From the NCBI GenBank assembly GCA_963674885.2, contig CAXXEA010000003.1, positions 3,854,984 to 3,918,983 on the forward strand: a DNA stretch of 64,000 nt, read 5' to 3'. Numbering within the stretch: the first letter of the stretch is position 1; every line of letters starts with the position of its first letter. A program made the translations under genes and the position numbers. The notes under the pieces are model-generated. The model did no database searches. It had not been told where the DNA came from and was given only the letters and a program-made list of their open reading frames with translations. This document shows, piece by piece, positions 1 to 64,000 of the stretch. This DNA comes from Desulfobacterales bacterium (GTDB taxonomy: Bacteria; Desulfobacterota; Desulfobacteria; Desulfobacterales; UBA5852).

Positions 1-227
1 CGCATGCGGACCATTGATTGGTCAGGGTCGTTTCTTATACCGATTAATGATCAACAACGGGTTGTCCTCATGATAGGGTGTTTATATAGCGCAGTCGAAA
101 GTGTAATTCACGCGGTAGGGAAGCAACGGGCGGGGCATCTAAAGATGAGCCTGTACTTCCATTATCGCAAAGGAACCACAGGCTTGAAAAGCCATTGGCA
201 TTTATGAATACAGCAAAAAAATACGGA

Positions 228-1895
228 CTAATGCACCACCAGATGCTGAGCTCTCTCAATGGCCTCCTTCAGTTCCTTACCTTGAATAACAGAACTTGTC
301 TCGATCTTGGCGACAACCTGACGGTTTTCGGTAGCTTCAATCGCCGTAATCTGCAATCGGCCTTCCCGATTGAGATTAAAGGTAATCTCTACCGGCGAAT
401 CTTCCGGGAGCCCCTCCGGCAAATCCAATACGGCCGTGCCTATTCCAATCGAGTGCTCAACCGCAACGACTTTTTCATTGGTTTCGTTTTCCATGATGCG
501 AATCAGCACTCTTTCCTGATTGGCTTCCGGCGTATAGAAGGTCCGTTTTGTTTCAACCGGAACAGCGGTGTTCTTCAAAATGAGGTTGAAAACACCCTCT
601 TGATTGTTGGGACGACGGGCCACAACACCAAAACTTTTACTCGCGACGTCCCTGATTCTCATCGTCGATCGTTTCACCGCCGAAAGCGTAACACCTGTCT
701 CTTCGGACATTTCCTTGGCGACTTCTTCCATGATCTGTTTCGGGGTGGTTTCAAAAATATTGTCGCTGTTTTCAATCTCCCGATTCGTTTTTTTAGCAAT
801 TCGGCGTATTAACCCATCGTTGAGTGATAATTTCCACCCGTAAATGGCGGCGCCTTTGGCGACAGCTTCGTCCGGATCAAACATGCGGGGTTCCATGCCG
901 AATTCCTGGCGGATTCGATCTGGAATTTGCGGCATCCGGGTGGATCCTCCCACCATGATAATTTCATCAAAATGCTCGTATCCCTTAGTTTTAGCCTCTT
1001 TTAACATTTCATGCGCCAAGGCAATGGTGCGTTCCAAAAGATCTTCGGTGATTTCTAAAAATTTATCGCGACTCAACTCGACTTTTACCCGATCACCACC
1101 ATGCGTTATGGATATGGGGGTTTTATCGCGTTGGGATAAGATTTTTTTTGATTTTTCCGACGAGAGCTGCAAATCCTGCCATGTATCGGGGTCTTCTAAT
1201 ATATCATCCTCGGATTGGGTCTGGCGTTGAAATTCCTGCACCAAGAAGGCAACGATGCGATCATCCCAGTCTTTACCGCCCAGGTTGTGATCGCCCCCCG
1301 TGCAGATCACGTCGATCGAACTTTCCTGAATGTCGATCATGGTGATGTCAAATGTACCACCGCCTAAATCGTAAACCAGAACAACACGATTCTCCGTTTC
1401 CTGAACGGTTCCGTAAGCAATTGCAGCGGCCGTGGGCTCATTGATAATTTGACGCACGTTAAAGCCAGCAATTTCTCCTGCTTTGCGGGTTGCCTCCCGC
1501 TCATTGATACCAAAATAGGCGGGGCAGGTGATGACCACATCCTGGACCTTTTCGCCAATGGTCTGCTCGGCGTCCTGGGCGACTTTGCGCAGGATAAAGC
1601 TCGAAATTTCCTCCGGACGATACGGTTTACCGTCATATTCGTATAGGAAATTGGCTTCCCCCATGGATCGTTTGATAAAGCTTACCACTTCATTGGGATA
1701 AAGCTTGGCACTTTCCTTGGCAACGTCGCCGACAACAATCTCGCTGCCATCAAAGAAAACCACGGAAGGCGTGATACGTTGGTTCTCCGCATTGGGAATG
1801 ATGACCGGTTTGCCGTACTCGTCAACATAGGCAATGGAAGAATAGGTTGTGCCAAGGTCAATACCAAAAATTTTGTTGATTGGATCACTCATCAA
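228..1895 (-). CDS. Hsp70-family chaperone, short DnaK paralog without C-terminal helical lid
   Basis: 555-aa ORF with Hsp70 ATPase motifs (IFGIDLGTTYSSIAY, VYDLGGGTFDITM, IMVGGSTRMPQI). The protein ends just after the beta-sandwich substrate-binding region, so it is about 80-90 aa shorter than canonical DnaK. Confidence 0.85.
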   Translation of the reverse strand: MMSDPINKIFGIDLGTTYSSIAYVDEYGKPVIIPNAENQRITPSVVFFDGSEIVVGDVAKESAKLYPNEVVSFIKRSMGEANFLYEYDGKPYRPEEISSFILRKVAQDAEQTIGEKVQDVVITCPAYFGINEREATRKAGEIAGFNVRQIINEPTAAAIAYGTVQETENRVVLVYDLGGGTFDITMIDIQESSIDVICTGGDHNLGGKDWDDRIVAFLVQEFQRQTQSEDDILEDPDTWQDLQLSSEKSKKILSQRDKTPISITHGGDRVKVELSRDKFLEITEDLLERTIALAHEMLKEAKTKGYEHFDEIIMVGGSTRMPQIPDRIRQEFGMEPRMFDPDEAVAKGAAIYGWKLSLNDGLIRRIAKKTNREIENSDNIFETTPKQIMEEVAKEMSEETGVTLSAVKRSTMRIRDVASKSFGVVARRPNNQEGVFNLILKNTAVPVETKRTFYTPEANQERVLIRIMENETNEKVVAVEHSIGIGTAVLDLPEGLPEDSPVEITFNLNREGRLQITAIEATENRQVVAKIETSSVIQGKELKEAIERAQHLVVH

Positions 1896-2865
1896 TATTC
1901 CCCGTATTTACTGATTCTTGCGGATCTTCATAGACATAGACGGCAACCATTTCCTGCCGAATCACTTTTCCCTCCCATTCATATCCAGGGCGTAAGCTCT
2001 TGGCAATGGTCTTGTCTTTAGAAGGGTCATCGGTGATAATTTTCTTGATGGTGCGCTGTTTCGCCGGATCGAAAACACCCTCCCGGTTCGTGTAAGGTTT
2101 GACGCCTTGCCAATAAAAAATATCTTCCAGGTCGGAGGGAATGGCCTCTAGATAGCGAAATAATTTCACCGGGTCCCTCTGTGAAACATCCAACGACCTG
2201 AAATAGGCAATCCATTTGCGGATATCATCGGCAACCTTAACAACATCCAAAACAATGGACAAAATATGCTTTTTTACAATGTCCTGTTTGTATTCCTGTA
2301 ATTCCTGGTGGAGTTTGTCGATAATTTCGTCTTTATGTTCATCGTATTTGATCTTGCCGGCAAACTCGGCTTTGAGCTGAACCAGCTGGGATTGGATGTC
2401 ATCAAGATGGTGCTGAAGATCGAAGGATTGTGATTCCGGTATCGTCTCATCCCCGCCCATTTCCGGCAGCGCTCCAGATGCCAGGTCTTCCGGCGCTGTT
2501 TTATCATCGGGAGCGCCCTCAACGGTTTCGGATTCCTCAAAAGCGGACCCGATTTCGGCAGGGATGTCTCCGAGTTCAGGCATCCCATCCAGATCTTCTT
2601 CATCGCCATGATCGGGTGCAATGGACAAGCCATCCTCGGGTTGCCCCGTTTCATCGTCATCATCGAATGGGGAAGCTTTTAGACCAACTTCCGCTAATTC
2701 GTCCTCGTCAAAAAGGGATGGCAATCCATCACTTTCTGTCACCGGGCCATCGCCGGGAACCTCATTGTCTGTCAAATCGTCGGATTCGCCTTCAGGTATA
2801 TTTTCATCCGCGACCAAATCGTCCAAAGGGATGCCGACTTCGTATTCATCCTTATCCTGACTCAT
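1885..2865 (-). CDS. GrpE-like nucleotide exchange factor with long acidic N-terminal region
   Basis: 326-aa ORF whose stop overlaps the Hsp70 start by 11 nt. The first ~150 aa are extremely D/E-rich. The C-terminal ~150 aa resemble the GrpE core by eye (GVKPYTNREGVFDPAKQRTIKKI ... RPGYEWEGKVIRQEMVAVYV). Confidence 0.6.
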   Translation of the reverse strand: MSQDKDEYEVGIPLDDLVADENIPEGESDDLTDNEVPGDGPVTESDGLPSLFDEDELAEVGLKASPFDDDDETGQPEDGLSIAPDHGDEEDLDGMPELGDIPAEIGSAFEESETVEGAPDDKTAPEDLASGALPEMGGDETIPESQSFDLQHHLDDIQSQLVQLKAEFAGKIKYDEHKDEIIDKLHQELQEYKQDIVKKHILSIVLDVVKVADDIRKWIAYFRSLDVSQRDPVKLFRYLEAIPSDLEDIFYWQGVKPYTNREGVFDPAKQRTIKKIITDDPSKDKTIAKSLRPGYEWEGKVIRQEMVAVYVYEDPQESVNTGNIDE

Positions 2866-3028
2866 CGTGTCCTCACGAATTGAAATTTAACAACTAAAAG
2901 CTTTTAATTTAAACCCCACTACAGCCAGAAAGTCAAGGAATTCATCCCTATACAACCGGCAATGCATGGTGACAGTCGGGTTATCCTTTGCGCATAATAG
3001 AGGGATTCATCTCTCTGCTTGTTCCCCC

Positions 3029-3071
3029 AAAAAAAAGGCCGCCATTCGGGGGGATAGCCCCGGCCGGCGAC
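3029..3071 (-). terminator. Rho-independent terminator downstream of the EF-G paralog
   Basis: On the minus strand there is a GC-rich interrupted hairpin (GTCGCC..CGGGG-loop-CCCCG..GGCGGC) followed by a run of T (the complement of the A-run at 3029-3036). It lies 38 nt after the stop at 3109. Confidence 0.6.
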
Positions 3072-3108
3072 CTAAATTGACGCATTCAAGGAATAGCGAT
3101 AGTGGCCC

Positions 3109-5184
3109 TTATTCTTCGGCCTGTTTTACCCCTTCGATAACCTTCTCGGCGATTTGCGCCGGGACCTCATCATAGTGAGAAAATTCCATGCTGTAAATCC
3201 CGCGACCACCGGTCATCGACCGCAGATCCGGGGCATACGTCAGAAATTCCGCTAAAGGCACCTGGGCTTTGATCTGCTGGTAGCGTCCGGCGTTTTCCAT
3301 CCCAAGCACCCGGCCGCGACGACCATTCAAATCGCCCATGATATCGCCCATATAATCGTCCGGAGTGGTAACGATCACTTCCATGATGGGTTCCAGCAGA
3401 ACGGGTTTGGCTTCCGCAACAGCCTTCTTGAAGGCCAGCGAACCCGCCACTTTAAAGGCCATTTCAGATGAATCAACCGCGTGGAAGGATCCAAAATCCA
3501 GCGTCGCACGGAAATCCACGGTGGGAAACCCTGCCAGGACGCCTTTCTTGGCTGATTCTACGATACCTTTTTCAACGGCGGGAATATACGTCTTGGGAAT
3601 AACGCCCCCGACGATCGCATCCACAAATTCAAATCCGGCCCCCTTGGGCAGGGGCTCGAACTGCACCCAGCAATCGCCGAACTGGCCGTGACCGCCGGTC
3701 TGTTTCTTGTGTTTACCCTGAACACGGACCTTCTTTTTGATGGTTTCCCGATACGGTATTTTCGGCAATTTCAGGTTGACATCCACCCCAAACTTGCGTT
3801 TCATCTTTTCGATGGTCGCCTCGATGTGGACTTGTCCACGACCAGACAGCAGGATTTCATTGGTTTCCGAGTTGCGATCCAACTTCAGCCCCGTATCTTC
3901 CTCCAGTAGCTTATTCAACGAAATATAGATCTTGTCTTCATCACCTTTGGCTTTGGATTCCAACGCAAATGAAATGAGCGGCGGCAACGGTTCCGCAAAA
4001 GGATATCTCAGCTTGTCGCTGTCGTCACAAAGGGTATCGCCGGTGGTGGATTCTTTTAATTTCGCCACGGCCACAATGGCGCCGGGGCCGGCCCCATTCA
4101 CCTGCTTTTGTTCCTTGCCGGCAAGGGTTAGCAACTGGTTGAAACGTTCCTTGGTTTCTTTGGTGGCATTGTAAAAATTACCATCGGAACCGAGTGTACC
4201 CGACACAACACGAAAAATTGAGAGTCTGCCCGCATAGGGGTCGGCAACGGTCTTAAATATAAAGGCCGAAAAAGGGGCGTCAGGATCAGGATTGCGCGAA
4301 ATTTCATTCTCACCACGAAGATCGGTCCCAATCTTAGCGCCACGGTCTATGGGGGAAGGTCCTGCGCTGATGAAAAGGTCCATCAAATTATCGATCGCGA
4401 TCTTACCAATGGCGGAACCACATGCGACGGGAACGAAGATCCGTTCGTTGACCCCCTTCTTGAGGGTGGCCTTCAATTCGTCATCGGTGATGGATTCGCC
4501 CTCGAGATAACGCTCGATTAAGGCATCGTCTGCCTCCGCAATGTTTTCGATCAGGGTCTCCTTTTCAGATTCGGCCAACTCCTGAAGGTCGGCAGGGATT
4601 TCGGTCACGCTGACCTTGCCATCGCCGTCATAGATAAAGGCCTTCATGCTGATAAGATCGACAACACCCTTGAAATCACCTTCGGAACCGATGGGCAGTT
4701 GGATGACAATCGGTTTGGGTGTGGATAGCGACTCTGAGACATCCTGAAAGGCTTTGTTAAAATCAGCGCGTTCCTTTTCCATCTTGTTGATGAAAATGAT
4801 TGCGGGCATATTGAATTCCGAAGCAAAATCCCACGCCTGCTCGGTCTGAACTCTGACGCCGTCGATAGCATCGATGACAAACAAGGCCACATCGGCACCT
4901 TGCATGCAGTTCTTGGTTTCGGTAAAAAAATTCTGGTCCCCGGGGGTATCGATCATATTGATCGTGTGTTTTTTCCACTCAAACTGATGGATGCCGCTGC
5001 TGATGCTGGTTTGACGTTTTAGCTCCTCAGGTTCAAAATCCATGAGGGTATTGCCATCTTCCACACGACCAATGCGATTGGACAAGCCGGCTTTGAAAAG
5101 CATGACCTCAGCCAATGAGGTTTTTCCCGCACCATTGTGTGACACCAAGGCAATATTTCTAATTTGTTCTGCGTTGACAGCCAT
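3109..5184 (-). CDS. Elongation factor G paralog (EF-G-like translational GTPase) with non-canonical G motifs
   Basis: 691 aa, full-length and collinear with EF-G domains I-V. G1 reads SHNGAGKTS, G3 reads DTPGDQNF and G4 reads NKME. Confidence 0.85.
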   Translation of the reverse strand: MAVNAEQIRNIALVSHNGAGKTSLAEVMLFKAGLSNRIGRVEDGNTLMDFEPEELKRQTSISSGIHQFEWKKHTINMIDTPGDQNFFTETKNCMQGADVALFVIDAIDGVRVQTEQAWDFASEFNMPAIIFINKMEKERADFNKAFQDVSESLSTPKPIVIQLPIGSEGDFKGVVDLISMKAFIYDGDGKVSVTEIPADLQELAESEKETLIENIAEADDALIERYLEGESITDDELKATLKKGVNERIFVPVACGSAIGKIAIDNLMDLFISAGPSPIDRGAKIGTDLRGENEISRNPDPDAPFSAFIFKTVADPYAGRLSIFRVVSGTLGSDGNFYNATKETKERFNQLLTLAGKEQKQVNGAGPGAIVAVAKLKESTTGDTLCDDSDKLRYPFAEPLPPLISFALESKAKGDEDKIYISLNKLLEEDTGLKLDRNSETNEILLSGRGQVHIEATIEKMKRKFGVDVNLKLPKIPYRETIKKKVRVQGKHKKQTGGHGQFGDCWVQFEPLPKGAGFEFVDAIVGGVIPKTYIPAVEKGIVESAKKGVLAGFPTVDFRATLDFGSFHAVDSSEMAFKVAGSLAFKKAVAEAKPVLLEPIMEVIVTTPDDYMGDIMGDLNGRRGRVLGMENAGRYQQIKAQVPLAEFLTYAPDLRSMTGGRGIYSMEFSHYDEVPAQIAEKVIEGVKQAEE

Positions 5185-5347
5185 CTATGCTCCTCTCTGC
5201 CATGTAGTGATTGGTCCATACCCCGAATGATACCAGATTTCGTTAAAGTTATTTCAACTACCTGTCTCAATTAAAAAAATCAAGGGGAAAATCGCTTCGC
5301 GAGTGGCAGGAATTCATCGTTGCGACCGTCTATGACAAGGCGGATTT

Positions 5348-6103
5348 TTAATTCGTTAGCAGTTTCGACTTGCGCATGAATGCCAGAAACTCCCTGTTTC
5401 CTTTCGGCCCCAATATGGGGGAGGGGACATCACCCTGATACTGCAGCGCCAAGGATTCGAAAAAACGTCGCAGGGAAATGATAACATCCTGATGAAGTCG
5501 ACCGTCTTTTACAACGCCCCCTTTGCCCACCTGCCCCTTACCGACCTCGAATTGAGGTTTGATCAAAACGATCAGGCCGGCCGTTCTTTTCATCATCGGA
5601 AGAACCGCCGGGACGATCAATCGCAGGGAGATGAAAGAAACGTCGATGGTCACCAGATCCACTTTCTCCGGAATCGCGTCCGGGCTTATATGGCGGGCAT
5701 TTGTGCGCTCAATCGCCACAACGCGCCCGTCCTGCCGCAGTTTCCAGGCCAACTGGCCATACCCGACGTCAACCGCATATACTTTTCGGGCGCCATGCTG
5801 CAACAAGCAGTCCGTAAACCCACCTGTCGACGCCCCGATATCAAGACACACTGCCGCCTCAAGGTCCACCGGAAACGTTTTTAATGCCATTTCCAATTTA
5901 AGGCCGCCACGACTGACATAGGGGAAGTCTTCCGTTTTCAAAGTGATCGATGATTGAATCGAGACAATGGTCCCGGGCTTGGCAGCAGGAAGGCCGTTCA
6001 CAAGAACGGCACCGGACATGATCAGGGCGCGGGCCCGTTCACGACTGGCCGCCATATGGCGTGCCACCATCAGTTGATCAAGGCGTTGTTTGTCAGGCTT
6101 CAT
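5348..6103 (-). CDS. tlyA: TlyA-family rRNA 2'-O-methyltransferase
   Basis: 251 aa. S4-like N-terminus (RLDQLMVARHMAASRERARALIMSGAVLVNG) plus an FtsJ-type SAM motif (LDIGASTGGFTDCLLQHGARKVYAVDVG). Sits in the conserved position after dxs. Confidence 0.85.
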   Translation of the reverse strand: MKPDKQRLDQLMVARHMAASRERARALIMSGAVLVNGLPAAKPGTIVSIQSSITLKTEDFPYVSRGGLKLEMALKTFPVDLEAAVCLDIGASTGGFTDCLLQHGARKVYAVDVGYGQLAWKLRQDGRVVAIERTNARHISPDAIPEKVDLVTIDVSFISLRLIVPAVLPMMKRTAGLIVLIKPQFEVGKGQVGKGGVVKDGRLHQDVIISLRRFFESLALQYQGDVPSPILGPKGNREFLAFMRKSKLLTN

Positions 6104-6169
6104 GCGGCGGAAAAAACCGTTGTTGGGGTCAATGAAAGAGGGGAGGGAAGGGAGGACGTTTTGGCAGGG

Positions 6170-8059
6170 TCAGGCCGTCAGCTTTAGCGCCGCATCGACA
6201 ATGGCGTCAGCATCCACACCATAAAGGCGACGCAGGAGTTTCTGGGGACCGTGGTCAACAAACACATCAGTGATTCCCAACCGCTTTATTTTAAAACCGC
6301 TTATGTTGGCATCGAGCAGCGCCTCCATCACAGCGCTGCCAAAGCCGCCGAGCAGGGTGTTTTCTTCAACCGTTACAATATAAGGAATGCGGGCGGCATA
6401 AGACCCAATCAAATCGATATCCAGCGGTTTGACAAAACGGGCATTGATGACGGCCGCCGCCAAACCATGCTCTTCGTTTAAAATACGGCGGGCTTTTAGA
6501 GCCTCTTCCACTGTGCGACCAATCGCGATGATCAATATGTCATCCGGGGTCTGGCCTTCACAAACAAGTTCCGCTTTTCCCACCTCGATGGGGGCTGTCG
6601 TGTCATCGAGAGGGACACCCGTGCCTGTGCCGCGTGGATAACGCAGCGCGATCGGGCCGGGATGCCGAATGGCCGTCTTCAACATGTGTCGTAACTCGTT
6701 TTCGTCTTTCGGACTCATGACGACCATGTTGGGGAGGCATCGCAGAAACGACAGGTCAAACAGGCCGTGGTGAGTAGCGCCGTCTTCCCCGACAATGCCG
6801 CCGCGATCGATTGCGAAAACAACAGGGTGCGATTCAATACAGACATCATGAATAATTTGATCAAACGCCCTTTGGAGAAAGGTCGAATAGATCGCGACAA
6901 CCGGCTTGAGCCCCTCAGAAGCCAGCCCCGCCGCAAACGTCACGCCATGTTGCTCCGCGATGCCGACGTCGAAAAAACGCTTCGGGAATGCCTCCGCAAA
7001 TCCAGAAAGTCCGGTACCCTCGGGCATGGCGGCTGTCACAGCCACAATGCGCTGGTCTTCCCGGGCGAGTTCCACCATGGTGTCGCCGAAAACTTTCGTG
7101 TAGGTGGGTGGGGTATCCAGCGAGGCGAAACATTCCCCTGTCGCCACTTCGAATTTGCCACAGCCATGAAAATGCACCGGGTTCTTCTCGGCCGGCGCAT
7201 AGCCTTTGCCTTTCTTGGTAATGACATGCAGAAGAACTGGTTCTTCAAGGACTTTAATATTTTGCAAAATATTGATTAAATGGTTTAACTTATGGCCGTT
7301 AATGGGTCCAAAATACTCAAAATTAAACGCTTCAAAGAGCATCCCCGGTGTAACAAAGGCCTTAAAAGACTCTTCCGATCGCTTCGCCAACTGGTACATA
7401 TCGTCGCCAATGCGGGGTAGTGATTTCAGGAAATCACCAATCTCGCGACGCATTTCCTGCAATCGTTTGGCCGAAAAGGTTCGGCTCAGAAACGATGAAA
7501 GCGCGCCGACATTGGGCGATATGGACATGTCATTGTCATTGAGAATGACGATAAGGTCTTTGTCTTTGTGCGTATCGCCGGCCTGGTTGAGCCCTTCGTA
7601 GGCCAGTCCGGCGGTCATGGAACCGTCGCCGATGACAGCGATGACCTTGGATCGCTCCTCTTTGATTTGCTTGGCGGCGGTTATGCCCAGTGCTGCCGAA
7701 ATCGAGGTGCTGCTGTGCCCGGTTGTAAACGCGTCATAGGGGCTCTCGCTCACCCGGGTAAAGCCTGAGATCCCATTATGCTGGCGAATGCTGGCAAACA
7801 CATCGCGCCGCCCGGTCAATAATTTGTGCGCATAAGACTGATGGCCGACATCCCAGATAATTTTGTCGTGAGGGGTGTCAAAAACATAGTGAAGGGCAAT
7901 GGCCAGTTCGACAGTCCCTAAACTGGGCGCCAGATGACCGCCGTTTTTTGCAACCACCTCAATGATGGTTTGACGAATTTCCTGGGCCAGTTGCGGCAGA
8001 TCCAGCCGATTGATCTGTTTCAGGTCCTCGGGGCTGTCGATTGTTTCAAGCAAACCCAA
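6170..8059 (-). CDS. dxs: 1-deoxy-D-xylulose-5-phosphate synthase
   Basis: 629 aa with the TPP-binding region IGDGSMTAGLAYEGLN and GHSSTSISAALG. Full-length transketolase-like architecture. Apparent TTG start. Confidence 0.95.
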   Translation of the reverse strand: MGLLETIDSPEDLKQINRLDLPQLAQEIRQTIIEVVAKNGGHLAPSLGTVELAIALHYVFDTPHDKIIWDVGHQSYAHKLLTGRRDVFASIRQHNGISGFTRVSESPYDAFTTGHSSTSISAALGITAAKQIKEERSKVIAVIGDGSMTAGLAYEGLNQAGDTHKDKDLIVILNDNDMSISPNVGALSSFLSRTFSAKRLQEMRREIGDFLKSLPRIGDDMYQLAKRSEESFKAFVTPGMLFEAFNFEYFGPINGHKLNHLINILQNIKVLEEPVLLHVITKKGKGYAPAEKNPVHFHGCGKFEVATGECFASLDTPPTYTKVFGDTMVELAREDQRIVAVTAAMPEGTGLSGFAEAFPKRFFDVGIAEQHGVTFAAGLASEGLKPVVAIYSTFLQRAFDQIIHDVCIESHPVVFAIDRGGIVGEDGATHHGLFDLSFLRCLPNMVVMSPKDENELRHMLKTAIRHPGPIALRYPRGTGTGVPLDDTTAPIEVGKAELVCEGQTPDDILIIAIGRTVEEALKARRILNEEHGLAAAVINARFVKPLDIDLIGSYAARIPYIVTVEENTLLGGFGSAVMEALLDANISGFKIKRLGITDVFVDHGPQKLLRRLYGVDADAIVDAALKLTA

Positions 8060-8110
8060 TGGCTTTTAACCCCTATCTGACAAGATATTTTTGCTTGTTA
8101 TGGTCAAAAG

Positions 8111-8196
8111 AAAATCACGATTCCCGACTCCCGCCTCACGGATCACGAGACTCCTGCCTCACGCTTCACGGTTTCCGCCTCACGATTCACGATTTA
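8111..8196. repeat. Three tandem ~22-nt units (plus a partial one) filling the ispA-dxs spacer
   Basis: Units are ccgcctcacggatcacgagact, cctgcctcacgcttcacggttt and ccgcctcacgattcacgattta. The plus strand carries 7 TCACG, which is 7 CGTGA on the transcribed minus strand. Confidence 0.85.
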
Positions 8197-9126
8197 ACGG
8201 CGTCTCTCGGTAACGTATCGTGCGATTGCCCGCAACGGATCGGATTTGGTATCAAAAATTTCAAGGCTGCGCAAGGCCTGGTTGACCAGTTCGGCGGCCT
8301 TCTGCTGGGCAGCGCTGAGCCCCAGCAAGGCAGGGTAAGTGTTTTTCCGGTGCAGGCGATCGGTTCCCACAGCTTTACCCATGATTTCCGGATTTCCCAC
8401 CTCATTGAGAATATCATCCGTTACCTGAAAGGCCAGTCCGATGCAGCGGCCATATTCTTTAAGGCTGCTGTAAGCATTCGCATCGGCATACCCCAAGATC
8501 GCGCCGCTTTCGATGGCGGCCGAAATCAAGGCCCCTGTTTTTAAAAAATGCAACTGCTCGAGCTCATCTGTCGCCAATTCTCGCCCTTCGGCAGCGATAT
8601 CACGCATTTGCCCTTCGATCATGCCGTCGTGTCCGGCCGCGCTGGCAATCAAAGCGATTATTTTTAACCACTGGCCATTCTGTTGAGGAGGCTGCTGAAG
8701 GGCGTGATCGGCAAGGCATTGGAATGCACATGTCAAAAGCGCATCGCCGGCCAATATGGCCGTCGCTTCGCTGAAAGCTTTGTGACTGGTTGGTTTGCCG
8801 CGCCTCACATCATCATCGTCCATGGCCGGCAAATCGTCGTGGATCAGGGAGTAGGTGTGGATCATTTCCAGGGCGCAGCCCACCGGCAGGGCTTCTTCTT
8901 CGCTCCCTCCCAAGGCGTGGGTGGCTGCCATGCATAGAATCGGACGTAAGCGTTTTCCCCCGGCCTCGATGGAATATATCATAGCCGCCAGAATTTCGGC
9001 ATCGTTGCGGCGGGATCCCTGCAGATAATCCAGCAAAGCAGAATCGATGATAGCCCGGCGTGATTCGAGATAAGGCTTCAGGTCGAAATCATTGCGGATG
9101 GATTCGGAAGACAAGATAGTTGTCAT
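8194..9126 (-). CDS. ispA: Polyprenyl (farnesyl/geranyl) diphosphate synthase
   Basis: 310 aa with two Asp-rich motifs, LIHDDLPAMDDDDVRRGKP and FQVTDDILN. Conserved position between xseB and dxs. Confidence 0.85.
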   Translation of the reverse strand: MTTILSSESIRNDFDLKPYLESRRAIIDSALLDYLQGSRRNDAEILAAMIYSIEAGGKRLRPILCMAATHALGGSEEEALPVGCALEMIHTYSLIHDDLPAMDDDDVRRGKPTSHKAFSEATAILAGDALLTCAFQCLADHALQQPPQQNGQWLKIIALIASAAGHDGMIEGQMRDIAAEGRELATDELEQLHFLKTGALISAAIESGAILGYADANAYSSLKEYGRCIGLAFQVTDDILNEVGNPEIMGKAVGTDRLHRKNTYPALLGLSAAQQKAAELVNQALRSLEIFDTKSDPLRAIARYVTERRR

Positions 9127-9151
9127 CTTTCGTCTTTTTCAACGCCAATCT

Positions 9152-9391
9152 TCATGATTCATGGTCGATATCGATTTCAAAAGGAGATTCAGTCGTGGAT
9201 TCCATTGTTTCACCCACAAGTTGCGTCACTTTTTTTTCGGTCTCATCGAGCATGCGGCTGCACTGACGGGACAGCGCCATTCCCTCATCAAATTTTTTCA
9301 ATGCCTTTTCGAGGGGCAAATCACCGGATTCCAGTTCATCGACGATTTTTTCCAGGGCACTCAGCGATTGTTCAAAGGTTTTCTTGGCCAT
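9152..9391 (-). CDS. xseB: Exodeoxyribonuclease VII small subunit
   Basis: 79 aa with FEQSLSALEKIVDELESGDLPLEKALKKFDEGMALSRQC. Its start abuts the stop of xseA. Confidence 0.9.
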   Translation of the reverse strand: MAKKTFEQSLSALEKIVDELESGDLPLEKALKKFDEGMALSRQCSRMLDETEKKVTQLVGETMESTTESPFEIDIDHES

Positions 9392-10737
9392 TAATTTTGT
9401 TTCCCTTCAACACGGCAGAGCAGGGTGCCGGCAGACAGCTGAATTTCAACGTGTTGGTCGATCATGACGGATTTGGACGTTTTTACGACCTGTTTTTCGG
9501 GGAGCGAACGAACAATGCTATAGCCCCGCTTCAACACATTCAAAGGGTTTAACGCCACCAGCTGTAATGTCAAGGCTTGCTTTTGAGTCTGATTTTTACT
9601 GATTTTTATTTCCATTGTTTTTATTATGTTAGAGTCTAATTGTTGAAGTTTTTGTCGATAATAAAGCAGTTTCTCTTGAATGGGAATTCTGTATAAAAGG
9701 GTTATGAAGTGGTCCAGCGCAGCGCGTTTATTTTCAATTTTGTAGTGAAAACGTCGCAACAACTGCTGATTGATGTGATCCAGTTTGAGGCGCAACTCCT
9801 GAATCTGTCGTTTGGGGTCGCGCAGACGACGCGCAAGACGGTTCAGCGTGGATCGGTAATGCGTGATGTCAGAACCGATCTGTCGTGTCAGGCGAGATGT
9901 CATTTCCTGAATTTTCTGGTGGAGGTGGTGCTTTTCCGGTACGGCCATTTCAGCTGCCGCCGATGGTGTGGGAGCCCGTAGGTCCGCCACAAAATCGGCG
10001 ATGGTGAAGTCGGTTTCGTGACCGACTGCTGAAACAATCGGTACCATCGAATGAAAAATAGCCCGGGCAAGGCGCTCCGAATTAAATGGCTGCAAATCCT
10101 CCAGAGAACCGCCACCCCGCGCTAAAATGGCAATTTCAGCATCCGACTGCCGGTTGAGGACGTCGATGGCGGCAATGATGTCGTTTTCGGCTGTGTCACC
10201 TTGCACACGCGTCGGAATCACCACGATGGGCATGTTGGGGAACCGCCGTTGAATAATCTGGATCGTGTCGTGCACCACGGCACCGGTTGGCGAAGTGATA
10301 ATATGGATTTTGCGCGGCAGTGCCGGTAGTTTTTTTTTATGATGCGCCGCGAATAAGCCTTCGTCTTCAAGACGCGTTTTCATTTGATCGAAGGCCAGCT
10401 GAAGGGCGCCGATCCCTTTCGGTTCCAGATGTTCGAATAAAATTTGATAGGTTCCGCGGGGTTCGTATACCGACAAACGTCCCAGGCCGACAACGGCTAA
10501 GCCGTTTTCAATACGATATTTCAGCCGCTTGGCCGGGCCTTTGAAAATGACGGCGCTGATCTGAGCCTGCTGGTCTTTGAGCGTAAAATAATGATGACCG
10601 GATACCGGTGTTCTCAAATTTGATATTTCACCGGAAAGCCAGACCAGGGGGAATTCTTGCTCCAGAAGGGTCTTTATGCACCGCGTAAGTTCCGATACGG
10701 TGTAAATGGTGGGTGAATGATCGTCAAAAGGAACCAA
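9391..10737 (-). CDS. xseA: Exodeoxyribonuclease VII large subunit
   Basis: 448 aa with an OB-fold-like N-terminus (GEISNLRTPVSGHHYFTLKD), LARGGGSLEDLQPFN and a long helical C-terminus. Apparent TTG start. Confidence 0.9.
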   Translation of the reverse strand: MVPFDDHSPTIYTVSELTRCIKTLLEQEFPLVWLSGEISNLRTPVSGHHYFTLKDQQAQISAVIFKGPAKRLKYRIENGLAVVGLGRLSVYEPRGTYQILFEHLEPKGIGALQLAFDQMKTRLEDEGLFAAHHKKKLPALPRKIHIITSPTGAVVHDTIQIIQRRFPNMPIVVIPTRVQGDTAENDIIAAIDVLNRQSDAEIAILARGGGSLEDLQPFNSERLARAIFHSMVPIVSAVGHETDFTIADFVADLRAPTPSAAAEMAVPEKHHLHQKIQEMTSRLTRQIGSDITHYRSTLNRLARRLRDPKRQIQELRLKLDHINQQLLRRFHYKIENKRAALDHFITLLYRIPIQEKLLYYRQKLQQLDSNIIKTMEIKISKNQTQKQALTLQLVALNPLNVLKRGYSIVRSLPEKQVVKTSKSVMIDQHVEIQLSAGTLLCRVEGKQN

Positions 10738-10781
10738 GGCGATTTACCTTTTACGTCTGATAAGATATATTATGTAAACTT

Positions 10782-11120
10782 TTAGGTGGACGACTCTGTT
10801 TTGATCGGGTCTCTTTTGGGAAATAAGCTGTCCGCTTCCGCATATTGGCTCAAGTGGTCACGTACTGCCGGCAGCATGAATATGTCACCGCATGGCAGCC
10901 CGGATAAGAATTCTGAAAGGATCTCGATTTTTTTTCGCAGACTTTTATGCTTATCGATCAGGAACAACGATTTTCCTTTTACCTTGCACAACCCGCTGAC
11001 AGCGCTTACCCCGGTCGCTCGAAAATTCTGTTCGGTGACCTCTATTCCCAGTTTTTCAGCAAGATCCTTCAACTCCTGGTACAATCGATCAGCTTTCATA
11101 GGCGTACGAATCTTTCTCAA
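10782..11120 (-). CDS. Hypothetical small protein
   Basis: 112-aa ORF in a gene-sized gap. No motif recognised. TTG start at 11120, with an alternative ATG at 11099. Confidence 0.45.
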   Translation of the reverse strand: MRKIRTPMKADRLYQELKDLAEKLGIEVTEQNFRATGVSAVSGLCKVKGKSLFLIDKHKSLRKKIEILSEFLSGLPCGDIFMLPAVRDHLSQYAEADSLFPKRDPIKTESST

Positions 11121-11164
11121 GATGTCCTTTTGATTTTAGATCCTCACCAAGACGCTTTCATGAA

Positions 11165-11192
11165 TTGAAATCCTAAACGGATGTGTTATATT
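11165..11192 (+). promoter_or_regulatory. Candidate sigma70-type promoter for the BI-1/YccA gene
   Basis: TTGAAA at 11165-11170, a 16-nt spacer, then TGtTATATT (extended -10) ending at 11192. Lies about 40 nt upstream of the ATG at 11232. Confidence 0.3.
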
Positions 11193-11231
11193 CTGACAAC
11201 TTAAATTTTGACTTATTGCAAGGAGGATTCA

Positions 11232-11960
11232 ATGCAACGTTCCGTACCCATGCAAAATCAGGAAGCCATCACGCATGTTAATACGTTTGTGCGTAGTGTC
11301 TACAACTGGATGGCCGCCGGCTTGGCCGTTACCGGCGTCGTGGCTTACCTTTTTGCCCACAATGCCAATCTGTTTCAATTGATGTTTCAAGTCGTCGGCA
11401 ATCAAATGAAACCCACCATGCTGTTTTATGGGGCGATCATCGCCGAACTGGCCCTGGTCTTTTCCATCAGCGCCCGTGTACAGCGCATGCAGGCATCGAC
11501 CGCCACGGCCTTGTTCATCGCCTATGCCGCCCTTAACGGAGCGACGCTTAGTTCCATCTTTATCATCTTTACCCAGTCATCCATTGTCTCGACCTTTTTT
11601 ATCTGTGCCGGGACATTTCTGGCCTGCAGTATCTATGGATGGACCACCAAACGGGATTTGACCTCGCTGGGCGGGTTTATGATGATGGGATTGATCGGCA
11701 TCATCATCGCTTCCGTCGTCAATATGTTCCTGCGCAGCCCCGCCATGGCTATGATCGTGAGTTACGTCGGGGTGCTCGTTTTCGTGGGCCTGACAGCTTA
11801 CGATACCCAGAAGCTGAAGGCCATGGCCCTTTCGCAGCCGGCCGGCCTGGATGCAGGGGTCATCCGCAAAGGGTCGATTGTCGGTGCCTTGACGCTCTAT
11901 CTGGATTTCATCAACCTGTTTCTGATGCTGCTGTACATATTCGGCGGGCGCCGCGACTAG
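11232..11960 (+). CDS. Bax inhibitor-1/YccA family membrane protein
   Basis: About 7 TM helices, with an N-terminus (FVRSVYNWMAAGLAVTG) and C-terminal region typical of BI-1/YccA. I start it at ATG 11232, which has AGGAGG 5 nt upstream, rather than at the TTG at 11208. Confidence 0.85.
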   Translation: MQRSVPMQNQEAITHVNTFVRSVYNWMAAGLAVTGVVAYLFAHNANLFQLMFQVVGNQMKPTMLFYGAIIAELALVFSISARVQRMQASTATALFIAYAALNGATLSSIFIIFTQSSIVSTFFICAGTFLACSIYGWTTKRDLTSLGGFMMMGLIGIIIASVVNMFLRSPAMAMIVSYVGVLVFVGLTAYDTQKLKAMALSQPAGLDAGVIRKGSIVGALTLYLDFINLFLMLLYIFGGRRD

Positions 11961-11982
11961 CGGCCGCGTCTGAAATTTCAAG

Positions 11983-12025
11983 CCCCCTGCCCCGATCACT
12001 TAGATCGAGGGCAGGGGGTTTTTAT
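11983..12025 (+). terminator. Rho-independent terminator after the BI-1/YccA gene
   Basis: Perfect 10-bp stem (ccccctgccc / gggcaggggg) with a 16-nt loop, followed by tttttat. Confidence 0.75.
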
Positions 12026-12061
12026 CGTTTCAGCTTTAAGTTCTCCAGCTTGGCGTTTGTA

Positions 12062-12202
12062 GAAGCAATCCCAAAATTAGGATTTTCGCCCGAGATCAAG
12101 GCAAAGTCGAGAGCCAACCCGCAGGCATACTCCAGTATGTCGAGGACTTGGGGCGAGGCTTTAACGCAGATATCGGGTGAAAAGACAATTTTGAGATGCT
12201 TC
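12062..12202. repeat. Long imperfect palindrome element, copy B1 (141 nt, TA-flanked)
   Basis: The arms GAAGCAATCCCAAAATTAGGATTTTCGCCCGAGATC and the reverse complement of GATATCGGGTGAAAAGACAATTTTGAGATGCTTC pair with each other. Core words are shared with the four other copies. TA lies at 12060-61 and 12203-04. Confidence 0.85.
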
Positions 12203-13557
12203 TATTGGCCGATGGCGTCAGCAATGGCAATGGCAATGTTCTGGGCACTCTGTTCCGCGGCCTCTTTAGTGGGGCCTTCCACCATCACACGACAGATCTG
12301 CTGCGTACCGGAATAGCGCACCAGCACCCTCCCCCGATCCCCAAGCTTTTGCTCCTCCTCCCGAATGGTATCCGTGACAGGGACAAGTGTCGCGATTGCC
12401 GGCTTTTCGTTGACAGGCACATTGATCAATGTTTGCGGGTAGACCGTCATGAACCTCGCCATGGCCGACAACGATCGGTCTTCCTCTTTCATCGCTTCGA
12501 CCAGCTTAAGAGCACTCAACAGCCCGTCACCCGTCGTGTGGTAGGCGCGGTAGATAATATGCCCTGAATCTTCACCACCGAGAGCGGCTTCGCAGTCCGT
12601 CATTTTTTCAATGACATGGCGATCGCCCACATCGCTGGCAAAGTGTCGGATGCCGATGGATTGAAGGCATTCTTTGAGCCCTATATTGCTCATCACGGTT
12701 GAAACCAGCACGTTATTCCACAACTGTCCGCGGCCGTAAAGAAACCGGGCTCCAATAGCCAGGAGTTGGTCGCCGGTAATGACAGTGCCGGATTCATCGA
12801 CGGCAATCATGCGATCGACATCACCATCGAATGCCAACCCCAGATCCGCACCGATTTCAAGCACTTTGCGGCACAGTGTTACGGGGTGTTCAGAACCGCA
12901 CTCGTGATTGATATTGGTTCCATTCGGCTGGTTGCTCAACACCGTCAAATCAGCCCCCAGTGTATCAAAAAGGTTGGGAGCAATGGCTGAAGCAGCACCG
13001 TTCGAGCAATCCAGCACAATTTTCATACCGTTCAGATTGAAATCTGCAGGGATGGATCGAAGCAGAAAGGACAGATACTGCTTGCGGGAACCCTTCATGG
13101 TTTGAATGGACCCCACCTGATAACCCAACGCATCCTTCAAACCTTCAGATGGATCCTCCCGAATTAGGGTTTCAATCTGGGTTTCTTCCCGATCAGAAAG
13201 TTTTACGCCTTCTTGGTTGAATAGTTTGATGCCGTTATCTTCATACGGGTTGTGGGAGGCCGAGATGACCACTCCGGCCGCGGCACCTTGATGTCGCGTT
13301 AAAAAAGCAACACCGGGGGTTGGAATAATCCTGCTCAGCAATACATTTGTACCGGCCGAGCAAATACCGGCCGCTACAGCGGCTTCCAGCATTTTACCCG
13401 AACGCCGGGTGTCCCGCCCGATGATAATGGGAGGTCCGCCGTTGGCATCCCCGAAAATAATGCCAATGGCGCGACCAATGCGCACCGCCATTTCAGGTGT
13501 CAGCGGGTATTGGTTCGCCCGACCGCGTATGCCGTCCGTGCCGAAAAATTCGCCCAT
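12202..13557 (-). CDS. glmM: Phosphoglucosamine mutase
   Basis: 451 aa with the phosphoserine loop VISASHNPYEDNGIKLF and the metal loop FDGDVDRMIAVD. Confidence 0.95.
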   Translation of the reverse strand: MGEFFGTDGIRGRANQYPLTPEMAVRIGRAIGIIFGDANGGPPIIIGRDTRRSGKMLEAAVAAGICSAGTNVLLSRIIPTPGVAFLTRHQGAAAGVVISASHNPYEDNGIKLFNQEGVKLSDREETQIETLIREDPSEGLKDALGYQVGSIQTMKGSRKQYLSFLLRSIPADFNLNGMKIVLDCSNGAASAIAPNLFDTLGADLTVLSNQPNGTNINHECGSEHPVTLCRKVLEIGADLGLAFDGDVDRMIAVDESGTVITGDQLLAIGARFLYGRGQLWNNVLVSTVMSNIGLKECLQSIGIRHFASDVGDRHVIEKMTDCEAALGGEDSGHIIYRAYHTTGDGLLSALKLVEAMKEEDRSLSAMARFMTVYPQTLINVPVNEKPAIATLVPVTDTIREEEQKLGDRGRVLVRYSGTQQICRVMVEGPTKEAAEQSAQNIAIAIADAIGQ

Positions 13558-13636
13558 AGCCCCCCGTTATCCTTTATCTATTATCGGTAGAATCAGTCGC
13601 GTTAAACTATGATTGCGTGGAGGGATTAGAATCAGA

Positions 13637-14806
13637 CTAACTCGCAAAACCACCATCTGATACCACTCTGTCAACAACGCCCTGAAGCCAAAGGGTCCCG
13701 ATCTGGGTAGTTTCATACGGCAGCGCCTTGATCGTTTCGACGTAGTTATCATGTTGTGATTTGAACAGTTCCAATTGGTGCATGAATTGGTCCCGCAGTT
13801 CTATATCCCCCAAATCTTGATCCCGCTTATGATATTGCTGCTCAAAAACACTATACTGGTCCGCAAGTGTCAATTCACCTATTCCATTTATATAGGCTCT
13901 AAGCCTCTTAAACCGTTCATCCATCCCCAGATCAAGCGTTTTGATAAGTCCCTGCCAAAGGGCTTCCGGAAAACGACTGGAAATGAATATCCGGCGTATA
14001 TGGCGATACCACTCTCTCAAAGCGAAAAGGTTGCCGATGTAAATCAGATTATTCTTGAGGATTCTATTGGAAACGCCGATGCTCCCAGCCTTCCAGGGAA
14101 TACTGCCCCCCTTCCCTGCCCCACCTATAATCAAATGATCAGGTTTGAGCTGATCTTTGCGAACAATTGTCCCGGCGGCACTCACGGTACCGTAAGCAAT
14201 CCGGCATGGGCCCACAAGACCGCCCTGCCCGCCCATGAAAATCGGGCGCTGGTTCATCATCACGCCATTCGGCACATCGCCCAAAAGAGAGGGCGTGGCT
14301 TTGTCCTGATTGGGGGTAAAATTAAAATGAATGAACGAACTTCCCACTTCACTATGATCCTCGCGGCTGGTACCGCCGGCCATCATACCGTCACAGAAAT
14401 TGATCAAGCTACCGAGGGTCACAAAAGGCATGAGAATGGTTTGTTTCAAACCAACACAATGCGCGGTGCTGGCCTGCTCCTCAAGAATAGTCCCTTCCCG
14501 CACGTGTGCTCCATAGCCGAGTGATGCGCCTTCCAGAAAAACTGCATTTTTGAAATAGCCGGCTTTTAATTGGACGCCCGGTCCAACATAACAGTCCTGA
14601 ATTGTCACGGGCCCCTCACGACCGATATCACAATTTTGGGAAATCATCGTTTGATCCCCGAAGAGCTTGGTCCCGGAATGGAGGAGGACGCCGCCTGACA
14701 GTCGATCGAGATTGACATGCGTTTCGATTTCAACGGTTTCAGGTGTGGGGATAATAACACCTCGTTGTTGCAATATTTCCACTCTGTGACGACGTGTTTG
14801 ATTCAT
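13637..14806 (-). CDS. Left-handed beta-helix (hexapeptide-repeat) protein, GlmU C-terminal-like, function uncertain
   Basis: Hexapeptide-type repeats run through residues ~25-270, followed by a ~120-aa helical tail. Started at ATG 14806 (MNQTRRH) because the longer ORF up to 14992 overlaps the upstream CapD-like gene. Confidence 0.5.
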   Translation of the reverse strand: MNQTRRHRVEILQQRGVIIPTPETVEIETHVNLDRLSGGVLLHSGTKLFGDQTMISQNCDIGREGPVTIQDCYVGPGVQLKAGYFKNAVFLEGASLGYGAHVREGTILEEQASTAHCVGLKQTILMPFVTLGSLINFCDGMMAGGTSREDHSEVGSSFIHFNFTPNQDKATPSLLGDVPNGVMMNQRPIFMGGQGGLVGPCRIAYGTVSAAGTIVRKDQLKPDHLIIGGAGKGGSIPWKAGSIGVSNRILKNNLIYIGNLFALREWYRHIRRIFISSRFPEALWQGLIKTLDLGMDERFKRLRAYINGIGELTLADQYSVFEQQYHKRDQDLGDIELRDQFMHQLELFKSQHDNYVETIKALPYETTQIGTLWLQGVVDRVVSDGGFAS

Positions 14807-14828
14807 TCGTCCGGTATCCTGTGAAGAT

Positions 14829-16784
14829 TTAGCTATTGGCACTATAGGGAGTCTGCAATGCGGCTTTTTCATCCGATTGGATGGTTGGATGGTATTCTGG
14901 AACCATTTTGACAAACTGCCTGCGAATTCCTTCTGCATCATGAACTTTAGCCAGTTTAGTAAGGGTTGCAATCTGGTCCGACAACGCTTCAAGATTGCAA
15001 CTCTCGCTGCTCAGCACCATGATTTTTTTATGCTGCGTGGGCAAAATCCCCTCGCCATCCGTAATCAATTCTTCATAAAGTTTTTCGCCTGGCCTCAGGC
15101 CGATATATTGAATGTCGATATCGACACCCGGTTCAAACCCCGACAACCGTATCAGGTCACGCGCCATATCATCTATCTTAATCGCTGTTCCCATATCGAG
15201 AATATAGGTTTCACCACCGTTGCCCATCGCCCCGGTTTGCAATATCAACTGGCAAGCCTCGGGAATTGTCATGAAGTAACGGGTAACTTCCGGATGGGTT
15301 ACCGTCACGGGACCACCCTGTGCGATTTGTTTTTTGAATAAGGGGATAACACTGCCGACACTGCCAAATACATTGCCAAACCGGACTATCATATATTTTG
15401 TCCTGACACCGGGATATTCCTTCTGGCACTGGATCATCAATTCAGCGATTCGCTTACTTGCCCCCATAATATTGGTTGGGCGAACCGCTTTATCGGTCGA
15501 AACGAATACAAAACGGGCTGTTTTATGCTCACGGGCAGCTGCAATTACCCGAGTTGTGCCAATGATATTATTTTCTATGGCCCGCCAGGGTTGCAACTCC
15601 AGCATGGGGACATGTTTGTATGCCGCGGCATGGAAAACGGTATAGGGTCTGTATTGCCCAAAGGTACGGCGGAGTAATGTTTCATCAAGGATGTCCCCAA
15701 GGATTGGTATGGTGTTGATTTCAGGATAAAGGCGTTTGAGTTCCAGTTCGATTTCATAGAGGGGGCTTTCCGCTCTTTCGAATAGAATGATACTCTCCGG
15801 ATTAAATCGTGAAATCTGTCGGCATAGCTCAGATCCGATCGAACCGCCGGCCCCTGTTACCAGAATGGTTGTATTTTTCAGGTATGCACCGATCCGTTCT
15901 TCCTCAAGATGGACGGTTTCTCTCCGCATCAAGTCTCGATAATCAACTTCCCGGATAGAATTAATCGACACGCGGCCGTCGATCAATTCGCCATAACCAG
16001 GTATGGTTTTGAACGGCAACCCAGTTTTTTTGCACTTATCGACAACATTGCGCATTACCGTTGAACTGGCCGAGGGTATCGCAATAAGAAGTTCATCAGC
16101 TTTCAAACGCTTGGCCGTCGACTCAAGCTCATCAATGTACCCGAGGACCGGAATGCCGTGTATTTTTAAGCCTCTTTTGGCAGGGTTGTCATCCATGAAA
16201 CCGATAACTTTGTAACGAAGAGAGGTATTGTTGTGTATTTCACGAAAAATTTTTTCTCCACAGTTTCCGGCACCAATAATGAGCAGTTTTTTCTGACCGA
16301 TTTCTTTTTTGCCCAACAAGCTAAAGAAGCCCGGTGATAAGCGACCGGATCGGATATCTTCAAAATAATCGTAATACAAACGCACCGCCAGCCTAAACAA
16401 TGCAACGAGGAAAATCGTAAAGCACCAGTCAATGATAAAAACCGACCGGGAAAAGCCTTCGAATCGAGAGCTGTCAAAACGGGTGCTGTAAAGAATGACG
16501 GCAATGACCGCTAATGAACTCAGACTGGTGGCCTTGATAATATTAAAAAGATCGGAAAGTCCGGTGTAGCGCCACATGCCGCGATACAGATCGAACCAAT
16601 AAAAAAGGACCAGTTTAATAAAAATGACAACCGGCAGAATCCGCCAGAAAACCGATAAGAAATGATTAGGAATATTGAAATCAAATCGAACCAGATGCGC
16701 ACAATAAAAAGCAGCGGAAAATATGAGGACATCCACTGCCATCACGCTCACGAGGTTGCGATAAAGAAACAGTTTATTTTTCAT
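14829..16784 (-). CDS. CapD/WbpM/PglF-family membrane-anchored nucleotide-sugar 4,6-dehydratase
   Basis: 651 aa. Four N-terminal TM helices, then two Rossmann segments (LIIGAGNCGEKI and ILVTGAGGSIGSELCRQI). Collinear with CapD-type polysaccharide biosynthesis proteins. Confidence 0.9.
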   Translation of the reverse strand: MKNKLFLYRNLVSVMAVDVLIFSAAFYCAHLVRFDFNIPNHFLSVFWRILPVVIFIKLVLFYWFDLYRGMWRYTGLSDLFNIIKATSLSSLAVIAVILYSTRFDSSRFEGFSRSVFIIDWCFTIFLVALFRLAVRLYYDYFEDIRSGRLSPGFFSLLGKKEIGQKKLLIIGAGNCGEKIFREIHNNTSLRYKVIGFMDDNPAKRGLKIHGIPVLGYIDELESTAKRLKADELLIAIPSASSTVMRNVVDKCKKTGLPFKTIPGYGELIDGRVSINSIREVDYRDLMRRETVHLEEERIGAYLKNTTILVTGAGGSIGSELCRQISRFNPESIILFERAESPLYEIELELKRLYPEINTIPILGDILDETLLRRTFGQYRPYTVFHAAAYKHVPMLELQPWRAIENNIIGTTRVIAAAREHKTARFVFVSTDKAVRPTNIMGASKRIAELMIQCQKEYPGVRTKYMIVRFGNVFGSVGSVIPLFKKQIAQGGPVTVTHPEVTRYFMTIPEACQLILQTGAMGNGGETYILDMGTAIKIDDMARDLIRLSGFEPGVDIDIQYIGLRPGEKLYEELITDGEGILPTQHKKIMVLSSESCNLEALSDQIATLTKLAKVHDAEGIRRQFVKMVPEYHPTIQSDEKAALQTPYSANS

Positions 16785-16789
16785 GATGG

Positions 16790-17785
16790 CTACAAAGACC
16801 CGGTAGAAGGCATCTGATCGGCCTTGCGGTGAAGAAAAACGCTGATAACAATGAAAAGTACCCCCATAACTGTCATACCGGTAATTAGCGCGGCCATGCT
16901 GATATTCTGAAGAACGATAGCGATCATACTAATCAAAATTTGTATGATGCCATAAATAGAAGAGACTTTCCAGTGAGGTAAACCCAATTCGTTGACCAGC
17001 ACCTGGTACAGATGTCGCCGGTGCGCAACCATTATAGGATCGCCTTGCGCAAAACGAATTCCAAAAGTTGTCGCTGCATCCGCATAGATGAGAAAGAAAA
17101 AAGCGATGCACGTCACAACGCCGAGAAGGGTCGTGTTGGATACCCAAACCATCGTTGCAAATAGAAACCCTAAGAACACGCTTCCCGCGTCTCCCATAAA
17201 AACTTTTGCATTCGGGATATTGAAAGGCAAAAAACCGATACATGCAAACACGACGCACAGGTCTACCACGATATAAGGCGTGGGTACCCCCTGTCGAATC
17301 CCGTAGACTGCCAAAAAACTAAACCCCACGGCCGCTGATATCCCGGCAATGCCATTGATGCCGTCCATGAAATTAAAGAAATTGGCGGTCCCGACAATAA
17401 ATAGTGCGCCTATTGCCAAGCCCAGCAACGGGTTCAATGCCACCGGTCCCCAAGAATTGTCTCCACCAATAAGAACAATCAGGGCGCAGGCAAAATGAAC
17501 CAGTAAACGCCAAGATTTTGACAACTCAATCCGATCATCGACGATGCCGGTCACAGATATGATCGTGGTTGGAAGCCACAACGTGATCGGGATGGCGTTT
17601 AGAAAACTGGCTGTGATAAAAGCAAGGAGGATGCCGACACCACCCCCTTTTGGTGTGGGGCGGTTATGTGAACTTCGGTAGCCAGGAAGATCCATCAAAC
17701 CATAGCTTCCGCCGATTTTAATCACCGACCAAGCTCCGACAGCTCCAAGGCATAGTGCTATCAGCAAATTGAAAAACCAGTTCAT
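16790..17785 (-). CDS. WecA/WbpL-type polyprenyl-phosphate HexNAc-1-phosphate transferase (MraY superfamily)
   Basis: 331 aa, about 10 TM helices, with the motifs VDDRIEL and NFFNFMDGINGIAG. Confidence 0.85.
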   Translation of the reverse strand: MNWFFNLLIALCLGAVGAWSVIKIGGSYGLMDLPGYRSSHNRPTPKGGGVGILLAFITASFLNAIPITLWLPTTIISVTGIVDDRIELSKSWRLLVHFACALIVLIGGDNSWGPVALNPLLGLAIGALFIVGTANFFNFMDGINGIAGISAAVGFSFLAVYGIRQGVPTPYIVVDLCVVFACIGFLPFNIPNAKVFMGDAGSVFLGFLFATMVWVSNTTLLGVVTCIAFFFLIYADAATTFGIRFAQGDPIMVAHRRHLYQVLVNELGLPHWKVSSIYGIIQILISMIAIVLQNISMAALITGMTVMGVLFIVISVFLHRKADQMPSTGSL

Positions 17786-17823
17786 TTAGCTCGAGTGCTT
17801 TTGAAATCCAGCGTTCTTATTGA

Positions 17824-18522
17824 TCAGAGGACAAACATCTCATCCGGCGCCATCGACATCCGCAGCATGTGAAACGCCTCGGCATATCCCATCCCGGCCT
17901 GACTTCCCCGAAACAAGGCCAGCGCCCTCAGGGCTTCAACCGACCTGGACTGGGGAAAGGTCTGCAATTGGCTTTGATAGCACTGCATGGCATCGATTTT
18001 GAGGTCGATGCAATCCGAGATGTCGACGCACCAGTTCGGCGTAAAATTCGGTTCGAGATGCGGCGCATTCCAATGGGTTTCCGAAATCGTCTCATACGCG
18101 GCGCAAATTTTGATATTACGCCCCACATCAACTGGACGCGATGCCACCATACAGGCTTCAAATATCAGTCGATGATCGACATGCCGGTCGACATATGGAA
18201 TCAACAGAATATCCGGTGAAACGCTTTTGACAATGTTGAACACCATGCCGTTGAATTCCGGCAGGTCGATTTTCCCCAATAGAACGGCGGGGTTGTCCAG
18301 GAAAATTGATTTTTTAACGCCCAGTAAGCGGTGTGCCTTTTTGGCTTCGGCAACCGTGCGTTCGTGAACCTCTTTGGTATAAAGGGGCGGCATGTGGGCG
18401 GCAATGGTGCCAACGGTAACATCTCCGCCCTGCTTAGCAAACCTTGCAATGGTGCCGGCCGTACCGAGCACCTCGTCGTCTGGATGCGGTGCGATAACCA
18501 ACAGCTGTGGTGTGTCTCTCAT
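17824..18522 (-). CDS. PIG-L/LmbE-family N-deacetylase
   Basis: 232 aa with VIAPHPDDEVLGTAGT and the HVDH zinc-site motif. Confidence 0.85.
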   Translation of the reverse strand: MRDTPQLLVIAPHPDDEVLGTAGTIARFAKQGGDVTVGTIAAHMPPLYTKEVHERTVAEAKKAHRLLGVKKSIFLDNPAVLLGKIDLPEFNGMVFNIVKSVSPDILLIPYVDRHVDHRLIFEACMVASRPVDVGRNIKICAAYETISETHWNAPHLEPNFTPNWCVDISDCIDLKIDAMQCYQSQLQTFPQSRSVEALRALALFRGSQAGMGYAEAFHMLRMSMAPDEMFVL

Positions 18523-18540
18523 GATATCACCCTTGTCCGT

Positions 18541-19479
18541 CTAATAAACATCGCTATCTCCTTGGCTAAAATGCCAGGGAATTTCTTTTAACGCTTTATC
18601 CGAGGCTATCGCAGGTTTAAAAAAGATAAATCGTTCCGGGTGCTCGAGCTTGAATCCGAAAGCGGTATAGACGGATTCATCAACGTGGCCTTCAGACATC
18701 CAGCATGTCAGGGTATCGGCACCCGAACGTGCGGCAAAGTCATGGCAGAACCGCAGCGCATCTTCCACAACAGAGGGCTGGGAATCTGCGACAAACAATT
18801 CGCAAATATGCGCCAGGCTATTTGTGCCATCGGAAAACAGCTTGAGGACGATTACGCCTTGATCGTCGCCAATCATAAATTGGCTATAAACGCTATCCGG
18901 CTTGCTGTAGCGCCAATTCAGGTAATCGGCATCACGGTGTACACCGACCGGGAAGGGGCAGCGGTTCCAGACCTCCGTTGCCCGGGAATCGAATGATTCG
19001 ACTTTCTGATAGACATTGCGAAAAGGCTTGAGGGCGCCCGAAGCGACCTTTATAAGGCGCAAGGGTACCCGCATTAATTCCGTCCATCCCGCCCGACGGA
19101 AGCTTTTTTCCGAATGCTGATTGGGGAGTATATAGGCGATTTCGCAGGCATCAGTCATGTCCTGCCAGCAACGAAAACCATGCTGGTGTGCAATGCCTTT
19201 TCCGCGATAGGCGGGCACTGTCATGATATCCACCATGGTGCGGCCTTTTCTAACCTCGCCTCGGACACGAATATTCCGTGGTAAGGTTGCAATCATGGAA
19301 ACAAGTCCCGCAGACGAGCGAATGACATAGACGTTTGCCGCTCCCAAAGGATTCTTAAAAAATTGCCACTCGACAAGGCTTTTCGAAGTGGGCACGTGGG
19401 GCATGCAGTGTTGTCGCAAGTCCACAATTTGTTCGATGTCTTCATGTGTGGCCAATTCAATTGTTGGGTTTTTCATCAC
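18541..19479 (-). CDS. GNAT-like N-acetyltransferase
   Basis: 312 aa. The segment MTVPAYRGKGIAHQ resembles the acetyl-CoA-binding R-x-x-G-x-G/A loop. Sits in sugar-modification context. Confidence 0.55.
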   Translation of the reverse strand: MMKNPTIELATHEDIEQIVDLRQHCMPHVPTSKSLVEWQFFKNPLGAANVYVIRSSAGLVSMIATLPRNIRVRGEVRKGRTMVDIMTVPAYRGKGIAHQHGFRCWQDMTDACEIAYILPNQHSEKSFRRAGWTELMRVPLRLIKVASGALKPFRNVYQKVESFDSRATEVWNRCPFPVGVHRDADYLNWRYSKPDSVYSQFMIGDDQGVIVLKLFSDGTNSLAHICELFVADSQPSVVEDALRFCHDFAARSGADTLTCWMSEGHVDESVYTAFGFKLEHPERFIFFKPAIASDKALKEIPWHFSQGDSDVY

Positions 19480-19603
19480 GCCATTTTCCCCAAGTGCATC
19501 CAGCTCTTAACCGCCTCCGGTGGTCTATAATAAAGTGGCTATGGCCTCTCAAGTTGTTCAGACAAAAAAGTCCTATTCCTCATTGCAGGGATGCCGCTGG
19601 TTG

Positions 19604-20596
19604 TTAGCGGGCTCGCTTTTCCCGGGTTTTCAAGGCTGCCAGCCAGCCCTGCTCTATATCATATTGAGGACGGAAAGATAATTGGCGACATAATTTATCA
19701 CCGCTGGCCGCAACGTCTTCCACGACCTTGTCAACCAGAAGGCGCAATCTTGGCGTTGGCAGCCGCAATGTTTCGGTGAGGTGGTCCGCCAGCGCCGCAA
19801 TCTTCTGCACCGGGCGACGAGGCAATCGCAATAGCGGTGGCTTTTTCCCTAAAGCCTGGGTAATCGCTATCATTACTTCGTTCAGGGTGTGAATCCTACC
19901 ATCGGTGACATTGAAAATCGAATCCGCCGCAGCAGGATGTTCGGCTGTCAGAATGGCGGCGCGCACCAGATCGTCAATGTAAATCATGGTGCGGCGATTT
20001 TGACCGTTTCCGACCGGCCAGAAGAGACCGCGTTGCAGGGCCTTGACGAGGGTGCGGTAGTTGCCCTGCAGGCGTGGGCCGTAAACCGCAGCAAGCCGCA
20101 ATACCACGACCGACGATCGCGGGTTATCTTTAAAAATTGTGCGAATCCCCTCTTCCGATTGTATTTTCGTTTCGGCGTAAAGCGATTGGGGATTGAGCGG
20201 AGATGTTTCCGTAAAAGGATCAAGGCCTATACTGGGGCCGTAAACACTGATCGTGCTGAAATGCACCATGCGTTTCACCTTGGCCGCGATAGCGGCCTGG
20301 GCGACATTTATTGCCCCGTCGTGGTTGACTCGCCGGTATTCCTGCACCTGATCTGAGGAGGGATCGTTGAGGTGAAGTTTGGCAGCCAGGTGAAAAACGA
20401 TATCCACGCCTTCCATTGCGGGTTGGAGGGACTGCGGAACTGCAACATCTCCGATAGCGCTCTCAACCGATGTTGTAAAAAGTTCCGGAACAAAAGAACG
20501 ACGGACGAGAATCCTGACCTTCCATTCTTTTGCTAACAGCTGATTTACAAGAGCCGGACCTATCATTCCCGTGGCCCCGGTAACGAGTGCGCGCAT
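19604..20596 (-). CDS. NAD-dependent epimerase/dehydratase (extended SDR)
   Basis: 330 aa with VTGATGMIGPALV and the catalytic Y-x-x-x-K motif (YAETK). Confidence 0.85.
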   Translation of the reverse strand: MRALVTGATGMIGPALVNQLLAKEWKVRILVRRSFVPELFTTSVESAIGDVAVPQSLQPAMEGVDIVFHLAAKLHLNDPSSDQVQEYRRVNHDGAINVAQAAIAAKVKRMVHFSTISVYGPSIGLDPFTETSPLNPQSLYAETKIQSEEGIRTIFKDNPRSSVVVLRLAAVYGPRLQGNYRTLVKALQRGLFWPVGNGQNRRTMIYIDDLVRAAILTAEHPAAADSIFNVTDGRIHTLNEVMIAITQALGKKPPLLRLPRRPVQKIAALADHLTETLRLPTPRLRLLVDKVVEDVAASGDKLCRQLSFRPQYDIEQGWLAALKTREKRAR

Positions 20597-20602
20597 GCTG
20601 TT

Positions 20603-21370
20603 CTAACCTCTCGATCGCGGCAGCACGGCCAATTTCCAAAACCCCTTCGACATAAAAAATCGCGCCATGCTGCGAAGATGCCACTGCATGTATTTGAGGT
20701 TGCGATGGCTGTCACCGCGGCCATCGTGTACGGCCTTGGCATCCGGGCATTTAAGAACAGACATGCAGGCCATCTTCAGGCGTGCGCAAATATCGACATC
20801 CTCATAGTACAAGAAATAGCGTTCATCGAAACCTTGGATCATCTCAAAGCAACTCCTGTCAAAAAGCATGAACATTCCGCCAATCCAGTCGGGTTCAAAA
20901 ACCGCTTCGGTCTGATGATAGTCAAGTTCTATCGATCCACCGACGGCCTTTTTAAGGATACTGAAAGGGGTCGGAAAACGGCGGGCGCTGTTTTCTAGCG
21001 TTCCCGCGGGGTTGATAATTCTTGGCCCCACCACGCCATTGCCGTGTTCTTTAAGACATTCGATGAGGGTGTCGAAAGGATTCCCGATGAGACGGATGTC
21101 GGGGTTCAGGACACAGTAATAGTTTCCCCGTGATTGCTTGAATGCGAAATTGTGATTGGCACCAAATCCTTTGGGAGTTTGATTCCGAATGATCTTTAAG
21201 GGAAAACGGTAGCCATGAGGGTCGAAAGGAAGCGATTCATCGGTGTTGAGGGTAAATATGACCTCAACAGACACCTGGTTTCCGAGGGCCGCGATATCGT
21301 CAAGCAACTGGTGGGCAATGGCTGCCTGGCTGTGGACGACAATTGAAATGGATAGCAGATCATCGATCAT
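20603..21370 (-). CDS. Family 2 glycosyltransferase
   Basis: 255 aa with a GT-A-like N-terminus (ISIVVHSQ), the VLNPDI region and the YYEDVDICARL motif. Confidence 0.8.
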   Translation of the reverse strand: MIDDLLSISIVVHSQAAIAHQLLDDIAALGNQVSVEVIFTLNTDESLPFDPHGYRFPLKIIRNQTPKGFGANHNFAFKQSRGNYYCVLNPDIRLIGNPFDTLIECLKEHGNGVVGPRIINPAGTLENSARRFPTPFSILKKAVGGSIELDYHQTEAVFEPDWIGGMFMLFDRSCFEMIQGFDERYFLYYEDVDICARLKMACMSVLKCPDAKAVHDGRGDSHRNLKYMQWHLRSMARFFMSKGFWKLAVLPRSRG

Positions 21371-21385
21371 AGAAGTGTGGGTCGG

Positions 21386-22465
21386 CTAACCAAGGAACTC
21401 TTTGGAGGAAAAAGGTTTGAATATGCCCCGCTCAGGAACAAAATCCATAACGATGGATTCGGATTTACGGAGCCAGAATTCGATGCTCAAAAACTTCAAT
21501 CGGTCAAACAAATAGGTTGAAATATACATACCGATAAGAAGCACTGTCGTGTGCAGTATGCAATCGATGCTGGCGTTGCCCGTCAGCGCCAGCTTCAAGT
21601 TGATGGCAAGACCGAACACCACAAAAAATTGTTGTATGAAATACAGTGTTACCGGATAGATTCCGAACCTTAATATCATCGATAGCGGTTGTTTGTTTGC
21701 GAAATTCTGCTTTTCTAAGAACAATGTCAGACACAAAAGAACGAATATAACCGCATGGGTTGCGGCAATACCATAGGCGTTTGTGCTCAATTCTAACGTG
21801 CGCTCGCAAAACATATAGAAATAGACCAGGTAAGCAATGCTTGCCATAAGTACCATAAGGACTGACCACATGCGATTGTACTGGCCGATCCCCCATTTGC
21901 CGATCAGATACCCGCCAAGAAAGTAAATGCCGAAAGGCCAGATGGGTGTATGACCTTGATCGGGTCGCATACCGGGTAGGAAAAACCAAAAAAGAATCAA
22001 TGCAAAGACCCCCAACAATCTTAAATCGTTCCTTTCGATATAGTTGAATAATCCCGCAAGGGCATAGCACCCCCCGATGAGTTGGAATATATCCCAATCA
22101 ATTCCATAATTCTGGTGAGTGATAATATCAACGCACCAGGCCATCAGAAATAAAACAACCCCGTGGACAATCATGCGGAAAGGACAGCGGTATTTTCTTT
22201 CGTACAACACGATTGCCATTCCCGATACAGCGATGAACATTGGACGGGTGTAGTAGTAACCGATCATATAGAGTTGGTGACCAACAAGCGAATGTTTCAG
22301 TCCGAATACAATCGTTTGATGAGGAATGGTCATCATGATGATGGCAAGTCCTCGAAGGATGTCGAGGGATTTAATGCGGCCTTTGGGAAGGGATTCAGAA
22401 AAGGACGAGATTAGCCATTTTTTGAAAGGGGCGTTTGTATTGGTTGCTTTCGCAGTGGGTGCCAT
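21386..22465 (-). CDS. Integral-membrane acyltransferase-like protein (DUF1624/HGSNAT-like)
   Basis: 359 aa, about 10 TM helices. The N-terminal signature R-x-x-SLDILRGLAIIMMTIPHQ is typical of membrane O/N-acyltransferases. Confidence 0.6.
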   Translation of the reverse strand: MAPTAKATNTNAPFKKWLISSFSESLPKGRIKSLDILRGLAIIMMTIPHQTIVFGLKHSLVGHQLYMIGYYYTRPMFIAVSGMAIVLYERKYRCPFRMIVHGVVLFLMAWCVDIITHQNYGIDWDIFQLIGGCYALAGLFNYIERNDLRLLGVFALILFWFFLPGMRPDQGHTPIWPFGIYFLGGYLIGKWGIGQYNRMWSVLMVLMASIAYLVYFYMFCERTLELSTNAYGIAATHAVIFVLLCLTLFLEKQNFANKQPLSMILRFGIYPVTLYFIQQFFVVFGLAINLKLALTGNASIDCILHTTVLLIGMYISTYLFDRLKFLSIEFWLRKSESIVMDFVPERGIFKPFSSKEFLG

Positions 22466-22526
22466 ATGTTGATTCTATTGCGCTGATGTTTAGGTTGCCG
22501 CGCGGTTTATGCGCGATTAGCGTGAT

Positions 22527-23102
22527 TCATGACTTCAAGAAGACCCCAAAGAGGCAATAAAAAGACAAATGATGGTTCATCCAGTCTGATTTGATAGGGG
22601 TATAAAAGGTCGAAGATTTAACGAAGCCTTTTCCTTGAATGGTATCGGTAAGTTTCTTTTCATCATAAAAAACTTTGTGATCGGCATCACGACGATATCC
22701 TTTTGCTCCAGGGACCCCGATGACCAGCCGCCCACCGTGTTCAATGACTCTGTAAAGCTCATCGATGAGATCATTGGGCGAGAGAATGTGTTCGAGCACG
22801 TTATCCAATACGACCGATTGAAAGGTTTCATTTTCAAATGGCAGACGGCCATCTTCAATCAGCCGAGCATCCAGTCCTTTTTGCCGGCAGTAGGCAACAA
22901 GATACGGGTTAATGTCGGCGCCGATCGTATTGCGGCGGGACTGAAGCATGTCGCCGATACCGCACCCCACGTCAAGGGTCAACCCTTTGAGGTGATAGCA
23001 AAGTCGGGGGTATAAATAGAATTTGCGATACAGCAATGCCCGCCAGCTTCTTTTCGTCAGATAATCAAAGTATTGTTCATGTTCAGCCATTGATGATTCC
23101 AA
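22527..23102 (-). CDS. Class I SAM-dependent methyltransferase
   Basis: 191 aa with motif I (LDVGCGIGDM) and the post-I acidic residue. Overlaps the upstream GT gene by 20 nt. Confidence 0.8.
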   Translation of the reverse strand: MESSMAEHEQYFDYLTKRSWRALLYRKFYLYPRLCYHLKGLTLDVGCGIGDMLQSRRNTIGADINPYLVAYCRQKGLDARLIEDGRLPFENETFQSVVLDNVLEHILSPNDLIDELYRVIEHGGRLVIGVPGAKGYRRDADHKVFYDEKKLTDTIQGKGFVKSSTFYTPIKSDWMNHHLSFYCLFGVFLKS

Positions 23103-24150
23103 GCAATTTTTGGGTATTCACCTTTTGACGATAATTATCAGGCAATAAATTACCACTTTTATTCAAAGGTCTCCTGGACAAGCCGGCCGTTTTGATCATC
23201 AAGTCGCTGAGCTCTTCGTCATTCTGAAACAAATACCCGTTCTCCCCATCAAAAATGAGTTCCACGTTGCCGTCAATATTTCTGACCAGGCATGGTACCC
23301 CTAAAAAAAGCGCCTCTAACACCGAACGCGACACGCCTTCAGTAACGGACGGCAACACCAAACAGTCGGCTTGGGCCATCAGGGTATAAGGGAATTTCAA
23401 GTGGCCATGGAAGGTAAGCACATCCGTGATGTGCAACTGATTGGCTGATCGAGCTAGTTCGGGCATCGATTCGCCGTCCCCGACGATGTCGAGATGAAAG
23501 GCAATTCCTTTATCTTTTAAAACTTTCGAGGCGTTAAAAATCGATTGTACGTTTTTGAGCGCCGTCAGACGGCCGACATAGATGAACCGAAAGGGGCCTT
23601 TCTTCAATGTGGATCGCTTTCGGTATGGATGAAGAAAGTTTTCGTCTATAAAATTCCCCACGATGTGCGGTCGTTTGCCGCAATAGTGCTCGATCTGATC
23701 CGCCATAATGGAGTTCATGGCAATGACGTGGTTGAACCATCTTAGAAACCAAAGGTGAAAGCCACCAACTAAAAAGCCAACTTTCCCGAATGCAAATTGG
23801 TAGTTGATGGGCAGATTGCCCCTCACGTAGCTGATCGTTGTGGCGCTATTGGCACAAAAGAGGTTTGTAAAGTCAGCGGAAAAACACAAGGATAGCGATA
23901 CGTTCTTCCGACCGCTCCCTTCCCTTTTGATCATTCGTCGGTAGGCAATTATTTTTTGAATAAGGAATTTTTGATTAGCCAGTGAAACAATATTGATGGA
24001 GGGTGCGATTGCGGTATCGACGCCGGGTCCGGATTTTATGTACACGATGGTCGTCGGATGATCTCTATAAATGAAATTCGCTAATGCGATAGCGCCTTTT
24101 ATCGGTCCTGTCGGATGCGGTGATGGAAGGAGGATGAATATCTTGCGCAT
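23083..24150 (-). CDS. GT-B (family 4-like) glycosyltransferase
   Basis: 355 aa with the E-x7-E region PSVTEGVSRSVLEALFLGVPCLV. Confidence 0.8.
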   Translation of the reverse strand: MRKIFILLPSPHPTGPIKGAIALANFIYRDHPTTIVYIKSGPGVDTAIAPSINIVSLANQKFLIQKIIAYRRMIKREGSGRKNVSLSLCFSADFTNLFCANSATTISYVRGNLPINYQFAFGKVGFLVGGFHLWFLRWFNHVIAMNSIMADQIEHYCGKRPHIVGNFIDENFLHPYRKRSTLKKGPFRFIYVGRLTALKNVQSIFNASKVLKDKGIAFHLDIVGDGESMPELARSANQLHITDVLTFHGHLKFPYTLMAQADCLVLPSVTEGVSRSVLEALFLGVPCLVRNIDGNVELIFDGENGYLFQNDEELSDLMIKTAGLSRRPLNKSGNLLPDNYRQKVNTQKLLGIING

Positions 24151-24207
24151 TAGGAGAAAAAAACCATTAAAGAATAAAGTTTTTCGGTATCGGCCAAAAT
24201 CGATACA

Positions 24208-25302
24208 TCACACAGATTCAAGCAGATCCTCATATCGTTTGATTACATTCTCGAGCAAGAATTTTTCAGGCAGCAGCGATTCTTTCTGCTCTGAAGCTCC
24301 TAATCGGCAGGCATTAAGCATTTCACGCGCTAATACGTCGGCGGTGCAGGGTTTTACTAAAATCCCCTGCTTAATATTCGTGATGATGTCACGGATACAA
24401 CCAGGGTTGTCAAATGCGATGACAGGCGTCCCTAATGCAAGGGATTCAAGCACGACATTGGGCATCCCCTCGTAACGCGATGATAGAATGAAACGATCCG
24501 CATGATAGAAATAGGGATAAGGGTTATTTACGAAACCATAAAGCGATATAAAATTTGAAAGACCTTTTTGAACAATGAGGTTGTATAATTCATCTTTTAA
24601 AGGGCCATCACCCAGTATTGATAGATGAACATTTAACCGTTCTTTTACGATTAATTCCATAGCATCAATTAGAATATCGAATCCCTTTTGAGAAGTTAAA
24701 GAGCCAACAGCCAAATAATTAAACCTATTTTTATCAAAAGGGTTTTTATATTCGTGTGAGAGTTTTTTTAGAACATTAATATCAACAGGATTCTCTATGT
24801 TTCGTATAATCTTAGGGGGAACACGAAAATTTCTAATTAGATCATCCCTCATAGAATTGCCCAAACAGATGATCCGATCAGCTTTTGAATAAAATTGTTT
24901 TATTAATATATTGAATAGCTTTGGAGATCTTTCACGCCTTAACACAAAAGATGGCAAATTGCTTTCTCGAATAACGACTTTTGTTTTTCTGGGAAAAAGA
25001 GGTTTCAATATAAGAAAGGCGAGATTGAGATGGAATATACTCGTCAATATAATCTCTGGCTTTAGCCTCCAAACGATAGTTAGTATAGGAAAAAAAGAGC
25101 GGCTTACGCGTTTTCGATTCAAAGAAAACAAACTAACATCATTTGGCGTCTTACTGAGAAGAGGACCAGCACTATTAATCAATACTAAAGCAGGTAGAAA
25201 TCTCTTTCTTGAAAGGTTCTCGATAATTGTAAAAATAACTTTTTCGGCCCCGCCACACTGAGAAGACGGCAAAACAAATAAAATTTTTGATTGTTTATTC
25301 AA
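24208..25302 (-). CDS. GT-B (family 4-like) glycosyltransferase, compositionally chimeric
   Basis: 364 aa with the E-x7-E region SSRYEGMPNVVLESLALGTPVIAFD. Base composition switches inside the gene near 24480-24520. Confidence 0.8.
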   Translation of the reverse strand: MNKQSKILFVLPSSQCGGAEKVIFTIIENLSRKRFLPALVLINSAGPLLSKTPNDVSLFSLNRKRVSRSFFPILTIVWRLKPEIILTSIFHLNLAFLILKPLFPRKTKVVIRESNLPSFVLRRERSPKLFNILIKQFYSKADRIICLGNSMRDDLIRNFRVPPKIIRNIENPVDINVLKKLSHEYKNPFDKNRFNYLAVGSLTSQKGFDILIDAMELIVKERLNVHLSILGDGPLKDELYNLIVQKGLSNFISLYGFVNNPYPYFYHADRFILSSRYEGMPNVVLESLALGTPVIAFDNPGCIRDIITNIKQGILVKPCTADVLAREMLNACRLGASEQKESLLPEKFLLENVIKRYEDLLESV

Positions 25303-25369
25303 CAGGTGATTTTCGCATTACAATATTTAAACAGCCAGATTAAAGATAGATCCCTTTAGGATTATTCAA

Positions 25370-26254
25370 TCATCCAAAATATTTTCCAAGTACTTTCAGC
25401 ATAGGCATCTTTTCAATTTCATTTTTCCACCGTTCATCGTAAATGATAGGCCTTTTTTTAAATCTGGTAGGTGTCCCACCTATTGAATGCCCTTTTTTAC
25501 AATCCATATATTTTGAAAAGTAGTAGTTTTCTATGCCTAAGAAGTCAAATATAAGTGATATCGATTCCTTAGGATTTTTAGTTAAATTTTCATATGTAAT
25601 TTCCATTAAATTATGTGGATTTATCATTTTTATCATTCTACAACAAATCAAATTATATACATATGTACTAAAAAAATAGGTAGCTTGCTTATAAATACTG
25701 CTTTGGCATTTATCCCATTTTAATTTGGAAATTGTTACCGCTTTTATATCACGTTTCAAATAAATAAATTTAATTTGAAAACTGGTGTATTTATATATTT
25801 GTAAAGCTTGCCAGGGGCGTTTTGATGAATCGATTATATACTTTGATTTGCTGATAGAAAATATCTTTTCATATAAATTTTCTATATTGTTTAATATGCG
25901 TTTTTTGTAGCTATTTTTTAGTAATTTTTTAATATAGTTGTTTTTTTTTAGTGAAATTAAGTATCGTATCGCAAATCTTTTATTAAATTTCCATTCAATT
26001 AGCGTGTCAAATTTTTTATCAAAATTCATAATATTTCTGTTACTTAGAATTTTCCTCCAGAATTGGCAACATCTCAAGCTGTCGCCACAGGAACAAGAAT
26101 AATTCCAAGAAGCCCCGGTTCCTTGTTCATATAAATATCCTCCGATATTTTGAAGTTCGCCTCCAAAAAAAACATCGGGTGATTTGGATAGCATATCTCC
26201 AAGCAGGGTGGACCCTGATCGAGTATCACAAATGATATATACGATCGTTTTCAT
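25370..26254 (-). CDS. Sulfotransferase-family protein
   Basis: 294 aa. N-terminal PAPS 5'-phosphosulfate-binding-like loop (ICDTRSGSTLLG) and a later IYLKRDIKAVTIS (3'-phosphate-binding-like R-D segment). Confidence 0.65.
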   Translation of the reverse strand: MKTIVYIICDTRSGSTLLGDMLSKSPDVFFGGELQNIGGYLYEQGTGASWNYSCSCGDSLRCCQFWRKILSNRNIMNFDKKFDTLIEWKFNKRFAIRYLISLKKNNYIKKLLKNSYKKRILNNIENLYEKIFSISKSKYIIDSSKRPWQALQIYKYTSFQIKFIYLKRDIKAVTISKLKWDKCQSSIYKQATYFFSTYVYNLICCRMIKMINPHNLMEITYENLTKNPKESISLIFDFLGIENYYFSKYMDCKKGHSIGGTPTRFKKRPIIYDERWKNEIEKMPMLKVLGKYFG

Positions 26255-26322
26255 TTAATTTATTTTTTGTAATTTATGCAATTTGAAAGAAAGAATATTC
26301 CACAAGATCACAAGGCATATTT

Positions 26323-27681
26323 TCACTTTATGAACGGTAAATAACAAAGCGTTTTTCCATAACGCTTTTTCAAAAATAGTAATACCCAAATATTCCATAA
26401 TGCCAAGCTTAGTGTGCTAGACAGGGCAGCTCCGTAAATACCAAATAATTTAATGAAAAATAAATTAAATAAAATATTTAAAATACCAGTGGTAATCATA
26501 ATATTTCGAAAAACAATCTGGTTACCGGTCATATTCATAAAATATCCAGTTGATCCAGAGGTCGAGCTGACAAACTGCCCGATTATTAATACAACCAGCA
26601 CGAAATATGCTTTTGTAAATTCATTTCCAAATGCAATCGAAATCAAGGGTTTTCCAAATATAATCAAGATAAAAATAATTGGCACAGTAACAAAAAAAAT
26701 AAGTTTTGAGGATTTTTGGGCTAGTAAAAACAATTCATCGATGCGTCCATTAGCATAAAGCTCTGAAAATTTTGGAGCAGCCATACTGTTAATAGCATAT
26801 AGAGCAAACACGGTTAATGTTGATAATTTAACAGCGATGGAATAGAATCCAACATCAGCCGCGGTTCTAAATATCCCAAGCAGTATTATACCCGTTTGTG
26901 AAATGATAAAATGAATTGATGTGGTCATCATCATTGGAGAAGAAATAGTTATTATTTGCCGATATGAGATGGGAACAATGATATCGTCAATTTGTATTTT
27001 ATTTTTAAATCCGACAAATACGAATATATATCCAATTAGAGCGGTGAGTACCCATGCCGAAATTTGCGCGTACACTGGATTGGCATTGTTCTGGTAGACT
27101 ATGGTCAGACCAGTGAGAATAAGAAGCATCGATAATGATGGTAAGACCTGCATTACGGCAAATGTCTTGATAAGCCCCAAACCACGGATAGATTGGGTGT
27201 ATAGATCCATCAACGATCTAAATACTACAAACCATGCTGCTATCACAAAAAAGAATGACAACTTGGGTTTGCTATAAATTTCAACGGCAATGTAATCCGA
27301 ACAAACCGCAATTAAGATACTCATGCATATTGAGGCCAATATGACAATGACTTGGGTGTTTCTAAATAGGTTAAATGCTGACGATGCTGAAAATTTTGAT
27401 ATATATTCAGGTATTAATCGTATGATCGAAGTGTTAGTCCCCATCAAAGTAAAAATCGAAAAAATCATAAAACTCGCATTAATGATGGCGAGGACGCCTA
27501 ACATGGTTGCACCATAACAACGTGAAATAATTATGCTTATTATCAATGACGCGAATGTTGCCAAGACTCTTGCAGTTAGCGCCCAGAATGAGCCTTTCAG
27601 AATTTCAGAAAAGTTCTTATCCGACAGCACATCTCTGATTTTCGATTTTAGGATGTCGAGCAGCGAGCCAGATATTTTCAA
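26323..27681 (-). CDS. Wzx-type (MOP superfamily) oligosaccharide flippase
   Basis: 452 aa, about 12-14 TM helices, with size and hydrophobicity typical of polysaccharide flippases. Located between GT genes. Confidence 0.75.
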   Translation of the reverse strand: MKISGSLLDILKSKIRDVLSDKNFSEILKGSFWALTARVLATFASLIISIIISRCYGATMLGVLAIINASFMIFSIFTLMGTNTSIIRLIPEYISKFSASSAFNLFRNTQVIVILASICMSILIAVCSDYIAVEIYSKPKLSFFFVIAAWFVVFRSLMDLYTQSIRGLGLIKTFAVMQVLPSLSMLLILTGLTIVYQNNANPVYAQISAWVLTALIGYIFVFVGFKNKIQIDDIIVPISYRQIITISSPMMMTTSIHFIISQTGIILLGIFRTAADVGFYSIAVKLSTLTVFALYAINSMAAPKFSELYANGRIDELFLLAQKSSKLIFFVTVPIIFILIIFGKPLISIAFGNEFTKAYFVLVVLIIGQFVSSTSGSTGYFMNMTGNQIVFRNIMITTGILNILFNLFFIKLFGIYGAALSSTLSLALWNIWVLLFLKKRYGKTLCYLPFIK

Positions 27682-27682
27682 G

Positions 27683-28867
27683 TTAACAACAACCGTTATT
27701 ATTAAAAATAATATTTTTAGCGCGTATATTCCATGTGTAGTTATTTAGAAATTTATTTGCTGCATTTATTCCTAGTATCCTTCTTTTCTCCTCATTTTTC
27801 ATGGATTCGATCGCTTTAATCCAGTGATCAACTTTAGTTGAATTGACTAACATAGCGTTTTCTTGATCAATAATTTCATGCAATACGTCCATATCGGATG
27901 CAATTATCGCTTTGCCACAGGCCATATATTCAAAAATTTTTAGAGGAGACATAATATCAGCAGTATTGCCTTCGTTACCGTATATGCAGACGGTACTTTG
28001 ATAAGGTGCTATCAAAACGTCACAGCTATTAAGATAGAGATAGATCATTGAATGTGGTACACGGCCATGGCAATAAAGATTTTGGGGAATAATTCGTTTT
28101 AAGTGGCTTTCGACTTTACGCTTATTTGCACCAATAATATGAAAGTCTACATCTTCCATCCTGCGTGCGATTTTATCAATCACACCAATGCCGCGTCCTC
28201 TATAGACACTCCCAGCATATCCCACTTGAAGGCAGCCTATTCGTCCCTTCCAAGGCTTAATAGTTTGTGAACCGCCTATTATAGGGTCTGCTCCATCAGG
28301 CGCTACAATAATTTTATTATCTGGTACATTATATTTTTCTTGAAATAATTTTTTAAGTGTTTTTGAAATGACGACGATTTTTACAAAATTTGGGTTGCGG
28401 ATCATTTTTTTTACTAAAATATGTTCTGCATGTCTTTTCCATACCTTGGTATGCGCTTCATAAATCGTAGGGATTCCCATATGACATGCAATGTAACAGC
28501 CTGGAGCATACCTTCCGTATACAAGCCCGGGTTTCGTTTTCTTTAAATAGCGAGCTATTGATAGGCAATAGTTGGCGGTAGAAATCTTGTTCATAAAAAA
28601 ATTATTTTTATATGTAATTGAAGAAATTTTCTTCAACTTGAAAATTGGAGATATACCATATTCATCAAAGATTGAGTTGTCACAAGATTCCGAATGGCCT
28701 CGCAAGTAAGGGGCGATAAGTTCTGTGTCAAATCCAATTTTCACAAAAGCTTGGCACATCTTCATGATATGGATACTATTGGCTGAATGGGATGGTATCA
28801 TTGCTCTTGATATGTATATGAGCTTATTCCCATTACTATGTAAAAATTTTTCATGAAAATTCGTCAT
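27683..28867 (-). CDS. GT-B glycosyltransferase
   Basis: 394 aa with the C-terminal donor-binding region SPLKIFEYMACGKAIIASD. Confidence 0.7.
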   Translation of the reverse strand: MTNFHEKFLHSNGNKLIYISRAMIPSHSANSIHIMKMCQAFVKIGFDTELIAPYLRGHSESCDNSIFDEYGISPIFKLKKISSITYKNNFFMNKISTANYCLSIARYLKKTKPGLVYGRYAPGCYIACHMGIPTIYEAHTKVWKRHAEHILVKKMIRNPNFVKIVVISKTLKKLFQEKYNVPDNKIIVAPDGADPIIGGSQTIKPWKGRIGCLQVGYAGSVYRGRGIGVIDKIARRMEDVDFHIIGANKRKVESHLKRIIPQNLYCHGRVPHSMIYLYLNSCDVLIAPYQSTVCIYGNEGNTADIMSPLKIFEYMACGKAIIASDMDVLHEIIDQENAMLVNSTKVDHWIKAIESMKNEEKRRILGINAANKFLNNYTWNIRAKNIIFNNNGCC

Positions 28868-28893
28868 TGAGCTAATTTCTTTCTAATTTCTTG

Positions 28894-30123
28894 TCATTTT
28901 TGAGCACCGTATAATGTTCGAATGAGTTCTCCAGCTTGAAATTCGACACTATATTTATCCATTATCTTTGAATTATCAGTTTTCGATTTTATATTTTTAA
29001 TATAAGCTAAAGCTTTTCTGCATTTTTCAATAGAATCAACCCAATACCATCCCTCAGCTCTTTCAACAATTGATTTTATTTCTCCATGTTTTGAAGATAT
29101 TGCGATTCCAGGCTTGCCACTTACTAACAATCCCAGCAATTTTCCCGTCACAGTGCCAGCCCTATAATCTAATTTTGTTCCGACAGCTTCTAAAACTATA
29201 ACACCTATCGAATCAGCGATTTCCTTTTTAACATTTTCAATATTTGTAGCTGGTAGAATTTCAATATTTATGTATTTCTTTTCTTCATCTACGATGCTTT
29301 TTAATTCTTTATTTGTAAAATCATTAAGTAAACGTATTTTTAAAGAAATATTATCAAAATATTTTAGTGAATTAAGAAGTATTTTGAATGCATCTATTTG
29401 ATGAGAATAAATGCTTCCAGCATAGTATAGATATGGTTCTTTAGATTTTTGTTCATATTTAAAATTTTTTAATATATCGGATTCTGACCATCCATTATAA
29501 ATTGGTATAAAAGATAGATCGTACACCTTTTCTAGATATCTTGCCAGCGTCTTACTAACGGTTAATCTAAAAAGTGCTTGTGAAAGTAATAATCTTTCAA
29601 TTTTTCTACTAGTTGTTTTTGCAATTGAGCACGCATTTCGATCTCTTGATTCGAAACTATCCCTTATATCAATTATTAAATGCTTTTTGAATCGCTTTGA
29701 TAAAAGTATACCTAACAACAAAGGGCCTATAGGTCCGTAGCTGGCAATAATTTGATCACAATTAGAAGCTAACGACCGAATTTTAGGTTGCGAGAAAAAT
29801 ATATCTAACCATTGCAAAGCTAATTTGTTAGCTAAAATCGGTGGAAGCAAAGGCGAAATTTTTAATTTCTTAAGTCTTTTTGATATATTTTTTGTAGTTG
29901 AATTGGCTGTGGTGAATTCACTTGGAATTTTTGGTGATAAGATAGGTATTCTAATAATTTTTTCGTCCGAGGGGCCTAAGGTTTCTTCATATTTACAACA
30001 GCTTGTAGAAATGATGCGGCATTCTATACTATTATTTTTTAACTCACTAACGAGATTCCCCCAACGTCTTGCTGAAACTTTTAAATCTGGTGGATATCGA
30101 TTACTAATTAACAAAATTTTCAT
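28894..30123 (-). CDS. GT-B-like glycosyltransferase
   Basis: 409 aa with a GT4-type N-terminus (MKILLISNRYPP) and the C-terminal segment GKLLGLLVSGKPGIAIS. Confidence 0.55.
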   Translation of the reverse strand: MKILLISNRYPPDLKVSARRWGNLVSELKNNSIECRIISTSCCKYEETLGPSDEKIIRIPILSPKIPSEFTTANSTTKNISKRLKKLKISPLLPPILANKLALQWLDIFFSQPKIRSLASNCDQIIASYGPIGPLLLGILLSKRFKKHLIIDIRDSFESRDRNACSIAKTTSRKIERLLLSQALFRLTVSKTLARYLEKVYDLSFIPIYNGWSESDILKNFKYEQKSKEPYLYYAGSIYSHQIDAFKILLNSLKYFDNISLKIRLLNDFTNKELKSIVDEEKKYINIEILPATNIENVKKEIADSIGVIVLEAVGTKLDYRAGTVTGKLLGLLVSGKPGIAISSKHGEIKSIVERAEGWYWVDSIEKCRKALAYIKNIKSKTDNSKIMDKYSVEFQAGELIRTLYGAQK

Positions 30124-30160
30124 AAAATTATAGTATTAATGCAGATTAATTATATTTTAT

Positions 30161-31423
30161 TTAATTACTTTTTATGATGTTAAAAAATAGGTCATCAAAT
30201 ATTTTGATAAGTTTTTTTATTTCATTTTCAGCATTTAATTTTTTGGAAGCTTCTTGTGAAGATAATTTCATTTTTACTACATCATCAAAAGTCAATTTGT
30301 TAAGTGTTTTTGTAATGTCAATTGCTTTAAATGATGGCGTTATAACGCCATTACAGCATTCATTTACAATTTTTACCATCTCTACAGATGGCCCTATAAT
30401 GATACCCAAGCCAGCTTGAATAAAATCAAAGAATTTATTAGGCAAACACATCCTTAGATTATAAGTTACAGGAGGGAAAATACACATTCCGATATCGTAT
30501 CGGCTTATAGTAGGAATTATATCATCTGTCGGTACTGGTTTATGAAAGTGTATTCTTTTTGGTGCAAGATCATTAGCCATTGACTTTAGTCTTTCATAAT
30601 ATTTTTCATCATGCACGATCAAATAGAAGTGAAGATGAAAGCGATCATCCGATAATGCAACGGACTCGATATATTTATCTAAATGCCTCCGTTCAATAGC
30701 AATGCCATGATGTACAATATGAATAACTTTTTTATCTGTTATTTTAGCATATGATTCAATCTTTTTTTCCGGTATATTTCTAATGATATGGGGAGATACG
30801 CCGAATTCTTCACGATAGCGTTTACCAATCATGGGTGCTACCGTTATAAATATATCGGTCAGAGGAATGTATTTTTTTAAAAAATATTTTCGGGTGGGAA
30901 GTTTTTTTAGTTTTTTAAAAAAGTTTCTATTTTGATCCAATGAGTATTCGTGGGCATCAAAGATTAAAAAAGCATTTTGGGTGAAAGCACTCTCAGCGGC
31001 GATAGGCAATGCATTCCAATCATTTGCAAGAAAAGCATCGCATTCTAATTTTAGGGATATTTTAAATGCCTCTTTGTATAAGTTGTTATTCCAGTATAGA
31101 TATTCACAAAGATGTTTGGAAAAGACAGAAAATATCTTTAAACGGTATAATATTGATAACCTTATCTTTTTAAAATCTCTTTTTAATAGTAATTTTTTGA
31201 TTCTAAAATATAAATTAGTAGTATCAATTTGTTGTTTCGTTTCGCTTTTTACTTTTTTTAAATCGTTCCAGTGTATGCGATATTTTCCTGATATTTTAGG
31301 GTTTTTACCATATCCTATAACGAATAATTCATAGAATTGCGAAAGATATTTAATTTGTCTTAAAACTCGCGCATCGCTTATAATTTCAGAAAATGATATT
31401 ATGCAAATTTTCTTATTATTCAA
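30161..31423 (-). CDS. GT-B-like glycosyltransferase
   Basis: 420 aa. N-terminus ICIISFSEIISDARVLRQIKYL and C-terminal LPNKFFDFIQAGLGIIIGP, paralogous in pattern to the 33578-34921 product. Confidence 0.55.
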   Translation of the reverse strand: MNNKKICIISFSEIISDARVLRQIKYLSQFYELFVIGYGKNPKISGKYRIHWNDLKKVKSETKQQIDTTNLYFRIKKLLLKRDFKKIRLSILYRLKIFSVFSKHLCEYLYWNNNLYKEAFKISLKLECDAFLANDWNALPIAAESAFTQNAFLIFDAHEYSLDQNRNFFKKLKKLPTRKYFLKKYIPLTDIFITVAPMIGKRYREEFGVSPHIIRNIPEKKIESYAKITDKKVIHIVHHGIAIERRHLDKYIESVALSDDRFHLHFYLIVHDEKYYERLKSMANDLAPKRIHFHKPVPTDDIIPTISRYDIGMCIFPPVTYNLRMCLPNKFFDFIQAGLGIIIGPSVEMVKIVNECCNGVITPSFKAIDITKTLNKLTFDDVVKMKLSSQEASKKLNAENEIKKLIKIFDDLFFNIIKSN

Positions 31424-31655
31424 AAATAGTATCTTTCTTCAGTTAACTAAAAAATAAAACTAAGCCGATGTTCGGCGGTGGAGGGCCCCAAAAAACTGGA
31501 CAATGCGCTAATATTTGAGTCCACTCTTTTGAGAGGAGATGATCATGAGTGAAAAACCGCAAATCCTTTTCACGCAATTTCAAGGCATCTGGAACAGGCA
31601 TGGATAGCCCCGCCTGACCATGCCCTCCCTTCTGGACGAAGGTTTTTGCTTCGCA

Positions 31656-33545
31656 CTAAAAAGATGTGTCATCATTTAATGCTTCTTCTGAATCACTTCT
31701 ATCTGTTTGCTCATTTTTTGATGATTCATTCCCAATGCTTTTTAAATATTCCAAATGGTTACTAAGATAAGTTCTATTTCCCATAAATATAAGGTCATTA
31801 TTTATAACTATAATAAATTTATTTTTTGTATTTAAGGACAATTTATCATATATGTTAACCATAGAATTTATAAAATTTGAATAGACTATAAGAATTCTAT
31901 TGCAATGTATATTGAAATATTTCTCATTAAACCTTGTGTCTAAACCAACAATGCTATCACTATCAAAAAGAATAATCGGTCGTGGATTTTGCAGAATGTA
32001 GAAAGAACTAATTGCAAAAATAAACTCTGGTGTTAATTTATTTTGGATCTCATCTGTGCATTCGGTTAGCAAACCATTTGGCAGTAAATTATATTCATCA
32101 AGCAACTGAAGATCGGATAAATAATTCTCTATTTTTGTATGATTACTACTGTTTGCGCATAACCCCATTGTATTTTCAGCTAATGTCATGCCATTAATAA
32201 GCTTAGATGCACCATGGAAATATATTTGTGAAGCATCGACATCATTATCTTTACCTAATAATTTTACTATCTCTCTTTTTATTTCAGCATATGATGTGTT
32301 TTTATCTTTAATATTATAGAAAAGAAATGACGGATATCCCATACGTATGCTAATTATATTTTCAGATGTTGGGAGCAATAATGAAGTGTTTGAAGATACT
32401 ACTGATAAATATTTGAAATCATCGTTTTTTGCTTTCAAATTATTGCAGCATTCGTTTTCAGTTGATGCGACATATTCTTTAAATACTCTTATCGATGGAT
32501 AAAACTTGCTAAAACTTATAATTAACATGGCTACCCTTTTCATGCTCTGCCCGGTGAATCTTAGGGACACTAGAAATACTACTATAGCAGTCCATGAAGA
32601 TGATTTAGTGGTAGTAGCCCATCCAAAATAGATAAAAAGTAACACCATGCAAAAAGTAAGAAAAATTTGACTAATAAAGTTACTTTGATAACCTGACAAC
32701 ATTCTCCCGTAATATGGATATAACAACTTATCTGTTTCTAAATCAAAAAATAAATTTTTAAATAATTTTTTTTCGAAATATGGGTTTTCGTTTTTTGTTA
32801 AACTATTATACAAATTTGATATTACTGGATTTAGATTGGTTATTCGTTTTAAATATTCGCCCTGGAATGTAGAAGCTTCTTTTCCTATTTTATATACAAA
32901 TGCAAAATAAATTAATGCAAACGGTGACAAAATAATAGTTGCTTTTATATTAATATATATCAGGATAAGTGATGAACCAACCAAGACCATGAGGGGATGT
33001 ATTATGTCAAGGATAGTCTTCACCGAAATTGAAACGTAATTTGCATAGATTGTAGGTAGATGTCGGCGGTCATGTTTATTAGTGAGAAATTTAATTTCTT
33101 TTGAAAAGGTGAAGAGTCGTTCTTTGGTGTAAGATTGAACTGATCTTGCCATAACATCTTTGTGATAATCGCGCGACAAATTTAAGATTTCTTTTTGAGC
33201 CCAATACGTAATATAAGCGCTAGCATAACCGAAAAATAGCGCTAAAAAACCAAATAATATAAGACCTTCAACACCACCTATAATTGGTATTTCGAAACCC
33301 TTAATTTTTAGGGCTTTCCCATCAATTTGGTTTTTCGCGAACCCTATCAAAATTCCGAAGGCAATTGCTGCGGTAAAAGTTCCAATAAAGTTAGCAACAA
33401 TAATGGTTATTACTTTTTTCCAACGATTTTTTACGGCATCCTTAAAAAGCCATAAGGAAAAACTAAAAAACCGCAAAATAGTTTCAATATATTTTTTAAA
33501 AAAACCGATTAATTTCACACTAAAAAACCTAATAAATAGCTGCAT
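31656..33545 (-). CDS. ABC-exporter-like membrane protein with a degenerate nucleotide-binding domain
   Basis: 629 aa. The N-terminal ~330 aa carry about 6 TM helices. The C-terminal ~280 aa align by eye with an ABC NBD, but there is no G-x4-GK[ST] Walker A anywhere. The signature/Walker B region reads LTPEFIFAISSFYILQNPRPIILFDSDSIVGLD. Confidence 0.55.
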   Translation of the reverse strand: MQLFIRFFSVKLIGFFKKYIETILRFFSFSLWLFKDAVKNRWKKVITIIVANFIGTFTAAIAFGILIGFAKNQIDGKALKIKGFEIPIIGGVEGLILFGFLALFFGYASAYITYWAQKEILNLSRDYHKDVMARSVQSYTKERLFTFSKEIKFLTNKHDRRHLPTIYANYVSISVKTILDIIHPLMVLVGSSLILIYINIKATIILSPFALIYFAFVYKIGKEASTFQGEYLKRITNLNPVISNLYNSLTKNENPYFEKKLFKNLFFDLETDKLLYPYYGRMLSGYQSNFISQIFLTFCMVLLFIYFGWATTTKSSSWTAIVVFLVSLRFTGQSMKRVAMLIISFSKFYPSIRVFKEYVASTENECCNNLKAKNDDFKYLSVVSSNTSLLLPTSENIISIRMGYPSFLFYNIKDKNTSYAEIKREIVKLLGKDNDVDASQIYFHGASKLINGMTLAENTMGLCANSSNHTKIENYLSDLQLLDEYNLLPNGLLTECTDEIQNKLTPEFIFAISSFYILQNPRPIILFDSDSIVGLDTRFNEKYFNIHCNRILIVYSNFINSMVNIYDKLSLNTKNKFIIVINNDLIFMGNRTYLSNHLEYLKSIGNESSKNEQTDRSDSEEALNDDTSF

Positions 33546-33577
33546 TAGTTTATTGACATTTATTCATTATTTTGTGT

Positions 33578-34921
33578 TTATTGTTTATAAACGTTGTATA
33601 ACAATTTTTTTTCTTGTTTTTTCCATGAAAATTTCGACAATATTTCTTCTCTGCTATTGAGAATGTTTTGTTTATAGATGTTGTTTTGCAAAATTTCTCT
33701 AATAGCTTTTATTATTGATTCAGATGAATTTGGGTCGAATAAGACTCCAATCTGGTATTTTTCAATTATGCTTCGCATTTCCGGAAAATCGCTGCATGCA
33801 ATTGGTGTTAATGCAGTTACTGCCTCAAACAATTTGTTTGGTGAACAAAAATAATAACTCAAGCATACATTTTCTATAGGAATGATAGCACAATCTGCTG
33901 TAGCAATATAAGATGCTACTTCATTACTAGGAACAGGTGGAATTAAATGAACCCTGTCATTAATTTCCAAAGACTCAATAGATTTTTTTATGCTTGTTAC
34001 GTAAGAAATGTTGCCATATCCCATCATCACAAAATGCACACCAGTTAAACATTGCATAACTGATAATATTTTTTCTATCCCTCTGTTAAAAGTGATAGCT
34101 CCTGTATATATCATTATTTGTTCATCTTTTTTTACATTAATAATAGCTCTCAAATTACGATTCGAAACAGAATTATTATTGGGTATATTATGAATCACTA
34201 AGGGCTCATCAATATGATATATATTTGCTAAATATTTTGCTATAGACTTATTAACAGTAATTACTTTATCAACTCTATTGATTAGCAATTTTTCAACCGT
34301 TATTCTCCACTTTTTTTCTGATGGGGTATATTTTTTATATCTATTTCGCTCCAAATACAATTCATGAGAATCATATACTATCTTTATATTTTTCAGTTTA
34401 GATGAAAAGAACGGGCCGATTAATGAATTAAGATCGTGGGCGTGAACGATATCAAATTTATTAAACAATATGTAGAAAAATACTTTTAGGTTATAATCTA
34501 AAATAGAAAATAGTCGAATGTAATCATAGAACTTATTTTGATTTTGATCTTTATTTTTAAATATATTTTTTGAATTCTCTATAAATTTAAGTAACATTAT
34601 TTTTAAAATATATTTAATGTCAAATTTCTGTTTTTGGAATATATTAAAGTAATTGATCGTTTTTAAAATAAAGAAAATGGGCAATAAAAATGGCAAAATA
34701 AAATAAAGTAACAACTTATTAACATAGTATTTAAAGCTATGAACATTAAATCTATGAACATGAATTCCTTCAATAGTTTCTTTTCTTTCAGTATCTTCCG
34801 ATTTAATTGCTATAATTGTCACATGATAATCATTATTTTTTAGGCTTAATGCTTCTTTTAAGACACGCGAATCGTTTCTAAAATTATTGTAAACGGTCAT
34901 TAATACTTTCAACAGATACAA
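33578..34921 (-). CDS. GT-B glycosyltransferase
   Basis: 447 aa. N-terminus NNFRNDSRVLKEALSL and C-terminal SPNKLFEAVTALTPIACSDFPEM. Confidence 0.7.
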   Translation of the reverse strand: MYLLKVLMTVYNNFRNDSRVLKEALSLKNNDYHVTIIAIKSEDTERKETIEGIHVHRFNVHSFKYYVNKLLLYFILPFLLPIFFILKTINYFNIFQKQKFDIKYILKIMLLKFIENSKNIFKNKDQNQNKFYDYIRLFSILDYNLKVFFYILFNKFDIVHAHDLNSLIGPFFSSKLKNIKIVYDSHELYLERNRYKKYTPSEKKWRITVEKLLINRVDKVITVNKSIAKYLANIYHIDEPLVIHNIPNNNSVSNRNLRAIINVKKDEQIMIYTGAITFNRGIEKILSVMQCLTGVHFVMMGYGNISYVTSIKKSIESLEINDRVHLIPPVPSNEVASYIATADCAIIPIENVCLSYYFCSPNKLFEAVTALTPIACSDFPEMRSIIEKYQIGVLFDPNSSESIIKAIREILQNNIYKQNILNSREEILSKFSWKKQEKKLLYNVYKQ

Positions 34922-35067
34922 CCTCCAACAGTGGCTTCCTTCTCTGGCTAAATATTAAGTCTTGCGACCATAATTAAGCTATCGCGATGCCCCCCCCTCA
35001 AAATATACAAAAAAAATTTGCAGGTTACGGCGCGTGTCAATGAGAATGAGACACCATGGCGAATAAA

Positions 35068-35617
35068 TTAGACTCTCATATTTTCAGTCGAAGGCGGATT
35101 GATCCAAACTGCCTTCGGTAGGGTATCAAGAACCGGGGTTTTGTTTTTAAACCGGTTCGGATGTCGTTCGAATGCTGCGCAGAGAACTGATTCCCGGTGC
35201 CGAGAGACTTTTTGGTCCACTCCATATTGACCTGCTCGGGAGTCATCAGCGCAATGCCGCTGTGGCGATGTTCTTTGTTATACTAGGGGAAAAAGTCCTG
35301 GCAGAAAGCCCGACTGCCCTCGATGGCGCCAAAGCGTTGGGGGAACTGCGGGCAATACTTGAGCGTTCGGAACTGGGCGAGTAAGGGTTGTCATTACTGA
35401 CATGCGGGCGGCTATGGGTCTTGGTGACACCCAGGTCCGCCAGCAATTGGGCCACCACCTTGGATTTCATGCTTGATCCGCGGTCCGCGTGAAGTGTCAG
35501 TTGGCCGGGGGCGATGTCCTGCTTCAGGAAACTTTGTTCGATCAGGCGTTTGGCCAGGGCCTGTTGTTCCCGATGGGCGACCATCCAGCCGACGACGTAA
35601 CGGCTGAAGATGTCTTA
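35068..35617 (-). pseudogene. Decayed, 5'-truncated IS3-family transposase (OrfB/rve) remnant
   Basis: Minus-strand reading gives DIFSRYVVGWMVAH ... HADRGSSMKSKVVAQLLADLGVTKTHSRPHVSNDNPYS. The frame then shifts to FRTLKYCPQFPQRFGAIEGSRAFCQDFFP*YNKEHRHSGIALMTPEQV, which has a TAG where W is expected. A second shift leads to AFERHPNRFKNKTPVLDTLPKAVWINPP. The N-terminal part is absent. Confidence 0.8.
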
Positions 35618-35625
35618 CCTATCCA

Positions 35626-37026
35626 TTAATACCGAATCAAGCCAATAATACGAGATTTCCAATCTGTGTATGGAGAGCCGTGGTAATCTTCAATTTCACA
35701 CCAAATGGCAAATAATCCGACTTTGCCTGGATCAACTAAAAATGGGCGAGCGTGATGCAGACCTAATTTAGGAACTTTCAATATCTTTGATAGTTCCCAA
35801 CCTTTCTTTTTGCGTACAAAAACACATGGGAATGACCCATTTCCATATTCTGCTCCTATGAAACCCAATACTTTTTTTTCATCGTCTGGATAAATTGAAG
35901 CCATGTTAACATAATGGAAGCTAGTAGTTTCACTAATACTTTCAGTTTTCCACTCGCCGTTTGAAAAGAAATGAATGTTTATAACCTTTTTACTTTTACT
36001 GGGATGTTCTGCTAAGCTAGCCCTTCCTACCTCATTAATACTTATAATTCTTGGTCCATCTATGTAGTCTTTGATATCTGAGATATAAGTCCAGTCTTCC
36101 TTCCCTATGGTTGATTCAGATTTAAACACAAGATCCGCATCGTTAAGTTCGAAAGGCGGCTTACCTAATGATTTGCCATCAGCTTTAAAGCATGTGTTAG
36201 ATAATGTGTCCATTTTTAAATAGTACAAATCTCGGTAACGCCAAACACCCTTAGAAGGATTATCGTAGTCAATTCTATTTAAAGCAATATGAATAGTATT
36301 ATCTTTATGACCTGCTGCAACAGAGATGTAAATAGCGTCGTCTGTTCCGTCTTTAGTGTCGGTTAGCAGATTAGGATTACTCCAATTTTGCCCTCCGTCA
36401 TCACTGGTCCAAAAATAAAAAGTAGCACGACTGTTTGGCGCAAATCTTGAAAGTCTGCAAAAAAGGTAAATGCGTCCATTCGCCATTTCCAACAACCTTG
36501 GATAAGTTGCTAATGATTTACGGATAACAACAGGAGGATCCCATTCATCTATATGTTGAATGTACTTACTTCTTTTTACTTGCAGTCTGCCCCTATGCTC
36601 TGCTGCAGCAACCAATAGCTTACCATTATTAGTTTCGTTCTCACCATGCTGATTTTTTAATATAATAATTGATGGATTCGCATGATCATCACCGAGCATA
36701 TTACCTGCTGAATTATACCCCCAATTATTCCATAAAATTACAGGGTTTGAAATATAACGTTTTTTATTATCATAAAAGCGAAGATCTATAGTATTTTTTG
36801 AAGTATAATAACCAAAGTAGGTTCTATCTTTAAACGCTACAATAGGATAAGATCCAGAAGGACTCATCGTAAGGATCCCATCGTTTGCGAGTAGAATAGT
36901 TTTTAATTGTCTGGCACCCTGATGTTCCATTAAATCACTACCTTTTGCAGAATAAAAATTAAAAAAAGGAAGGATAATAATGAAAAAAAAGAAAAATTTA
37001 CTTTTATAATGATTAAGTTTATTCAT
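35626..37026 (-). CDS. Secreted BNR/Asp-box beta-propeller-like protein (possible glycan hydrolase/lyase)
   Basis: 466 aa with a signal-peptide-like N-terminus (KFFFFFIIILPFFNFYSAKG) and an Asp-box (WTSDDGGQNWS). AT-rich like the glycan island. Confidence 0.5.
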   Translation of the reverse strand: MNKLNHYKSKFFFFFIIILPFFNFYSAKGSDLMEHQGARQLKTILLANDGILTMSPSGSYPIVAFKDRTYFGYYTSKNTIDLRFYDNKKRYISNPVILWNNWGYNSAGNMLGDDHANPSIIILKNQHGENETNNGKLLVAAAEHRGRLQVKRSKYIQHIDEWDPPVVIRKSLATYPRLLEMANGRIYLFCRLSRFAPNSRATFYFWTSDDGGQNWSNPNLLTDTKDGTDDAIYISVAAGHKDNTIHIALNRIDYDNPSKGVWRYRDLYYLKMDTLSNTCFKADGKSLGKPPFELNDADLVFKSESTIGKEDWTYISDIKDYIDGPRIISINEVGRASLAEHPSKSKKVINIHFFSNGEWKTESISETTSFHYVNMASIYPDDEKKVLGFIGAEYGNGSFPCVFVRKKKGWELSKILKVPKLGLHHARPFLVDPGKVGLFAIWCEIEDYHGSPYTDWKSRIIGLIRY

Positions 37027-37044
37027 TTGTAATTCTCAAATATG

Positions 37045-37721
37045 TTGTAATCATCGATCTTTGCAGCCATCAGGTTTATGTAGAGGCCCAGCGCACTAAA
37101 GCCGATCGTCAGGTCGCCGGCAGTCTGCTGAGCTGCTGGAAAGTCGTGGGTCTGCCGGACTTTCTGCTCCTTGATAACGAATTGAGTTTTCGCGGCAACA
37201 ACCGCTATCCGCGCGCGCCGGGCCTGGTCATCCGGTTGTGTTTGCACTTTGGCGTTACGCCCGTGTTCATACCGGTCTCGGAACCCTGGCGCAACGGCGT
37301 GATCGAGAGCTTCAACGACACATACAACAAGAAATTTTTCCGTCGCCAATGGTTTAAAAGCTATGCCCAGTTAAAAAGACAATGCAAAAATTTCCAGACG
37401 TTCCACAACAACCATCACCGCTATAGCTGTTTGAAAGGCAAAACGCCGATGGCGGTTGTGGCTAAAGCGCAGTTGCCGATACTGAAACTGGGGGCCAATA
37501 CGAAAATACCGATCCGTGAGGACATTCCCGATGGCAATATCATTTTGATCCGATTTATCCGCAGCAATCGCATCCTCAACATTTTCGGCGAACGATTCAA
37601 AGTATCAAAGGATCTGGTTTATTCGTATGTGAAAACCGTCATCGTCACCGAGATCCACACATTGCAGCTCTATCTCGGTGAAGAACTGGTAACAGCATTT
37701 GACTACAAGCTGCGTGATTGA
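37045..37721 (+). pseudogene. 5'-truncated DDE (rve/integrase-core) transposase remnant
   Basis: The open frame has no plausible start: IIDLCSHQVYVEAQRTKADRQVAGSLLSCWKVVGLPDFLLLDNELSFRG ... PVSEPWRNGVIESFN ... HNNHHRYSCLKGKTP. The DDE core is recognisable, but the N-terminal DNA-binding part is missing. Confidence 0.7.
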
Positions 37722-37948
37722 CCAAGTAAAAATAGTACCGGGTCATCAATGTCGTGACCCTTTTTACCCTTAGACTCGGGTCACCGATGTCTTGGACTTT
37801 GGCACCCAATGGTTGAAAAAAGGACAATCAGGCTTTCTTCATTGTTGTTCGCCAAAACTTCAATGATAAGCTGAGGGAGGGGAGAGTGGATCGGCAAGGC
37901 CGTGGTGTGCGAGGGCGGAGGTCGTGAGACCTCCCCCTATCTCGATTT

Positions 37949-39574
37949 TTAATTGTCTATTGTACACACAGCATTTATGTTTTGGGTTGTACCATCCTGA
38001 AGTCTAACCTGAGCAGATATGGTGTGAGATCCATTGCTTAACTGATTAGTGTTGAACGGTAAACCCAAATCATAGGGAACGGTGCTTTCCGTATTGTGAG
38101 TTTGCCCGTCAACCGAAAAAGTCACTCGGGAGACGGATGATGCATCTAAATTGAGAAAAATGTAAACGTTACCTGAAATCGACTGACCATTTAGGTCAAC
38201 GGCTCCAGAACGATTAGAATAACGACTTAACATCAAACGGTAAGGCTCAGTATTAGTAGATGCCGTAGCCGTAATATTTGAGACTGTACACACAGCATTT
38301 ATGTTTTGAGTTGTACCATCCTGAAGTCTAACCTGAGCAGATATGGTGTGAGATCCATTGCTTAACTGATTAGTGTTGAACGGTAAACCCAAATCATAGG
38401 GAACGGTGCTTTCCGTATTGTGAGTTTGCCCGTCAACCGAAAAAGTCACTCGGGAGACGGATGATGCATCTAAATTGAGAAAAATGTAAACGTTACCTGA
38501 AATCGACTGACCATTTAGGTTAACGGCTCCAGAACGATTAGAATAACGACTTAACATCAAACGGTAAGGCTCAGTATTAGTAGATGCCGTAGCCGTAATA
38601 TTTGAGACTGTACACACAGCATTTATGTTTTGGGTTGTACCATCCTGAAGTCTAACCTGAGCAGATATGGTGTGAGATCCATTGCTTAACTGATTAGTGT
38701 TGAACGGTAAACCCAAATCATAGGGAACGGTGCTTTCCGTATTGTGAGTTTGCCCGTCAACCGAAAAAGTCACTCGGGAGACGGATGATGCATCTAAATT
38801 GAGAAAAATGTAAACGTTACCTGAAATCGACTGACCATTTAGGTCAACGGCTCCAGAACGATTAGAATAACGACTTAACATCAAACGGTAAGGCTCAGTA
38901 TTAGTAGATGCCGTAGCCGTAATATTTGAGACTGTACACACAGCATTTATGTTTTGAGTTGTACCATCCTGAAGTCTAACCTGAGCAGATATGGTGTGAG
39001 ATCCATTGCTTAAGGTCGATGTATCAAAGGGTTCTCCCAAGTCATATGGCGCATAATTTTCAGTATTGTGGGTCTGACCATCGATAGAAAAGACCACCTG
39101 CGAAACATAGGCTTCCGGATCCAGAAAAATATAGACACCGCTGGATATAGTCTGGCCATTCAGCTCAACAGCATTGGAACGATCGGAACGGGTGCTGAGT
39201 AGCAGTCGGTAAGGTTCCGTCACTGGATTGGAAGATGTCGCATTGGCAGTCACCTCCGAAGAATAACCACTTTCGTTGCCGGATGTGTCCCTTGCAGTAA
39301 CAGAGAAATAATAGGTGGCGCCTTCCGTCAAATTGTCGACCGTATGAGAGGTGGCATTACCCACCGGAATCGGCAAACCGTAATTTCTCGAGGAGGTCCC
39401 GTAGTAGATATTATACCCTGAAATATCCGGCTCATTGTTGGCCTGCCAGCGTAGGGATACCGAAGCTGAGAACGCAACCGCCGGAGCCAAAATGAGAACC
39501 AGAATGATTAAAAGGCTTTTCGCTTGACTTATATGCATATTGATTATCCTTGGCAAAATCTTTGTTTGAGACAC
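37949..39574 (-). CDS. Secreted FN3-domain protein with four tandem 108-aa beta-sandwich (Ig-like) repeats
   Basis: 541 aa. Signal/anchor segment (LLIILVLILAPAVAFS), an FN3 domain (SLRWQANNEPDISGYNIYYG ... YYFSVTARDTSGNESGYS), then 4 repeats of TEPYRL-LSR ... SNGSHTISAQVRLQDGTTQNINAVCTVSN. Confidence 0.8.
   Translation of the reverse strand: MSQTKILPRIINMHISQAKSLLIILVLILAPAVAFSASVSLRWQANNEPDISGYNIYYGTSSRNYGLPIPVGNATSHTVDNLTEGATYYFSVTARDTSGNESGYSSEVTANATSSNPVTEPYRLLLSTRSDRSNAVELNGQTISSGVYIFLDPEAYVSQVVFSIDGQTHNTENYAPYDLGEPFDTSTLSNGSHTISAQVRLQDGTTQNINAVCTVSNITATASTNTEPYRLMLSRYSNRSGAVDLNGQSISGNVYIFLNLDASSVSRVTFSVDGQTHNTESTVPYDLGLPFNTNQLSNGSHTISAQVRLQDGTTQNINAVCTVSNITATASTNTEPYRLMLSRYSNRSGAVNLNGQSISGNVYIFLNLDASSVSRVTFSVDGQTHNTESTVPYDLGLPFNTNQLSNGSHTISAQVRLQDGTTQNINAVCTVSNITATASTNTEPYRLMLSRYSNRSGAVDLNGQSISGNVYIFLNLDASSVSRVTFSVDGQTHNTESTVPYDLGLPFNTNQLSNGSHTISAQVRLQDGTTQNINAVCTIDN
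37961..38932. repeat. Three near-identical 324-bp in-frame tandem repeats
   Basis: Units start at 37961, 38285 and 38609. By eye, copies 1 and 3 are identical and copy 2 differs at 2 positions. A fourth unit from 38933 shares only its first ~80 nt. Confidence 0.95.
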
Positions 39575-39789
39575 AAAACTCCAAAATCGTTTTAAACAAT
39601 AGAAGCAAAGGCCATGCCGGATATCCCAAATTTTTGATAGGTTGAATTTATTGATGATTCTTTAACGCCAATTCGAGTGGTGTTCACTTTAGTATTATCA
39701 TCAGCAACATTGTGCACAATTTTCTGCTGGGACCGAACCATCCAATTCGTCGGGGTTCGATAAAGCCCTATTTACTGCTCAGGGGTGGA

Positions 39790-41403
39790 TTATAACTCGG
39801 ATGCGACTTGAACCCTACGATTACATTCCGGACAGGTTTTGTCCTCGGAGAGCCTTTCGCCACACTCACAAACCCAACCGATCTGCTTGGCGGGATTCCC
39901 CACCACCAGGGCATGATCGGGCACATTTTTGTTGACTACGGCCCCGGCACCGACAAAGGCGTAAGCGCCGATGGTAACCCCACACACGATGGTGGCGTTG
40001 GCGCCGATCGTGGCACCTTTCTTAACCCGTGTGGGACGGACTTGGTCCATTTTGGATATTTCAGCCCGTGGATTGTAAATGTTGGTGAACACCATGGATG
40101 GCCCGCAGAAAACGCCATCTTCAAGCGTGACGCCCTTATAGACGGATACATTGTTCTGTATTTTACAATTATTCCCTATTGTTACATCAGGTCCGATCAC
40201 AACGTTCTGTCCAATATTGCAATTTCCCCCAATCGTCGACTGCTTGAGGATGTGGGAAAAATGCCAGATTTTTGTTCCCTGCCCTATATGGACGTTGGCG
40301 TCGATCTCGACAGTTGAATGACTGAAAAAGTCCTTTAAAGGCAATTCGGCAGAATTTGTTTGTGGTGGAGAGGGTTGGATACCCCCCTTTTGTTCTTCAT
40401 CAAAAAGCATCTCGCAACCGCATTGGTCCATCGACGTTTGGGCGGCATTCAGCACTTTTAAAACGTCTAAGCCTTCCTTCCCATCCGTAACCGGGCTCTC
40501 TTTGTTCGCTATACAGTTGAGAAATTGTTCACATTCCAATCGCAGTGGCTCGGCTTCAGGCACATCAACACGTTCAGGCTCCTTTTTTGTAGGAACAGGC
40601 ATGCTGCCTTGCCAATTGATCTCATGCGGGTATAAGAGCAGTTTGTCGCTCCAGGGCAACGTATCGTCAAAAACGGCCATTTTTTTATCGCCCACCACCA
40701 CCAATTTCTGCTCTTTAAAGGGGTGCAGCCATGAGACAAATATGTGGGCCCGCAACCCCGATGGGAACCGAAGATGGGTTGTCGTCACATCCGCAATTTT
40801 CTGATGGAGGTAGTTGCCGCCGGTGGCTGAAATTGCTTCAGGCTTTTCGCCCGCCAGGCTTAGAATCATGGAAATATCGTGGGGCGCAAACGACCACCAT
40901 ATATTTTCTTCGCGACGGATTTTGCCCAGATTCAATCGGTTGGAATAGATATAATTGATCCGGCCGAGTTCACCGCCCATTACCAGTGATTTGAGATGTG
41001 CAAAGATCGGATGGTATTGAAGCAAATGCCCCACCATTAATGTTTTTTCTTTTTCCTGAGCGATTTGAATGAGTTCTTCTGCATCCCGTTCTTTTAATAC
41101 CAGTGGCTTTTCGACATAGACATGTTTTCCGGCCAGCAAGGCTTCACGGGCAATGCTGAAATGGGTTTCCGCCGGTGTGGCAATAACGACACCGTTGATG
41201 TCTTTATTTACCAAAACATCATTCAAGGCCAGGCATGTGTCGACCTGATATTGCTGACGAAACCCTTCCAGAATAGTTTCGTTTTTATCGCAGATCAGCT
41301 TCAAGGCGCCAAGATTGGCATAATTGCGGACGAGATTTTTTCCCCAATAGCCCGATCCGATGACAGCGATTTGGGGTTGATTGGGCGTGTCTGATACATC
41401 CAT
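39790..41403 (-). CDS. Fusion protein: Gfo/Idh/MocA oxidoreductase (WbpB-like), hexapeptide N-acetyltransferase (WbpD/WlbB-like) and a C-terminal zinc ribbon
   Basis: 537 aa. N-terminal [14 protein letters not shown] ... [11 protein letters not shown]-terminal left-handed beta-helix ([13 protein letters not shown] ... [10 protein letters not shown]). Ends with [16 protein letters not shown]. Confidence 0.8.
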
Positions 41404-41485
41404 GTGCGCACTCCTTTAATATGAAATCGAAAGTATGTTCGCCCGCATCTGATAAGCATTGAATTATGAGATACGGGAAATATGT

Positions 41486-42649
41486 TTACATTTGATTAAA
41501 CAGTTGGGCGATTTTTTCCTGATCCGCCGCACCCAAATAAGGATGCATGGGCAGGCTGAAGATCCGGTTAGAACAATCTTCACTGATCGGAAAATCACCG
41601 GACTGGTATCCCAGCCCTTGAAATGCAGTCTGAAGATGCAACGGCTTCGGGTAATAGACGGCTGTCGGGACACCAGCTTCTTTAAGACTGCTCTGGATGT
41701 GGGTACGGTAATCATGATTCTCGGCCAGAACAGAATATTGAGCCCAGACACTTGTAGAGTCAGCTGGTATTGCAGGGAGAACCAGCCTTTGATTGGTCGA
41801 CATTAGCTGCTGGTATCGATTGGCAACCTCATTACGTAGACGCACCTCTTCAGAGAATATAGCAAACTTCTCAAGGAGAATGGCGGCCTGCAACGTGTCC
41901 ATGCGTCCATTGATGCCGATGCGGATATTATCGTATTTATCGCCGCCTTTGCCATGTACCCGCAGCGATCTCATTGTATCGATGAATACATCGTTATCTG
42001 TGAAACACATGCCGCCGTCGCCATAACATCCCAGCGGTTTGGCCGGGAAAAAAGAGGTGCAGGCAATGTCACCAAGGCTGCAGGCTTTCTTTCCCTTGTA
42101 CTCACCACCAAAGGACTGGGCAGCATCTTCGATAACGGCAATGTCGAAACGCTCGGCTATCTTATGAATGGGATCGTAATCTGCCGGCATACCAAAGAGA
42201 TCCACGGGAATGATAGCCTTGGCTTCAAGGGTTTCATCTGCTTTAAGTTGGCGACAAATAGGATGGCTGCGGTCATTGTTACGAATAGCGATAATGGCGT
42301 CTTGCAGCAAATAGGGATCGATGTTGAAAGTTGTCCGGTCGATATCCACAAAAACGGTGGTCGCGCCGAGCAAGCTCACTACCTCTGCAGTTGCAATGAA
42401 AGTAAATGGTGAGGTGAAAACAGCATCGCCAGGCCCAATTTCCAATGCCATCAGGGCCAGCAGCAGGGCATCGGTCCCCGAAGCACATGCCAGGCTATGT
42501 TTGACGCCGACGTAGTCAGCCAACAGCTTTTCAAGTTCGCCGATTTCAGGCCCCATGATGTATTTTCCGTGGTTCAAAACATCTTGGATGCGCTGTTCGA
42601 TTTGTGGCCGAATTCGTGCTTGTTGTGCTGCAAGGTCGATGAATTGCAT
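41486..42649 (-). CDS. DegT/DnrJ/EryC1/StrS-family sugar aminotransferase (WbpE/PglE-like)
   Basis: 387 aa, full-length and collinear with PLP-dependent nucleotide-sugar aminotransferases (GPEIGELEKLLADYVG ... SGTDALLLAL ... SFFPAKPLGCYGDGG). Confidence 0.9.
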   Translation of the reverse strand: MQFIDLAAQQARIRPQIEQRIQDVLNHGKYIMGPEIGELEKLLADYVGVKHSLACASGTDALLLALMALEIGPGDAVFTSPFTFIATAEVVSLLGATTVFVDIDRTTFNIDPYLLQDAIIAIRNNDRSHPICRQLKADETLEAKAIIPVDLFGMPADYDPIHKIAERFDIAVIEDAAQSFGGEYKGKKACSLGDIACTSFFPAKPLGCYGDGGMCFTDNDVFIDTMRSLRVHGKGGDKYDNIRIGINGRMDTLQAAILLEKFAIFSEEVRLRNEVANRYQQLMSTNQRLVLPAIPADSTSVWAQYSVLAENHDYRTHIQSSLKEAGVPTAVYYPKPLHLQTAFQGLGYQSGDFPISEDCSNRIFSLPMHPYLGAADQEKIAQLFNQM

Positions 42650-42680
42650 AAAAATTCCTTTTTGTGTGTTGTCAATGAGT

Positions 42681-42750
42681 CATGAGGCGTGATTCGTGAA
42701 CCAGGATCCGTGATGCGTGAACCGTGAGTCGTGAATCGGGATGGTGAGAC
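42681..42750. repeat. CGTGA-rich degenerate short tandem repeat tract
   Basis: catgaggCGTGAttCGTGAaccaggatcCGTGAtgCGTGAacCGTGAgtCGTGAatcgggatggtgagac. That is 6 CGTGA within ~60 nt on the plus strand. Confidence 0.8.
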
Positions 42751-42883
42751 CTTTGCACAACTCCGATTTGGTTTAAAGCCGAACTACCGCCTTCGTAGTC
42801 TTCCAGCATAAAACACCAAGCTCGAAGCTCAAAGGAAAATGAATTTATCTGCGGGAAATAGCCCCATTTCAGGATAATGCGTT

Positions 42884-43462
42884 TTAGAAGGTTTTGATCT
42901 TGGAACCCGCAATGCCCTTTTTAGCCAAGATATCCACCGTGTCGGGATCAAGCCTGTCGTTGGTCAGCACCACGACATCGAAAGCGGTTTCCAGCAGTTC
43001 ATCCATGCCGAGAATGCGGTGTCCGAAAAAAGAACCGCCATTCCCGATGAAATCGCTGATCGCAACGAATGTCAAATTTGATTCCTGAAGCGACAGATAG
43101 GCGATTTCGGCCAGGTCCCCTTCCCCGAAAAAAGCCACCCGCTCGACTCCCTCCGCTTTCAGTTCATGGAAGAGATTGCGCGTGCGGTGGCGCGCATCAC
43201 GGTAGAAACGATAGGAATACTGAATGTAAGCATAGGTCAAGCGGGTTTTTTCGGTCACGCCCTGGGGCGTGAGAATATACCGCATCCTGTTTTTCGGAAG
43301 GTGGGTGACCTTGAAATACCCCTTTTTGGCCAAACGCCGGATAAAGGAGTTGATCAGCCCCAAGGAGATGTTCAAGGCTTCCGCCATGTCGCGCTGGCTA
43401 GGCGAATCCTGTCCGTCGATGGCTTCCAGGATTTTCAGCGTGCGGATATCTTGGGTATCCAT
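42884..43462 (-). CDS. Winged-helix transcriptional regulator with a C-terminal Rossmann-like domain
   Basis: 192 aa. N-terminal wHTH (SQRDMAEALNISLGLINSFIRRLAKKGYF). The C-terminal part (VAFFGEGDLAEIAYL ... DVVVLTN) resembles a nucleotide- or CoA-binding fold. Confidence 0.55.
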   Translation of the reverse strand: MDTQDIRTLKILEAIDGQDSPSQRDMAEALNISLGLINSFIRRLAKKGYFKVTHLPKNRMRYILTPQGVTEKTRLTYAYIQYSYRFYRDARHRTRNLFHELKAEGVERVAFFGEGDLAEIAYLSLQESNLTFVAISDFIGNGGSFFGHRILGMDELLETAFDVVVLTNDRLDPDTVDILAKKGIAGSKIKTF

Positions 43463-43721
43463 TTTAGGATTGATTCAATCCACCGGTTGGGAAGGCATCG
43501 ATAGCTCCGCCGGGTGGGTTCCATCCGCATGTAGAAAGATGGCCCTTCGGAGATATGATACATTTGAAAAGAATGGTTACGTTCAGCAATTGAACGCATG
43601 CTCTATGAACATATAATAATAGGAAAGTCAACATGTTTTGACTGTTCTCGGTGAGCTTGGAAATAAGTTCGCGATTGGTTCCAAAGGCGTGAGGGAGGTA
43701 TCGGGCGAATTCAGGATAGAA

Positions 43722-43752
43722 CTGCAGCCACATGCAAGGCACGTGGCTGCAG
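43722..43752 (-). terminator. Possible terminator hairpin after the ComEA-like gene
   Basis: A 13-bp near-perfect stem (ctgcagccacatg / cacgtggctgcag) lies 17 nt downstream of the stop at 43769. The T-tract is weak. Confidence 0.3.
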
Positions 43753-43768
43753 TATTTGCATCGCAGGG

Positions 43769-44047
43769 TTATTGTTTACCCACCGAAATCCGATCTTTGT
43801 TCAGTTCCAGAATTTTGTCACCGACGCCTTTGACGTTCTTAAGATCGTCGACTGTTTTGAAAGGGCCATTGGCATCCCGATAGGCCACGATGTTTTCCGC
43901 TGTTTTCGGGCCCACCTTCTGTAGCTGGGTCAGTTCATCGACCGATGCGGTATTGATGTTAATCGTGTCGTTGCCCGCGGCAACAGCGGGTGCAGCCATC
44001 ACTGCCAAAAAACACACCATTAACATGAAGACCAGTACCTTTTTCAT
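43769..44047 (-). CDS. ComEA-family helix-hairpin-helix DNA-binding protein (secreted)
   Basis: 92 aa with a signal peptide and the HhH region INTASVDELTQLQKVGPKTAENIVAYRDANGPFKTVDDLKNVKGVG. Confidence 0.8.
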   Translation of the reverse strand: MKKVLVFMLMVCFLAVMAAPAVAAGNDTININTASVDELTQLQKVGPKTAENIVAYRDANGPFKTVDDLKNVKGVGDKILELNKDRISVGKQ

Positions 44048-44500
44048 GCGTTTCTCCTTCCAAAATATGGGATTTGAGTTGGGCCATGGCCCGTTGTAAA
44101 TTTGCTCTCAAAAGAGACCATGACCGGTAAGGGACTGGTTGTTTCCTTTACCAATATCTGTACCAAAAAATTCGAATCAGATGCTTCGAATTGTTAACTG
44201 GCGCTGCGCGCCGGATGGAACCTGCCATAACCAATTTATATGACATCACTATTCTGCTTTTGTACTTTTTAAAAAAATAGTTTAAATCGTGTTCTACGAC
44301 GGTGGCAGGCAACGGATTGCGACCCCATGAAACAGGCAATGCGCCCATATTTCTGTGCGTCGGTGCCCAGTTGGATGTGCAAGACATTCTTCTTTGGGGA
44401 CAGAAAGCTTGATTCCGGATGGGTGATGGTGGAAGATGATAATTCCGATTCCAGATCGGGGTCCTGCGTGGCAGACAACTGAAATCAAGGAGAGCCAAAA

Positions 44501-44734
44501 ATGGGAAATAGTTCAGATACGGTGCGCGTCAACGTGACGTTTGCCGTCTCGGGAGAGACGCTTCAAACCATCGTGCGTACCGCCAAGGAAATCGTGGGAA
44601 GAAACGAAAAGGGGCATTATCGCATCGATACAGCCGACCTGCTGGAGGATCTACTGTCAAACTTCATCGATGAAAATGGATTTGATGCATATGTTGCGGA
44701 TCGTGAGAACTACGGATTTCTCAACCGCCAGTAA
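44501..44734 (+). CDS. Hypothetical small protein
   Basis: 77-aa ORF with AAGGAG 9 nt upstream of the ATG. No family recognised. Confidence 0.45.
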   Translation: MGNSSDTVRVNVTFAVSGETLQTIVRTAKEIVGRNEKGHYRIDTADLLEDLLSNFIDENGFDAYVADRENYGFLNRQ

Positions 44735-44824
44735 GCGACGCGTTAGAATTCTTTTTGGGAAGCCGGCACCAAGCCCGTGATCATCAGGAAATGCTTGATG
44801 TTAAGTGTTGTCAGTTCGGCATTT

Positions 44825-45550
44825 TCAATTTTCGAGTTTTTCGTCGATGCGTCCCATGGCGGCCATAAATTTTTCACGGATTTCGCGGGCATAGGGGTTG
44901 AACTGGTGCATGTCCCGAAAAAGCTGCCAGGTGTCGTGCTCCACCACCTCCAGCGTATACGTGAGTCGCTTATACCCTTCCGTGTCGATCTTGAGTTTTT
45001 CAGCACCGAATTCCGCCAGTGATCGTCCGATAAAATGCGTGAGCGATAGGCTCACGGCAATCTGGCGATCATGTTCTTCCGGCGTAGCTTCGATGACTTC
45101 CAGCCCCTTCCCCCGCAGATAGTCATATATTTTACGATAGAGGTCCGGCCTCGTGGTGACGTTGCAGAGCACTATTTTACGTCCGTCAAGTGATTCAGCG
45201 GCGCTGTCCGGACCGAACATGGGATGAGTGCCCAGAATGGCCGTATGGTTCGCCAACAGTTCCTGCATCCAATCGACCGGATGCTTTTTGACCGAGCATA
45301 CATCGATGACCACCGTTTCCTGGGCGATGAGAGGGGCGATTTTTTGAAGCGTCTCCCGCATGGCGCTGATCGGGACGCACAGCACCAGGAAAGGCTGAGC
45401 ACAGACTTCCGCCAGCGTGGCTTTGGAGGCCCCGACGGCCTCGATCGCCGCCGCCTTTTGGCTGGCCGAGTAGACCAGTACCTTGCAATCCTCGGCAAGG
45501 TAGCGGGCCGTAAGGGCACCGAATCGTCCGAATCCGATTAAACCGATCAT
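44825..45550 (-). CDS. tyrA: Prephenate/arogenate dehydrogenase
   Basis: 241 aa with IGLIGFGRFGALTARYL and VIDVCSVKKHP ... ILGTHPMFGP. Overlaps the upstream aminotransferase stop by 4 nt. Confidence 0.8.
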   Translation of the reverse strand: MIGLIGFGRFGALTARYLAEDCKVLVYSASQKAAAIEAVGASKATLAEVCAQPFLVLCVPISAMRETLQKIAPLIAQETVVIDVCSVKKHPVDWMQELLANHTAILGTHPMFGPDSAAESLDGRKIVLCNVTTRPDLYRKIYDYLRGKGLEVIEATPEEHDRQIAVSLSLTHFIGRSLAEFGAEKLKIDTEGYKRLTYTLEVVEHDTWQLFRDMHQFNPYAREIREKFMAAMGRIDEKLEN

Positions 45551-46677
45551 AAAACGTCCTTGATGCGTTGTAAGCCCTTAGACAGCCGCTCGGTGCCGGT
45601 CGCAAAAGAGATTCGAATATGGCCGGGCGCCCCAAAAAAAGCCCCCGGCACCACCGCGACATTGGCCTTTTCCAACACGTATTGGGCGAAAGCCTGATCG
45701 TCGCCGTACCGCTCCTGATAACATGCAACGCTCGGAAACAGGTAAAAAGCGCCATCGGGAACCGTCAAATCAAAGAGTTCACCTCCCATTTGGACCGCCA
45801 AATCCCGCCTTTTCTGAAACTGCCGGCGACGCTGTTCCAGTGCATCAGAGGGGGTATCGATGGCAGACAAAGCACCATGCTGGGCAAAGGTACAGACATT
45901 GCCTGTCAGGTGCCCATGGACGGTCGTGAGGCGGGCAATCATTTCCTGGGCGGCCACCACATACCCGACCCGGAAACCGGTCATGCCATAGGTTTTCGAA
46001 AAACTGCGCACGACAATCAATTGCGGTCGAATTTCGGGAAAATCGAAAAGACTTTTGAATGAGGTGTCACCATAGACGAAAGCCGCGTAGGCCTCGTCGG
46101 AGATCAACCACAAATTATTTTTTCGACAGATGTCGATAATGCGTTCCAGAGCGCTGCGGTCATAGACCGCCCCGGTGGGGTTGTTGGGCGAGTTGATCAG
46201 GATGGCCACGGTACGATCGGTCACGGCGTGGGCCATGGCATCGGGATCGAGTTGATGCTGAATCGTATCGACCATCACCGGCGTCCCACCGGCCAGCCGA
46301 ACCTGATGCTGAAAGCTGACCCAGGAGGGGGATGGGATGATCACCTCTCGCCCGGGGTCGCAGATGGCCTGAAAAACTTCAAAAAGGCCCTGTTTGGCCC
46401 CATTCGTGACGAGAATATTCGCGGGGCCATATCCCTCGAATTCAGCCGCCAATTTCTCCCTCAACAAAGGAAGACCGGCCACGGGACCGTAACGCGTGTG
46501 TCCATCGGTCAAGGCCCTGGTGGTGGCGGTTGTCACATCCGCATCAACAGCGAAATCCGGCTCGCCCACGGCAAGATCGATCACATCTCGTCCGGCGGCA
46601 CGCAATTCCTGTATCAGGACCGTAAATTTCAGCGTTCCTGATGGAAGAATATTGTTAAATTTATCTGATATATACAT
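45547..46677 (-). CDS. Class I/II PLP-dependent aminotransferase (aspartate/aromatic type)
   Basis: 376 aa with DLAVGEPDF, SPNNPTG and the SFSKTYGMTGFRVGY lysine motif. Confidence 0.85.
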   Translation of the reverse strand: MYISDKFNNILPSGTLKFTVLIQELRAAGRDVIDLAVGEPDFAVDADVTTATTRALTDGHTRYGPVAGLPLLREKLAAEFEGYGPANILVTNGAKQGLFEVFQAICDPGREVIIPSPSWVSFQHQVRLAGGTPVMVDTIQHQLDPDAMAHAVTDRTVAILINSPNNPTGAVYDRSALERIIDICRKNNLWLISDEAYAAFVYGDTSFKSLFDFPEIRPQLIVVRSFSKTYGMTGFRVGYVVAAQEMIARLTTVHGHLTGNVCTFAQHGALSAIDTPSDALEQRRRQFQKRRDLAVQMGGELFDLTVPDGAFYLFPSVACYQERYGDDQAFAQYVLEKANVAVVPGAFFGAPGHIRISFATGTERLSKGLQRIKDVL

Positions 46678-46690
46678 AGGTCAGTACTTA

Positions 46691-46831
46691 GTGCCCATCC
46701 ATAAATGACCAATTTGCCCAATATCTGCGTTGCACGAAAAATTGAATCCTCGGAATATCAACCATATGCCTGCGGTTAAATCTTCCGTGCGCCTTGATCT
46801 CAACCAAATTTGCCAATTTCTGGATGGGCAC
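46691..46831. repeat. Long imperfect palindrome element, copy A1 (141 nt, TA-flanked, reverse orientation relative to B copies)
   Basis: GTGCCCATCCATAAATGACCAATTTG ... CAAATTTGCCAATTTCTGGATGGGCAC. The core words gccttgatctca, cctgcgg, cctcgga and aatatctgcgtt match the reverse complement of the B copies. Flanked by TACTTA on both sides. Confidence 0.85.
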
Positions 46832-46888
46832 TACTTAACAACAGTCGTTGGTCATCGGGGCCAAACAGGATCCAAGGATTCCACCCCC

Positions 46889-47968
46889 TCACCCCCGCAT
46901 CTTCTGCCGCAGCACCAAATCTCCGAGAACAAGGGCGGCCATACTTTCAACAATCGGTACCGCCCGGGGCACGACGCAGGGATCGTGTCGGCCCTTGGCT
47001 TCCAGAACAGCGGGTGCGCCTTTGAAATCGACGGTTTTCTGGGGCATTTTGATGGTCGCCGGCGGCTTGAAGGCCACGCGAAACAGGATCGGAGCGCCGC
47101 TGCTGATACCGCCCAGGGTTCCCCCACTGTTGTTTTGGGACGGCATCAATCTATCGCCCTCTTTCGCAAAGGGGTCGTTATGAACCGATCCTTTCATGCG
47201 CGTGCCGGCAAATCCGGAACCGATTTCAAACCCTTTGGTGGCGGGAATGGACATCATGGCCTGGGCCAGTTTGGCCTCCAGTTTGTCAAAAACCGGTTCG
47301 CCCAACCCTACCGGAACACAACGGCATATGCATGAAACGATTCCCCCGATGGAGTCACCTTCTTCCTTGAGCTGCAGGATGAGCTTTTCCATCTGGTCGG
47401 CGGTTTCTTCGTGGGGGCACCTAACGGAATAGTGGTCAACCGTGTCGCGGGTGAGGGTTTCCGCATCGATGGCCGGCGGCTCGATCGGGCCGACAGCACT
47501 GACCCAGGCCACGATCTCGATGCCAAACAGTTCGTGCAGAAATTTTTCGGCAATAGCCCCTGCCGCTACCCGCCCGATGGTTTCTCGGGCACTGGACCGC
47601 CCTCCCCCGCTGCTGGCCCGGATGCCGTATTTCATCTGATAGGTATAATCCGCGTGCGATGGCCGTGGAATATCTTGCATGGCCCCGTAATCGCCGGGAA
47701 TCTGATCCTTGTTGGCGACAAAGAGGCCAATTGGCGTGCCCAGCGTGAGCCCGTTTTCCACCCCGGACAGGATGGTCACCTGGTCGGCTTCCTGGCGATC
47801 CGTGGTCAGGCGGCTTTGCCCTGGTCGCCGTCGATCCAATTGCGGTTGGATGTCGCTTTCGGAAAGGGGCAACCGGGACGGAACACCGTCAAGAATCGCC
47901 CCAACCCCTTTGCAATGGGATTCGCCGAAAGTGGTTACACTTAAAAGGGTACCGTAAGTACTGGACAT
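46889..47968 (-). CDS. aroC: Chorismate synthase
   Basis: [18 protein letters not shown], full-length. Started at MSSTYG (47968) rather than at the ORF-track start of 48055. Confidence 0.9.
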
Positions 47969-48003
47969 GCGCTTGCTCCTGCAAGAAAATCGAAGAATAT
48001 TAC

Positions 48004-48030
48004 CATGAAGAGCATGAAGGGCATGAAGAG
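48004..48030. repeat. 3 x 9-nt tandem repeat CATGAAGRG in the aroA-aroC spacer
   Basis: catgaagag catgaaggg catgaagag, immediately followed by a perfect 8-bp hairpin (attccggc ttag gccggaat) at 48031-48050. Confidence 0.8.
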
Positions 48031-48144
48031 ATTCCGGCTTAGGCCGGAATGCCAAACATAAAGTATTGGTTTATTATTAAAATTCTAACATATTATTTTC
48101 TTCATTTTGACCTTCATGGTAAAAGCATTAGGTTTTTCTTTTGC

Positions 48145-49404
48145 CTATTTAAAAAGGGTCTCGTAGACTTCCCAAAAATTCGGGAAGGATTTTTCCACAC
48201 ACCCGGGATTGCGGATGCGTGTTCCCGGCGCCTGCAAGCCGGCAATCGCAAAACTCATGGCAATCCGGTGATCGTTGTAGGTTTCAATTTCAGCCGCGAG
48301 GGGTTGCCCGCCCTCAATATATAGATCATCGCCGGAACTGTGCGCCACGATGCCCATTGACTTGAGTTCCTTTATGACAGCGTCTAAGCGATCACATTCT
48401 TTGGCTCTGAGATGCGCCACGTTTTTAATGCAGGACGTTCCCCGGGCAAAGGCCGCCACAACGGCCACCGTCGGCACCATATCGGGCATATCGCCCATGT
48501 CCGTCTCAATGGGCTTCAGTGCCCCGCCGGCCACAGCAATACCGTCTTGCTCGAAACGCACCCGACATCCCATTTCCTCAAAAAGGTGCAGTATTTTCAG
48601 ATCGCCCTGCAGCGAATCGCCCTGAATGCCAAGGACTTTGATCGATTTACCGGTAATGGCGCCCGCAGCCCAGAAATAGGAGGCATTGGACACATCCGAT
48701 TCTACCGTGCAGCTCCCCGGGCAATATTGTTGGCGTCCCGGAACCATAAAATGCTCATACCCTTCCCGTTCCACCGCCACACCAAATTGTTGCATGATAT
48801 CGACGGTCATATCGATATAGGGGCGGGAAACGGCTCCCCGACGGACATCGATCTGCAGACCGCCATCCGTGTTCGGCGCCATCAGAAGCAGGGAGGACAG
48901 AAACTGGCTGCTGATGGAGCAATCGATATCAACGTGTGTGCCGTTCACCTTCCCGCCCGTGATCAGCAGGGGCGGACATCCATTTTGATTCAGGGACCGG
49001 GCCGGCACCCCGATTTGCCCCAGGCTGTCTAGCAGGGCCTGAACCGGTCGCTCCTGCATGCGGCGTGTACCGGTCAGCAAGTATTCACCCTGGCCCAGCG
49101 CCGCGAGCGATATCAGCAGGCGCATGGAGGTACCTGAATTGCCCAAGAAAATCGGGTCTTCGGTTGGACGGAAATGGCCGTTGCATCCGTTGATTTCAAT
49201 GCCGGAGGTGGCCTCTTTGATCGAAACGCCCATCTGTTGCAACGCATTCATGGTGAGTTGGGTGTCTTCGCTTCTCAGGGCATTTCGAATCACGGATTTC
49301 CCATCGGCCAGAGCGGCCGCAATGAGAACACGGTGGGTATAGCTTTTGGATCCAGGAATCTGAACGACGCTGTTGCGAACAGGCTGTGATGGCGTGACGA
49401 ACAT
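48145..49404 (-). CDS. aroA: 3-phosphoshikimate 1-carboxyvinyltransferase (EPSP synthase)
   Basis: IPGSKSYTHRVLIAAALADG, LGNSGTSMRLL, and a full-length two-domain architecture. Started at ATG 49404 (MFVTPSQP) with GGAGGG upstream. The TTG-extended ORF runs into the repeat element. Confidence 0.9.
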   Translation of the reverse strand: MFVTPSQPVRNSVVQIPGSKSYTHRVLIAAALADGKSVIRNALRSEDTQLTMNALQQMGVSIKEATSGIEINGCNGHFRPTEDPIFLGNSGTSMRLLISLAALGQGEYLLTGTRRMQERPVQALLDSLGQIGVPARSLNQNGCPPLLITGGKVNGTHVDIDCSISSQFLSSLLLMAPNTDGGLQIDVRRGAVSRPYIDMTVDIMQQFGVAVEREGYEHFMVPGRQQYCPGSCTVESDVSNASYFWAAGAITGKSIKVLGIQGDSLQGDLKILHLFEEMGCRVRFEQDGIAVAGGALKPIETDMGDMPDMVPTVAVVAAFARGTSCIKNVAHLRAKECDRLDAVIKELKSMGIVAHSSGDDLYIEGGQPLAAEIETYNDHRIAMSFAIAGLQAPGTRIRNPGCVEKSFPNFWEVYETLFK

Positions 49405-49436
49405 GAGTTCTGGATAACCCTCCTGATCCGAAGTTA

Positions 49437-49596
49437 GTACGCGTCCACAAATGGCCAATTTGCCCGATCCGCCGAAGGCGGATAAATAGCGGCGTTATGC
49501 GGAAAATTGAATCCTCGGAATATTAACAATAGGCCTGCGGTTAAATTTTCCGCACGCCTTGATCTCAACCAAATTTGCCGATTTCTGGATGGGTAC
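49437..49596. repeat. Long imperfect palindrome element, copy A2 (160 nt, TA-flanked)
   Basis: Collinear with A1. It carries an extra ~20-nt insert holding a small hairpin (ccgccgaaggcgg). Flanking TA lies at 49435-36 and 49597-98. Confidence 0.85.
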
Positions 49597-49631
49597 TATA
49601 TATATAACCCCGTTTGGCGTTTCGTCTAAAT

Positions 49632-49662
49632 AAAAAACCGTGGGTATTTTAGGGTACCCACG
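49632..49662 (-). terminator. Rho-independent terminator after the VOC-family gene
   Basis: A 9-bp stem (ccgtgggta / tacccacgg) with a T6 run on the minus strand (the complement of the A6 run at 49632-37). Confidence 0.7.
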
Positions 49663-49825
49663 GCTTTAATGGTCAAGCAACGTTATTTCAGCGGCACCAT
49701 GAACCGGGGGGTATTCCCAACCAGATGCAATAAAAATACCGGTTCCTTTGCGTCGCCATAGAATATTCGTCCCTTATCGGAAAATTCGATTTGGGTGGAA
49801 TCCGTAAATAATCCCCTGAAATTTG

Positions 49826-50440
49826 TCAAGACATTTGTTGTTTTACTGCCGGTGAGCAGGCATTTTCATCCAGCAGAACCGTGCCTTCGCCCGGGTAGAC
49901 CCTGCGTTGCTCACCGGAAGAAGCCGCAGCACGTCTCGGCCATCGTCCCGGCTGCGGTTCACTGCCCTCGGTTGCCAAAATCGAAGGGGCGGTGTCCGCC
50001 ATGCAGGGATTTCCGCGTAGATCGACATCCGCCACCGGCCAGCTGAATTCAATCGGGATGTGGTTCGGATCAAACGTATAAATCGAATAAATGAAACCGT
50101 GGTCGATCACTTCCGATACCCATTGGTCGGCGTCTTCCAGCCGCTGTTTCAACTGCCAAAGATCCTCTTCGTCACGCACTTCAAATGACACATGGTCAAA
50201 TGCAAAGGACCCCTTCACCGGCACGCCATGATCCTTTTCAGGTAACGGCTCGATGCCCGGCCATTCAAAAAAAGCGATCATGTCATGGGCCGAAATCTCA
50301 AAAAAATAGTGTCGATACCCTGGACGCCCCAGCCCTGCCACGAGACGCATACCCAATAAATCACGCCAAAAGGCAATGGTGGCATCGATGTCACCGGTCG
50401 CCATGGCCATATGGTTGATGCCGGTGTAATTGATTTTCAT
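49826..50440 (-). CDS. VOC (glyoxalase/bleomycin-resistance/dioxygenase) family protein
   Basis: INHMAMATGDIDATIAFWRDLLGMRLV ... FDHVSFEV. Started at ATG 50440, which has GGGAGG 8 nt upstream. Confidence 0.75.
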   Translation of the reverse strand: MKINYTGINHMAMATGDIDATIAFWRDLLGMRLVAGLGRPGYRHYFFEISAHDMIAFFEWPGIEPLPEKDHGVPVKGSFAFDHVSFEVRDEEDLWQLKQRLEDADQWVSEVIDHGFIYSIYTFDPNHIPIEFSWPVADVDLRGNPCMADTAPSILATEGSEPQPGRWPRRAAASSGEQRRVYPGEGTVLLDENACSPAVKQQMS

Positions 50441-50477
50441 GTCGAAAAAGCCTCCCAAAGGTTGAACGCAAGTAGCA

Positions 50478-51710
50478 TCATGGCACGGTGGCCTTGTAGA
50501 TTTCCGCCTGGCCGGAGATACGATAGGCTGCGGCGGCCGCAGGAATCAGCAGGCTATCCCCGCGGCGCAAGGGCAATTTCTCGTCGCTGTCGACGACCTC
50601 CAAGGTGGCCCGGCCATCCAGCACGATCAGGATCTCGATGTTGCGGTCCGGCGTGGCCTCATGCCTGCAACCGGCGTTGATCGTCAATTTGGCCAGAGAA
50701 AATTCCGCCGCCGAGGTTGAAAAACAAGCCTCCGTCTCCGAAATTGGCTGAGCAGTCATAACACCGGGATCACTTGATTGAAAGCAAAGCACCCCCATCA
50801 GTTCATCCCGATCGATGTGTTTCGGTGTCAGTCCGCCACGCAGCACGTTGTCCGAATTGGCCATCAATTCGATGCCCACGCCCTCCAGATAGGCATGCAG
50901 TTGGCCGGCAGGCAGGTACATGGCCTGTCCCGGCACCAATTCCACCAGGTTCAGGATGATCGGTGCCAGGATACCGATGTCCCCCGGATAGGCCGTGCTC
51001 AATTTCAGCACCCAGCGGGATATCGGATCTTCCGGCCATTCGGTCGCAGCCCGATCAAGGGCGTCGGCGATGATCTTATTTTTGGTTTGGCCTTGCAGCG
51101 TCAGCATGTTCTCGAACAGCTGCCGCAAGACCTTTTCCGGCCTGGTGTGGTCCAGTGCTGCAAAAAATGGCGATAGCGTATCGGGGCAATAGCGGCTCAA
51201 TTGTCGGCGGAGATCTTCGATGGCACGGAAGCCATTCAATCCCCAGAATTCGGTCAGTGCGCAAAGAATTTCTGGTTTGTGGTTGCCATCCCGGTAGTTG
51301 CGCTGGGGCGCATCCAGCGGAATCCCGGCGCGATTCTCCCGCTCATAACCGGCGCGGGCCTGCGCCATGTTCGGGTGCGCTTGAATCGATAGGGGTTCGG
51401 CCGCGGCCAGGATCTTGAACAGAAAAGGTAATTGATTGCCAAACCGGCGAATAACGTTTTCACCCAATATCGCTGCAGGGGCTTGTGCGATCCAATCTCG
51501 CAAATTCACGCTACGCCCATTGCAAATCACCTGCGACGGCGCCTTAGGGTGCGCCCCCATCCACAATTCCGCTTCCGGCTGCGGCGATGGCACAGGACGG
51601 CCGGTGAGGTCGGCAATGGCGGTCCGGGATCCCCACGCATATGGCATGACAGGATTTTGGAGTCGTCTTACGCGTTGGGCATCCACCACCATGGTCTTCT
51701 TCACTGTCAT
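50478..51710 (-). CDS. manA: Class I mannose-6-phosphate isomerase
   Basis: LQNPVMPYAWGS, ELWMGAHP, LSIQAHPN, and a cupin C-terminal domain. Started at ATG 51710, preceded by GGGGAGGA. Confidence 0.85.
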   Translation of the reverse strand: MTVKKTMVVDAQRVRRLQNPVMPYAWGSRTAIADLTGRPVPSPQPEAELWMGAHPKAPSQVICNGRSVNLRDWIAQAPAAILGENVIRRFGNQLPFLFKILAAAEPLSIQAHPNMAQARAGYERENRAGIPLDAPQRNYRDGNHKPEILCALTEFWGLNGFRAIEDLRRQLSRYCPDTLSPFFAALDHTRPEKVLRQLFENMLTLQGQTKNKIIADALDRAATEWPEDPISRWVLKLSTAYPGDIGILAPIILNLVELVPGQAMYLPAGQLHAYLEGVGIELMANSDNVLRGGLTPKHIDRDELMGVLCFQSSDPGVMTAQPISETEACFSTSAAEFSLAKLTINAGCRHEATPDRNIEILIVLDGRATLEVVDSDEKLPLRRGDSLLIPAAAAAYRISGQAEIYKATVP

Positions 51711-51819
51711 GACATCCTCCCCATACCGCCGGACAAATAAATATTGTCGGAACAATAAAACTCATGCCATAATTCTGTCAATTGGGCATTTATCTAATCA
51801 ATACGACAGCGGAGTCTTG

Positions 51820-53325
51820 ATGGCAATCGGTCAGCGGTTTCGGAGCAAGGCTTTCTTTCAATCGATCGTCCTTACAATATCTTTCAGTATCTGTCTGTGT
51901 CTGATGGGGCCAGTGGGCACCGGGCCAGACGACCCCCTTTCCGCATGGCTAATTGAACAATCAGCCGGTGGCGTAGTAAACCTGAAGGCACGAAATGGCA
52001 GCACACCGGATCAAATCGACTTGCGCCCCGCTTCGATGATTTACCCTTTATTCGAATGGGCCATCAGTATGATCGCCGGCCTGCTTTCCGTCTTCCTCTT
52101 CACCGGATTTCCCTTGCGCTGGTGCTGGACAGCATTCGGAACACTCATGGCAATGATTTTAGGTATGCCAATTTTTTTCTGGCATATCTTCAATGTGACC
52201 ATCGGCAGCAGCGTTCCGCTTCTGTGCGGGGGATTCGGTTTGTGGACCGCCTATGTTCTCCACCAACCGGCGATCTTTTCCGCCCGATCGTTTTTTCCTT
52301 CCCATGAAACAGACGCTATCGATACCGTTGGCGTGAAACCGCGCCCCGCATCATCCCGGCCTGTTGAACCGATCAGCCCCGGAGCAGGCTTCGCTGATCC
52401 ACCGTTTAATGGCGTTGATTCGCCGCTGATTGCCAGAAATGATAATGCCGTTACCACGGCATTGACCATTGGCCGTTATGAAATTATTCGCTCTATTGGT
52501 AGAGGTGCCATGGGCGAGGTTTTTTTGGGCCGCGACCCCCATATCAATCGCCTGACAGCGGTTAAAACCGTGCGTTTCGAAGAACGTTTCGCCGACGATG
52601 ACATCGAGCAAATCAAGGGGAAGTTTTTCCGGGAAGCCGAAAGCGCGGGCACCCTGTCGCATCCCCATATCGTCACCATCTACGATGCCGGCGAGGACGG
52701 GGATTGCGCCTATATCGCCATGGAGTTCCTGGAAGGATCCACTCTGCTGCGGTTCGCCCGGCGCAAACGCCTGCTGCCGCTCAGAAGGCTCATCCGCTAC
52801 ATGGTGCAAGTCGCTGATGCACTGGATTACGCCCATTCCCAAGGCGTGACCCACCGCGATATCAAGCCTGCCAACATTATGCTGATGCATTCCGGTCAGA
52901 TCAAAATCACGGATTTTGGTATTGCCCACCTGGCCACCTCTTCCCAAACCCAAACCGGTGTCGTGAAGGGAACGCCGTATTATATGTCGCCGGAGCAATT
53001 TTCAGGACAAAAGGTCGATGGCCGGTCCGATATCTTTTCTTTGGGGACCACCATGTTTCAACTCCTCACCGGAACTCTGCCGTTCTATGCCGAAAGCCCG
53101 GCCCTGCTGATGAACCAGATCATGAACTTCCCCCATCCCAACCCGCGTGCCATCAACCCGCGTGTGATTCCGGCCGTTGTTGCCATTGTGGACAAGGCGC
53201 TTGAGAAAGACCGGGACAACCGCTACCAAACCGCTAAGGATCTGGCCCGGGATCTATGCCGGCTGGACAAACGCATCATGGCGGTGCTGCGCAAAGATCG
53301 CGCACGAAGCGCACCGGGGAGATGA
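51820..53325 (+). CDS. Hanks-type Ser/Thr protein kinase with N-terminal multi-TM region
   Basis: The kinase domain lies in the C-terminal half (YEIIRSIGRGAMGEVFLG, AVKTV, HRDIKPANIML, DFGIA, GTPYYMSPEQ). Started at ATG 51820 (GGAG upstream), because the ORF-track start of 51436 lies antisense inside manA. Confidence 0.85.
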   Translation: MAIGQRFRSKAFFQSIVLTISFSICLCLMGPVGTGPDDPLSAWLIEQSAGGVVNLKARNGSTPDQIDLRPASMIYPLFEWAISMIAGLLSVFLFTGFPLRWCWTAFGTLMAMILGMPIFFWHIFNVTIGSSVPLLCGGFGLWTAYVLHQPAIFSARSFFPSHETDAIDTVGVKPRPASSRPVEPISPGAGFADPPFNGVDSPLIARNDNAVTTALTIGRYEIIRSIGRGAMGEVFLGRDPHINRLTAVKTVRFEERFADDDIEQIKGKFFREAESAGTLSHPHIVTIYDAGEDGDCAYIAMEFLEGSTLLRFARRKRLLPLRRLIRYMVQVADALDYAHSQGVTHRDIKPANIMLMHSGQIKITDFGIAHLATSSQTQTGVVKGTPYYMSPEQFSGQKVDGRSDIFSLGTTMFQLLTGTLPFYAESPALLMNQIMNFPHPNPRAINPRVIPAVVAIVDKALEKDRDNRYQTAKDLARDLCRLDKRIMAVLRKDRARSAPGR

Positions 53326-53444
53326 CATGACCCCGCACGAAGCCGCAGTCCCCTGCTGAAATTGATGAACCACGTGGTGTGATCCTGTCTGTGAATGACG
53401 CGGAAAGGACGATTCGCATCGGTCTGGTGCAACGGCTCGACAGC

Positions 53445-53472
53445 TTGACTTGCCGGGGTTATCTGCTATAAT
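53445..53472 (+). promoter_or_regulatory. Candidate sigma70 promoter upstream of the PP2C gene
   Basis: TTGACT at 53445-50, a 16-nt spacer, then consensus TATAAT at 53467-72. Lies about 100 nt upstream of the start at 53574. Confidence 0.45.
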
Positions 53473-53573
53473 TTTTTTTCGTACTTATAATACCTAAACC
53501 ATTTGAGATCATTGTATAATCAATTGTGTAACATTATTCCTTATCGCTGTGTGCGAGCGGCAAACCTTTTGGG

Positions 53574-54392
53574 ATGGCCATGATCGTTATCGCATCCGCA
53601 GGTCTTTCCGATATCGGGCGGAAACGCCATTCCAATCAAGATGCTTTTTTGATGGATGATGCCCATGGCCTCTATGTGGTGGCCGATGGCATGGGAGGGC
53701 ATCAAGCAGGCGAAGTGGCCTCACAAATTGTGGTTGATTCGATTCATCAATATTACGCTGCAAGTCCGCCCGATGCAGATCAAGAGACGACACGGCATGA
53801 CCCTTCTTTATCTCCGTATGCCAATCGATTGCGCGAAGCCATCCACTACGCAAATCAAAAGGTTTACCAGGCAGCGGCGGACAATAAGGCCTACCGGGGC
53901 ATGGGATCGACTTTGGCCGCAGTCCACTTTTCCCGGAACACGTTCATTGCCGCCAATGTTGGCGACAGTCCCATTTATCTCATTCATGAAAATGCGATTG
54001 AGACCCTTTCGGTGCCGCACACCCTGATGGCCGAGCAACGGGAGTTCCATCCGGAAGACCAGACCCTCTTCAGCCCAGACCTGCAGCACATGCTGACAAG
54101 AGGCATGGGCGTGGAAAACACCGTTCAGCCTGACATTTGTGAGTCTCCCTGTTTTAACGGTGATCGTCTTGTTCTTTGTTCGGACGGCTTGAGCGGCAAA
54201 GTCACACCGGAAGAGATGCTCGCTGTGGTAGCGGCCCACAGCGCCCCCGACGCTTGCCAAAAACTCATTGAAATGGCAAACCAGCGAGGGGGCGATGACA
54301 ATATTACCGCCCTTGTCTTGCACGTTGATACCGCCAACACGCTTTTCCAACGGCTACGCCATTGGTTCGGCCACTTGAGAGGCGGCAATTGA
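53574..54392 (+). CDS. PP2C-family Ser/Thr phosphatase
   Basis: 272 aa with RKRHSNQDAF, VADGMGGHQAGEVAS, LCSDGL and GGDDNITALV. Confidence 0.9.
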   Translation: MAMIVIASAGLSDIGRKRHSNQDAFLMDDAHGLYVVADGMGGHQAGEVASQIVVDSIHQYYAASPPDADQETTRHDPSLSPYANRLREAIHYANQKVYQAAADNKAYRGMGSTLAAVHFSRNTFIAANVGDSPIYLIHENAIETLSVPHTLMAEQREFHPEDQTLFSPDLQHMLTRGMGVENTVQPDICESPCFNGDRLVLCSDGLSGKVTPEEMLAVVAAHSAPDACQKLIEMANQRGGDDNITALVLHVDTANTLFQRLRHWFGHLRGGN

Positions 54393-54535
54393 TCGGGCCG
54401 TTGCACGTCGGGGACCCTTTGAGACGAATCGGATTGATTCATGAGAGGCGTCATGGAAAATACGCTGCATCTCTTTTTTCCAGAGACCGTCAATTAGCTG
54501 ACTTAGGCGGGTAAGACCAATAAGGGGAAAGACAT

Positions 54536-55246
54536 ATGCCAACCATCACCCTCAAGTTTAAGAACAACACCATTGGAACCTACGATTTGCAATCGGGGCA
54601 GACGCTCACCATCGGACGATTGGACGACAATGACATCGTCATCGAGAACCTGGCGGTTTCCGGCCGGCATGCCAAGATCGATACGGTTGGCGAAGGCTAT
54701 CTCCTGACGGATTTGCAGAGCAAAAATGGTTGTTTTGTGAATGAAAAACTCGTTGCTTCGCACTGGCTCAATCATGGTGACAAGGTGAGTATCGGCAAAC
54801 ACCTCCTCCAGTTTACTTTCAAGGAAGGAGAGGTGCGCCCCCCCGCCCCGTCCGTTGATCAGCGGGATCAAACCATGGTGATGGATACCGGGCATTATCG
54901 CGACATGCTTTCCAAAAGCGGTGCGGAAGGACGATTATCATCCGAAACCGGCAAACCGGTGGGGGTTTTGTCCTATCTTGCCGGCGGAGAGGGTGAATTC
55001 GAACTGGCGCGCAAATTGGTCAAAATCGGTAAAGACCCCAATAGTGACATCCAAGTCAGCGGCCTCACCATCGGTCATACGACCGCCACCATCAGTAAAC
55101 GCCCCAATGGCTACGTGTTGAGCTATGTTGCCGGCCTATCCAAACCCAAGGTCAACGGCAAGGCCGTCAAGCAGTCCGTTGCGCTGAATGAATTCGATGT
55201 CATAGAAATCGGGTCGCTCAAGCTGCAGTTTTTTACCAAAGAATGA
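54536..55246 (+). CDS. Protein with two FHA domains
   Basis: 236 aa. FHA-1 is TIGRLDDNDIVIENLAVSGRHAKI ... DLQSKNGCFVN. FHA-2 is VKIGKDPNSDIQVSGLTIGHTTATI ... KPKVNGK. Confidence 0.85.
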   Translation: MPTITLKFKNNTIGTYDLQSGQTLTIGRLDDNDIVIENLAVSGRHAKIDTVGEGYLLTDLQSKNGCFVNEKLVASHWLNHGDKVSIGKHLLQFTFKEGEVRPPAPSVDQRDQTMVMDTGHYRDMLSKSGAEGRLSSETGKPVGVLSYLAGGEGEFELARKLVKIGKDPNSDIQVSGLTIGHTTATISKRPNGYVLSYVAGLSKPKVNGKAVKQSVALNEFDVIEIGSLKLQFFTKE

Positions 55247-55368
55247 CGGCTGAGCTAAAGGCGCGCGATCGGCGTTACGCTTCGCCCCTCGTCAATGCGA
55301 CGTACGCGATGTACGCCTCCTTCCTCGTGCCTCGCAAGCCTTGATCTCGAACCTTTAGCTCAGCCGTC
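55245..55368. repeat. Long imperfect palindrome element, short or degenerate copy (124 nt)
   Basis: Perfect 17-bp terminal inverted repeat (gacggctgagctaaagg / cctttagctcagccgtc). The internal words gccttgatctcg, gtacat and cgatcggcgtta match the family core. Its first 2 nt overlap the FHA gene TGA stop. Confidence 0.7.
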
Positions 55369-55449
55369 GGTGCTTAAATAAAGACCGCTAAGTTGCCATG
55401 CGCGTTCCGGCATAAAACCGAATACCACCCTATTATCGGGTTGTGAAGC

Positions 55450-56859
55450 GTGAAAGTCGCTTTTCTACATTATCATCTCAGGCCAGGCGGCGTTACAACC
55501 GTTCTGCGCCATCAGTTAGAGGCCCTTAAAGATGACGCCGCATTGCTGGTGATCAGTGGTGAGCCGCCGCCGGCAAATTTCCCGTGTGACGTCGTCTGCA
55601 TCCCTGGTATCGGATATGCGGGTAAAAGCGACCTCACGCAAAATGCCAGCCAGATTGCCGACCAGATCCTTTGTGCGGTTGAGCGGCACTTCGGCGGCCC
55701 CTGTGACCTCCTCCACATTCATAACCCGCTTCTGGCCAAGAACCCTTTGTTGCCGGAAATCCTTCAATCACTCCAACACGCCGGTCTCAACCTGTTTCTA
55801 CAGGTTCACGATTTCGCCGAAGACGGTCGCCCAGGCGTTTTTTACAAAGAAACCGCCTATCCTCAAAACTGCCATTATGGGGTGATCAATCTCAGAGATT
55901 ACCATATTCTCACAAGCGCCGGACTCCTGCCCGACGGCCTGCATTACCTGCCCAATTGTGTGCGCCCCTTCGATGATGCATCGGACGCCCCTACGGGGTC
56001 CTATGGCCTCTATCCGGTACGGGCCATCCGGCGCAAAAACATTGGAGAAGCCATTCTCCTTTCTCTTTTTCTCCCTGGCGATGACGCGATCTATATCACC
56101 CAGCCGCCCAACAGCGCGGTTGATTTTCCCAGCTACAACCACTGGCGGTCCTTTGTCGCCCGTCACAATCTGCCGGTGCACTTCGAGATGGGAAAACACC
56201 GCAACTTCCAGGATCTGGTTTCGGGAGCCAAGTGGGTTCTGACCACCAGCATTGCGGAAGGGTTCGGGTTCGCCTTTCTGGAACCCTGGACGGCTGGGAA
56301 ACGATTGACAGGGCGGCATCTGCCGCAAATTTGCCAAGATTTTGCAAACCAGGGCATCCGTTTGGAACATTTGTACCAAGGCATCCGGATACCGCAGAAC
56401 TGGCTTGGACGCCAACGGCTCCATGATCGATTCCACGCCTGCCTTGAAGCCAATCAGCGTGCATTCGCCCCCCTGTGGCCCGACAGTTGGATGACGGCGT
56501 GTCTGCATCAACTGGAGCGGGCAGAAGCCATCGATTTTGGAATGCTGGATGAGGGGTTTCAGACCGCTGTCATTGATATGGTGCGGCAAATTCCAGCCCG
56601 GCGCAATGCTCTTCTTGAGCGCAATCCTTTTCTTAACACCTTGTTTTCAAATGAAAAGACATCGGATTTGACCTTATTGAACCGTGAGCGTGTGTTAGCG
56701 CTTTATCCTCTCGGCCGCTATCGCGCCAAACTGCTCGAGACGTATGCCCGCATCTTGAAAAAACCGGTGCAACAGGCCATCGACCGCCGAGTGCTTCTCA
56801 CCGGCTATTTAAATTTCCGTAATTTCAGTCTGTTGAAATGGGGCTCTTTTCATGCATGA
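55450..56859 (+). CDS. GT-B-like glycosyltransferase, family uncertain
   Basis: 469 aa with a GTG start. N-terminus MKVAFLHYHLRPGGVTTVL and a later SIAEGFGFAFLEPWTAG, reminiscent of retaining GT-B enzymes. No firm family call. Confidence 0.45.
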   Translation: MKVAFLHYHLRPGGVTTVLRHQLEALKDDAALLVISGEPPPANFPCDVVCIPGIGYAGKSDLTQNASQIADQILCAVERHFGGPCDLLHIHNPLLAKNPLLPEILQSLQHAGLNLFLQVHDFAEDGRPGVFYKETAYPQNCHYGVINLRDYHILTSAGLLPDGLHYLPNCVRPFDDASDAPTGSYGLYPVRAIRRKNIGEAILLSLFLPGDDAIYITQPPNSAVDFPSYNHWRSFVARHNLPVHFEMGKHRNFQDLVSGAKWVLTTSIAEGFGFAFLEPWTAGKRLTGRHLPQICQDFANQGIRLEHLYQGIRIPQNWLGRQRLHDRFHACLEANQRAFAPLWPDSWMTACLHQLERAEAIDFGMLDEGFQTAVIDMVRQIPARRNALLERNPFLNTLFSNEKTSDLTLLNRERVLALYPLGRYRAKLLETYARILKKPVQQAIDRRVLLTGYLNFRNFSLLKWGSFHA

Positions 56860-57691
56860 TTCCCGTTTTCGGCACCTTATCCACTATCTTGCCCCCATAC
56901 CCAGTCGGTATCCCGCCGGAGGGGGACTGAACAAGCCCATACGGGCGGCCATATTCGATATTTACGGAACCCTCTTTATCAGCGACGCCGGCGGCATCGG
57001 TACGCCCAAAACGGACGTGCCGCGTGTCTCAGGGCTTGAGGATGTATTGCGTCAATATGGCATCGCCACGTCTCCGGATCGAATTTCAAAGCGGTTGGTT
57101 CAGTCGATCCGAACAGCGCACCACGTTAAAAAGGAAAAGGGGATTTCCTATCCGGAAATCGAAATCGATGCAATTTGGCAGGACATTCTCAAGTGGCCGG
57201 ATCGCAATCGCATCCGCGACTTTGCCATTGCATACGAATGGACGGTCAATCCAGCTTTTCCAATGCCCGGCCTTGATGAAACGCTCCGCACGCTGCGGCA
57301 CCGGGGGCTGAAAATGGGGATCATCTCCAACGCGCAGTTTTTTACCCCCCTGCTCTTTGAATGGTTTTTGGGAGCCCCCCCGACCGATCTCGGATTCGAT
57401 GATGACCTGACCCTCTATTCCTACCAGCATGGAGAAGCCAAACCTTCCCACAGCCTTTTTGCCATTTGCGCGGACCGGCTCCGTGATTTGGGATTTCCCC
57501 CGGAATCCGTTGTTTTTATCGGCAATGACATGCTGAACGATATCGTACCGGCAGCCAACGCCGGGTGGCAGACGGCACTGTTTGCCGGCGACCGCCGGTC
57601 CCTGCGATTGCATCGAAACCGGGAAGAATGCCTGAAACTGGAACCCGACCTCGTGTTGACGGATTTAAGACAGTTGCTCGATTGGATCTGA
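56852..57691 (+). CDS. HAD-superfamily hydrolase (motif I is D-x-Y, dehalogenase-like)
   Basis: 279 aa. Motif I AAIFDIYGTLF, motif II GIISNA, motif III GEAKPS and motif IV FIGNDMLNDI. The start overlaps the upstream stop (ATGCATGA). Confidence 0.8.
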   Translation: MHDSRFRHLIHYLAPIPSRYPAGGGLNKPIRAAIFDIYGTLFISDAGGIGTPKTDVPRVSGLEDVLRQYGIATSPDRISKRLVQSIRTAHHVKKEKGISYPEIEIDAIWQDILKWPDRNRIRDFAIAYEWTVNPAFPMPGLDETLRTLRHRGLKMGIISNAQFFTPLLFEWFLGAPPTDLGFDDDLTLYSYQHGEAKPSHSLFAICADRLRDLGFPPESVVFIGNDMLNDIVPAANAGWQTALFAGDRRSLRLHRNREECLKLEPDLVLTDLRQLLDWI

Positions 57692-58043
57692 TAACTGGCA
57701 CAGCCGAACAGTCCCCCGGGTTCCTTTCCAGGGACATCATATGAGCGCACCATATCGCGCATGATGATCAATTGGCGGTTTTTAGCTTTATTTACTTGCA
57801 AAACACGCCCGGTGGGCTATATATTTCCGAATTAATTTAGAACCCAATAACTGATTTGGAAACGTCCAGGAAACATACGGTATTTAAAGTGATTACATCA
57901 TGTTGACATATGAAGAATGGCTCACGCTTTCCCGACCCAGCCCGAATTCTATCGTTATTGCCACTTCCGGTGACGCCCGCCTGAACATGGCCTCCGGGCA
58001 AACACGCGGGCCGCGCATCGAACCACAATCCACCAAACGATAA

Positions 58044-59261
58044 ATGCTTACTCAAATCGCGATTCTGATCATTTTGCTGTTTCTTTCCGGTTTTTTTTCT
58101 TCTGCTGAAACGTCTCTTTTTTCCATCAGCCAAACCAAAGCACGCCATCTGGCCAAAAGCGGCGGCCTCGCCGGCACTCTGATAAGCCGGATGAAAGAGG
58201 ATCCCCACCGCCTTCTGACAACCATTCTGATTGGCAACAATGTGGTCAATGTCGGGGCGGCATCCCTGGCGACATCCCTGGCCATCGGCACGTTTCCCGG
58301 CTATGCGGTGGGAATCGCCACCGGCATCATGACGTTTCTGATTCTGGTATTCGGCGAGGTTTTCCCCAAATCGATCGCCACCCGCAACAATATCCTCATT
58401 GCCCGCATCGCCATTTACCCGATCTACTGGCTCTCGATCCTCTTTTTCCCAGTGCTGATTTTTCTGAACTTCATTCCGTATTTAACCGGCAAGATAAAAA
58501 AATCACCCCGGGTAACTGAAGAAGAACTGATGACGATTGTCGAAGCGGTTGAAGAAGAGGGACAGATCAAGGAAGAAGAAAAAGAACTGATTCACAACAT
58601 TTTTGAATTCGACGACACCAATGCCTCCGAAATTATGACGCCACGCGGCGATATGTTTGTCATCGATGCCGACGAACCTCTGGATTTGAAAGCCATCCTG
58701 GCTTCAGGCTACACCCGTATTCCAGTGTTCAAAGACGACATCGACCATATTATCGGCATCATCAATCTCAAGGACCTTTACTACAACTCCGTTACGTCTG
58801 ATCAACCGATCGATGTCCATAAAATTATGCGTCCGCCCTATTTTGTGCCGGAGCACAAAAAACTCGACAAATTGCTCCAGCAGTTTAAAAAACGGCGCAA
58901 TCACATGGCGGTCGTTGTGGACGAACACGGCGGTGTGTCCGGTTTGATTACCCTTGAAGATGCCCTGGAAGAAATTGTGGGGGATATATCGGACGAAACC
59001 GATAAAGAGGAACAGCACATCATCAATACCCAACCCAAGGAGTGGGTTGTGCTGGGAAAAACGGATATCGACGAAGTCAATCACGAGATTCCCATGAGAA
59101 TTCCCGATTCCAAGGAATACGATACGTTTTCAGGTTATATCCTCTATAAGATCGGACGCATTCCCCAGGAAAAAGAAGAAATTATCATCGATGACTTTCG
59201 TATCACGGTAAAAGAGGTGGACGGCGTCCGCATCAAAAAATATGTTCTTCGCCAAGTGTGA
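58044..59261 (+). CDS. CNNM/DUF21-CBS-CorC_HlyC family transporter (TlyC/CorC-like)
   Basis: 405 aa. N-terminal DUF21 TM domain (FFSSAETSLFS), a CBS pair, and a C-terminal CorC/HlyC domain. Confidence 0.9.
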   Translation: MLTQIAILIILLFLSGFFSSAETSLFSISQTKARHLAKSGGLAGTLISRMKEDPHRLLTTILIGNNVVNVGAASLATSLAIGTFPGYAVGIATGIMTFLILVFGEVFPKSIATRNNILIARIAIYPIYWLSILFFPVLIFLNFIPYLTGKIKKSPRVTEEELMTIVEAVEEEGQIKEEEKELIHNIFEFDDTNASEIMTPRGDMFVIDADEPLDLKAILASGYTRIPVFKDDIDHIIGIINLKDLYYNSVTSDQPIDVHKIMRPPYFVPEHKKLDKLLQQFKKRRNHMAVVVDEHGGVSGLITLEDALEEIVGDISDETDKEEQHIINTQPKEWVVLGKTDIDEVNHEIPMRIPDSKEYDTFSGYILYKIGRIPQEKEEIIIDDFRITVKEVDGVRIKKYVLRQV

Positions 59262-59407
59262 TGAATTCTATCCTCATTGTTATCACCGAGCCATCTTTGG
59301 TGCATTCGCACCTGCCGGTCACCGCAAAACGCCGCCACCCCTTCCAATCGCCTTTCCAAGCAGGGTTGCCATCACCCATCGGGCGTTAAACCACAGCAGC
59401 TTTTATA

Positions 59408-59577
59408 GAAGCTATCTCAAAATTAGGATTTTCGTTCGAGATCAAGGCGTGACCGAAAATCAGACGCATAGGCGCCCCGAAGGAAGTGCCCTTGGGGTAC
59501 ATACATTGGTATGTCGAGGAGTTGAGACGAGGGCACAACGCCGATATCGGGCGAAAAGACTTTTTTGAGACAGCTTC
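59408..59577. repeat. Long imperfect palindrome element, copy B2 (170 nt, TA-flanked)
   Basis: GAAGCTATCTCAAAATTAGGATTTTCGTTCGAGATCAAGGCG ... CGCCGATATCGGGCGAAAAGACTTTTTTGAGACAGCTTC. TA lies at 59406-07 and 59578-79. Its last nt is part of the efp stop codon. Confidence 0.85.
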
Positions 59578-60140
59578 TAATCTTTGACCCGCTCTACATA
59601 TTGCCCCGTGCGTGTGTCGATGCGGATTTTCTCCCCTTCCTCCACAAAAGGCGGCACCTGCAGCTCATAGCCGGTTTCCAGGGTTGCCGGTTTGGTGTCG
59701 CCCGAAGCGGTATCCCCTTTTACCCATGGATCCGCTTTAACGATGCGCAGGTCGATAAAAATCGGCAACGTCAATCCGATCGGTCGCCCGTTAAACAGCA
59801 GGACGCTGCAAACCGTATTCTCCTTGATCAACGCTTGCGCTTCGCCAACCTGTTCGCCGGAAAGAAATTCCTGATCGTAGGTGGTGGTGTTCATGAAACA
59901 ATAATTTTCCCCATCCTGGTATAGGTATTCCATTTCCACTTCTTCCAGGCGAGCCGGTTCGACTTTGTCCCCGGAACGATAGGTCTTGTCGAACTGAGTG
60001 CCGGTGACCATATTTTTCAATTTACATTTGTAGAGTGCCTGGCCTTTGCCCGGCTTGACAAATTCAAATTGGGTAATGATGTAAGGATCGCCATCGATCT
60101 CAATTTTCAGGCCTTTTTTCAGTGATCCAGCGTCTATCAT
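59577..60140 (-). CDS. efp: Elongation factor P
   Basis: 187 aa with GDPYIITQFEFVKPGKGQALYKCKLKN and the C-terminal TGYELQVPPFVEEGEKIRIDTRTGQY. Confidence 0.95.
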   Translation of the reverse strand: MIDAGSLKKGLKIEIDGDPYIITQFEFVKPGKGQALYKCKLKNMVTGTQFDKTYRSGDKVEPARLEEVEMEYLYQDGENYCFMNTTTYDQEFLSGEQVGEAQALIKENTVCSVLLFNGRPIGLTLPIFIDLRIVKADPWVKGDTASGDTKPATLETGYELQVPPFVEEGEKIRIDTRTGQYVERVKD

Positions 60141-60193
60141 GGTGGTTCCTCCGTTGGTAAACCCGGTTAAGGGTCACCGCACACTAGTGTTTT

Positions 60194-61036
60194 TCATGAA
60201 TGACTGTGCCCCTCAAGGGAGTCGCTATCGAGGGTGTCCGGCAGCGTCGCGGCCGCTCGCCGGGTTTCTTCAACAAAACGCCGCAGGCGTTCGATATCTT
60301 TTTGGAATCGAATGGGTCGCCCCTGGGCGTCCAGGCGATTGGTGCAGGTACAACTGTCGACGCCGGCCGGTTTGACAAAGCGAATGCCGTCGTAAACATT
60401 TTCCGGCGACAGCCCGCCAGCCAAAATGACCGGTATGGCCGATCGCGCCACCAGTTCCCTTGCCGTTTCCCAGTGACACGTTTGGCCGGTGATGCCGACG
60501 AACCCTTCAACGGGCTGTGATGAAAGATTTCCACCAGTGGCTAAAACCGTATCGGTCAGAAAATAGTCACTGACCCCCTCAAACATCTCGGCCAGTGGCA
60601 GGGTGGCCATGTCAGCATGCGACGCAAGACGTCCGATCGGAATGGATCGCATGATCGCAAGGCCCGGGTATCGCCTGCGAATCTCTCGCTGCAGGGCGAT
60701 CAAGCGCTGACAAACCTGGATGCCGGCAGATTCCAGTGACAGCATTTCGCAAAAATGAACGATGTCCGGGCGGTAATAATCCAGCGTCTCAAATACGGTC
60801 TCGGGATCGTTGAACAACGGTATCAGCGAACTTTTTTTTCCACATTTTTGAACCGTCTGCACGGTTTCACAAAGAACGGGCTGCTGCCATTCCGCCGCTG
60901 ACAACACAACGCTCCCGATATGATCCACCCCGAGTGCGCAAATCGGTGCCACGTCACCAGGGTTCTGAATTTCGTAAATCTGTGTAATCACGTGTAAGGA
61001 CTTCCCCGTCGGAGCGCTGCAGAATGGCAGTGTCAC
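60194..61036 (-). CDS. Phosphoribosylanthranilate isomerase (TrpF)-like TIM-barrel protein
   Basis: 280 aa. The C-terminal ILAGGLSPENVYDGIRFVKPAGVDSCT and the preceding GITGQTCHWE resemble PRAI motifs. No other trp genes are nearby. Confidence 0.5.
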   Translation of the reverse strand: MTLPFCSAPTGKSLHVITQIYEIQNPGDVAPICALGVDHIGSVVLSAAEWQQPVLCETVQTVQKCGKKSSLIPLFNDPETVFETLDYYRPDIVHFCEMLSLESAGIQVCQRLIALQREIRRRYPGLAIMRSIPIGRLASHADMATLPLAEMFEGVSDYFLTDTVLATGGNLSSQPVEGFVGITGQTCHWETARELVARSAIPVILAGGLSPENVYDGIRFVKPAGVDSCTCTNRLDAQGRPIRFQKDIERLRRFVEETRRAAATLPDTLDSDSLEGHSHS

Positions 61037-61220
61037 GCGATCGAAAGGTCATCGTGGGGCGCGCTCGGACGGCCGCAACCCTATAATTCGGTTGACTTTT
61101 GGAGCGGTCTCTAACATATTCAGCCTGAATTCGCAAACCGGTCAAACACCCGCTCGACCGGTTGCCGACATGGCCTAACCCGATGGCGCCTCACTGAAGC
61201 GCCTTTTTTTAGAGGTAGAC

Positions 61221-62750
61221 ATGATCCTGATCATTGATTTCGGTTCCCAGTTCAATCAACTCATTGCCCGCCGCGTCCGAGAGTGTCGGGTTTACTGCCA
61301 AATCGAACCGCCCACGATCACTTGCGAACAGGTCAAGGCCCTGAACCCCGAGGGTATCATCCTGTCCGGCGGCCCCTCCAGCATTTATGAGCCGCGCAGC
61401 CCCAAAATCGATCCCGCCATCCTCGATCTCGGCATACCCGTTCTGGGGATCTGCTACGGTTTGCAATACATGGTTCACGTATTGGGAGGGACCGTTGCCC
61501 GCTCCGCCAAAAGAGAATACGGCTTTGCCGAATTCACCATAAAAAAAGATGACGGCCTATTTACCGGCCTTTCCGCCCAGACCACCTGCTGGATGAGTCA
61601 CGGGGACGCCATCACCAAACTGCCGAAGGGCTTTCATATTACCGGTTCGACTGAGAATACACGCATTGCCGCGGCCAGCGATCCCCGTCGTAAACTCTTC
61701 GGGTTGCAGTTCCACCCGGAAGTCGAGCACACGCCCCGTGGCAAAAAGATGATCCGCAATTTTCTTGCCGATATTTGCGGTTGTCGCATGTCCTGGAACA
61801 TGACGTCTTTTGCCAATCAGACGATTGCGGAAATTCGCAACCGCGTCGGCGACAAAAAAGTTATTCTGGGGCTGAGTGGCGGCGTCGATTCCTCGGTGGC
61901 CGCCCTCCTGATCCATCGGGCTATCGGGAAGAACCTGACCTGTATTTTCGTGGACAACGGTTTACTGCGAAAAGATGAGGCACAGAAACTAAAAGCCGTA
62001 TTCAAGCAGAATCTCGATATCAACATCCGATTTGTAAAAGCTTCCGGCCATTTTCTCAAAGCGCTCAAAGATGTCCAGGACCCCGAGCGCAAACGAAAAA
62101 TCATCGGCAAGATCTTTATGGATGTGTTTGAAGCCGAAGCCAAAAAAATCAAAAACGCTGAATTTCTGGCGCAGGGAACGCTGTACCCCGACATCATTGA
62201 ATCCCAGAGTGCCTTTGGTGGGCCCACATCGGTCATCAAATCCCACCACAACGTGGGCGGACTGCCCAAAAAAATGAAGCTCAAGCTGGTTGAACCGTTG
62301 AAATTTCTTTTCAAGGACGAAGTCCGTAAACTTGGCAAAACCTTGGGCCTGCCGGAAGAAATGAACTGGCGCCAGCCCTTCCCGGGACCCGGCCTGGCCA
62401 TCCGCATTATCGGGGCCGTCACCCCGAAACGCTTGAAAATTTTACGGGAAGTGGACGATCTTCTCATGGCGGAAATCAAAGCGGCCGGCTACTATAAAAA
62501 ACTCTGGCAATCGTTTGCCGTGTTGCTGCCTCTTAAAAGTGTAGGGGTTATGGGAGACAAACGGACCTATGAGAACATCGTTGCCATTCGGGCCGTCACC
62601 AGCAAAGATGCCATGACGGCGGATTGGGCCCGGCTGCCGCACAAATTACTCAACCGCATATCCAACCGCATTATCAACGAGGTCGATGGGGTCAACCGGG
62701 TCGTTTACGATATCAGCTCCAAACCTCCCGGCACCATCGAGTGGGAATAG
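61221..62750 (+). CDS. guaA: Glutamine-hydrolysing GMP synthase
   Basis: 509 aa. GATase (ILGICYGLQ), ATP-PPase P-loop (GLSGGVDSSV) and the C-terminal PPGTIEWE. Confidence 0.95.
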   Translation: MILIIDFGSQFNQLIARRVRECRVYCQIEPPTITCEQVKALNPEGIILSGGPSSIYEPRSPKIDPAILDLGIPVLGICYGLQYMVHVLGGTVARSAKREYGFAEFTIKKDDGLFTGLSAQTTCWMSHGDAITKLPKGFHITGSTENTRIAAASDPRRKLFGLQFHPEVEHTPRGKKMIRNFLADICGCRMSWNMTSFANQTIAEIRNRVGDKKVILGLSGGVDSSVAALLIHRAIGKNLTCIFVDNGLLRKDEAQKLKAVFKQNLDINIRFVKASGHFLKALKDVQDPERKRKIIGKIFMDVFEAEAKKIKNAEFLAQGTLYPDIIESQSAFGGPTSVIKSHHNVGGLPKKMKLKLVEPLKFLFKDEVRKLGKTLGLPEEMNWRQPFPGPGLAIRIIGAVTPKRLKILREVDDLLMAEIKAAGYYKKLWQSFAVLLPLKSVGVMGDKRTYENIVAIRAVTSKDAMTADWARLPHKLLNRISNRIINEVDGVNRVVYDISSKPPGTIEWE

Positions 62751-62753
62751 ACC

Positions 62754-63602
62754 ATGAGCAATAAAGATACCGACAGTTTTCGATTGGGAACCTTCGAGGA
62801 TTCGAAGGAAATCCTGCCGACCGAAGACAACGAGATTGTCGACCTGCAGATCAAGGCATTGAACCGGCGTTTCCGGTGGCTCCTGGTCGTCTTGATCCTG
62901 GTCGTCGGTGGGCTGTTTGCCGCCGGTTATATTGATCTGACAAATCGGTTTTCAGTTCAAAAAACCAGCGGCATTCGTGAAATTCACAACATTTCCGCTA
63001 TTCTTGAGGATCGCCTGAACGAATTGCAGAAGCGCTTGGACGACTTTGACACAAAGATCGCGGAAGAAACGGCCGCCCTGGACCAAAAAACCGTCGTCCT
63101 GCAAAAGGATTTGGCCGCCCTCCGACAACGGTTGGAAGCACTTGATTTATCCGGTGCCGTAAAGAAAGAACAACAGGCCTTTCTGCAAACCGTGCGGAAA
63201 GATCTTGAGCCGCTGGATCAAAAAATGGCGTCCATTCAGTCCGATTTGGCAGGCGTCGAAAAGAAGCTGTCGGCCCAACTGGCGCCGCTCGCCACTGGAC
63301 TGACGCAAAATGCACAAGCCATCGAAACACTCCAGGCGCGCTTTGGTCCGGCTTCGGGCGAATTGGTGAACAAGGACCAGATGGATCTCGAACTGCTCAA
63401 GATCAAGAAAGCCTATCGCCAAAATTTGGCCGCTGAAATTTCGGGACTGGAAAAGCAGATCAGGCTTCTGGTCGAGCGGCTGGAACGGCTTGAAATCTCA
63501 CCGCCCGCCGGCACCTCGCGGCAGACGCCTTCCGGTGCGCCCCAAACCGGATCGAATACACCCGCCGGGAATGCCGGCATACAGGAGCAGAATCTTCCCT
63601 GA
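62754..63602 (+). CDS. Membrane-anchored coiled-coil protein, hypothetical
   Basis: 282 aa with one TM helix (WLLVVLILVVGGLFAAGYI), then heptad-rich sequence and a P/T/G-rich tail. Confidence 0.5.
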   Translation: MSNKDTDSFRLGTFEDSKEILPTEDNEIVDLQIKALNRRFRWLLVVLILVVGGLFAAGYIDLTNRFSVQKTSGIREIHNISAILEDRLNELQKRLDDFDTKIAEETAALDQKTVVLQKDLAALRQRLEALDLSGAVKKEQQAFLQTVRKDLEPLDQKMASIQSDLAGVEKKLSAQLAPLATGLTQNAQAIETLQARFGPASGELVNKDQMDLELLKIKKAYRQNLAAEISGLEKQIRLLVERLERLEISPPAGTSRQTPSGAPQTGSNTPAGNAGIQEQNLP

Positions 63603-64000
63603 ATGGACCGAGACCATCTCAACACGCTTTTAAACGCCGTTGCCCGTCATCAGTTGTCCGTTGACGATGCAACCGAGCAGTTGTCACGTCTGAGCTACGA
63701 AGATGTTTCGTTTGCGCACATCGATCACCATCGCTCGCTGCGCAAAGGCTTCCCGGAAGTCATTTATGGCGAGGGCAAAACCGTTCAGCAGATTACCACG
63801 CTTTTGGAACGCATGATGGGGCAGGAAAGCGTGGTGTTGGTCACACGGATTTCGCCCGAAAAAGCGAAACCGATCATGCGCGCGATCCCCGATTGCCGCT
63901 ATGACGAAGACGCCCGCATGATCATGTGGGGGCAGCCGTCATCCAAAACCGCGGTGCGAGGTGCCATCCTGGTCGTTTCGGCAGGCACATCCGATATTCC
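63603..64000 (+). CDS. LarB/PurE-related (NCAIR mutase-like) protein, 3'-partial at the window end
   Basis: The ATG directly follows the TGA at 63600-63602, and the frame stays open to the window end. Sequence: MDRDHLNTLLNAVARHQLSVDDATEQL ... HIDHHRSLRKGFPEVIYGEGKT ... ILVVSAGTSDI. Confidence 0.65.
   Translation, partial: MDRDHLNTLLNAVARHQLSVDDATEQLSRLSYEDVSFAHIDHHRSLRKGFPEVIYGEGKTVQQITTLLERMMGQESVVLVTRISPEKAKPIMRAIPDCRYDEDARMIMWGQPSSKTAVRGAILVVSAGTSDI

Follow-up and report, generated by a model that had tools for sequence, protein, structure and literature searches.

The window, i.e., the whole 64-kb stretch of DNA that was analysed, harbours a glycan locus whose variable part lies in a low-GC island, and within this island, among glycosyltransferase, flippase and sulfotransferase genes, lies a gene encoding a homologue of the type IV ABC exporters that is predicted to be dead as an ATPase (Table 1). 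The open reading frame of 629 residues described in the initial annotation was recovered on the minus strand. In the 5.6-Mb genome, the sulfotransferase gene of the locus provided the sole PF13469 match; it is located 5.4 kb from the gene under study. As previously proposed, the locus possesses a Wzx and no recognisable Wzy: a Wzy-like polytopic protein was not found in the locus, and no PF04932 (Wzy_C) match was obtained genome-wide. The claim that no partner ABC gene occurs nearby was similarly upheld, none of the open reading frames of the 64-kb window associating a Walker A motif with an LSGGQ-type signature. Canonical type IV exporters do occur elsewhere in the source genome.

Table 1. 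Genes, domains and motifs of the window, with positions numbered along the window.
Feature	Position	Strand	Basis
Predicted ATPase-dead type IV ABC exporter homologue, complete ORF, 629 aa	31656..33545	(-)	profile, AF2, Foldseek, hhalign
N-terminal amphipathic "elbow" helix, residues 1-38, family motif W32/D36	33432..33545	(-)	AF2 secondary structure
Transmembrane domain (TMD), residues 39-369, six long helices	32439..33431	(-)	AF2, Foldseek, conservation
NBD-like domain, residues 370-609, ABC NBD fold minus catalytic motifs	31719..32438	(-)	profile, hhalign
Degenerate Walker A, K413-E421 = KDKNTSYAE	32283..32309	(-)	hhalign
Degenerate signature LTPEF, residues 504-508, where LSGGQ expected	32022..32036	(-)	
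Walker B strand IILFD (524-528), Asp retained, then S529 at the catalytic-Glu site	31959..31976	(-)	
H-loop region VYSNF, residues 554-558, N557 at the His site	31872..31886	(-)	
Acidic disordered C-terminal tail, residues 610-629 (...SDSEEALNDDTSF), plus stop codon	31656..31718	(-)	pLDDT <50
"Large GT4" glycosyltransferase, 447 aa, upstream, 32 nt from the 629-aa gene	33578..34921	(-)	Pfam
Divergent GT4-like protein, 420 aa, downstream, without Pfam match	30161..31423	(-)	
Soluble 409-aa protein, without Pfam match, 67% identical to its L020 counterpart	28894..30123	(-)	
Wzx-type flippase (Polysacc_synt_3), 80-98% conserved between alleles	26323..27681	(-)	
Cytoplasmic sulfotransferase (Sulfotransfer_3)	25370..26254	(-)	Pfam
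Low-GC island, variable part of the glycan locus, 30-37% vs ~50% genome GC	24000..36000	(.)	

Single-sequence searches of PDB and NCBIfam yielded nothing meaningful for the 629-aa protein, and the Pfam search gave no match to ABC_tran (PF00005), to the Wzy families or, at E-values up to 10, to PF05992 (SbmA/BacA-like). The ABC_membrane model (PF00664) responded at 19.8 bits, below its cut-off of 28 bits, so that of the two ABC models by which the initial annotation proposed to score the protein, one gave a sub-threshold signal and the other none. At the level of profiles, the family to which the protein belongs is collinear over its entire length with BmrA, Sav1866 and MsbA in a PDB search (best E ~4e-18). 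The BmrA chain 6r72_A (E 3.8e-18) aligns its residues 90-570 with positions 97-571 of the profile, and lone NBD chains from MsbA (5dgx), LmrA (1mv5), ComA (3vx4) and HlyB match the region ~419-585. An hhalign comparison with a canonical exporter from the same genome extends over 402 columns, NBD included, with a probability of 97.5% and an E-value of 6.6e-12. The AF2 model, built from a 35-sequence alignment, displays a pLDDT of 85.8 and a pTM of 0.82, with a pLDDT of ~90 for the NBD-like domain, and consists of six TM helices connected by very short periplasmic loops, devoid of any large periplasmic domain. Submitted to Foldseek, a check already named in the initial annotation, this model retrieved the ABC exporter fold over ~620 columns, with MsbA, TM287/288, TAP and PCAT1 as matches (E ~1e-14, probability 1.0). 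On the strength of these profile alignments and of the predicted structure, the 629-aa protein was confirmed as a type IV ABC exporter homologue endowed with the fold of the TMD as well as that of the NBD; the exporter-like N-terminal half with six helices (AF2, Foldseek, alignment to BmrA) and the C-terminal half collinear with an ABC NBD (NBD-chain matches, hhalign) had both been correctly perceived. The family originated from homodimeric type IV exporters resembling MsbA and BmrA.

The altered motifs reported earlier, i.e., LTPEF (504-508), ILFDSD (525-530) and VYSNF (554-558), were all found as claimed, and a motif search detected no G-x4-GK[ST] Walker A anywhere in the 629-aa protein. According to the hhalign column map, the Walker A GPTGSGKTT corresponds to K413-E421, with the Lys replaced by Y419 and the glycines gone, in a region that also carries a 3-residue insertion relative to most family members. 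The Gln of the Q-loop is replaced by A446, the LSSGE of the canonical exporter faces LTPEF, and the His of the H-loop gives way to N557. In the alignment of IIILD-E with IILFD-S, the Walker B Asp is preserved as D528 and the catalytic Glu is replaced by S529. The statement that every ATPase motif is degenerate holds for the Walker A, the Q-loop, the signature, the catalytic Glu and the H-loop; it goes too far for the Walker B, not literally every motif residue being lost since D528 is retained. With the necessary residues gone, the protein is predicted to be unable to bind or split ATP, and the motif alignment likewise supports the presumption of a catalytically dead NBD. Neither an absence of ABC homology nor an intact nucleotide-binding site concealed by misalignment, the two outcomes regarded beforehand as fatal to this view, arose in the profile, structure and alignment searches.

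These losses characterize a whole family of proteins with a dead NBD and an acidic tail, which is rare and phylogenetically scattered among the Desulfobacterota, the Planctomycetota and many metagenomes. Neither a G-x4-GK[ST] motif nor any other glycine-rich loop occurs in the 150 best relatives. Across the family, the column of the Walker A Lys is occupied by Arg in 63% and by Lys in 2.5% of the members and is followed by a conserved Thr (consensus N-R-Y-T), and the signature reads L-S-P-E, with an L-S-x-E remnant conserved. The Walker B Asp is present in 36% of the family and a Glu at the catalytic position in 17%, and Gln and His do not count among the top residues of the Q-loop and H-loop columns. 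The NBD-like profile is nevertheless matched by 122 of the 124 full-length members, 87 of them unseen in training. As read from these columns, the motif loss is no one-off decay and is common to the family, while the NBD-like fold persists. The family also possesses positive hallmarks, such as a Trp invariably present where TM6 begins (W318, 100%), well conserved W32 and D36 residues (84% and 82%, respectively, for 121 members), the motifs W-L-x-x-D at the N-terminus, A/S-L-R-F in TM6 (327-330) and S-K/R-F-Y-P at the TMD-NBD junction (346-350), and at least four D/E among the last 12 residues (112 of 121 members). The window protein exhibits all of them, namely W32 and D36, W318, S327-L328-R329-F330 in TM6, S346-K347-F348-Y349-P350 at the junction, the P-loop-less NBD and the acidic tail. 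The TMD is the best-conserved part of these proteins, and the nearest homologue shares 70% identity with the window protein over the TMD compared to 42% over the NBD-like domain. None of 35 family members matches the Pfam ABC_tran model, the family is covered by none of the Pfam and NCBIfam models, and an alignment-based related-locus search detected no relative in 185,579 species genomes. No description of a Walker-less ABC exporter family in glycan or sulfation clusters was found in an incomplete coverage of the literature.

The survey of homologues and gene neighbourhoods advocated by the initial annotation revealed, besides the family-wide motif loss, the recurrence of glycan clusters. Neighbourhoods were read to ~10 kb, and exporters may be encoded farther out. 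A sulfotransferase occurs within 10 kb of the family member in 13 of 16 informative contexts, which do not represent 16 independent events since three of them (L030-L032) are mutually related; in L003, L004 and L022, none was found within ~10 kb. The sulfotransferases examined all lack TM or signal segments (12 of 12) and begin immediately at the PSB loop, which suggests that sulfation precedes export. The idea of a PAPS exporter feeding periplasmic sulfotransferases was discarded on the same ground. The family member is the sole polytopic membrane protein within ~10 kb in L002, L004, L006, L016-L019, L022 and L030-L032, where it is accompanied by glycosyltransferases, epimerases and sulfotransferases. 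Most homologous clusters display no Wzx, Wzy or ABC ATPase within ~10 kb, and a canonical ABC NBD is absent from 17 of the 18 contexts. Other polytopic proteins do occur in L003 and L033; the pair of 617-aa genes in L003 was considered as a possible heterodimer and rejected, the two products being unrelated and the second one a 12-TM protein. A homologous large GT4 adjoins family members in 7 contexts, and the window GT4 is homologous over its full length to those of L001, L003, L004, L017, L018 and L022 (E 1e-43 to 1e-64). The extent of the motif loss within the family, the link to sulfotransferases and the acidic tail all lie beyond what the initial annotation had described.

Comparison of alleles provides another type of evidence. 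The window and G006, a locus from the same genus, share 74-86% identity over the conserved block, and between the window and the metagenomic locus L020, identity reaches 98.5% for Wzx and 97.6% for the sulfotransferase, whereas the family members occupying the same position are only 21-23% identical in both comparisons. Such a pattern resembles the allele-by-allele replacement of serotype-specific wzx or wzy genes, and appears to favour glycan specificity.

The best reading inferred from the context, to which an even chance of being correct may be granted, is that of an ATP-independent, glycan-specific inner-membrane translocase associated with a GT4, with the dead NBD as a platform. It is favoured because the family member is usually the lone polytopic protein of its cluster, because the TMD is the best-conserved part, and because of the allele-wise replacement. 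The coupling to a GT4 is supported by the large GT4s adjoining family members in 7 contexts and by the protein P0037, whose family TMD is fused to three GT4 modules, and the sulfated cargo by the frequent sulfotransferase neighbours. The translocase, either a flippase or an exporter, would move an anionic, lipid-linked glycan that in many cases has been sulfated in the cytoplasm, and would need no ATP hydrolysis of its own, the partner GT4 glycosyltransferase being physically associated with it. The dead NBD would function as a dimerisation or docking platform and not as a motor, and the energy could be supplied by the membrane potential or the pmf acting on the anionic substrate, or by downstream consumption. 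SbmA, among the secondary transporters of the same fold, and the Wzx flippases are energised in such ways; SbmA represents an ABC-type TMD that operates ATP-free and is proton-driven (PMC8442886, PMC13316013).

A more daring and rather improbable extension would make the family a new functional class that gave up ATP on account of its polyanionic substrates, lipid-linked glycans bearing sulfate groups added in the cytoplasm. Outward electrophoresis of these glycans would be driven by the inside-negative potential, along a cavity lined with arginines (R329 in TM6 and its neighbours), the elongating GT4 and the sulfotransferases would dock on the dead NBD, and the poly-Asp/Glu tail would behave as a pseudo-substrate plug or gate, mimicking the sulfated chain when cargo is absent.

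In the window locus, as in G006 and L020, a second translocase is not obviously required, since Wzx is present. In this respect, the main rival explanation, whose probability is low but appreciable, considers the protein as a membrane scaffold devoid of transport activity, which would anchor GT4s and sulfotransferases, e.g., via the acidic tail, and leave the movement of the glycan to another protein, here Wzx. Besides these three Wzx-containing loci, it can invoke P0037, in which a family TMD is fused to three GT4 modules, the co-occurrence of a large GT4 with the family, and the resemblance of the conserved acidic tail to a docking motif; as regards such docking, the computed pI of the neighbouring glycosyltransferases and sulfotransferases is mixed (5.6-9.8) and does not clearly favour an electrostatic mode. 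However, most homologous clusters contain within ~10 kb no other polytopic protein or exporter, constraint is stronger on the TMD, with its conserved mid-TM6 Arg and invariant Trp, than on the cytoplasmic domain, and a plain anchor has no need of a six-helix exporter fold. The non-transport role preferred by the initial annotation is disfavoured by the same lone polytopic status and TMD conservation, and by the allele-wise replacement.

It is unlikely that the translocation is instead licensed by a ligand, the remodelled P-loop binding a nucleotide-like molecule (unhydrolysed ATP, or PAPS/PAP) which would drive or permit NBD dimerisation and transport. The Arg that occupies the Walker A Lys column in 63% of the family, with its conserved Thr, the preserved L-S-x-E remnant and the tight association with PAPS-using sulfotransferases are all consistent with such a ligand, but the window protein has a Tyr and a 3-residue insertion at this place, the 150 best relatives possess no glycine-rich loop, and conservation is lacking at the Walker B Asp, the Q-loop and the H-loop. 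That the protein would form the silent half of an ABC exporter heterodimer, with its active partner encoded elsewhere in the genome, seems very unlikely, although exporters with one degenerate site are common, three of them (TM287/288, TmrAB and BmrCD) figure among the structural matches, and canonical type IV exporters are available in the genome. Both faces of the NBD are degenerate (the Walker A, Walker B and H-loop as well as the signature), so that pairing with another subunit would not yield any consensus ATP site. The two genes of a heterodimeric exporter normally lie side by side, and 17 of the 18 contexts contain no such partner.

A protein standing in for Wzy or a chain-length regulator, polymerising or measuring the repeat units flipped by Wzx, would agree with the lack of a Wzy-like polytopic protein in the locus, with the negative genome-wide search, in which PF04932 alone represented the Wzy families, and with a wzy-like divergence of the alleles. 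Wzy-type polymerases possess 10-14 TM helices and large periplasmic loops, and belong to PF04932 or related families, so that six helices whose periplasmic connections are very short and include no large domain make the polymerase role suggested earlier unlikely; moreover, Wzx is missing from most homologous clusters, which would therefore offer no flipped units to polymerise, and the whole explanation is highly improbable. Finally, the gene could be the non-functional remnant of an ABC exporter undergoing decay in an island gained by horizontal transfer, as the low GC, the lost motifs and the lack of an obvious Shine-Dalgarno sequence might suggest. Conservation throughout the family, in which over 120 full-length members have the same losses and new conserved motifs, effectively refutes this reading, and the intact 629-codon frame, the confident AF2 model and the conserved synteny also speak against it.

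With respect to known systems, the family shares with MsbA, BmrA, Sav1866 and NdvA the elbow helix, the six long TM helices and the C-terminal NBD fold, and these proteins are its best structural matches, with a sequence identity of only 11-14%. Unlike exporters of the MsbA kind, the family is devoid of ATP motifs, except for the inconsistently kept Walker B Asp, and possesses additional features absent from them, namely W318, the ALRF and SRFYP motifs and the acidic tail. PglK from Campylobacter and Wzk from Helicobacter are reportedly ABC-type flippases for lipid-linked oligosaccharides. They resemble the family in associating the ABC type IV fold with a glycan locus, in a presumed lipid-linked glycan substrate and, by analogy, in conserved arginines along the cavity-lining helices; PglK is, however, not among the top sequence matches of the family profile, and both flippases are active ATPases whereas the family apparently lacks the ATPase motifs. 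SbmA/BacA (SLiPT) also exhibits an ABC-exporter-like TMD, without any NBD, while the family keeps a dead one; moreover, SbmA imports peptides and is unlinked to glycan loci, whereas the family resides in glycan clusters. Degenerate NBD motifs are tolerated in TM287/288, TmrAB and BmrCD, and in CFTR/SUR, non-pump proteins whose ABC fold gates or regulates. To our knowledge, all of these proteins always keep one consensus ATP site. In the family, by contrast, the formation of a consensus site is precluded and a nearby partner gene is missing.

Since ATP-driven alternating access is what defines an ABC exporter, a family in which the TMD and the NBD fold have both persisted without an ATP site is of direct interest. 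It offers a natural experiment on the roles of the NBD besides hydrolysis and on other ways of powering the type IV fold, complementary to the NBD-less SbmA, and, as it is usually the sole candidate exporter in its clusters, it may reveal an ATP-free working of the ABC fold. The family could also serve to mark gene clusters for bacterial sulfated polysaccharides in the Planctomycetota and Desulfobacterota, these polysaccharides being still little studied (PMC7356697, PMC8205485). One database record labels a protein of this type as an "ABC transporter ATP-binding protein", a name which is unsuitable for the members of the family.

The 629-aa target reading frame is intact. Its product is almost invisible to single-sequence searches. 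Pfam returned ABC_membrane below threshold (E 7e-4, 19.8 bits where 28 are required) and did not report ABC_tran, and NCBIfam and PDB sequence searches with the target alone gave nothing meaningful. Used against the PDB, a profile of 35 family members (A2) aligned end to end with BmrA (6r72_A, E 3.8e-18, profile positions 97-571 over chain residues 90-570), and also with Sav1866 and MsbA, while positions ~419-585 were matched by the lone nucleotide-binding domains (NBDs) of MsbA (5dgx), LmrA (1mv5), ComA (3vx4) and HlyB. With the same alignment, AlphaFold2 yielded a confident model (pLDDT 85.8, pTM 0.82) in which an N-terminal helix precedes six long TM helices and the C-terminal domain is alpha/beta. 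Its top Foldseek matches in the PDB are exclusively type IV ABC exporters, MsbA (9bd6, E 2.5e-14) being followed by TM287/288, TAP, PCAT1 and TmrAB, all with a probability of 1.0 over ~620 aligned columns at 11-14% identity. The exporter fold, NBD included, that the initial annotation had recognized by eye is thus borne out, and the target protein is homologous to type IV ABC exporters.

The fate of the ATPase motifs was mapped by hhalign between A2 and a canonical exporter from the window genome, which carries GPTGSGKTT, LSSGE, IIILDE and AHR (probability 97.5%, E 6.6e-12, 402 columns). Walker A corresponds to K413-E421 (KDKNTSYAE) with Y419 in place of the Lys, the Q-loop Gln to A446, the signature to LTPEF, Walker B (IIILD) to IILFD, the catalytic Glu to S529 and the H-loop His to N557. 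The strings quoted in the initial annotation, LTPEF (504-508), ILFDSD (525-530) and VYSNF (554-558), occur as claimed, no G-x4-GK[ST] exists anywhere in the protein, and the by-eye placement of the motifs was essentially right, except that the Walker B Asp (D528), counted among the losses, is retained.

An exhaustive HMMER search over 1.84 billion representatives recovered 362 relatives at E <= 1e-3; of these, 145 pass E <= 1e-10 and 18 pass E <= 1e-30. Most have a length of ~600 aa. Walker A is absent from all 150 best relatives. Among the 35 members, ABC_tran matches none and ABC_membrane matches nine weakly; no NCBIfam model covers the family, the ABC exporter models matching weakly in at most seven. 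In 121 full-length members, the column of the Walker A Lys is mostly Arg (63%) and rarely Lys (2.5%), L-S-P-E is the consensus at the signature, Asp occurs in 36% at the Walker B Asp column and Glu in 17% at the catalytic Glu column, and the H-loop column lacks His among its common residues. A consensus ATP site cannot form in the family, and the motif loss is family-wide and apparently old. The Arg belongs in most members to an N-R-Y-T motif, vaguely resembling the 5'-phosphosulfate loop (R-S-G-T-T) of the sulfotransferases encoded nearby; in the window protein the Arg position is a Tyr, and three residues are inserted.

Nevertheless, the family is under constraint. An NBD-like profile matches 122 of the 124 full-length members, 87 of them outside its building set, so that a folded NBD-like domain has been kept. 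W318, at the start of TM6, is invariant, and P184 (92%), L328 (90%) and R329 (80%) are strongly conserved, the latter two within an ALRF motif. The TMD-NBD junction carries S-R-F-Y-P, the N-terminal helix holds W32 and D36, and the C-terminal tail is markedly acidic, with at least four D/E among the last 12 residues in 112 of 121 members (mean 6.2 acidic vs 0.2 basic residues). The TMD, 70% identical between the target and its nearest relative P0002, is under more constraint than the NBD-like domain (42%). A reading as a mere relic is refuted by this conservation across the whole family.

The family is rare and patchily distributed. The window genome possesses one copy; carriers, counting the window genome, amount to 3 of 61 among its relatives and 2 of 401 genomes in its phylum, and 6 of 301 genomes in the phylum of a Phycisphaerales carrier, itself included. 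One relative, P0022, is identical to an ORF of a 'Desulfobacterales bacterium' MAG (G018) listed in the same order as the window genome, which would make the window organism a member of the Desulfobacterales. Members are named 'hypothetical protein' in databases, once 'ABC transporter ATP-binding protein'.

The glycan cluster of the window comprises a WbpM-like dehydratase, a WecA-like initiating transferase, a PIG-L deacetylase, a GNAT, an epimerase, a GT2, an acyltransferase, a methyltransferase, two GT4s, a sulfotransferase, Wzx, a GT4, two genes without Pfam match, the target, a GT4, a BNR_4 protein, an Ig/fn3 protein, a GFO-hexapeptide fusion and DegT. As previously stated, it has a Wzx and no Wzy-like polytopic protein, and no window ORF combines Walker A with an ABC signature; PF04932 was not found in the genome. 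The sulfotransferase gene, the only PF13469 gene detected in the 5.6-Mb genome, points to a sulfated surface glycan in a sulfate-reducing lineage, if the order is indeed that of the Desulfobacterales. The fusion and the adjoining DegT aminotransferase suggest an amino-sugar precursor of the 2,3-diacetamido or a similar type. The BNR_4 and Big_7/fn3 genes separate the variable block from the DegT/GFO-hexapeptide genes.

The target lies in an island of 30-37% GC (genome ~50%). One layer of the island (GT4, sulfotransferase, Wzx, GT4) is common to relatives at 77-98%, and the other (409-aa, 420-aa, dead ABC and GT4 genes) is allele-specific; recombination breakpoints appear to lie just past Wzx versus G006, a genome of the same genus, or past the 409-aa gene versus the metagenomic locus L020. 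The GNAT-to-Wzx block is 74-86% identical in G006, and Wzx and the sulfotransferase are 98.5% and 97.6% identical in L020; the family member in the corresponding place shares only 23% (G006) and 21% (L020) with the target. Such divergence is typical of genes whose products recognise the glycan structure, wzx and wzy among them.

Coordinates of the features discussed
Feature	Sequence	Position	Remark
Glycan cluster	window	14.8-42.6 kb	every gene on minus strand
Low-GC island	window	24000-36000	two layers
Sulfotransfer_3 (PF13469)	window	25370-26254	5.4 kb from target
Target	window	31656-33545 (-)	629 aa
BNR_4 protein	window	35626-37026	sialidase-like beta-propeller
Big_7/fn3 protein	window	37949-39574	541 aa
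GFO/IDH/MocA oxidoreductase-hexapeptide acetyltransferase fusion	window	39790-41403	537 aa, WbpB-WbpD-like
Kinase-domain protein	window	51436-53325	629 aa, C-terminal Ser/Thr kinase
Canonical exporter	L009	1444-3408	
~12-TM protein	L003	258-2111	617 aa, no Pfam match
~880-aa protein	L017	16553-19240	weak Hexapep signal
~880-aa protein	L018	9839-12466	weak Hexapep signal
~880-aa protein	L020	4563-7217	weak Hexapep signal
Capsule_synth protein	L022	723-4607	1294 aa, KpsC/KpsS-type

Eighteen neighbourhoods of family members were surveyed, 16 of them informative to ~10 kb, with ORFs called mechanically (noisy at L034, 70% GC) and TM segments counted by a simple hydropathy scan. The family proves to be embedded in glycan clusters, mostly sulfation-linked and with a partner GT4. 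In 13 of the 16 contexts a sulfotransferase is encoded no more than 10 kb away, often as the direct neighbour; these are not all independent events, since L030-L032 are mutually related. None occurs within ~10 kb in L003, L004 and L022. A large GT4 near the member in L001, L003, L004, L017, L018 and L022 is homologous over its full length to the GT4 upstream of the target (E 1e-43 to 1e-64). In the 1752-aa relative P0037, which lacks an NBD-like domain, the family TMD (at residues 22-349 and bearing the hallmarks W/ALRF/ARFLP) is naturally fused to three GT4 modules and a further ~270 aa of unknown fold, a Rosetta-stone link to GT4 enzymes. The member is the sole protein with at least three predicted TM segments in L002, L004, L006, L016-L019, L022 and L030-L032, and no Wzx, Wzy or synthase was found there within ~10 kb. 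A canonical ABC NBD was not found in 17 of the 18 contexts. Other recurrent neighbours are UDP-GlcNAc 2-epimerase, Hepar_II_III proteins and a ~880-aa hexapeptide protein.

We infer that the family member would act as a glycan-specific inner-membrane translocase of its host pathway, working without ATP hydrolysis of its own, the dead NBD possibly serving as a platform for dimerisation or docking. The sulfotransferases examined are all cytoplasmic, so the cargo would be sulfated prior to export; an anionic cargo is therefore likely and a role in PAPS export is ruled out. One may speculate that this cargo moves outward with help of the inside-negative membrane potential, a reading with which the conserved TM6 Arg and the polyanionic tail are compatible without proving it. 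SbmA, in which a proton gradient can power an ABC-type TMD (PMC8442886, PMC13316013), is a precedent for such ATP-free use. The fold itself is known; no Pfam or NCBIfam model of the family was found, nor, in the literature searched, a paper describing it.

Among the main rivals to a translocase, a non-transporting scaffold would agree with the presence of Wzx in the window locus, and the GT4 fusion of P0037 fits both equally. A ligand-gated mode based on the remodelled R-Y-T loop is countered by the missing loop Arg of the window protein, and a silent half of a heterodimer by the lack of a partner nearby and by both NBD faces being dead. A substitute for Wzy or Wzz has the wrong topology.

Some further genes deserve mention. 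The ~880-aa protein co-occurs with family members and with Epimerase_2, Hepar_II_III and sulfotransferase genes. Near the member in L022, a Capsule_synth gene occurs with no KpsMT-type transporter nearby and no sulfotransferase in the cluster. The ~12-TM protein in the glycan cluster of the relative P0006 (L003), equal in length and unrelated to P0006, may be a polymerase or ligase. Beyond the window's glycan cluster, the kinase-domain protein has the same length as the target by coincidence.

Follow-up and report, generated by a model that had tools for sequence, protein, structure and literature searches.

The focal element of this study (copy 2) occupies positions 59408–59577 (+) of the window, by which we mean the whole 64,000-nt stretch of DNA that was analysed, and lies between two convergent genes, one coding for a CNNM/CorC protein (58044–59261, +) and the other being efp (59577–60140, −). 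It reads GAAGCTATCTC...GAGACAGCTTC, with the ends GAAGC...GCTTC and a TA on each flank (59406–59407 and 59578–59579); its last C and the flanking TA together make up the TAG stop codon of efp. An optional nested hairpin module, ACGCATAGGCGCCCCGAAGGAAGTGCCCTTGGGGTA, is found at positions 59464–59499 (+) in place of the usual CCCGCAGG, for a net gain of 28 nt. A short form of copy 2, devoid of this 28-nt module, is present at the same locus in L002, and the module itself is found again, identically placed, in type A and type B copies (the types are defined below) at L020, L034, L096, L108, and L141.

Four other copies are present in the window, and the neighbours of all five are housekeeping genes. 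Copy 1 (12062–12202, +), with the ends GAAGC...GCTTC and TA on either side, is located 3′ of the intrinsic terminator (11981–12025) of a Bax1-I-like gene and abuts the TAG stop of a convergent phosphoglucomutase-family gene (12202–13557, −). Copy 3 (46691–46831, −), which reads GTGCCCATCCAGAAA...TTTATGGATGGGCAC with the ends GTGCCC...GGGCAC, lies in sense orientation in the gap of an aroC-aminotransferase operon; it is bracketed by a perfect 6-bp target-site duplication, TAAGTA, whose right copy (46685–46690, −) and left copy (46832–46837, −) can be read directly from the sequence. Copy 4 (49437–49596, −; GTACCC...GCGTAC) is found between a glyoxalase-family gene with its terminator (49667–49634) and aroA, copies 3 and 4 both being in the aromatic amino-acid operon. 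The GATATC helix of copy 4 is enlarged by a further hairpin of 19 nt that has UUCG as its loop (approximately 49467–49485), and this copy is also found in L001 and L002. Copies 1 and 4 are each placed directly 3′ of a good terminator. Copy 5 (55245–55368, −), a divergent type-C-like hairpin that reads GACGGCTGAGCTAAAGG...CCTTTAGCTCAGCCGTC with the ends GACGGC...GCCGTC, separates an FHA-domain gene (54536–55246, +) from a gene of 469 aa without Pfam match, and its outermost 6 bp, GACGGC, overlap the TGA stop of the FHA-domain gene.

The initial annotation had described five homologous intergenic segments, each able to fold into a long hairpin, and this description holds well. Indeed, all five loci align (MAFFT), the proposed boundaries are exact to the base at each of them, and the orientations are correct, copies 1 and 2 pointing one way and copies 3, 4, and 5 the other. 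The blocks GAGATCAAGGC, CGAGG, and AACGC are invariant across the alignment. Exact matches to GAGATCAAGGC in the window number five, all at the five loci (starting at 12092 and 59438 on the + strand and at 46791, 49556, and 55338 on the − strand); with one mismatch allowed, there are seven matches, compared to 1.0 expected by chance. We call the strand that bears GAGATCAAGGC the “sense” strand. A longer core word that had also been proposed, AACGC[A/C]GATAT[C/T]GGG, is intact in three copies only, as the 19-nt hairpin interrupts it in copy 4 and copy 5 has diverged. The elements are 124–170 nt long in the window, and each folds as one long interrupted hairpin (−48 to −65 kcal/mol; z-scores against shuffled sequences, −3.3 to −6.7). 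A covariance model built from public copies and run on the window with filters off matched exactly the five copies (E-values from 3e-29 to 3e-4), with 114.7 bits for copy 3, 98.1 for copy 1, 69.3 for copy 4, 49.4 for copy 2 (E = 3.6e-11), and 24.7 for copy 5 (E = 2.6e-4); the next match in the window had an E-value of 0.27. Significant similarity among the five loci is, thus, recovered by both the alignment and the model. As for a previously described family, a search of Rfam at gathering thresholds left the window without any match, and relaxing the threshold to E ≤ 10 still brought up nothing at the five loci. A scan of the window for tRNA and tmRNA genes returned none, and neither a sigma-70-like promoter nor an intrinsic-terminator-like site was found inside any of the five copies.

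One further correction is that the five copies are not of a single subfamily but of three. Window copies 3 and 4 represent type A, which measures about 141 nt and is organized as GTGTCCATCCAGAAATAGGCAAATTTGGTC-core-GGGCAAATTGGCCATTTCTGGATGGGCAC, with the terminal inverted repeat GTGYCCRTCCAGAAA. Type B (window copies 1 and 2), also of about 141 nt, is organized as GAAGCCATCTCAAAATTAGGATTTTCGTTC-core-GGGCGAAAAGACTTTTTTGAGATGGCTTC, with the terminal inverted repeat (TA)GAAGCNNTCTCAAAA; its limits are TA-GAAGC...GCTTC-TA, its end sequence is TAGAAGCNNTCTCAAAA, and a TA follows in 9 of the 10 copies listed. Type C is longer (about 170 nt) and consists of a leader, TGATGAACTCGTAAAAAGTCGCATTTC, followed by a hairpin, GACGGATTCGTAAAAAGCCC-core-GGGCTTTTTACGAATCCGTCA, copy 5 of the window being a diverged variant of it. 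Type C copies that bear the leader start with TG and end with CA, and their left end (TGATGAACTCGTAAAAAG) matches the reverse complement of their right end (TGACGGATTCGTAAAAAG) at 16 of 21 positions. The termini 5′-TA-3′ are present in four of the five window copies and absent from type C and copy 5. In every type, homology drops to background right outside the element, and no ORF is conserved between types: the element is non-coding.

The sequences flanking the elements also differ from one type to another. Perfect direct repeats of 6–7 bp with the pattern TANNTA surround about 17 of the 42 public type A copies listed, and most of the type A copies lacking a perfect duplication have a single mismatch. 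The duplications seen include TAAGTA (window copy 3), TGATTA, TAAATA, TAAACTA, TATTTA, TAATGA, TAATCTA, TAGATA, TACCTA, GAGATA, TTTTTA, TAACTA, TAGACTA, and TAGGCA; as their middle bases vary yet agree on both flanks, they go beyond what a target motif alone explains. In type C, direct repeats of 3–4 bp were found at about 11 of the 18 copies listed, and the combination of TG...CA ends with duplications of this size is typical of the IS3 family. Type B shows only the TA, with no consistent duplication beyond it, and this TA is indistinguishable from an extension of the palindrome.

Within these three types, the elements come in a number of variants. The GAGATC/GATATC helix can be swapped for a fully compensated CAGGCC/GGCCTG pair, and other variants retain only AAGGC...AAC[A/G]C within different arms. 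Optional hairpins occur at fixed loop positions. Window copy 2 and type A copies outside the window have the 27–28-nt module, placed before CATA; copy 4 and L068 have the UUCG hairpin, which sits within the GATATC helix; and a third hairpin, CCCGCT...ACGGG, can separate GAGATC from AAGGC. Two type C copies (L017 and L111) contain a further nested insert of about 85 nt. Some type A copies are inserted 6 bp past the right end of another copy. Core-less minis of 52–75 nt, made of the two arms only, were recovered by the metagenome scan described below; no unseeded copy within the 665 kb of genome loci was core-less.

The suggestion that five copies in 64 kb reflect a genome-wide family is supported, roughly a hundred copies being found in related genomes. 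Scanning one genome per species with the core pattern gave at least 119 matches, which include at least about 98 true copies, while about 25 come from high-GC coding DNA of unrelated taxa and match by chance. Among the matches listed, nearly all true copies belong to Desulfosarcina (D. alkanivorans, D. widdelii, D. variabilis, D. cetonica, and many MAGs), Desulfococcus, Desulfatitalea, and Desulfobacteraceae/Desulfobacterales MAGs. One true copy (L079) is carried by a MAG labelled Bacteroidales. Besides the copies used as seeds of the loci, the covariance model found a further 25–30 copies in 665 kb of Desulfobacterales loci, i.e., a density of about 1 per 25–30 kb (the window has 5 in 64 kb), which would correspond to on the order of 10^2 copies per genome of 7–10 Mb. 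The same core pattern had 13 matches in 2.9 million viral contigs, all of them chance matches in high-GC coding DNA and none scored by the covariance model, and a blastn search with copy 3 against plasmids and phages gave no match. The family is one of miniature inverted-repeat transposable elements (MITEs) of the Desulfosarcinaceae/Desulfobacterales, undescribed according to Rfam and to literature searches on MITEs of Desulfosarcina or Desulfobacteraceae, which returned no papers.

Recent mobility is supported by a filled/empty polymorphism between near-identical genomes, even if the alleles could be deletions between short repeats. The MAG GCA_020444045.1 (L001) is 99–100% identical to positions 49204–64000 of the window (14.8 kb) apart from two absences, as it lacks 59406–59570 (copy 2) and 55251–55447 (copy 5 and about 75 nt). 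The latter block (55251–55447, −), 197 nt that comprise most of copy 5 and about 75 nt of leader-side sequence, is missing from L003 too; it separates the FHA-domain gene, at its stop codon, from the GTG with which the next gene starts, and only 4 nt lie between these two codons in L001. At copy 2, the L001 allele reads CAGCAGCTTCTAATCTTT in sense orientation, and the filled allele reads CAGCAGCTTT-TA-[TAGAAGC...GCTTC]-TA-ATCTTT. As far as the two sequences tell, this pair of alleles would fit a single TA target with one SNP and a deletion between the 9-nt imperfect repeat CAGCTTtTA/CAGCTTCTA equally well. Both empty alleles keep 7–9 nt identical to the right end of the element (CAGCTTCTA for copy 2 and GCCGTCA for copy 5) and are not textbook clean empty sites; as the empty allele of copy 5 keeps GCCGTCA, the outermost 6 bp of the hairpin form with sequence that the target already had. 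Two explanations are possible: the insertion sites could be similar to the element’s own end, or the empty alleles could be products of excision or deletion; a target resembling the end would also account for the insertions beside existing copies and for tandem arrays. For copy 3, the predicted precise empty allele had 0 matches in the metagenome collection.

The initial annotation had also stated that no transposase is associated with these elements. This is right locally, as the window only has two unrelated rve fragments, near which we found no element-like ends, and it does not hold globally. A metagenome scan using the left end of type A as a query, with the core excluded, led to locus L144, which holds two tandem copies of a 1.68-kb insertion sequence (IS) bounded by GTGCCCGTCCAGAAA...TTTCTGGACGGGCAC (end sequences in full: GTGCCCGTCCAGAAAC...GTTTCTGGACGGGCAC); the two copies are separated and flanked by TAGTTA, TAGTTA, and TAGCTA, an arrangement mirrored by the type A copies inserted 6 bp past one another. 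One of them has an intact ORF of 461 aa that matches the NCBIfam model of ISNCY transposases NF033593 with 409 bits (cut-off of 325), as well as Pfam DDE_Tnp_1 and DUF772. The ISDol1 subgroup of ISNCY was first found in Desulfococcus oleovorans and makes duplications of 6–7 bp. The ends of the L144 IS match the outermost 15 nt of type A at 15 of 15 positions and come with the same 6-bp duplication, and its interior is devoid of the core. Beyond these 15 bp, sub-type A2 continues on both arms with the sequence of the same IS end (CG.G.ATTTTT), the opposite IS end being matched by neither arm; this suggests an origin of the MITE by inverted duplication of just one end of the IS. The ISNCY element of L144 is the autonomous partner of type A, and, judging from the shared ends, its transposase would be the one that moves type A copies.

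For the other two types, the search was less fruitful. Neither the loci nor the end-pattern scans yielded a transposase with type B or type C ends, the scans giving one chance match and two short leader-like matches without core. Paired ends 2–3.6 kb apart provided five candidates in the loci, and the two that were checked (L075 and L081) turned out to be separate MITEs around ordinary genes; no solo half-element among the loci brackets a gene, and comparing long repeats among the loci revealed no IS. When looking for a RAYT-like gene family recurring beside the elements, we found only large housekeeping families in the 94 loci. From their end sequences and duplication lengths, which are all that this assignment draws on, types B (that of the focal copy) and C are probably moved by other transposases, IS630-like and IS3-like, respectively.

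The reading as MITE-like elements, one of those that had been put forward at the outset, is thus upheld by inverted ends, duplications, the filled/empty polymorphism, the hundred or so copies in related genomes, the absence of any coding potential, and the IS that has the same ends as type A. We estimate at roughly 0.8 the probability that the family as a whole spreads as follows. Non-coding elements of about 125–170 bp would be mobilised by DDE transposases that are encoded at other genomic loci and act in trans; such a transposase would recognise each arm by its outermost 15 bp or so and make staggered cuts in a TA-rich target, and the gap repair would leave a duplication of 6–7 bp (TANNTA) for type A, of 3–4 bp for type C, and probably of TA for type B. 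Surviving insertions would be those that spare genes, which would explain why copies occupy intergenic gaps and, in very many cases, coincide precisely with a stop codon, this codon being regenerated by the duplicated TA (types A and B) or by the TCA end of the element (type C). The core, in turn, would most likely be a separately selected module that improves the spread or the retention of the element through protein binding on a folded single strand (DNA or RNA). Mobilisation in trans by a DDE transposase is well supported for type A; we infer it for type B, including the focal copy, and for type C. One feature goes against a plain MITE: the interior core, unrelated to the IS, is more conserved across subfamilies than the ends, which MITE biology does not predict.

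This core of about 95 nt, located between the ends, is common to the three types and absent from the IS. In an alignment of 32 type A and type B cores, 95.6% of the cells are in standard pairs (83.6% in shuffles), 15 of 30 pairs are changed on both sides, and the covariation score is 0.366, compared to 0.152 in shuffles, where it is reached 0 times out of 500, and to at most 0.10 when the partners are slid. Such covariation indicates that the hairpin is maintained and, taken alone, says nothing as to whether it acts as DNA or RNA. The unpaired motifs AAGGC, CCG[C/G]AGG, [C/T]GAGG (CGAGGA), and AACGC are fixed across subfamilies, while the helices covary; the helices between these fixed loops differ completely from one type to another (GCGCCCGAAAAATTTTA in A, GCGAGGCCGAGGATCAG in B, and TTGCGAATCCC in C). 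In 82 of 83 copies, the sense strand gives the more stable fold, with a mean advantage of 9.5–11.3 kcal/mol over the antisense strand, the alifold consensus of the three types being −19/−34/−51 for sense and −6/−24/−29 for antisense, and the covariance model gives 98–115 bits to the sense strand and 12–13 bits to the antisense strand; the fixed loops, which are rich in purines, may by themselves be responsible for much of this difference in energy. A U.G pair is conserved in 28 of the 32 cores. An apparent excess of G.U over A.C states (45 vs. 19 column-states, p = 0.0016) was largely an artefact, as the pairs had been predicted from the sense strand; when they were defined in a strand-neutral way, we counted 39 vs. 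16 cells and 22 vs. 14 column-states (p = 0.24), and the excess is at most suggestive.

Gene conversion alone would homogenise helices and loops alike, from which we infer a selection on the loops; these loops would most simply form a protein-binding site on a folded single strand, be it RNA or DNA. The internal loops AAGGC/AACGC and CCGCAGG/CGAGGA are pseudo-two-fold symmetric. It is possible, although we consider it doubtful, that the core is a functional module in which the fixed purine-rich internal loops bind a dimeric protein of the host or of the transposon, and which has been joined to the ends of at least three unrelated IS families. If so, we would be dealing with a hitch-hiking hairpin that spreads with whichever transposase is active, hence with a new structured, protein-binding nucleic-acid motif and an unusual mode of MITE evolution. 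On inspection, the core does not fit an IHF site, a sigma-54 or sigma-70 promoter, a CsrA site, a self-cleaving ribozyme, or an integron attC site. attC sites have paired R″/R′ boxes (RYYYAAC with GTTRRRY) and form single-orientation arrays beside intI; here, the AAC of AACGC faces AAGGC and not GTT, and both orientations are found among housekeeping genes.

Conservation of the core could be obtained without any function if gene conversion among coexisting copies had kept it uniform, the elements then being plain MITEs and the core a neutral stuffer. The finding of the same 27–28-nt module at the same position in types A and B suggests that cores do exchange, and the core-less minis tell us that ends persist without a core. 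Concerted evolution should, however, homogenise whole tracts, yet the helices differ by type and only the unpaired motifs are common; moreover, the 665 kb of genome loci hold no core-less copy among the unseeded ones. We, thus, consider this explanation unlikely. The structured RNA that had been proposed as another identity for these elements deserves the same scrutiny: they would be primarily RNA genes or cis-elements, such as a protein-binding or processing hairpin, whose loops are the functional sites and whose mobility is secondary. Several features of the core are those one would look for in an RNA, i.e., the greater stability of the strand carrying GAGATCAAGGC, the preference of the covariance model for that strand, the conserved U.G pair, motifs that stay fixed and unpaired while helices covary up to the full GAGATC/GATATC to CAGGCC/GGCCTG swap, and optional hairpins at fixed loop positions, as in many RNA families. 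The rest of the evidence does not go along with it. No promoter-like or terminator-like signal is present inside any copy, there is no match in Rfam even at the most permissive threshold, and orientation is balanced between co-directional genes (14 sense and 17 antisense copies, using crude gene calls); the mRNA of a gene whose stop a copy abuts would usually carry the antisense strand, the G.U excess shrinks with strand-neutral pairs, and core-less versions exist with the same ends. RNA as the primary identity is, then, not supported, and we hold it to be quite unlikely, although the conserved core may have a structured RNA among its properties.

Single-stranded DNA is the other substrate on which such a hairpin could be read. 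The elements would then move like REP/REPIN-RAYT or IS200/IS605-type PATE systems: the folded hairpin, loops included, would be read by an HUH enzyme, and the insertion site would be chosen by its resemblance or complementarity to the element’s end. Strand-asymmetric folding, conserved mismatched loops, the 7–9 nt of the right end held by both empty alleles, and the tandem and adjacent insertions are all in line with this view. REPINs share with our elements long symmetric hairpins, hundreds of copies per genome, and several coexisting families; they make no target duplication, and their cognate single-copy RAYT gene is flanked by repeats. Our elements, by contrast, have duplications, and no gene family recurs as their neighbour in 94 loci. 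PATEs derived from IS200/IS605 have no inverted ends, no duplication, and a fixed target of 4–5 nt on one side, which does not fit the inverted ends and duplications of types A and C, as HUH peel-and-paste does not make them. Moreover, a DDE IS with the same ends and the same duplication exists (L144), and both orientations of the element are found within a 64-kb stretch of uniform GC skew. Movement as single-stranded DNA is, therefore, very improbable, and trans-mobilisation of MITEs by DDE transposases is the reading that we retain.

Bacterial MITEs are defined as non-coding elements shorter than 200 bp, with inverted ends, TA ends, a target duplication, a long stem-loop, and filled/empty sites (PMC2229807). 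Our elements have these properties, the target duplication being seen in types A and C and the TA ends in types A and B, and type A has, in addition, an IS that shares its ends. They resemble the Correia/NEMIS, ERIC/IRU, RUP, RPE, and YPAL elements in their size, lack of coding capacity, inverted ends, duplications, TA ends (types A and B), intergenic dispersal, stem-loop when transcribed, filled/empty polymorphism, and frequent positions at gene ends (PMC2229807). Correia and ERIC elements have other hosts, namely Neisseria and enterobacteria, and the present family extends MITEs to a new host clade, the Desulfobacterales. The ends are the conserved part of typical MITEs, in contrast with the present family, where three sets of ends with different duplication lengths surround one interior core. 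In the case of RUP from Streptococcus pneumoniae, IS630-Spn1 was inferred to be the mobilising element from identical terminal repeats and the same target duplication (PMC2229807), and the same logic links type A to the ISNCY element of L144. The partner differs, however, as ISNCY is related to IS5/IS1182 and is not IS630, and so does the duplication, which is 6–7 bp (TANNTA) and not TA. Type A shares only 15 bp with its IS (up to about 27 bp in sub-type A2). The L144 IS is a member of ISNCY by the curated cut-off (NCBIfam NF033593), unlike the window elements, which are non-coding and have a core that the IS lacks. YPAL/RU-2 of Yersinia, about 168 bp long, is not A+T-rich, has no TA ends, and makes variable short duplications in targets beside dyad symmetry (PMC2229807); type C and copy 5 are similar to it on all these counts and differ from it in sequence and host, type C having IS3-like TG...CA ends and a duplicated left end.

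Desulfosarcinaceae are environmentally important sulfate reducers that include hydrocarbon degraders, and they can now be credited with a recently mobile repeat family that, from its density, would amount to about 10^2 copies per genome. Repeats of this kind interrupt MAG assemblies and make strains differ from one another. The type A MITE and the ISNCY IS provide a testable MITE/transposase pair from a poorly studied IS group. What makes the family unusual is that a single conserved structured core stands behind three types of ends and three duplication lengths.

The position of the elements relative to genes was looked at using crude gene calls, according to which only 2 of the 83 copies listed are inside long ORFs. 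In about 28 of 49 cases, the 3′ end of the sense strand is on the stop of a convergent gene or within a few bases of it; the mirror case, in which a co-oriented gene has its stop at the 5′ end of the element, was seen for only 3–4 type A copies and for no type B or type C copy. A TA-rich target and selection against gene disruption account for the stop-codon positions and leave unaccounted for the orientation bias at stops, which is about 18 vs. 4 for types A and B together (small counts from the same crude gene calls). Copies on stop codons or inside operons may alter mRNA ends. The way in which the stop is made up differs with the type: it is usually in the distal half of the duplicated TANNTA for type A, or a TAG from the terminal C and the flanking TA; this same TAG is the stop in type B, as in window copies 1 and 2, and the stop of type C is a TGA within the CCGTCA end, as in copy 5.

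The signalling genes clustered at window positions 51436-57691 code for a Ser/Thr protein kinase, a PP2C phosphatase, an FHA-domain protein, a 469-aa protein for which no Pfam match was found, and a HAD hydrolase. The junction between the FHA-domain gene and the gene of the 469-aa protein, which is just 4 nt wide in relatives, is split in the window by copy 5 of the hairpin elements (55245-55368, minus strand), a divergent, type-C-like copy. A 19-nt string (CGGAATACCACCCTATTAT / CCGAATACCACCCTATTAT) is placed differently in the window and in the comparison locus L002: in the latter (14672-14700), it forms part of the FHA gene's 3' end, resulting in a longer FHA protein of 241 aa, whereas in the window (55420-55440) it is found downstream of copy 5. 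This difference points to what would be a small local rearrangement tied to the insertion.

Elements can also be found side by side. Locus L124 (4131-4793) carries four 166-nt units in tandem, each with a type-C-like core, the last one alone having a complete right arm; this array is an element amplified head-to-tail. In the metagenome locus L144 (397-3761), two copies of the ISNCY-family IS, whose ends are identical to those of type A, lie head to tail with just the 6-bp TAGTTA between them, and the transposase of the first copy is broken into ORFs of 271 aa and 227 aa; the pair is either an IS dimer or the result of an insertion beside a pre-existing end.

Type C elements at L017:5400-5640 and on the minus strand of L111, near the end of that locus, carry, following AAGGC, an additional nested insert some 85 nt long (..GATAGCGAGC..CCTTACGGCGNACAT..), which may represent a further family of small repeats. 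In a more distantly related family of hairpins (L034:3148-3242, L056:4244-4338 and L023:3589-3682), the arms are long and different (ggggatgaaattaattgg...), and only the AAGGC / AAC[A/G]C loop is retained, flanking a short stem-loop.

On the minus strand at window positions 24000-36000, the GC content falls to 0.30-0.37, versus about 0.50 elsewhere. This low-GC island, which contains glycosyltransferases, a BNR-repeat protein and a weak ABC-membrane-like ORF and adjoins sugar-modifying genes (DegT aminotransferase, GFO/hexapeptide transferase, Polysacc_synt_2), looks like a surface-polysaccharide cluster gained horizontally. At its high-coordinate (right-hand) border, two rve-type (DDE integrase core) transposase fragments (35246-35584, minus strand; 37146-37721, plus strand) are degraded IS remnants, and neither has termini resembling those of the hairpin elements.

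Outside the usual hosts, a true member of the family occurs at L079:6093-6205, in a MAG labelled Bacteroidales, reflecting either a binning error or transfer beyond Desulfobacterales. At the end of a viral contig (L171:98-117), 22-23 nt match the type C leader (TTGATGAACTCGTAAAAAGTCG) and are followed by a hairpin of a different kind (GTCATGCTGAGCCCGTCGAAG...), upstream of a phage gene; this may be a different element with the same end as type C.
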